IMG/VR virus record: IMGVR_UViG_3300032243_000061
Location: 1-27,768 of that record
Direction: 5' to 3' (one strand)
DNA from: a virus
Taxonomy: Duplodnaviria; Caudoviricetes
Length of the DNA: 27,768 nucleotides
The translations under genes and the position numbers were made by a program. Under the pieces are notes generated by a model. That model saw only the letters and a program-made list of their open reading frames with translations. It was not told where the DNA came from and did not search any database. Positions within the stretch are counted from its first letter, which is position 1. Each line of letters starts with the position of its first letter. Positions 1-27,768 of the stretch are shown one piece after another.

Positions 1-2
1 CT

Positions 3-374
3 CTGGCTTCTAAGTTTGGTGTCTCCGATTCTGTCGAATCCGTTGCAAAAGCGATTGCTGGTGATCCACAGGCGGCTCAAAAACTTCAAGAACTGGAGTT
101 AGAGTACGCAAAACTAGATGCCGCCGACAGAGATTCTGCCCGCAAGAACGAACAGGCTTTAGCCACAAGCGAGCACACACCCCTACTCAATAAGTCCGTA
201 ACGCCTATTTTGGCTATTGTGGTAGTGATTGCATGGGGGCTCATCCAGTATCACTTATTGACTCACGTTGTGCCTAATGAGATGCGTGAGATTATCATCC
301 GTGTATTGGGTACATTAGATGGCGCGTTAGTTATGGTATTAAGCTACTATTTTGGTGCAAGTCACAAACACTAA
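3..374 (+). CDS. Holin-like membrane protein (5' truncated by window edge)
   Basis: Frame 3 is open from the window edge to TAA at 372-374 and is absent from the ORF track: LASKFG...DRDSARK...VTPILAIVVVIAWGLIQY...IIIRVLGTLDGALVMVLSYYFGASHKH. It has two hydrophobic segments and a terminal YYFG(A/S)S motif typical of phage holin-like proteins, and sits directly upstream of the endolysin. Confidence 0.7.
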   Translation: MASKFGVSDSVESVAKAIAGDPQAAQKLQELELEYAKLDAADRDSARKNEQALATSEHTPLLNKSVTPILAIVVVIAWGLIQYHLLTHVVPNEMREIIIRVLGTLDGALVMVLSYYFGASHKH

Positions 375-375
375 C

Positions 376-828
376 ATGCAGCTCTCAGAACACTTCACCC
401 TAGAAGAAGCCACGTATAGCGAGACTGCTATACGCATGGGGATCAACAACCAGCCCGATGAACGCCAACTGGCAAACATGAAAGCGGCGGCAGGGCATTT
501 GGAGGAGGTGCGTAATGTCACAGGCGCTCTTCGTGTTAATTCTTGGCTACGCTTGCCCGATGTTAATGTGGCTGTTGGTGGCTCTAAAGTATCCAGTCAC
601 ATGGACGGGTGGGCTATTGATTGCTCTTCTTCTGCTCATACTCCTTACGAACTATGTCAGCTTGTTTTGAAGGCAGGAATTAAGTTTGACCAGATGATTC
701 ACGAGTATGGTCGGTGGATGCACATATCCTTTGCGCCTGAGATGCGTCAGCAAGAGTTGACAATCTTTAAGCCAGAGGGAAAATACAAGTCAGGCATCTG
801 GACAGAAGCCCAATACCATACAAAGTAA
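376..828 (+). CDS. Endolysin, peptidase M15A family (Zn D-Ala-D-Ala-type peptidase)
   Basis: Start MQLSEHFTLEE at ATG 376, 1 nt after the holin stop (preferred over TTG 352). Motifs NSWLR..N..VGG, SSHMDGWAID (SxHxxGxAxD) and WMHIS supply the Zn ligands H, D, H. Confidence 0.88.
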   Translation: MQLSEHFTLEEATYSETAIRMGINNQPDERQLANMKAAAGHLEEVRNVTGALRVNSWLRLPDVNVAVGGSKVSSHMDGWAIDCSSSAHTPYELCQLVLKAGIKFDQMIHEYGRWMHISFAPEMRQQELTIFKPEGKYKSGIWTEAQYHTK

Positions 829-829
829 T

Positions 830-2941
830 ATGCCATTACAAAAAATACAACTAAAGCCCGGCGTTAATCGTGAAAACACGCGCTATACAAATGAAGGTGG
901 TTGGTATGAATCTGACAAGGTACGTTTTCGTCAAGGCACGCCTGAGAAAATTGGTGGGTGGCAACGCATTTCTTCTGCTACTTTTTTGGGTGTCTGTCGT
1001 TCTTTGTGGAACTGGATTACGCTGGCTTCTTTGAATCTGCTGGGAGTAGGCACTAACTTAAAGTTCTACATCGAGAGTGGCGGTGCTTATAACGACATCA
1101 CGCCGACACGAGTAACTAACACCCTAACCAACCCGTTTACTACGGCTACATCCACTAACACCGGAACAACCACAAAAGTCACAGTAGCCGATGCTAATGG
1201 CGGTTTTATTAACAATGACTACGTCACGTACTATATTCCGGGGGCGGCATCCGTTACGTTTAACGGAATCACTATTACAAGTAACACCCAATATCAGCTT
1301 ACCTATGTGAGTGCTACTACATACACCATATCCGTTACAGGTACAGCCAGCGCTAGTTCTGCTGGTGGTGGAACAATTTACGCAGTCTATCAAGTTAATA
1401 CTGGCCCTTCTTACAGCGTGCCGTTAACGGGTTGGGGGTCTAGCACTTGGGGGTCAGGTTCTTGGGGTATTGGCACCACAACAACAGACGCGCTTCGCAT
1501 ATGGAACCAAATAAATTGGGGGCAGAACCTGCTGTACGGACCTCGCGGCGCACCACTATATTACTGGGACGCTATACAAGGCGTAACTGGGCAGGGAGTG
1601 ACTATGACAATTGCTACCCCTTGCGTGGTGACTTCTGCTGTGGCTTTCTCTGACGGCACACCTATTACGCTTTCTACAACGGGGTGGTTACCGACGGGAT
1701 TAGTTCCGGGCGTTACTTACTACACCAAGTATATTTCAACCTATACATTTAACCTTGCGGCTACATCAGGTGGGGCATCCATAAACACAACTGGTACGCA
1801 AAGTGGTACACAAAGAATAGCCCAGCGTGGAGTATTGCTGTCTTCCTTAACAGGCTCGGATGGCTACACCCCACTATTTCAAAATACATTTACTGTGTCA
1901 GATGCTAGCCGGTTTGTGCTTGTCTTTGGTACAAATGACTACGGAAGCACTGTTCTTGACCCCATGCTGATCCGTTGGTCAGACCAAGAATCTTTGACTA
2001 CATGGTATCCCGCAATCACCAACCAAGCAGGCAGTGTGCGGTTATCTCATGGCTCCAAGATAGTTACCACTGTGCAAAGTCGTCAGGAGATTTTGGTTTA
2101 TACAGACCAATCAGTTTATTCTTTGCAGTACCTTGGACCTCCATTTGTGTGGGGGACTCAGCTTCTTGGTGACAACGTATCAATTGCGGGACCAAATGCC
2201 GCAACGCTTGCATCCGGAGTTACCTATTGGATGGGCGTAGATAAATTCTATAAGTACGACGGACGGATTCAAACTTTGCGTTGCGACCTGCGCCAGTTTA
2301 TTTATAGCGACATCAACCCCCAACAATACGACCAAGTATTTGCCAGCACCAATGAAGGTTTTAATGAGGTGTGGTTCTTCTATTGTTCTGAAACTTCTAC
2401 GACAGTAGACAGGTATGTGGTGTATAACTACTTTGAAGATGTCTGGTACTACGGCACAATGGCTAGAACCGCATGGCTTGATACTGGGCTGCGCAACTAC
2501 CCGTTGGCGGCAACATACAGCTACAACGTCGTCAACCAAGAATACGGCGTTGATGACAACGAGACAGGTACAACTCTGCCTATAGAGGCGTCCATAACAT
2601 CCGCCCAGTTTGATATTGGGGATGGGCATAACTTTGCGTTTGTCTATCGCATGATTCCTGATATGACATTCCGTGGCTCTACAAGCGGTACGACTCCCCA
2701 AGTAACTATGTATTTGCAAGGGCTAAACAACTCTGGTTCTGGCATAACGCAGACAGGTAACGCTAATGTGACTTACTCAGGGTCAGCTCCCGCCGTTATT
2801 AACGTAGATCAATTTACAGGTCAGTTGTATATTCGTGTGCGTGGGCGTCAAATGCAGATGAAGATTACCTCTAACAGTATTGGTGTGCAGTGGCAACTTG
2901 GCGCTCCTCGTATCGACATCAGACCGGACGGACGTAGATGA
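830..2941 (+). CDS. Tail hub / packaged-DNA stabilization protein (P22 gp10-like, tail tubular B-like)
   Basis: 703-aa beta-rich protein. It has the N-terminus MPLQKIQLKPGVNRE...GWY..DKVRFRQG.PEKIGGW, internal IRWSDQE and WYYGTMARTAW, and C-terminal R.RGRQ...WQLG.PRIDIRPDGRR. It lies upstream of internal virion genes, as in podoviruses. Thr-rich inserted domains lie at about aa 95-190 and 255-330. Confidence 0.7.
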   Translation: MPLQKIQLKPGVNRENTRYTNEGGWYESDKVRFRQGTPEKIGGWQRISSATFLGVCRSLWNWITLASLNLLGVGTNLKFYIESGGAYNDITPTRVTNTLTNPFTTATSTNTGTTTKVTVADANGGFINNDYVTYYIPGAASVTFNGITITSNTQYQLTYVSATTYTISVTGTASASSAGGGTIYAVYQVNTGPSYSVPLTGWGSSTWGSGSWGIGTTTTDALRIWNQINWGQNLLYGPRGAPLYYWDAIQGVTGQGVTMTIATPCVVTSAVAFSDGTPITLSTTGWLPTGLVPGVTYYTKYISTYTFNLAATSGGASINTTGTQSGTQRIAQRGVLLSSLTGSDGYTPLFQNTFTVSDASRFVLVFGTNDYGSTVLDPMLIRWSDQESLTTWYPAITNQAGSVRLSHGSKIVTTVQSRQEILVYTDQSVYSLQYLGPPFVWGTQLLGDNVSIAGPNAATLASGVTYWMGVDKFYKYDGRIQTLRCDLRQFIYSDINPQQYDQVFASTNEGFNEVWFFYCSETSTTVDRYVVYNYFEDVWYYGTMARTAWLDTGLRNYPLAATYSYNVVNQEYGVDDNETGTTLPIEASITSAQFDIGDGHNFAFVYRMIPDMTFRGSTSGTTPQVTMYLQGLNNSGSGITQTGNANVTYSGSAPAVINVDQFTGQLYIRVRGRQMQMKITSNSIGVQWQLGAPRIDIRPDGRR

Positions 2942-3288
2942 GTTATATCGTCACATCAAAATTTGAACTCAACCGCGCAGTTCAACCGCGCCTACCTGCG
3001 GCTACGCTTGAGTACGATATTAACTACATAAACCAGTTAAACAACGTTTTGCGGTTGTATTTCAACCAGATTGACAATATCTTAGGCCAACTTAGTACGG
3101 CTAGTGGAGTAATCCCAGCGCTTACTGTGTATACAGTAGCTACGCTACCCAGCGCGGCAACTTCTGGTGTGGGGGCTAGAGCCTTTGTATCGGACGCTTT
3201 GGCTCCCGCATTTGGCTCAACGGTAGTTACTGGAGGCGCTGTAAAGGTGCCTGTTTATTCCGACGGAACTGTTTGGAAAGTTGGGTGA
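2938..3288 (+). CDS. Hypothetical virion/tail-associated protein
   Basis: Start overlaps the stop of the previous gene by 4 nt. N-terminal PRLPAA..EYD..Y..QLNNVLRLYFNQID helix; C-terminal YTVATLPSA...GARAFVSDA...PVYSDGTVWKVG module of the kind seen in phage tail proteins. Confidence 0.7.
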   Translation: MSYIVTSKFELNRAVQPRLPAATLEYDINYINQLNNVLRLYFNQIDNILGQLSTASGVIPALTVYTVATLPSAATSGVGARAFVSDALAPAFGSTVVTGGAVKVPVYSDGTVWKVG

Positions 3289-3291
3289 ACA

Positions 3292-3300
3292 TGATAAACT
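3292..3300 (+). promoter_or_regulatory. Possible extended -10 promoter element (TGnTAAACT)
   Basis: TGATAAACT lies in the only sizeable + arm intergenic gap (3289-3328), upstream of SD GAGG and ATG 3329. There is no convincing -35. Confidence 0.25.
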
Positions 3301-3328
3301 CGATTAACCCCCTATTTATGAGGCAAAA

Positions 3329-5185
3329 ATGAGCCTACAACTTGCTGCCCAACATATAGCCCACAAAGGTCGTGGACCTGACACTACGCTTGTCCACATG
3401 TCCCGTGATGAGGTAAAGAGCCTTAACGACTTGGCTATGGCACATGGGGGTCAACTAACAATAAACCCTGAGACTGGCCTGCCCGAAGCGGGCTTCTTAT
3501 CTGCTATCTTACCTTTAGTGGCGGGTGCGGCTTTGGCTTCTACTGGCGTTGGCGCTCCTATGGCTGCAATGATGGTTGGTGGTGGTAGCTATTTAATGAA
3601 CCCAAACAAAGGATTAATGGGCGCTTTGTCCGCAGGTATGGGTGCGTATGGTGGATACGGTCTAGGAGAAGGTTTGACAAGTTTAGGTGCTAATTCAGAA
3701 GCAGGGCTTACATCAACTGGTGCTTCTACCGACTACGCTGCACAGAACGCCGAAACTATAAAGAATGCACAAGCGTTCGAGCAGGCAAAACTGGCACAGA
3801 ACGCCGAGGCTGTTAAAGCCGCGCAAGCACAAACAGACTTATATTCAGATTTTGGCCCTAGAGGGGAGTTTACAAACGCAAGCGCGCCACTGCCTACTAG
3901 CCCCGGCGGTATGGAAGTCGCAGCTTCAACTCCTGCTCGACCCCCTATTGGCGCTGACTATGAGCAAGTAATACCAAAAGATAGCCTGCTTCGAAACCCA
4001 CTGACTGAAAACCAACTCGGGCAATCAGCTACTGGGTTTGATACGATGAAAAGAGGCGCTCAGTCTTTAGTTGATAACCCAACAGGAGATAAGCTTAAGA
4101 CATTGGGTGGTGGAAGTTACATGGGGCTTGCCCAAAAAGGTCTAGCGGCGGCGGCTCCTGCACTAGCTCAACCAGCAAAATTTAATATGCCTGCGGCTAC
4201 TAGCCAAGCACCTATTGCACCACGATATAAATTTAGTCCCGGAATGGCAACGCCGACTCCAGCGGCTGGTATTACTGGTACAGAAAATACATACTTTAGG
4301 CCTAAATACAGTGCAATTAGTGCAGATGAGGCTAGAAATATTTATGGTTTTGCAAGCGGTGGCACAACTTATGACCCTAAAACTCAACGGTATACAAATA
4401 CAGGCGGGATTGCCGACGCATACAGACCAGAAAATACTGATGTAAATTTTTATAACGATAGCCCCGGCCCCGGTGCGGGCGGCGGCCCTGCCGCTGCTTC
4501 TGATTCTTCAAGTTCTACTGGTTCTCCGACAGGTTCAACAATGGGAGATATTGGCTACGCCATATCTAATCAATCTATTTCTCCAGTGGCAGCGGCGATT
4601 GCTTCTGCTGTGATGGATGCAACTTCACCCACTAGCGTAACTTCTGTTAACGCTACGAATGGTATGGATGTAGCAAGTGACCAAGCTACCGCTACTGGAG
4701 CAAGTTCTGCCGCTGGTGCCGCTGGCCCTGCTGGTGAAAGCTCTAATGGCATGGGTAGTGATACTGCTGGCGAAGGAAGCTCTTCTAGTGATGGTGGTAG
4801 CAGCTCTAGTGGTGGTGGCGATGGTGGTGAAGCCCGTGGTGGTTTGTCTCCGTTATTTAAACATCACATGGCAACAGGAGGACTATCTAATGCTCGTTAC
4901 AACCTTGGTGGCTATTCTGATGGTGGACGTCTTCTTCGTGGGCCCGGTGATGGCGTTTCTGACTCTATTCCCGCAGTAATTGGTAAAAAACAACCTGCAC
5001 GTTTGGCTGACGGTGAATTTGTAGTGCCTGCACGTATCGTTTCTGAAATCGGCAACGGCTCAACTGAGGCTGGCGCACGCAAACTCTATGCAATGATGGA
5101 CAGAATTCAAGCCGCCCGTAGTAAGACTGTGGGTAAAGGCAAAGTTGCAAAGAATACCCGTGCAGATAAGTATCTGCCAGCATGA
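3329..5185 (+). CDS. Internal virion / DNA-ejection-type protein
   Basis: 618 aa. N-terminal GRGPDT.LVHM...GG.LTINPETGLPEA, a Gly/Ala hydrophobic stretch, a Ser/Gly low-complexity tract, and a C-terminal GG.LRGPGDGVSDSIPA...ARLADGEFVVPA module resembling the GPG.G.SDSIPA.LS.GEFV motif of tape-measure/injection proteins. SD GAGG. Confidence 0.65.
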   Translation: MSLQLAAQHIAHKGRGPDTTLVHMSRDEVKSLNDLAMAHGGQLTINPETGLPEAGFLSAILPLVAGAALASTGVGAPMAAMMVGGGSYLMNPNKGLMGALSAGMGAYGGYGLGEGLTSLGANSEAGLTSTGASTDYAAQNAETIKNAQAFEQAKLAQNAEAVKAAQAQTDLYSDFGPRGEFTNASAPLPTSPGGMEVAASTPARPPIGADYEQVIPKDSLLRNPLTENQLGQSATGFDTMKRGAQSLVDNPTGDKLKTLGGGSYMGLAQKGLAAAAPALAQPAKFNMPAATSQAPIAPRYKFSPGMATPTPAAGITGTENTYFRPKYSAISADEARNIYGFASGGTTYDPKTQRYTNTGGIADAYRPENTDVNFYNDSPGPGAGGGPAAASDSSSSTGSPTGSTMGDIGYAISNQSISPVAAAIASAVMDATSPTSVTSVNATNGMDVASDQATATGASSAAGAAGPAGESSNGMGSDTAGEGSSSSDGGSSSSGGGDGGEARGGLSPLFKHHMATGGLSNARYNLGGYSDGGRLLRGPGDGVSDSIPAVIGKKQPARLADGEFVVPARIVSEIGNGSTEAGARKLYAMMDRIQAARSKTVGKGKVAKNTRADKYLPA

Positions 5186-5640
5186 CAACAACTTATCACT
5201 CTGAAGACCCCGCCGAGTTTATTGAGGCACTAAGAGGAATCCTGCCTGAACACTACGAAGAGTTATGTGTTACCAAGGATTTCCCCCTACTGCCAGACTA
5301 TGAAGCATATGGTCGTCTACAGGTTGCGGGGATGTTGCGCTGTATAACGGTTAGAGAGGATAATGCGCTTATTGGTTACGCTATATTTATAGTGCAACCT
5401 CATTTGCATTACAAGTCATGTAAGACGGCGTTTGAGGATATTTACTTTTTAAAGAAGGAATACCGCAAGGGTCGCTTAGGAATCCGTCTTTTCCAGTTTG
5501 CCCAAGACGAGCTCAAAAAAGAAGGTGTGAATCGCATAATCGTGCATACAAAAATTCACATGGATAATTCGCGTTTGTTTGAATACCTTGGTTATAAGTT
5601 GACCGATAAGTTATTCACAAAAATCTTGGAGCAGTCATGA
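5182..5640 (+). CDS. GNAT-family acetyltransferase
   Basis: 152 aa with LIGYAIF strand and EDIYFLKKEYRKGRLGIRLF (acyl-CoA-binding motif A), plus LFEYLGY (motif B). ATGA overlaps on both sides. Confidence 0.85.
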   Translation: MTTTYHSEDPAEFIEALRGILPEHYEELCVTKDFPLLPDYEAYGRLQVAGMLRCITVREDNALIGYAIFIVQPHLHYKSCKTAFEDIYFLKKEYRKGRLGIRLFQFAQDELKKEGVNRIIVHTKIHMDNSRLFEYLGYKLTDKLFTKILEQS

Positions 5641-8069
5641 GCTATTCACGTCGTCAATTAGAAGCACTCGGGGAACCGTTTGGTGACTCCGCAACCTATC
5701 GCAAAGCTGACGGTGGTTTAATCCTTGGGGGTGGTGGTTCTTCTTCGCCAGCACCTGCGTCATCTACTACGCAAACCCAAGACTTACCTGACTGGGCAAA
5801 AGGTCCTGCACAAGAGGTATTAAATAAAGGCCAAGCATTAACCGATACAAGCCAGAACCCATACCAAGCCTATGGTGGTAATCGGATTGCCGGGTTTACC
5901 CCAATGCAGCAACAAGCGCAACAAGGTGCTGCAAACATGCAAACTGCACCTCAGATTGGTCAAGCTACTGCCGCATCAGTTGGCGCAGGTCTTGGTGGGT
6001 TTGACGTAGCTAATCAGGCATCTACAGGCGGATTCCAGAACCAAGTTGGCGGGTACATGAACCCGTACATGAACCAGATTTTGGCTCCTCAGTTAGCCGA
6101 AGCTAATCGCAACTATGACATTAGTGGTGTAAACCAGCAGGCTAAAGCTACTCAAGCAGGGGCGTTCGGGGGTTCCCGTGGTGCAATCATGGCTGCGGAG
6201 AACGAGCGTAACCGTAATATGGGACTAAACCAGATTTATGGTCAGGGCCTAAATACAGCTTTTAGCAACGCACAAAATCAATACAACCAAAACTTGCAGA
6301 ACCAACTTGCAGGTTATGGCATGGTTAATCAAGCTGCCGGTCAATTAGGTAACTTAGGGACAAGTCAATACCAGCAAAACATGGGTATTAACCAACTGCA
6401 AAATCAGTATGGTGCGCAACAGCAAGCACAAGAGCAACGAGGTTTGGATGTTGGATATCAAGACTTCCTCACACAGAAGAATTACCCATACCAACAGCTC
6501 AGCTTCATGTCCAATTTGATTCGTGGCACGCCTATGGGTATGAATCAACAGTCTCAAGTCTATCAAGCTCCTCCAAGCACTGCACAAACTTTGGGTGCAT
6601 TAGGTCTCGGTGCTTACGGTGCAAGCAAGTTGTTTGCAGAGGGTGGTTCGGTAAAAACTTACGCAGGCGACCAAGGTTCAGTAACTAGCGAAGACAATGT
6701 CAGAAGCATCTCTAAATTCCTACCAGCAAACCAACTCCCTGCTTCTTATCAGATGGCGGCGGCTCGTGGAGACATGGATGCTGAAATTGCTCTGCAAAAG
6801 CAAATGGCGGAGAACAAACGCCTATCAGAGAACGCTACTATCAACCGTGGCTTAGGCAGCGCATTTAACGCGTTGCCTCCTGAGACCCAAGACGGTGTAG
6901 TCCGCGCCGCTGGTGGTGGTATTTTGGCTTTTCAAGACAGGGGGTTAGTTCCCTCAACCGATGCTGAAGATGAAGATGAAAGATTAACAGCTGATGATCG
7001 GGAAAGTTCACTTGGCTACACCGGTACCCCTTCACAACAGGCTATGGCGCAAGGTTTGCTATCTTCGCAGGCAAGGCTAATGAATAGCCCACAGTATGAC
7101 CCACTAACCCGTGCGGGTAGACTTTCTGCACAAAAGCGGTCTTTTAACGAACTAAAAGAAATGGCTGGCCCTGATCCTTATGGCGCGCTCGAGAATCAAT
7201 TAGCAGGGGATAAAGAAACTAGCGCTAAAGTTCTAGAACAAAACAAAGGTCTTGCTGCTTTACAGGCAATACCAGCCATTCTCCAAGGTAACAATGCAGC
7301 TCGTGGTTTTGGTGCTGGCGCAGGAATGCTTGGTGCTGGGCTTGGTAAAGCGGCTGAGGCCGACCGCGCTGAAAAACGCTATATTGGTCAGATGCAGTTC
7401 CATTTGGCTGATGCCAAGCGCAAGGAAAACATGGGTCTGTACGGCGAAGCCCGCAAGGATGTGCAAGATGCCGAGGTTGCAAGACTCAACGCAGTTAAAG
7501 AAGCTCGTGCTCGTGAAGCCGCAGTCGGTACTAACTTTGCTAAAGGTATTCAAGCCATGCGTGCCCCTGCTGGTAGTGCTGGCTCAGGTAAAATTGCGCC
7601 TCAAACCGAGGCATACCAGACTTACTATAAGTACTTTAAAGATTTGTACCCAGATCAGTCCGATACAGTGATTGGCAAAATGGCTATGGATAAAGCGCTT
7701 GAGATGAAAGCTCCGGGTTTACCCGGTGTTACTGCTCGCACCGAGGCTACTGCAGACGAGAAAGCCCGCGAGCGTACAGCCAAGCGCTTGCTTGTGGATA
7801 CCGCATATAACGAGGCTCAGCGTAAAAAAGATAAAACTGGTATGGATACCCGCCGTGCAGAGATTCTGGCGGAAGAGCAAAAAGGTACTCCTGCACCTTA
7901 CGAAATACCTCAGCCTCCACCCCCACCTGCAAAAGGCGGTGCTCCGAAAGGCGGTGCTCCAAAAGCGGGCGCGGCGATTACACCCGAAGCGTTTAATGAA
8001 AAATGGGCAACACTTAAACAAGGACAATCACTAGTCGGACCTAATGGCGTAACCTATACTAAGCAGTAA
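5637..8069 (+). CDS. Internal virion / DNA transfer (ejection) protein
   Basis: 810 aa. A short leader precedes GGGGSS; motifs LPDWAK, PYQAYGGNRIAGFTPMQQQA, YMNPY, AGAFGGSR and YQDFL.Q..YPYQQL; Gln/Ala/Gly-rich; directly follows the GNAT gene. Confidence 0.65.
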   Translation: MSYSRRQLEALGEPFGDSATYRKADGGLILGGGGSSSPAPASSTTQTQDLPDWAKGPAQEVLNKGQALTDTSQNPYQAYGGNRIAGFTPMQQQAQQGAANMQTAPQIGQATAASVGAGLGGFDVANQASTGGFQNQVGGYMNPYMNQILAPQLAEANRNYDISGVNQQAKATQAGAFGGSRGAIMAAENERNRNMGLNQIYGQGLNTAFSNAQNQYNQNLQNQLAGYGMVNQAAGQLGNLGTSQYQQNMGINQLQNQYGAQQQAQEQRGLDVGYQDFLTQKNYPYQQLSFMSNLIRGTPMGMNQQSQVYQAPPSTAQTLGALGLGAYGASKLFAEGGSVKTYAGDQGSVTSEDNVRSISKFLPANQLPASYQMAAARGDMDAEIALQKQMAENKRLSENATINRGLGSAFNALPPETQDGVVRAAGGGILAFQDRGLVPSTDAEDEDERLTADDRESSLGYTGTPSQQAMAQGLLSSQARLMNSPQYDPLTRAGRLSAQKRSFNELKEMAGPDPYGALENQLAGDKETSAKVLEQNKGLAALQAIPAILQGNNAARGFGAGAGMLGAGLGKAAEADRAEKRYIGQMQFHLADAKRKENMGLYGEARKDVQDAEVARLNAVKEARAREAAVGTNFAKGIQAMRAPAGSAGSGKIAPQTEAYQTYYKYFKDLYPDQSDTVIGKMAMDKALEMKAPGLPGVTARTEATADEKARERTAKRLLVDTAYNEAQRKKDKTGMDTRRAEILAEEQKGTPAPYEIPQPPPPPAKGGAPKGGAPKAGAAITPEAFNEKWATLKQGQSLVGPNGVTYTKQ

Positions 8070-8071
8070 TC

Positions 8072-11000
8072 ATGGCTTGGACACCACCTTCCGATGCTGT
8101 AGTAGTGCAGCCTACAAACGATGCGCCCGTCGAAGGATGGAAACCGCCTAGTGATGCTGTAGCCGTTAAAGCTCAAGCTCCGGCATGGACACCGCCTACT
8201 GATGCAGTAGTTGCTGAAGCACCTTCTTCTGGTTCTCCTATGGGGGAAGATTTAGGTGCGGCAATCATGGGCGAGGCAGCACCCCGCTCACCAAAAACTT
8301 TTACTGGCAGTGTCTTTGACACCGAGCCGTTTAACCCTGCGCTATCCCCAGAAGAAGCCACGCGGTTATCTCGTCGTGCTTACGCCGAGCAGACTACAAA
8401 ACCCGCCCGTCGACTACCACCAGAAATGACGCCGTCGCCAGAGTATGTGGGGCGTGACCGCACAGCAGATGAAGTTGCTCTTGATCTTACGGCGGCGCTA
8501 TCTAAAGGCACTGCCGGTTTCTTTAAAGGTATCCTAAACAATCTTCCGGGAGACCCCGGCACCGCTTTGTTTGAAGGTATTGAACAAAGGGCTGAACGCG
8601 CTGTATCGCCAATAACAAAAGGATCAGAGATAGCACGTCAAGGGGCTATTTCTCGTGCGCAACAGCTAGAAGGCGAAGTAGGCGCGGCTAGAGCAACGTA
8701 CCAAACTATGTTTACCCCTGCTGGTATGCAAGTCATAATGCAGGGCGCAGGTTCTATCATTCCGTCGGTTGGTTTGAGCTTAGTTGGGCTTAGTGCCAAA
8801 GCAGTAACTGCCGCTAATATGCTATCCAACGCTGGCGATGCGGCAGTTCAGTCGGCTGAACAACTGAAACAAATTTCACCGCAAGAGTGGAGCAAGAACG
8901 AGGTATATCGTAGTCTGCGTGATTCGGGGCTATCGCACCGCGATACTGTAAACATGCTCGCCCCAATATACGCTGTTCCTTCGCAAGCATTTGGCGCTAT
9001 TACTGGGGCAATATCTGGTTCAACTGGTCTTGAGAAAGCTCTTATTGGTGGGGCTAAAAAAGGTTTGCTATCTTCCGCTAAACGCGCTGGTGCCGAGCTG
9101 CTTGGTGAAGAAGTTGAAAGCGTCGTACCTCAGTTTGTTGGTAACTTGGTTGCTAGTACTATCGACCCCAAGATTACTGCTACACAAGGGCTTGGACAGA
9201 CTGCAGTTGAGACTGCGTTTGGCACACTACCCGGTGCATCTCTAGCTGCGTTACCTTCTAAGAGAACCAACGCTTTAAATTCGTACGCGCAAAGCAAGGG
9301 CTATGCTGACGTACAAGACATGATTCGCAAGGTTGTCCCTACTGCTGGTCGCAAGGCAGTTGAAGAAGAACTTATTGATGCGTTAGATAGAGAAGCAGAT
9401 GAGCGCGAAATAGCCGACCAAGAAGCCGCCGCCGAGCGCGAAGCAATTCAAGCACCTCCAGTTGAGATAACTCCACTAGAAGGCCCAGAGCCTCCTGATA
9501 TCTTTAAACCTCCAGTAGACGGAATACCAACGCCTACCAAGCCTACGCCTACACCTGCGCCCGTAGAAGAATCACTGCTTGGTGCAATGGATATAACTGA
9601 TCCACAGAAAACCCCAATGTTTAAGTACATAACTGGGGTAAATAAAACGCTGGATAGTTTTTACAACAATTTATATAGCAAAGACCCATTACAACTACCA
9701 GATGACCTTAGAACTACACGTTATATTTTAGACGGCGTTAACGATGCCATGTCTACTATTCAAGATCGTTTGGTAAATTGGGATCACCCCGCTATTACTG
9801 GCGCGACTGAATCCGACCGCCGAATGGGGAAAGCAAGAGCAACTGCGGAAGAACGCGAACTTCTTAGCGCTGCTAGTAATCTAAGCGCTATCGGCACTAG
9901 GCTTGCTAACCAATCAATGGCTCTCTATAAGGGCTACAAAGGTAAAAAAGCAGGTAGCCAAGCAAAGATTGACGCTGCAGAAAAAGAACTCCAAAAAGAA
10001 TTTGCTCATGCTATTAACCTTTTAGATGCGCGTGGTCTTTTAAGCGAAGAAGAATCTAAAGAATGGCGGGCTACACGGGCGGCTATGCCACAAGAAGCAC
10101 TCCCAGAGCCAAAGGAAAGAATTGATGAGTTATTAGACGAGCGCTATCCATTTTTAGCTGAAGAGCCACCACAACAGGTGCCAGTCGATAAGCCTGCACC
10201 GATTACAGATTTATTTACGCCTGAGACACCAGAAGATTCAACGACACCTAAACCTGTAGAAGACAAGCCCTACTTTGGTAGCGAAGAAATCAATGCTCTC
10301 GGCGACAAAATTAAAGATGCTATTAACACCATTACAAACGATTTTATGGTCGGTGACTTAGTACGCTACGGTAATACAAGCGGCACGGTTATTGGTACTG
10401 ACGATACACATGTGAAATTGCATCCTGATGGGGCTAAGTCTCCAAAGGCGTTTTACCGCGTGCCCAAAGCCCGCGTTGAGCTTGTTGCTAGACCTGACAC
10501 CACTTCTAAGAGTGCTGCTATGGCTATGTCTGGCGAAGATAAGAAGTTTGGGTCTGAGCAAGGGAAGCTCAACGCCGACATGGGCGGCTTAATTCAGTTG
10601 CTTGGCGCAAACATGTATGCGGCAAGTATTGCCGAAGTAACCGTAAAAGAATTACTGCAAAACTCTTTCGACGCAGTAAAGGGTGCTGTATCTAGTAAGA
10701 AAGCCCCATCGCTCTATAAGCATGGTGAGATTACGATTACTTTTGATGATAACGAGCGCACTATTACCATACAAGATAACGCACGAGGTATGACACCTGA
10801 GATTGTGCGTGATGCGTTCTTCACAGTTGCAGGTTCAGATAAATCTGACTTAGCCCCGGAAGATAGAAGCGGTGGTCTTGGTCTTGCAAAGATGGGTTTC
10901 ATGCTTGGCGCTGAGCGCTTAATTCTAAGTACCGTACGTGATGGCGTACGTGTGACTGTAGATACTACATCCAAGGATATTGCTAACAGCAAATTTCAAA

Positions 11001-14000
11001 TTGTTAAAAAGCCTGCACCCAAAGGTGAGCATGGTACGACTGTTACCGTTAAGATTCCTGAGTACTACGTTGATCCAAAGACTGGCGAGAAGAAAGATAT
11101 CTATTTCTCCGCTAACCCAGAATACTACGACGTCTTAGAAAAGCCTTTAATTGGCCCTGTTACTGTAAAAACAATACGCAAGCGTACGTTTGACAGTGAA
11201 GAAAAAACACTTCCAGTTGGGTTAGATTTCCCTGCGGATAAGTACTTACCATTTAAGGTTAACTTTAATTGGGGCAGTGCTGATATCTACTTTGCTAAAG
11301 AACGAAATTCGGGCCCTTCCTATTCAATAAAACATCAGGTTTTATCGTCTGGCGTGTATCAGTTTAATGCTGAGTTTAAATTAGGCGACGAAAGAATCCC
11401 CTATGACATTATTGTCAACATAAAACCTAATGTAGAGGCTAAGCACCCAGACTACCCATTTGAAAATAGCCGGGAACGCTTTAAAAAGCGTTTAGAAGAA
11501 GACATTACTTCAATGGGCGCATACCTTGCGCAGATAGCGCATGGCAATGAAGCTGCTGATCTACAAGAAAACTTTAAAAACATCGTATCAATGCCTCGCG
11601 TTGATGTTGGGCAAGACATTGCTGATACCACTAATAAACTGCAGAAATCTTTTGATCGCAGGGGCATAGTGGAACGCCGTGAATTACCGCCAATGCCGGG
11701 AGAAGTATGGGTTACAGGTCCTTTAGTTGTAACTGATGGTGGTAAGGTACTTGCTGACACTGCTAAGGAAGCAGAGAAACAGACTAAAGGGTCGTTTCAA
11801 GCTGAGCAAGCTGCGCCTGAGATGGAGGATTTCTTGCTAAACATGGCGCAGAATCCAAATCAGCCAATCTTTCACAACAATACCAACGTAGATTTCTTAG
11901 AAATCGGTCGTCAATACGGAAAACCGGAACGATTCTTTGCCGAACTCGGCACAGTTATGGTTGAGATGAAAGAGGCACTCGCCAATAGTGGCATGTATGG
12001 CTACGACAAACTCAAGCCAGAAAACTTGTTCTTTGGTGGTGTCTCTATAGATAAGAAGTATGGCGGTGTGCATATCAAAGTACCGTACAAGGCGGTGCTG
12101 ATTAATCCGTTCTACGACTTTGGCGCTAAGACTTTGTTTGGTGCCCGCGAGTATTTGTGGGAAACTATGACGCACGAGATGGCTCACACAGGTGACATGG
12201 GTCACGGCGTAGGTCACAACACGCACATGTTAAAAGTGCGTCAATATCTTGCAGATGAAGGTTTAGCAGATTACTTCCGTGACGCGCTCATGGAGATTTT
12301 GACTAAACACGAGTCAGCTTTTACAGCAATGAGGGAAGCATATGGACGATCAACAACTAAAAACACTGCAAAGTCTCTTGAGGACTACGGAAAAGGTTCC
12401 GCCTCAGCATCGGATGGAAGCGCTACAAGTCGCAGCGAGGACTCAATTCGGCCTCTACCAGCAGGAAGGGGATCAGGAGGGTATGGCGATATACGAGCCG
12501 CTAGTGCTGCTAACCCAACAAGCGGAATCCCCAGAGCAGCTGGAAGCACTAGTCCAGACAGCGTAAAAGGTCTAAACCAAGATGTAGTCGATGCGATCAA
12601 CCGCAACGACGTCAATGCAACACTGCGTGCAATTTCACGCAATACATCAGGGCTCTACGCAGAGCTTGCGCGTCGGTTGGCTGAACTTAATTTGCCGACA
12701 AGCATTGTTTTTAATAACGAACGCGCACTGGTACGGCAACTAATTGATGACAGTTCCGCACAGCAACAGATTCGGTTGTTCGCATACTTAAGCCGTGTTG
12801 CGCCTGAAGTCTACGAAAAGTACTTTAAAGACTACGACAAGTCTGAAAATCTTGAGCGCGTCAATGAAGGGCTGACCAAACTCGGTGGCATTGACACAAA
12901 CCCAGTGAATACCGAACTGGCTGCAGTTAAAGAAGCCTATCGTAAAAACATAACAGGCTTAACAGCACCGGGGTTCTTTGCGCCGACAATGGATGCTATT
13001 AACATCCGTCCCAACCCTATTCTTGGTTCAGATAACCGTGTTGTGCTACATGAGATTGTGCATGCGGCTACTGAGTTCATGTTGTATGGACAACTTGGCA
13101 ACCTAACCACCGAACAACTTCAAGCCGTTGCAGACATCTACGAGATGTATGACTACGCCCAATCTAAACTACCACCCGGAGACTACGGGTTTACTAGCAT
13201 CTCTGAGTTTGTTGCCGAGATAATGACCAACCAAGGTTTCCAAAACAAACTTAAGGCTATCCCATACCCTGCTAGAAAAACATCAGTACTAAATTCGTTC
13301 GTTAATTTTGTCGCTAACTTATTTGGATTTAAGAACTTGACTGGTGCGGCAATGTCGGCGGTTAACGATATTTTGTCTCCACATCGTCCTTCTGTTGTGA
13401 AGGCAGGGCCGCTACGCTTTGCTACAAACCCTCCCAAGAAGCGTGTGCGTGGGCCAATCAGTAAACCAGATACATGGCGAACTGCAGAAAAAGTAGAAAC
13501 TACTATTAAAGAAGAAATTTCCAATGCCACTAAAGGTCGTATACCACTAGGTACGGCTTTAAAAGATTTGACCGGTGCGCTATGGAGTGCTAGTGGTTCT
13601 GGTGTTCGTTTTCTAATACTACCAGTACTAAATTTACGGCAGCTTAAAGATTTGACCCGCACAAAGTTTCCGCAACTTACGGGCGCGGTAGATATTGTTG
13701 AAAAAATGGTAGCGTATCGCGGACAGCGGATTAAAGTTGCCGAAAAGATTGTGCAGACATGGGGGCCTTTACAGGACAAGTATCCAAAACAATCGTCTTT
13801 AATGTCGCGCATCATGTTGGAATCTACCATACGTGCGCGTGACCCCGATGCTGGAGTCCCTGCAGGCGGCGTACCCGACGCCCTTGACAATGCGTATGCT
13901 GCTTTGCGCCCTGAGTTCAAACAACTCTATCGTGAAGTACGAGATTTCTTCGGTACTCAAGTAACTGAAATGGTTCGCACCATGAAACAGCGTGCGTTGG

Positions 14001-16525
14001 GTTTGCCTAAAGCACAGCGTCAAGAAATGATACGTAAAATCAACGATCAATTTGGTCCCGGCAAACTAGTATTCCCGTACTTCCCACTACGTCGTTTTGG
14101 AGATAACTGGTTTCAAATTGGCAAGGGGCCTAACAAAGAGTTTTATACCTTTTCAAACTCATTCAGCCGCAACCTTTCGTTTAACAAGCGTCGTCGGCAG
14201 TTGATGGCTGGCAATGCTCAACAAAAAGCAGCCGCAGATACTATGCGTATGGGTAATGGCATATCTGAGTTGTATTCTCAAAACATTGCTACAACCCAAG
14301 TGCTACGTGACCTTGAGGACACAATTAACAGTCTGACTGCTACAGATGTAGCAGGCATCAAGTCTGAGATAAAAGACAGTCTTAACCAACTCGTCTATAT
14401 GCTATTGCCACAACAAAGCATGCGTAAGATGTTTATTAACCGTCGGGCTGTCCAAGGTGCTAGCAGTGACATGTTGCGTGTGTTTGCTCAGACTTCCGTG
14501 CGTAGTGCATATCAGATGGCTAGGTTTAAGTACGCCGAGCCTTTTGTCAACAACATAAACAACGCCCGTGACCATATTGATAGTATGGAGTCGGCGCATG
14601 CCATAACTCCTCAACAGGGTGGGGTATACCGTGACTACGTGTTGGAGTTGGAAAAGCGCACCAAAGTTATTCTTGGTGTTGAAGATAAGAGCGCAATAGC
14701 TCAATCCGTTGGCGCTATTACAGGCACTACGTTTTTCTTCATGCTGTCGGCTCCTGCTAGTGCGTTGCTTAACATTCTCGGTATGGCGCAACTTACAATG
14801 CCATATATCGGCGGTCGTTATGGCTACGCTAAGACTAATGTAAAAATGCTTAAGTACTTGGCGCTTTATGGGTTGTCTATGCCCGAGCGTTCGCTAGCGC
14901 CTTTGATGCGCGGTAATTTTGCACAGGTATCATTTCCATCTATTGTGGAGAGTAGCATTCTGGCTACGATGGACCCGATTGTGCAACGTGCGGCTAAGCG
15001 TTTTGTAGACGATGGAGACATTAACATCTCCATGACTAACGACATTTTTGATCTTAGCGAAAACCCATCGGCGCTCTACACTGGATACACTAATACCGCC
15101 AAGAAACTTTTGGCTGGCGTATTTCATCAAGCAGAACGACTTAATCGTGAGATTTCGTTACTTACTGTATTTGAATTGGCGTACGACAAGTTTACAAAAC
15201 AACCTAAACGCAATATCCGTGGTGTGGTTGAGCGCGATAATTCTGGTAAGCCTGTGATGAATAAACCAAGCGAAGCGTTTGAACTTGCGTTGCAAGAAGC
15301 TCGTGATATTGGAGGCTTAACGCTTGGTGACTATACCCGCCAAACAAAAGGACGCATCTTTGCGGAAATTCCTACGCTAAATGTAGTCGCTCAATTTAAG
15401 CAATACGCTATCGGTGCTACATATAACATACTACGCAATACTTACTTATCTGTCGGTGCTCCATTCCGTAAGGCTGAGATTGAGCAGTTCCGTCAAGAAA
15501 TGATTAAAGATGGTTTGCCACCAACGATAATTGACCAGCGCCTAGATGAGGCCGAGCAGATTCGTAAAGAAACATATCGCGAAGGTATGAAGCGTCTTGC
15601 GGGTATCCTCGGTATGTCGTTCTTGTTCGGTGGTATAGCTGCTCAGCCGTTCTTCTCCATGCTCGGTCAGCTCATTCAGATGTTTGCACCAGATGACGAT
15701 GACGAGTTCTTTGATTGGGAGAACTGGTTCTACAACTACATGGAGAATGAAGTTGGTGGTTCAGCCGCAGCAATCTTTAAGAAGATGGGCATGGACGCCG
15801 AGAAATCCGAGAAAGCTGGCGTTGCCCTTGGCGAAGCGCTTGCACGCGGACCTGTTGCTACTATGACTGGAACATCGCTTGCTGATCGTGTTAGTTTGGA
15901 TTTGAAAAACCTCTGGTGGCGCGAGGGTCGGTATTCTCCTGATGCGCGGCAATCATTACAGCAAGACATTATTGCTAACATCGGTCCAACTGTTGGGCTA
16001 GGGCTAAACTGGGCAGATGCTTGGCAGTTGGCAGGTGAAGGTCAGTGGGGTCGTGCGTTTGAAAAAGCTGCCCCTGCTATGTTTAGCAAAGCTGCTACTG
16101 CGTATCGTCTTGGAGATGAAGGTGCTACATCTAGTGGTGGTGAAGTTATTGGCGGGCTCTACCCAGAACAGTTCACTACATGGGAACTGGGGATGCAGGC
16201 TATTGGTCTACAGCCAGAGAAACTTGCACAGGCACAGAAGGCTGCTATCCAAGCCAAAACTTATGAGCAAAAAATCTTAGACCGACGCAACTCGTTACTT
16301 GACCGTCTATGGATGGAACGTGGCAAGCCTAGTTATGCAGATGCGTTGCAAAAATCGAATGAGTTTTCTTTAAAGTACCCAGAGGTTGCTATCGACGGCG
16401 ATGCTGTTTCTAACTCGTTCGATGCTCGTGCAGAAGCTAAAGCACAAGCCGAAGCAATCGGCGCAAAGTTAAATGGGAAGATGCTAGGGCGCACCGCTCC
16501 TATGTTGCGCTACGGTATGCAGTAA
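8072..16525 (+). CDS. Giant polyvalent internal virion protein: KOW-like, GHKL ATPase, two HExxH zincin domains and a PLxRFG-type C-terminal region
   Basis: 2817 aa, last gene of the structural arm. GHKL boxes: KELLQNSFDA (10646-10675), QDNARGM (10772-10792), GGLGLA (10871-10888), HGTT (11030-11041). Zincin motifs: HEMAH-x5-H (from 12173) and HEIVH...SEFVAE (13049-13219). YFPLRRFG at 14078-14101. Confidence 0.8.
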   Translation: MAWTPPSDAVVVQPTNDAPVEGWKPPSDAVAVKAQAPAWTPPTDAVVAEAPSSGSPMGEDLGAAIMGEAAPRSPKTFTGSVFDTEPFNPALSPEEATRLSRRAYAEQTTKPARRLPPEMTPSPEYVGRDRTADEVALDLTAALSKGTAGFFKGILNNLPGDPGTALFEGIEQRAERAVSPITKGSEIARQGAISRAQQLEGEVGAARATYQTMFTPAGMQVIMQGAGSIIPSVGLSLVGLSAKAVTAANMLSNAGDAAVQSAEQLKQISPQEWSKNEVYRSLRDSGLSHRDTVNMLAPIYAVPSQAFGAITGAISGSTGLEKALIGGAKKGLLSSAKRAGAELLGEEVESVVPQFVGNLVASTIDPKITATQGLGQTAVETAFGTLPGASLAALPSKRTNALNSYAQSKGYADVQDMIRKVVPTAGRKAVEEELIDALDREADEREIADQEAAAEREAIQAPPVEITPLEGPEPPDIFKPPVDGIPTPTKPTPTPAPVEESLLGAMDITDPQKTPMFKYITGVNKTLDSFYNNLYSKDPLQLPDDLRTTRYILDGVNDAMSTIQDRLVNWDHPAITGATESDRRMGKARATAEERELLSAASNLSAIGTRLANQSMALYKGYKGKKAGSQAKIDAAEKELQKEFAHAINLLDARGLLSEEESKEWRATRAAMPQEALPEPKERIDELLDERYPFLAEEPPQQVPVDKPAPITDLFTPETPEDSTTPKPVEDKPYFGSEEINALGDKIKDAINTITNDFMVGDLVRYGNTSGTVIGTDDTHVKLHPDGAKSPKAFYRVPKARVELVARPDTTSKSAAMAMSGEDKKFGSEQGKLNADMGGLIQLLGANMYAASIAEVTVKELLQNSFDAVKGAVSSKKAPSLYKHGEITITFDDNERTITIQDNARGMTPEIVRDAFFTVAGSDKSDLAPEDRSGGLGLAKMGFMLGAERLILSTVRDGVRVTVDTTSKDIANSKFQIVKKPAPKGEHGTTVTVKIPEYYVDPKTGEKKDIYFSANPEYYDVLEKPLIGPVTVKTIRKRTFDSEEKTLPVGLDFPADKYLPFKVNFNWGSADIYFAKERNSGPSYSIKHQVLSSGVYQFNAEFKLGDERIPYDIIVNIKPNVEAKHPDYPFENSRERFKKRLEEDITSMGAYLAQIAHGNEAADLQENFKNIVSMPRVDVGQDIADTTNKLQKSFDRRGIVERRELPPMPGEVWVTGPLVVTDGGKVLADTAKEAEKQTKGSFQAEQAAPEMEDFLLNMAQNPNQPIFHNNTNVDFLEIGRQYGKPERFFAELGTVMVEMKEALANSGMYGYDKLKPENLFFGGVSIDKKYGGVHIKVPYKAVLINPFYDFGAKTLFGAREYLWETMTHEMAHTGDMGHGVGHNTHMLKVRQYLADEGLADYFRDALMEILTKHESAFTAMREAYGRSTTKNTAKSLEDYGKGSASASDGSATSRSEDSIRPLPAGRGSGGYGDIRAASAANPTSGIPRAAGSTSPDSVKGLNQDVVDAINRNDVNATLRAISRNTSGLYAELARRLAELNLPTSIVFNNERALVRQLIDDSSAQQQIRLFAYLSRVAPEVYEKYFKDYDKSENLERVNEGLTKLGGIDTNPVNTELAAVKEAYRKNITGLTAPGFFAPTMDAINIRPNPILGSDNRVVLHEIVHAATEFMLYGQLGNLTTEQLQAVADIYEMYDYAQSKLPPGDYGFTSISEFVAEIMTNQGFQNKLKAIPYPARKTSVLNSFVNFVANLFGFKNLTGAAMSAVNDILSPHRPSVVKAGPLRFATNPPKKRVRGPISKPDTWRTAEKVETTIKEEISNATKGRIPLGTALKDLTGALWSASGSGVRFLILPVLNLRQLKDLTRTKFPQLTGAVDIVEKMVAYRGQRIKVAEKIVQTWGPLQDKYPKQSSLMSRIMLESTIRARDPDAGVPAGGVPDALDNAYAALRPEFKQLYREVRDFFGTQVTEMVRTMKQRALGLPKAQRQEMIRKINDQFGPGKLVFPYFPLRRFGDNWFQIGKGPNKEFYTFSNSFSRNLSFNKRRRQLMAGNAQQKAAADTMRMGNGISELYSQNIATTQVLRDLEDTINSLTATDVAGIKSEIKDSLNQLVYMLLPQQSMRKMFINRRAVQGASSDMLRVFAQTSVRSAYQMARFKYAEPFVNNINNARDHIDSMESAHAITPQQGGVYRDYVLELEKRTKVILGVEDKSAIAQSVGAITGTTFFFMLSAPASALLNILGMAQLTMPYIGGRYGYAKTNVKMLKYLALYGLSMPERSLAPLMRGNFAQVSFPSIVESSILATMDPIVQRAAKRFVDDGDINISMTNDIFDLSENPSALYTGYTNTAKKLLAGVFHQAERLNREISLLTVFELAYDKFTKQPKRNIRGVVERDNSGKPVMNKPSEAFELALQEARDIGGLTLGDYTRQTKGRIFAEIPTLNVVAQFKQYAIGATYNILRNTYLSVGAPFRKAEIEQFRQEMIKDGLPPTIIDQRLDEAEQIRKETYREGMKRLAGILGMSFLFGGIAAQPFFSMLGQLIQMFAPDDDDEFFDWENWFYNYMENEVGGSAAAIFKKMGMDAEKSEKAGVALGEALARGPVATMTGTSLADRVSLDLKNLWWREGRYSPDARQSLQQDIIANIGPTVGLGLNWADAWQLAGEGQWGRAFEKAAPAMFSKAATAYRLGDEGATSSGGEVIGGLYPEQFTTWELGMQAIGLQPEKLAQAQKAAIQAKTYEQKILDRRNSLLDRLWMERGKPSYADALQKSNEFSLKYPEVAIDGDAVSNSFDARAEAKAQAEAIGAKLNGKMLGRTAPMLRYGMQ
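8078..8209 (+). repeat. Three copies of the peptide repeat W[TK]PP[ST]DAV at the N-terminus of the giant protein
   Basis: Copies at 8078-8101, 8138-8161 and 8186-8209. They are in frame and diverge mainly at synonymous positions. Confidence 0.9.
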
Positions 16526-16720
16526 TTACCTACGCCAGACGCGTAGTCCCTTGATGCCGTCTTCAATGACGGCTTTTATTGCCACCCTAAACCCAAGCCG
16601 CTTAGTCACGGCTCGGATTGTGGTTTTACTTTCTTCTATTCTTAGGCACGGTATAAAGAACGACGTGCCTCTCTTAAACCTACGCCAGTTAATGTTGTAG
16701 TCAAGGTCATTTATCCTCAT
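16526..16720 (-). CDS. Small basic hypothetical protein (GxRVWR-ending phage family, putative DNA-binding)
   Basis: Probable start ATG 16720 (MRINDLDYNINW..F..G.SFFIPC...GIKGLRVWRR), 64 aa, overlapping the primase stop. Confidence 0.75.
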   Translation of the reverse strand: MRINDLDYNINWRRFKRGTSFFIPCLRIEESKTTIRAVTKRLGFRVAIKAVIEDGIKGLRVWRR

Positions 16721-19526
16721 CGGCGGAGTCGGCCTCGTCCGTATCTGAAGTACCCATGAACGCATCGGGGTCTAGGAAATCACCCTGCGAGCAATCAAAT
16801 ACAAAGACGTCAACAGGTGGAATACCGCTAATCTTCGTACCTTTAGCCATGCGCTTCTTCACTATGCCGACATAGACGCCGTCGTTTGTAAGCGAGGCCA
16901 GCACATCTTTAATAGTGATCTGGTGCTCAGCACACCACGTCCGCAACTTCTTACAAATAATAAATAGCTTCTTAGTGTCAGGCTCCATCCGAATGATAAG
17001 TTCGCCCTGTGGTTCTAAGATAGGGAGCATCTCTACCCCAGTACGTTTGTCCGCCTTATCATTAATCACCAAAGTGTTGCGACGATGCTCGCTCCAGTAT
17101 TCACCGATCACGCTAGCATGCGTAGTAACTGGGGGCTTATTCTCCAAACGCATCTGACCAAACTCAGCTGTAGCCCACTTGAGCACACGACCGACGTTAA
17201 TGCTGTGAATCCCTAAACGCTTGGCAAACAATGCACCTGCTAGATTGCACGCCGCCACACCTGACCAGAACCGCTCGCGGTTGGTAAACCCCATCTGCTC
17301 ATCAATGATGCGTTGTAGCTGTTTGACTTCAAGGATGCGCTCTTCCAAGTTCTCCACCAAGTCGCGCATGTAAATAGGGCCTGCATGACCATAGTTTGTG
17401 TACAGTTTGGGATACAACTCGTCAGCCTCTTGCTTAGTCATCAGCTTAGTCTCAGGGATTTGGTACTCAATTACCCGCATGAGCTCACCGTCAGGTGTGG
17501 ACTTCAAGGACTTAAGCTTATCTACAGCAGATGCGTTTGAGGAACAGAGAAGGATAGTTTGCCACTTAGCCATGTTGATACGCTCAGAGTTCTCACTGGA
17601 CTTCATCCGCCCACGGCCTCGGCCTTGTGAAACTGCATAGGCAAAGTCAGAGAAGTCGTCTGCCTTCATCTTGGTGATCTCGTCACAGCCTAAGCCCATA
17701 TTGTTCATAACACCTAGTCGGTGCAAGCGCACATTCATAGTGTCGCGCTCGATCAGCATCAGTTCTTCTGGGTGCCCAAACACACTGTGCATAGCCTTGA
17801 TCGCTGTTGTCTTGCCTGTGCCAGACTCGTTGTTAATCATGTTGACGATTGCGCCCTTTAAATTTAAGTGACGCATCAACGGCGCACCGAATGCAGTAAA
17901 GAACCCAAAGGCATGCGGCTCAAAACCCGGCTGGTCATACGCATTCACAACGCTTTGCCATTCCTCGTAAGAACCAACTGGGTTAAACCAATCTACAAGC
18001 CCCGAGGTGTAACTAGATGGTGGGCTGTACTTGTCGCCCTGTGCGGTGATTTCTTTCTCGCCAATAATGAATGACTGATTCTTCTCGGTCCAGCCGAATT
18101 GTGATCTCATAATTTCTGCTCCTTGTTTATATTGCATCTCTTTCACCGATCGAACGATGTAAGCCATGATGTTGTCCATTTGTTTTTTCAGCGCCACGAC
18201 GCCAAACCAAGCCAGCCTTTCGCGCAACTTATCTGTTGTTAGTAAATCCACTACAGCCAAAGCAAACTCTTTTACGCCGTCACGGGGGGTGTGCAGACGC
18301 ATCCAAATTGTTTCGCCCGCTTGCGGGTCTTTCAATCGCTTGACCACATATAGGTCATGCTCGTAAATCAAGTCGGCTTCAGGATCGTCCTCGTCATCTG
18401 ACTTGCGGTAGACACCGCCGTTCTTACCTCTAAAGTATGGGAAGGGGTACTCAGGGACGTCATAGACAACCGTCTTTTCCTCAACCACATACTCAATCTT
18501 GTTGTCCTCGGGTAGCGCCGCCGCAATCTCTGCGCCGAGCGTGATAGGGGATTTGATCTTGCCTTTATGTATGCAACCTACGCAACCTGATGGATTGATA
18601 GCCTCCCACGACTCACATGTATAAGGTCCTCGTATTAGTTCAACTTTAGCAATCGTGGCATCAGGGTTGTAGTCTGGATGGTCTCTAGATACATCATGGA
18701 TAGCTGTATCAACATCGGTACAGAACTTAGCAATAGACAATGTCGCACGCCAGCGCGGTTCATCTAAAATCTTCTGGTCAGCAATGGCCCTAGCTAGCTG
18801 CAGACAGCCTGTTCCGTTTACGTTCTTGTCTACTATGATTTGGAATCGGTGCTGTCGGTTGCCCATCAGCGCCTTAGTCATATCATCTGCAAATGTAGGC
18901 AAATAGTCAGGCGTCTCATCCATCACGCCTAACTTGTCTTTGAAATCCTCAAACGAAATATCGTTGCCCATCACCATAACTGCTACTTCTAGCGGCGGCT
19001 CGGCTTTGTGGTTGAGCGTATCTGGCATCCTCAGTATGGATGCGGCATCAGCCGTGCGGCTAGGGTCGGCCTCTAAGCCTTCCTCATTACACAAAACTTT
19101 CAAACGCTTAGCCGCATTCACCCACTCTTTGCGGGCAATCGGCGCAGTCAAAGGCCAATAGACATGTAGTCCTCGACCCGAATTCACTACAGTCGGCTTC
19201 GGTAATCCTACGGTTTTGCAAAAACCTTTAAGTGCTTCTAGTCCCTCAGACTGATCCGCATATGGCTTACCTGTTCCGCAGTCAATGTCAAGCCAAAATG
19301 ACTTGATGTTCTTCACGTTATCGTTAGTACGTGAACCTGATTCTTCATACTTTGCGCAAGCAAAATAGACGTCAAATTGCTCGTCCAATAAATCTTGAAC
19401 GGCGTCTTCTACACCCTGCATATCCTCAACAAATATTTGCCGAGGGTGACCTGTCTTCTTCAGACCGACCACGCAGTACCACCCGTCAGGCGATAGCACC
19501 GCCGACAGTAACCCTGCTCTTGTCAT
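16707..19526 (-). CDS. Primase-helicase: RepB-like AEP primase, Cys-containing primase C-terminal domain and DUF927-type helicase
   Basis: AEP motifs FWLDID, VNSGRGLHVYW and RMPDTLNHK; EPRWRA.LSIAKFC...YTC..W....C..C; QFGW; Walker A ESGTGKTT; Walker B CDE; NYGHAG. Start reassigned to ATG 19526 (SD GAGG) rather than 19574. Confidence 0.88.
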   Translation of the reverse strand: MTRAGLLSAVLSPDGWYCVVGLKKTGHPRQIFVEDMQGVEDAVQDLLDEQFDVYFACAKYEESGSRTNDNVKNIKSFWLDIDCGTGKPYADQSEGLEALKGFCKTVGLPKPTVVNSGRGLHVYWPLTAPIARKEWVNAAKRLKVLCNEEGLEADPSRTADAASILRMPDTLNHKAEPPLEVAVMVMGNDISFEDFKDKLGVMDETPDYLPTFADDMTKALMGNRQHRFQIIVDKNVNGTGCLQLARAIADQKILDEPRWRATLSIAKFCTDVDTAIHDVSRDHPDYNPDATIAKVELIRGPYTCESWEAINPSGCVGCIHKGKIKSPITLGAEIAAALPEDNKIEYVVEEKTVVYDVPEYPFPYFRGKNGGVYRKSDDEDDPEADLIYEHDLYVVKRLKDPQAGETIWMRLHTPRDGVKEFALAVVDLLTTDKLRERLAWFGVVALKKQMDNIMAYIVRSVKEMQYKQGAEIMRSQFGWTEKNQSFIIGEKEITAQGDKYSPPSSYTSGLVDWFNPVGSYEEWQSVVNAYDQPGFEPHAFGFFTAFGAPLMRHLNLKGAIVNMINNESGTGKTTAIKAMHSVFGHPEELMLIERDTMNVRLHRLGVMNNMGLGCDEITKMKADDFSDFAYAVSQGRGRGRMKSSENSERINMAKWQTILLCSSNASAVDKLKSLKSTPDGELMRVIEYQIPETKLMTKQEADELYPKLYTNYGHAGPIYMRDLVENLEERILEVKQLQRIIDEQMGFTNRERFWSGVAACNLAGALFAKRLGIHSINVGRVLKWATAEFGQMRLENKPPVTTHASVIGEYWSEHRRNTLVINDKADKRTGVEMLPILEPQGELIIRMEPDTKKLFIICKKLRTWCAEHQITIKDVLASLTNDGVYVGIVKKRMAKGTKISGIPPVDVFVFDCSQGDFLDPDAFMGTSDTDEADSADEDK

Positions 19527-19543
19527 AGCCGCCTCTAAGAAAT

Positions 19544-19578
19544 GCGTCGGAGGGGCGCGGCGAGCCCCGTCCAAACGC
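19544..19578 (-). terminator. GC-rich stem-loop between HTH and primase genes (possible terminator/attenuator)
   Basis: Minus-strand GCGUUUGGACGGGGC-UCGCCGC-GCCCCUCCGACGC followed by AUUUCUU. It fills most of the intergenic gap; the U-tract is weak. Confidence 0.5.
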
Positions 19579-19820
19579 TACTGAACAAACCCAACCTTAG
19601 AAAGCATCTCGTTAATTTTTGCTTCGTGTACCTTGCGTGGAATCCAATCGCCTGAGAACCATTTATAGATTGTCATGCGGCTAACTCCAAAGTACTCAGC
19701 GACTTCACGAACGGGATAATCTTTCTTAATACAGAATCGCCCCAGCTTTACGCCGGAGCTCTCTGTACTTGCTTCTTGGTTGGCGCGAACGATTCGAGTT
19801 GCGTAACCTCTGTTATCCAT
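19578..19820 (-). CDS. Helix-turn-helix DNA-binding protein (Cro/XRE-like)
   Basis: PVREVAEYFGVSRMTIYKWFSG is a classic HTH. TAATG coupling to the upstream gene. Confidence 0.85.
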   Translation of the reverse strand: MDNRGYATRIVRANQEASTESSGVKLGRFCIKKDYPVREVAEYFGVSRMTIYKWFSGDWIPRKVHEAKINEMLSKVGFVQ

Positions 19821-20686
19821 TACTCGTCTTCAGTCCACTGTTTGAGCACGTCATTGAATTCCTTCTTAGTAGCGGGCTCGGCGTTCTTCTTGGCAGTACG
19901 CTTTGTTGGCTCAGGCATGATTTCTTCATCCTGTGCTTTAGGTGCGGGTGCGGCAATCGCTTTCTTCTTAGGCCCATCAGTTTGTGATGGAGTTTGTACG
20001 ACAGCGGCTTTAGCGGCAGGGCTATCACCTTTGTCTTTAGCAGACATCCACTCTTCTTTGGATAAGAAACGCACGGGTTTGAAGGTCAACTTAGGGGTAT
20101 CGCTATCACTGTCCATACGCATCTCTGTTACCAAAGTGCTGATGCTCTTGCCTTGCGCGCCGACATACTTAGCGTATTGTTGGAACGGCATCTTGTCTAC
20201 ATCGCCACGACCGAAGATTGACTTAGCGGGCAACACCAACTGAAATACATCGCCTGCAACGTCGTCGGCTAATAGAACAGCCAAGCGTTGTTGGTAACGG
20301 CAAGCGCGTGAATCGCCTTGACCAGAACCTTTGATGTTTTGCTCACAGCCTTCGCAAGAAGAATGTTGTGGGTACTCGATGCTTGCATCGGGCTTGTCAC
20401 CGTCGTTAGACCAGCAATCAGGGTGCGAAGTCTCACCAGCAACATACTTACCAGCATAGAAAGAACGCGACACTTTTGTCGCACCATTAACAATGACGAT
20501 GTTCATTGAACGGTTTTCATTCTTGGCAATCTCTTCACCACTGACCATCATGCGAAACACACCACCACGGATGGAGATGCGCTTCATGCCAGTATTACCA
20601 GCAAGCGCTTTGGTCATGTCGTCGAGGCCGACGTCCTTTAGGTAGTCAGGGAGATTGTTGCTAAAGAGCGCGAGGTCGTTACTCAT
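19820..20686 (-). CDS. Conserved phage replication protein, putative ssDNA-binding protein
   Basis: Start ATG 20686 (MSNDLALF; SD AAGGA). Motifs RISIRGG.F and PDCWS.DG..P...C..C..N..GS....RAC (4 Cys), a Lys/Ala/Pro linker and acidic tail WTEDE, in the replication cluster. The SSB function is inference. Confidence 0.6.
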   Translation of the reverse strand: MSNDLALFSNNLPDYLKDVGLDDMTKALAGNTGMKRISIRGGVFRMMVSGEEIAKNENRSMNIVIVNGATKVSRSFYAGKYVAGETSHPDCWSNDGDKPDASIEYPQHSSCEGCEQNIKGSGQGDSRACRYQQRLAVLLADDVAGDVFQLVLPAKSIFGRGDVDKMPFQQYAKYVGAQGKSISTLVTEMRMDSDSDTPKLTFKPVRFLSKEEWMSAKDKGDSPAAKAAVVQTPSQTDGPKKKAIAAPAPKAQDEEIMPEPTKRTAKKNAEPATKKEFNDVLKQWTEDE

Positions 20687-20855
20687 TTGATTTTCCTTTG
20701 ATAAAGTTGTATATAACATTTGCGTTGTACATCAGTTCTGAAACTGATGTGTATTGCTTGGACTGTTTGTTCAGCTCAAGCGCCTGATCTACCGCACGCT
20801 CTCGGTAGAACATTTCGTCGCGTTCCCTGCGGAACGCTAATTCTTCAATGTCCAT
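20679..20855 (-). CDS. Small hypothetical protein (58 aa, below the ORF-track cut-off)
   Basis: MDIEELAFRRERDEMFYRERAVDQALELNKQSKQYTSVSELMYNANVIYNFIKGKSNE. TAATG coupling with the upstream gene and an 8-nt overlap with the downstream start; it exactly fills the gap. Confidence 0.7.
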   Translation of the reverse strand: MDIEELAFRRERDEMFYRERAVDQALELNKQSKQYTSVSELMYNANVIYNFIKGKSNE

Positions 20856-21250
20856 TACTTCCTCCGGATGGTGATTTCATATTCTCGGTCGATATTCAAT
20901 CCCATAGGTTCACTATCAGGATTGTTATCCAAGAACTCTTTCATATTCATTTGATGAATACGTTTTTCTAGCAACTGCATTGCTTCGTGCTCGCGCATAA
21001 AGGTGTAGAAGCTTTCCCAGTCATTAGTCCAATAGCGGTCTTTGACGGTTCGATACGCAGTTCCCTGCGGTGTTGAAAAGCTAGTAACGCCAGTCTCTTT
21101 AGAGACCTCAAGTAACTTTTGCTTTAGGGTAGTCATCTGCTCTTCTAGCTCGGCAGTATCAGCCTTATACTTTGCGTATATAGCATCTTTTGAATCGCGA
21201 ATCTTAATATAAGCGCCGACGATTTTGTCAATAGAAACATCTTGTTCCAT
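20855..21250 (-). CDS. Conserved phage hypothetical protein (coiled coil plus beta region)
   Basis: 131 aa, YIKIRD..., S.ST..GT.YR......NDW.SFY.F.......LLEKRI.Q..MKEFL..NP...P.GL. SD GGAG; first gene after the 21385-21412 promoter. Confidence 0.75.
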   Translation of the reverse strand: MEQDVSIDKIVGAYIKIRDSKDAIYAKYKADTAELEEQMTTLKQKLLEVSKETGVTSFSTPQGTAYRTVKDRYWTNDWESFYTFMREHEAMQLLEKRIHQMNMKEFLDNNPDSEPMGLNIDREYEITIRRK

Positions 21251-21278
21251 ACTCTTACTCCAATTTGTTTTTTATAGG

Positions 21279-21378
21279 TGTTGGTGATGCGTTCACATAA
21301 AGCAGTGTGGTTCAACTTACTTGGTATTTGCACAATTCAAGTAAATACGGCGCTAACCCGCATTACACACCACCAACA
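21279..21378 (-). ncRNA. Putative structured RNA (four-way junction), 5' leader or small RNA
   Basis: A 14-bp closing stem UGUUGGUGGUGUGU/ACGCAUCACCAACA (2 G-U pairs) encloses three hairpins: AUGCGG/CCGUAU, UUACUUG/CAAGUAA and CACA/UGUG. It begins at the predicted TSS. Confidence 0.7.
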
Positions 21379-21384
21379 AAAATC

Positions 21385-21412
21385 ATTATACTCTATTTGT
21401 TGACTTTGTCAA
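21385..21412 (-). promoter_or_regulatory. Sigma70 promoter with consensus hexamers and overlapping inverted repeat
   Basis: Minus strand TTGACA (21412-21407), N16, TATAAT (21390-21385). The inverted repeat TTGAC-TTT-GTCAA (21400-21412) overlaps the -35. Confidence 0.85.
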
Positions 21413-22956
21413 GAGTTAATTTCATTTTTATACAAATCAATAATCTTGTTATGGAAGTCCAATTTGTTTTGCAACATTGAGTAGAGTTTTGTTTCTACTG
21501 GACTACCTTCAAGATGCACGATTGTCATAGGGTTACGCTGTCCGGGTCGATCGATACGCGCGTTTGCTTGCAGGTATGTTTCAATCGACGTGACAGGAGC
21601 GTACCACACGATTACGTTCGCCGCAGTTAGGGTAACCCCATGTGCCGCCGCTTGCGGTTGAATCAAAAGTACTCGTGGTTCATCTGACTCTTGAAACCTT
21701 TTGAAGATATCGGTACGCCTTGACACGCTTACAGAGCCATTGATTATCTCTGACGTTACCTTGTTCTTTGTTAGGAAATCCTGTACTAGATTTAGTGTAT
21801 GTGTAAAAGGTATAAATACTAAAACTTTATGGCTTGCTTCTTCAATAACTTCTAACAAAATGTTTAATCTACTGGACGCATCAAACTCAATTACATTTTT
21901 AGTATCGGTATATACAGCGCCACAAGATATTTGGAGCAACTTGTTTAGTTGTGCCGCCGCATTTACGGCAGAAACCTCGTCGCCAACTGCCTCAATCAAC
22001 ATTTCTTTCTTGAGGTCTTTGTAGTATTTAGATTGTTGTGATGTCAGTGGCGCAAACCGCGAAGTATGTGTTACATCAGGCAAGTCAATGCAATCTTTTT
22101 TCTCAAAACGAATAGCGGGTTGTAGTAAGTTATGCACAATACTTTGGGCTTGTGGTTTTGGAATCCACTTAAACCGTGTAAATTGGTACATAACAACGTC
22201 GCGAAATGCTGTGTATAAGTGTGGGGTTCTTGCTGGCACACATAGTTTGGCTAAGCCATAAGCATCTAGTGGTGATTGCGCTGCGGGTGTACCCGTCATC
22301 ATCCATACCCAAGTATCAGGAGTGACGATCCTTCTCAACGTTTTAAACCGTTCAGTCTTTGGGTTCTTGTACGCATTAGCTTCGTCAATGATGACGAGGT
22401 CAAACCCACCAGCCTTGAGTTCTTCCTCAACGATTGCCACCCCATCGTAGTTAATGATGACGTACTCGGCGATGCCTTCAACAATAGCCTTGCGTTTCTT
22501 GCGATCTCCGTGTGCCACATCTACGTGGCGATGGACAGCAAATTTAAACAAGTCGGCTTGCCATGCGGCTTGCATGATGGACACAGGACAGATAACCAAT
22601 ACCCGTCGTATGTATTCCTGCTCAAGCAGGTAATCCGATGCCCAGATAGCTGATGCAGTCTTACCAGTACCTTGTTCGTTAAAACAAAAAGCGCGTGGGT
22701 GCAATGTCAAAAAGGATGATGTTTCCTTCTGATGGTTCATTGGTTTGAAAAGTCCGGGCCAGTTGTAATCGCGTTCAATCGGGGACGGCACATCAGGTAG
22801 CCCTAATGTCTTAAGCATCTGTGCTTCCTTCAACCCCCAATGGACAGCCACCGAACCGTCAGTAGTCTCGGTGCTTTTAGCAATCGTAGAAAGAATCTTT
22901 TGCGGTTCTTCTGTTTCAATCAGTAGGTACTTGTTGTCAATTACTTGCATGTTCAT
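21409..22956 (-). CDS. SNF2-family (SF2) helicase
   Basis: Motif I NEQGTGKT, Ia VICP, II IIDEAN, III MTGTP, V AHGVTLT, VI QANARIDRPGQ. Confidence 0.92.
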   Translation of the reverse strand: MNMQVIDNKYLLIETEEPQKILSTIAKSTETTDGSVAVHWGLKEAQMLKTLGLPDVPSPIERDYNWPGLFKPMNHQKETSSFLTLHPRAFCFNEQGTGKTASAIWASDYLLEQEYIRRVLVICPVSIMQAAWQADLFKFAVHRHVDVAHGDRKKRKAIVEGIAEYVIINYDGVAIVEEELKAGGFDLVIIDEANAYKNPKTERFKTLRRIVTPDTWVWMMTGTPAAQSPLDAYGLAKLCVPARTPHLYTAFRDVVMYQFTRFKWIPKPQAQSIVHNLLQPAIRFEKKDCIDLPDVTHTSRFAPLTSQQSKYYKDLKKEMLIEAVGDEVSAVNAAAQLNKLLQISCGAVYTDTKNVIEFDASSRLNILLEVIEEASHKVLVFIPFTHTLNLVQDFLTKNKVTSEIINGSVSVSRRTDIFKRFQESDEPRVLLIQPQAAAHGVTLTAANVIVWYAPVTSIETYLQANARIDRPGQRNPMTIVHLEGSPVETKLYSMLQNKLDFHNKIIDLYKNEINS

Positions 22957-23348
22957 ACCTTTATCCGAGCCATAGGTGCATACTGGTCAATGACATTGTG
23001 GGTTTCTACTTCACCCAAAGCAACAAGACGCTGGGCTACAACATTTAGATAGTCGTCTTCAAGAGGGGTCTCCATAGAAATCCAACGAGTTCCATATGAA
23101 AGCATCCAAGCGGCACGAAGTTGTTCCACGGTTAACTCAAACGCTGGGTGTTTGTCCAAGTCGGTGCTCCTAAGATTTACTTGTCGTGGATAGCTTTGAG
23201 GCAGTGTTTTGCTTATGGTGGCGTTGTTGCCGATGTGAGTGATGTATGGGCCAGATCCGATTTGTATCATCGAAGACCCATATAGCAAAGCATTAGTATT
23301 TGCCTCTTCTATTGCCTTATTTAACCCCGTGGTCGGATCGGCGAGCAT
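22953..23348 (-). CDS. Hypothetical protein
   Basis: Open frame ending in an ATGA overlap with the helicase. The start is uncertain (ATG 23348 or 23270; 23444 would overlap HNH by 128 nt). Confidence 0.6.
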   Translation of the reverse strand: MLADPTTGLNKAIEEANTNALLYGSSMIQIGSGPYITHIGNNATISKTLPQSYPRQVNLRSTDLDKHPAFELTVEQLRAAWMLSYGTRWISMETPLEDDYLNVVAQRLVALGEVETHNVIDQYAPMARIKV

Positions 23349-23583
23349 ATGATCTATTGTCTGTTGCAGACTTGACGCGCAAGTTTGATCTTGTGGTTTT
23401 TCCGCCTTTACTAAGAGGTTTTTTGTGATCGACATCTTTTCCATCTCCCTTGTGAACTAATCCTGCTTCTTCCATGATGCGCCGTGCTTTGTTGCGCTCG
23501 GCTCTTTTTTTCTTAACGGCGGGCGTGCCGTCGTATGTTTCGTATTCGTGTTTGTATGGTCTTGGCTTATTGACGTAGGGCAT
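23317..23583 (-). CDS. HNH endonuclease-like protein
   Basis: Start ATG 23583 (MPYVNKPRPYKHEY; SD AGGAG). KGDGKDVDHKKPLSKGG....NLRV.....NRS beta-beta-alpha-Me motif; 88 aa. Confidence 0.85.
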   Translation of the reverse strand: MPYVNKPRPYKHEYETYDGTPAVKKKRAERNKARRIMEEAGLVHKGDGKDVDHKKPLSKGGKTTRSNLRVKSATDNRSYARRSDHGVK

Positions 23584-23591
23584 AGGGACTC

Positions 23592-24269
23592 CTAAAGTTT
23601 CTTGCTGTTGTGTTCGCAGTCGGTTACAGGGCACCAACCACGGCAGGTAAAGTTTGGTCGAGGGTTCCAAACATCCGTAATCATCGCACTCTCTAGCTGA
23701 TTTGTCTCGGGTATCCACTTGCTCCAAGCATCAGTTTGTTGATCTGCATTGAACTCGGCGCGGACCAAGTCTTTGACAACCAAGAACATCAAACCAGCCT
23801 TGATTGTTTTGACTTGTGGGAAGTGTTTAAAGGTTAGTAGGGACAGCAGTTCGAGTTGTTTCTTGTCGGCGTACCGACTGGACTTGCTAGTCTTGTAATC
23901 AATGATGCGTGCTTTCTCACCATCAATAACCAGTAAGTCAGTAATCCCACGAAACCAAACATCTTTATCTCTGAATCCGCAGGGCTTCATGTCCTTGGTC
24001 AAGCCCATCTCATGCTCACATAACTTCTCACCTGACAAGGCTTTCAGTGGGTCAAGGAACGGCTGGATGTAAGCGTACTTTTCTGGTATCGGAGTACCAT
24101 CACGCACGTATTCTTCTGCTGCCTTATGAACCGCACTGCCGTAGAGCAAGTGTTCCTGTGGTGGCTCGACGATATCCTTGACGATACGCATCCTGTGGTA
24201 CTTGCGGGGGCACTGCTGAAACAGCGAGATGCTTGAATACGACCATGTGTAATTCACGTTAAGTTCCAT
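23592..24269 (-). CDS. Cas4-like PD-(D/E)XK exonuclease
   Basis: WSYSS...F.QCPRKY, G..VH, RGITDL...IIDYKT and QL motifs. C-terminal C-x3-C-x4-C completes a 4-Cys Fe-S-type set. Confidence 0.88.
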   Translation of the reverse strand: MELNVNYTWSYSSISLFQQCPRKYHRMRIVKDIVEPPQEHLLYGSAVHKAAEEYVRDGTPIPEKYAYIQPFLDPLKALSGEKLCEHEMGLTKDMKPCGFRDKDVWFRGITDLLVIDGEKARIIDYKTSKSSRYADKKQLELLSLLTFKHFPQVKTIKAGLMFLVVKDLVRAEFNADQQTDAWSKWIPETNQLESAMITDVWNPRPNFTCRGWCPVTDCEHNSKKL

Positions 24270-26113
24270 TTCTCAATAGACATTTTCTTACTGCAGTCGC
24301 CGTAGTTTTTACCTACGCCAATCTCACACGCTAGAGGTAGTGTCTCGGCCCATTTAGGTTTCCAACGCATGCACTCATCCACATATTTAATAGCTTCATC
24401 GCGCTCTGCTTCGGGTACTACACATGCCACGGCATCATGCACGGTTAAAACTGGCTGATATCTTTTAGATATCTTTAGCATTTGCTCAGCAATAACACAG
24501 CGTGCTAGAGCTTGACATAAGTTCTCCACTACCTTGCCGCCGTAGATTCGTACTGTGCCTTTGCGTGTATCGTAGACGTACTGTGCTCGGCCCCGATCAT
24601 CAACTTCAGTGGCACGCAGATTCATATACTTGAGAGGTAAACCGCTAGGTAGATCATAGCCAATTCCGGGAAGAACGCTTACTGCCTGTGGTTGTTTCCC
24701 AAATGTAGTAGTAACAAGTTTTTCACTTGACAACGCATCAAGTGTGTTGTGTCCTTCATCCCATAACGCAGGGACATAGGGAAACTCTTGGCGATATACC
24801 TTCAAGATATGTTGGCACATGTTGTCGCCCAAACTTACCCCAAAGTTCTTTAGTTGTAGTTGAAACTTCTTCCAACCCATGCCGTAGCCAGCACCAAGAA
24901 TCGTAGTCTTACCCACAAATCTTTCGGCATCATCAATCTCTTCAACTGGTTTGTTATATATCTTCGCCGCCATGATCTTGTACACGTCCAAACCTTTTGC
25001 GAACGCACTTACTAAATCAGCTTGCCCCGCTAACCATGCAACGATCCGCGCTTCGATCTGTGAGGAGTCGGCGTCCATCATGACGTAGCCTTCGGGTACT
25101 ACGATAGCAGTCTTGAGAGGTGACTTGCGCGGTATGTTCTGCAAGTTCAGTTTGTCGTCCCCGCCCCAACGCCCTGTGTGTGCGGCATAGTATCTCAGCG
25201 GTACTGGAAGGCTACCGCGCTTCGCTATGGAGATAAATCTTTGTGTGCGTGTCTCTTCTAGTGTGGACTTTGTCCCAAGCCGTGCGGCAACAAGTGCTTG
25301 CACTCGCTCGTCCCAATGCTCTGCTAGGGCCTTGAACCCTTCATCGCTTTTAGCTAAAGCCAACGCCATCTTTCCTGTCGTGGGGCTAACCTTCATGGGT
25401 GGTGGAACACCATACTCAATCAGTCGCTCAGCAAACTTCTGATTGGACATAAGAACTTCACGGTCGGCGCATGCCTCAGCGATCAAGGCTTCCTTCTTCT
25501 CTTGTACTTGTACAAGATGCTGTTCAAGTACTGGTAGATCAAGACGCAAAGTCGGCTCTGTGAACATACGCAAAGTCATATCTATTAGACGTAGCTCAGG
25601 CTTTTGGAAGTTTGCTTGTAGGATTTGGAATAGGTCGTAGGTCAGCTTGACGTCGTTCTTGCAATACTCGCCGTATTGTTTTAGGTCTGCTTCAGTGAAG
25701 TCGGCGCGACGCTTACCCATTGCCGTAACAACCTCAGTTCCCTTGACCCCTAAGCCGTAACGCTCAGCGGCTTTTGCTAAGCTATTACCTACCTCAGTGC
25801 CGTCAACAGCACGAAGCATTGCTAGGGTATCAAGAAGAACTTTTGGTTTAATACCAAACCGCCACGACAAAATCGCGGCATCGAACATGCAGTTGTGTGC
25901 AAGAAGAAAAGACTTATCCCAAGGAAATTGCATGAGCCACTCTTTGGTGGCTTTCATGTCCCCACTAAACCATGCAGTTTCCTCGTCGTTTAATTTAACG
26001 CCAACGCCTATGGCTTCAAAGCGATCATCACGAATGTATTCCTCCGTCGTCAGTTTAGATAGAGAGAAGTCTTTGTCATAGAACGTCTCGAAGTCAAGTG
26101 CAATCAGGTTCAT
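24254..26113 (-). CDS. polA: DNA polymerase family A with 3'-5' exonuclease
   Basis: ExoI LDFET, ExoII AHNCMFD, ExoIII YCKND; HTGRW; NLQNIP; motif A DSSQIEAR; motif B RFVGKTTILGAGYG; motif C VHD. Confidence 0.95.
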   Translation of the reverse strand: MNLIALDFETFYDKDFSLSKLTTEEYIRDDRFEAIGVGVKLNDEETAWFSGDMKATKEWLMQFPWDKSFLLAHNCMFDAAILSWRFGIKPKVLLDTLAMLRAVDGTEVGNSLAKAAERYGLGVKGTEVVTAMGKRRADFTEADLKQYGEYCKNDVKLTYDLFQILQANFQKPELRLIDMTLRMFTEPTLRLDLPVLEQHLVQVQEKKEALIAEACADREVLMSNQKFAERLIEYGVPPPMKVSPTTGKMALALAKSDEGFKALAEHWDERVQALVAARLGTKSTLEETRTQRFISIAKRGSLPVPLRYYAAHTGRWGGDDKLNLQNIPRKSPLKTAIVVPEGYVMMDADSSQIEARIVAWLAGQADLVSAFAKGLDVYKIMAAKIYNKPVEEIDDAERFVGKTTILGAGYGMGWKKFQLQLKNFGVSLGDNMCQHILKVYRQEFPYVPALWDEGHNTLDALSSEKLVTTTFGKQPQAVSVLPGIGYDLPSGLPLKYMNLRATEVDDRGRAQYVYDTRKGTVRIYGGKVVENLCQALARCVIAEQMLKISKRYQPVLTVHDAVACVVPEAERDEAIKYVDECMRWKPKWAETLPLACEIGVGKNYGDCSKKMSIEKWNLT

Positions 26114-26319
26114 GCAATCTTTCTGTTAATCCACCAATGCTTTAGGTCGTACCACACGTCTACCAAACCAATGCACGCCCTATCCATTAGAGGTATACGA
26201 CTTTCAAGGTGCGCTATCCGTAGTTTTAACTCGGCGTTTTCTAATAGCAACTCGCTGTTGTGCATGGACATAAGGTTCCATGCTTTCTGTACGTCCGCAC
26301 TTACACCTTTCATTTTCAT
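26110..26319 (-). CDS. Hypothetical protein
   Basis: Probable start ATG 26319 (ATGA overlap with upstream gene). Short coiled coil; the stop overlaps the polA start. Confidence 0.65.
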   Translation of the reverse strand: MKMKGVSADVQKAWNLMSMHNSELLLENAELKLRIAHLESRIPLMDRACIGLVDVWYDLKHWWINRKIA

Positions 26320-26558
26320 ACGCCACCCACTTTCATAATGCCATACTCGGAACGCTTCCAAAGAAACGCAGTAGACGGTGTAGCCCCAGCACTAAATAAC
26401 TCTGCTACCGTATAAACATTCTTGTTATGTCTTGGATATCCCGGGCCAACGTATCTCTTCACGTCTCGGTAGTGTGGTAGGTAAGTGATGCCATTTAGTT
26501 TATAAACAGCGTACTGATGTAACTCGGTGCGGTCGTCGTCTTTTGCTTTTGTAGTCAT
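26316..26558 (-). CDS. Hypothetical protein
   Basis: 80 aa, ATGA-coupled, SD GAGG; aromatic-rich YLPHY..YVGPGYPRH core. Confidence 0.7.
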   Translation of the reverse strand: MTTKAKDDDRTELHQYAVYKLNGITYLPHYRDVKRYVGPGYPRHNKNVYTVAELFSAGATPSTAFLWKRSEYGIMKVGGV

Positions 26559-27043
26559 TTAGTCACCTCTGGCTGTGGTGAGAACTTAGCAATCTCGCGG
26601 TTCAGATACCAACGTGCTTTGCATAGGTCTTCATAATGACTACCTTTGTGGTCGGCGCGACTAATGTATTTAACTACGTTACCAAGGTTGTAGCCAAACT
26701 CTTTTGCGTCGATGAAGTCGATAGTCTCGATACCGCCCACTTTGTAATGTGCGGGGTGATCTACTAATTCAGCTATGCGTTGTTCAGACCTACCCTTACT
26801 TACTTCGTAAGCCAAGTCTTCTATAGCCTTATCGCTTGTTACTGCGCCCATAAACGCCCATTTATTTTTTGTCTTCAAGATCGGTGGTAACAATAGTTCT
26901 TGCTTTTTGTTATCCATGTATCGAATGTTGTGTACGTATTGCGCTGTTGCACCAGTGGCGTCGGCGACTACCTGTGCTTTTGCATTTGGGTACTTTGCTA
27001 AATACTTACGAACTTTTGCGCTGATCATTGATTTTCTTGCCAT
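26555..27043 (-). CDS. DUF3310 (SaV-like / T7 gp1.7-like) protein with N-terminal HTH-like extension
   Basis: Start ATG 27043 (SD GGAG). C-terminal VDHPAHY..GGIETIDFI......GNVVKYISRA.HKG...EDL.KA.WYL.REI; N-terminal KVRKYL...PNAKAQVVADATGATAQYVHNIR. Confidence 0.85.
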   Translation of the reverse strand: MARKSMISAKVRKYLAKYPNAKAQVVADATGATAQYVHNIRYMDNKKQELLLPPILKTKNKWAFMGAVTSDKAIEDLAYEVSKGRSEQRIAELVDHPAHYKVGGIETIDFIDAKEFGYNLGNVVKYISRADHKGSHYEDLCKARWYLNREIAKFSPQPEVTK

Positions 27044-27059
27044 AGTTTTCTCCATTAAA

Positions 27060-27203
27060 TTAAAAAGGGGCTTGTTCAAGTTGGGGTGGTGTTTGATGTT
27101 TCAATAGTTTTTTATGTAGCCTTTCTAGAATCTTTCCGTCTACTCGCTCGAACGGATTCCAATCGTTCTTGCATATTTTTGATATGTGTTCTTCGTTCTT
27201 CAT
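27060..27203 (-). CDS. Small hypothetical protein (overlaps the Zn-ribbon gene)
   Basis: MKNEEH...WNPFERVDGKILERLHKK...EQAPF from ATG 27203. It fills 27060-27111 but overlaps the 27112-27345 gene by 92 nt. Confidence 0.45.
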   Translation of the reverse strand: MKNEEHISKICKNDWNPFERVDGKILERLHKKLLKHQTPPQLEQAPF

Positions 27204-27345
27204 CAATTGCCTCTTGCGGGATAAAGACTTCTTGGGTTGTAAATCTGTGTTCGTTTCCACATTCTCTCCTTCGTGTATGCCCAAAAGTGGGCGATTCTCT
27301 AGTTGTTTTAACTGTCGACCAAGCGTTACAGATGGGACATTTCAT
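27112..27345 (-). CDS. Zinc-ribbon protein (NrdR N-terminal-like / Ogr-Delta-like)
   Basis: MKCPIC....V..TR.......RRRECGNEHRFTT.E; SD GGAGG. Confidence 0.85.
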   Translation of the reverse strand: MKCPICNAWSTVKTTRESPTFGHTRRRECGNEHRFTTQEVFIPQEAIDEERRTHIKNMQERLESVRASRRKDSRKAT

Positions 27346-27443
27346 TTATCCTCCGATAACATAAAGATTGCTACAAAAGTAGCAACAACAACTATTGCGC
27401 CAAGGCACATTAGAAATACTATCCAAGCGATTGTTTCAAGCAT
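27342..27443 (-). CDS. Single-pass membrane peptide (33 aa, not in ORF track)
   Basis: MLETIAWIVFLMCLGAIVVVATFVAIFMLSEDK. SD AAGGAG; ATGA overlap with the downstream gene. Confidence 0.7.
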   Translation of the reverse strand: MLETIAWIVFLMCLGAIVVVATFVAIFMLSEDK

Positions 27444-27768
27444 TGTTCTTCTCCTTAAGGTCCGTCATAGCGGTCGTTTTGAACAAGTTAGGTCTGTTTT
27501 GTCCGCTATGGCTTATACTCTCTTTCTCCAACTTAGCCAGTCGGTCACCCAACTCGCGTATCAGCATCCGAGCCACGGCTAGTTCTTCCATAAGCTCAGA
27601 AACTGTAACCTTCCGGTGAGTCTTTTCTGGCACTTCATACACGGCGGGTTTGCTTATCTTTTCTTCGCGTGTGGTTTTGCGCATTTTTGTCCCGATCGGG
27701 GTATTTTTTATCACTTCAGAGTGTTTTTGTGCATTTATGACCTGATCGGGATATTTTTCAGGCTCTTC
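27436..27768 (-). CDS. Hypothetical protein (frame open to window edge; start uncertain)
   Basis: The frame has no stop from 27768 (EEPEKYPDQV...) to 27436. C-terminal coiled coil ELMEELAVARMLIRELGDRLAKLE. Alternative start at ATG 27684. Confidence 0.6.
   Translation of the reverse strand, partial: EEPEKYPDQVINAQKHSEVIKNTPIGTKMRKTTREEKISKPAVYEVPEKTHRKVTVSELMEELAVARMLIRELGDRLAKLEKESISHSGQNRPNLFKTTAMTDLKEKNNA
27671..27760. repeat. Imperfect 40-bp direct repeat, 50-bp period, with palindromic CCCGATCGGG core
   Basis: 27671-27710 vs 27721-27760 match at 33/40 positions. Cores are CCCGATCGGG (27691-27700) and CCTGATCGGG (27741-27750). Confidence 0.8.

Follow-up and report, generated by a model that had tools for sequence, protein, structure and literature searches.

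The element at positions 21,279 to 21,378 on the minus strand has, judged by comparative sequence analysis, a real RNA fold and is a member of a large uncatalogued family of phage RNAs whose function is unproven. Its copies, about 100 letters long, occur in hundreds of unrelated bacterial-virus contigs. They are built around two hairpin loops that kiss through three base pairs, lie on a defined strand, come and go like a cassette, have no fixed neighbouring gene and carry a variable arm with a biased choice of letters. What is new is the fold and the family, since none of the 4227 Rfam families match; the mechanism may be of a known kind.

The window, that is the whole stretch of 27,768 nucleotides that was analysed, is a 27.8-kb phage record of which the right part is a minus-strand replication region with genes for a DNA polymerase A, a PD-(D/E)XK nuclease, an SNF2 helicase, a 131-aa protein and a DUF927 protein. 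The 131-aa product belongs to phrog_13900 and gives a weak DUF7307 match, under the Pfam cut-off. The promoter between the helicase and 131-aa genes is the sole 12/12 consensus match among 11 sites in the region 12000-27768, and the flagged fold begins at its expected start (Table 1). An initial sequence-only reading had placed the 5' end of P1 at this +1 and the downstream Shine-Dalgarno sequence outside the fold, and both placements hold. Elsewhere in the window, positions 8072-16525 encode a 2817-aa virion-region protein with an HSP90-like/GHKL ATPase domain at residues 855-973.

Table 1. Positions of the fold, its parts and the flanking signals and genes in the window.
Feature	Positions	Strand	Remarks
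SNF2-family helicase gene	21409..22956	(-)	upstream of the fold; last codons overlap the -35 box
Sigma70-type promoter, TTGACA-16-TATAAT	21385..21412	(-)	-35 at 21412-21407, -10 at 21390-21385; predicted start about 21379-21378
P1, 5' strand	21365..21378	(-)	outer part is retained by empty alleles as a small leader hairpin
P2, 6 bp closed by GG/CC	21345..21363	(-)	loop L2 at 21357-21351, GUUAGCG; family consensus NUURGCN
Variable arm	21308..21344	(-)	in the window a 7-bp hairpin plus linker
Conserved 3-bp hairpin, CAC/GUG	21294..21307	(-)	loop L3 at 21304-21297, UGCUUUAU; consensus UGCYNYAU; kissing partner of L2, from covariation
P1, 3' strand	21279..21292	(-)	pairs with 21378-21365, 14 bp
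Shine-Dalgarno sequence GGAG of the 131-aa gene	21258..21261	(-)	outside the fold
131-aa gene	20855..21250	(-)	downstream of the fold; first gene of an operon including a DUF927 primase-like gene

The minimum free energy (MFE) fold of the minus strand has an energy of -34.8 kcal/mol (z -3.16) and none of 200 shuffled sequences was as stable, against a z of -1.68 and 14 of 200 shuffles for the weaker plus-strand fold. Stems P1 and P2, the latter with loop GUUAGCG, are present in this minus-strand fold as originally drawn. The 7-bp arm that had been named P3 also forms in the MFE fold of the window but is not conserved, being part of a variable arm of 11-58 nt. The last hairpin, P4, had been drawn as CACA/UGUG with loop CUGCUUUA. 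The hairpin itself is conserved but was set two bases out of register: its stem is CAC/GUG and its loop UGCUUUAU, as follows from the occurrence of CAC/GUG, CGC/GCG or CCC/GGG at this place across the family. The expectation that no known RNA would fit was borne out, as Rfam 15 gave no motif match in the window, nor in 80 loci of both subfamilies. The Rfam 15 ribozyme classes, including hammerhead, twister, twister-sister, pistol, hatchet and HDV-like, did not match in the window and the scanned loci. The element is also not a tRNA, as had been argued from its features; ARAGORN reported 0 genes, RF00005 did not match, and P1, with 5-31 bp across the family, lacks the fixed length of an acceptor stem.

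By pattern scanning the core is estimated to occur in about 570 IMG/VR stretches and about 730 metagenome-contig stretches. Another 16 stretches come from GTDB bacterial genomes, 13 of them betaproteobacterial by title; the bacterial carriers are mostly Burkholderiales, and the cultured strain Variovorax paradoxus NBRC 15149 carries three copies. A model search of sampled bacterial genomes, with 27-40 candidates scored per genome and the centre genome counted, gave matches in 3/151 genomes at the level of order, 4/151 of family, 1/151 of class and 4/101 of genus, some of these being weak and not copies of the motif. Cultured phage and plasmid collections returned chance matches only. The consensus order is P1 (5-31 bp across the family), a P2 of 6 bp that has GG/CC as closing pairs and a 7-nt loop, the arm of 11-58 nt, the 3-bp hairpin with its 8-nt loop, usually AR, and the 3' strand of P1.

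Pairing is maintained in all three helices. A set of 154 non-redundant copies was selected with no rule on stems; in it, 542 of 616 cells at P2 positions 3-6 are paired. In P2 of these copies G-U occurs 40 times and A-C 12 times, in line with the earlier argument that G-U rather than A-C positions favour an RNA from the minus strand. For 125 of the 154, the better fold is that of the sense strand. The partner strands of P1 score highly in 153/160 copies, against 184/800 swapped controls, and in a model-fitted alignment double changes are seen at each of the eight modelled P1 pairs. The stem of the small hairpin is CAC/GUG in 219, CGC/GCG in 37 and CCC/GGG in 40 of 296 copies. The search patterns fixed many of the invariant positions; only one scan put no constraint on loop 2 and on part of loop 3, and it recovered the same core letters. 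At the base of P2, A-G appositions are frequent family-wide at positions 5-6 (45/616 cells), and the same base often stands at positions 1 and 7 of loop 2 (G.G, U.U or C.C). This suggests that both may be non-canonical pairs.

The contact between L2 and L3 had been proposed as four pairs (AGCG/UGCU). Covariation shows that the loops kiss, within one molecule or between two, through three of these, RGC/GCY, while the fourth, G with U, fails to pair in 18 of the 68 copies aligned. The facing pair that covaries is never broken in the 68-row alignment; among 296 distinct folded copies it takes the form A-U 248 times and G-C 48 times. A scan for the G-C form returned 99 stretches, 84 with the full fold, and these make up a second subfamily. 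Control scans with A facing C gave 8 stretches and those with G facing U gave 5, and none of these 13 folded in that register. Locus L422 has the A-U form inside an otherwise G-C lineage. In phage G183, a weak second model match has both loops changed at the facing position. The proposal of a structured minus-strand RNA of an uncatalogued family with loop-loop pairing is thus backed by covariation and control scans, as is the tertiary contact itself.

The behaviour of the core was followed in orthologous loci. A search with the 131-aa protein gave 36 viral loci, of which 35 had upstream sequence that could be compared. The fold is present in 18 of the 35 and absent in 17. The closest empty loci retain the promoter, as do the filled alleles, and what they keep of P1 is its outer part, a small hairpin whose loop measures 4-7 nt. 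In a tree built from the 30 closest genes, with five distant empty loci and one truncated locus excluded, presence changes seven times and at least three of these changes are forced by well-supported branches. Phages gain and lose the core as a cassette, and even near-identical viruses can differ in having it. Locus L002 carries a gene identical to the 131-aa gene of the window and lacks the core. Presence and absence among orthologous loci and the empty L002 indicate that a leader hairpin carries the core as cargo in its loop and that the 131-aa gene can do without it. In the locus upstream of position 3001 of L034, the orthologous leader hairpin holds an AT-rich palindromic insert instead of the motif.

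Gain and loss in hairpin loops would also fit a structure of single-stranded DNA or a selfish mini-element travelling from one hairpin site to another, with no function as RNA, and wobble pairs alone do not separate RNA from DNA. We consider this reading very improbable. The orientation of the copies tracks transcription with the 5' end at +1, the loop-loop kiss covaries, carriers have no recombinase or nuclease in common, and the empty alleles differ in their loops so that there is no single precise empty site.

Four RNA runs covered only small shares of the stretch. The core is not covered by the RNA contigs, which does not indicate absence; for L412 the RNA data consist of one partial 37-nt piece and likewise give no indication of absence. 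No transcript of a filled allele was seen in these data. One RNA contig of X1 joins across the core. Its letters are those of the empty allele found in DNA at loci L004 and L006, which rules out splicing out of the core as the explanation of the join.

The genomic setting of the copies bears on whether the element acts on its own transcript. In 56 of 152 copies P1 is preceded, at a distance of 3-10 nt, by a -10-like hexamer (control mean 7.7), so many copies would start at +1, and an SD-ATG follows 41 of 152. Terminator-like ends are found after 11 of 152 copies against 7 in controls, no overall enrichment; three copies in one bacterial chromosome (L652, L655 and L656) are each followed by a terminator-like hairpin. 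Pfam matches were obtained for 36 of the 92 upstream and 27 of the 83 downstream open reading frames on the same strand; these neighbours include SNF2 and other helicases, YqaJ, small and large terminase, Cro-like proteins, RusA, HNH, primase and capsid. Some copies adjoin tRNAs and Betaproteobacteria-1 RNA, and tandem copies occur.

A leader module acting in cis, either by stabilising the transcript or by modifying RNA polymerase for antitermination as the HK022 put element does, would agree with the +1 position of the 56 copies, with the co-orientation of the closest long downstream open reading frame in 47 of 56 cases, and with the location inside a 5' hairpin that the empty alleles keep. 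It is doubtful, and in our estimate improbable, because an SD-ATG follows so few copies, some copies are followed by a terminator or a new promoter, and the module is dispensable before the identical gene of L002. Anti-SD words in the arm are no commoner in leader copies (13/54) than in others (50/142), and pairing of the arm with the own downstream start site, which has p 0.03 after de-duplication at 80%, is no longer significant at 70% (p 0.14). A cis switch acting on its own Shine-Dalgarno sequence was at control level or absent. A riboswitch or gene-specific leader is not indicated either, as the copies have no consistent position before one gene class. The earlier suggestion that the RNA is a leader controlling the replication operon is not supported: the neighbours are unrelated, only the 41 of 152 copies precede an SD-ATG, the own start is not preferred and L002 is core-less.

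Several properties of the arm agree with action in trans. It folds no better than shuffled sequences (56 of 127 arms against a shuffle mean of 48.8). CUCCU occurs in 18 of 127 arms against 1.6 in shuffles, and 111 of 154 arms contain a word of the anti-SD or G/U-rich type against a mean of 45 and a maximum of 59, with the words picked after inspection of a k-mer list and the counts inflated by related copies. Complements of 7 nt to phage start regions in general are found at 0.069 for arms and 0.049 for shuffled arms, higher in 29 of 40 comparisons. On the other side, 6 of 154 copies have an arm of at most 17 nt, and the G/U words could pair instead with a C/A-rich tail after P1. In the window copy the arm is a closed hairpin that has no anti-SD word.

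We tentatively prefer, at somewhat below even confidence, a trans-acting small RNA of which the arm pairs with ribosome-binding regions of target mRNAs. A small RNA resembling C4 fits best because the fold is autonomous, often starts at +1, has no fixed neighbour and exposes an arm biased to complements of ribosome-binding sites. In this mechanism, the self-contained three-helix fold with its two kissing loops would be the scaffold. The RNA would be made from a promoter at +1 or released from a longer transcript, and the kiss would hold the arm out as a single strand. The near-invariant loop bases may bind a host factor, and the arm would pair with the ribosome-binding regions of target, probably host, mRNAs and repress their translation. 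Against this small-RNA reading, a target in the own phage genome was not found. The longest arm match was 10.47 nt in the own genome and 10.43 nt in other genomes, start regions were matched at 0.068 and 0.069, respectively, and the best own start-site duplex was in the top 5% for only 3 of 38 copies. Antisense targets in the own flanks and genome, and complements of the loops in the flanks, were at control level or absent. The loop bases are moreover stricter than a plain antisense scaffold needs, though the search patterns fixed many of them.

Among the closest known systems are the C4 antisense RNA and the P4 CI RNA grouped with it. According to the sections of PMC5320573 that deal with C4 (P1/P7, RF01695), this phage RNA of 80-100 nt has a long terminal stem and three helices, and its fixed scaffold presents variable loops that occlude ribosome-binding sites. 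Like the motif, it combines a fixed scaffold with variable single-stranded parts and has copies stranded in bacterial chromosomes (PMC5320573, same sections). The motif differs in that it matches neither RF01695 nor c4-2, has no complementary target sites above control level in flanks or whole contig, has two invariant kissing loops where C4 has a tetraloop hairpin, and in many copies starts at +1 and would need no RNase P cut. The Betaproteobacteria toxic sRNA (RF02278) likewise has CUCCU-type anti-SD words in an exposed strand in the same host group. However, this and other anti-SD sRNAs consist of a hairpin and a terminator, RF02278 did not match the motif, and only a minority of motif copies have a CUCCU-type word.

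A protein decoy or sponge offers a different account of the strict loops. Here the kissing-loop surface would inhibit a host protein, for example an RNA-neutralised defence toxin, with the arm as a spacer. We regard this as rather unlikely. The near-invariant loop bases and the free arm length agree with it, as do the patchy presence among near-identical phages (the seven tree changes, at least three forced), the occurrence of both subfamilies in tandem in phage G183, the lack of a phage-encoded partner shared by carriers and a copy that adjoins an Acb2/Tad1-family gene (L298). A precedent is given by phage mimics of the ToxI antitoxin in the part of PMC3594212 that describes them; these pseudo-ToxI RNAs are also pseudoknotted, tandem and accessory, but have another fold and size. 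No cognate toxin was found beside bacterial motif copies, where most neighbours are unannotated: the 36 open reading frames gave one weak mad1 match, in two near-identical ORFs, and NCBIfam gave nothing relevant. The letter bias of the arm would also be left unexplained.

A guide RNA of a phage-encoded effector was rejected. No protein family is common to 15 near-complete carriers, which represent several unrelated phage groups, and absent from the complete non-carrier G155, and none of the clusters absent from G155 occurs in more than 7 of the 15.

The third option for the loops is a new small self-cleaving ribozyme in which the kissing loops form the active site and the cut is possibly at the conserved pyrimidine-A step of L3. 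Such a catalytic RNA would cut the phage transcript, with the core moving as a cassette between leader hairpin sockets; both proposals seem quite unlikely to us. Stems and arm vary freely. The conserved bases are located in two loops joined by a long-range contact, as in twister-sister in the portion of PMC5660989 concerned with its structure, and copies lie near phage DNA-processing genes and in tandem, which is a context of bacterial ribozymes in passages of PMC6765202. The small size and phage intergenic context are shared with both twister-sister and pistol. In twister-sister, however, the contact is non-canonical and between an internal and a hairpin loop, whereas the motif joins two terminal loops by Watson-Crick pairs (PMC5660989, same portion). 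Circular permutation was not found, as a reversed-order scan gave 0 of 19 matches (6 tandem copies, 13 chance). Permuted forms are common in some ribozyme classes and not required. The pistol pseudoknot includes a strand complementary to the first loop, and such a strand is absent from the motif. Further points against catalysis are the lack of a known-ribozyme match in the 80 loci scanned against Rfam, the copies that end in terminators, at odds with self-cleavage according to a passage of PMC5737381, and the many copies that start at +1, where a cut would release little.

The P1-P2-P3 topology with an L2-L3 contact is also that of the three-way junction of purine-type riboswitches. There the junction is the ligand pocket, but in the motif this is the variable part, and no single gene class follows. 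A likeness of L3 to an rRNA boxA fails in the CGC and CCC variants. Anticodon-loop mimicry was dismissed, because C is invariant at position 37 and the kiss accounts for the R. The Burkholderiales-1 and GUCCY-hairpin alignments in the material of PMC2864571 that was compared are different motifs, and two word matches in the same material lie in C4 flanks. The two conserved words gave no match in a full-text search of papers, topic searches gave no description of the motif, and a literature search on toxic sRNAs yielded nothing of relevance. The four supplements of PMC10690425 that were searched hold no match; part of the motif may be among the 8495 uncurated candidates mentioned there, as that study screened IMG/VR automatically.

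Whether it represses translation by means of a swappable arm, acts as an RNA decoy against a host protein or is a ribozyme, the element would add a function to phage RNA. It is amenable to experiments, with 100 nt, natural loop variants, natural empty alleles and a cultured Variovorax carrier.

The motif behaves as exchangeable cargo in phage leaders, beside a second hairpin with variable inserts that adjoins 51 of 152 copies. This second recurring element (L095, L127, L123, L639 and about 100 distinct copies) is a stem with a conserved small internal loop, with ACGCAUG...GGAUU on the 5' side and AGUCYCCAGCCGU on the 3' side; its loop has highly variable inserts, sometimes the kissing-loop motif. 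It gave no Rfam match in the loci scanned and could be a processing socket of the RNase III type. Just before or after many copies (L128, L306, L412, L419, L366) a promoter-driven folded RNA ends in a U-run; a word upstream is complementary to one of its loops, which recalls C4 RNA and its target, and Rfam made no call. At about 2600-2720 of L310, and likewise in L136 and L208, the motif is followed by another cloverleaf-like element, which has two complementary loops and a variable middle and gave no Rfam match at gathering score. In the prophage region L298:1883-2669 the motif lies close to the Acb2/Tad1-family gene, two tRNAs and a PNKP-like phosphatase gene. Curvibacter (L303) and Variovorax (L311 and L658) have stand-alone copies in what looks like a cellular context, divergent from gyrA and from a type VI secretion VgrG gene.
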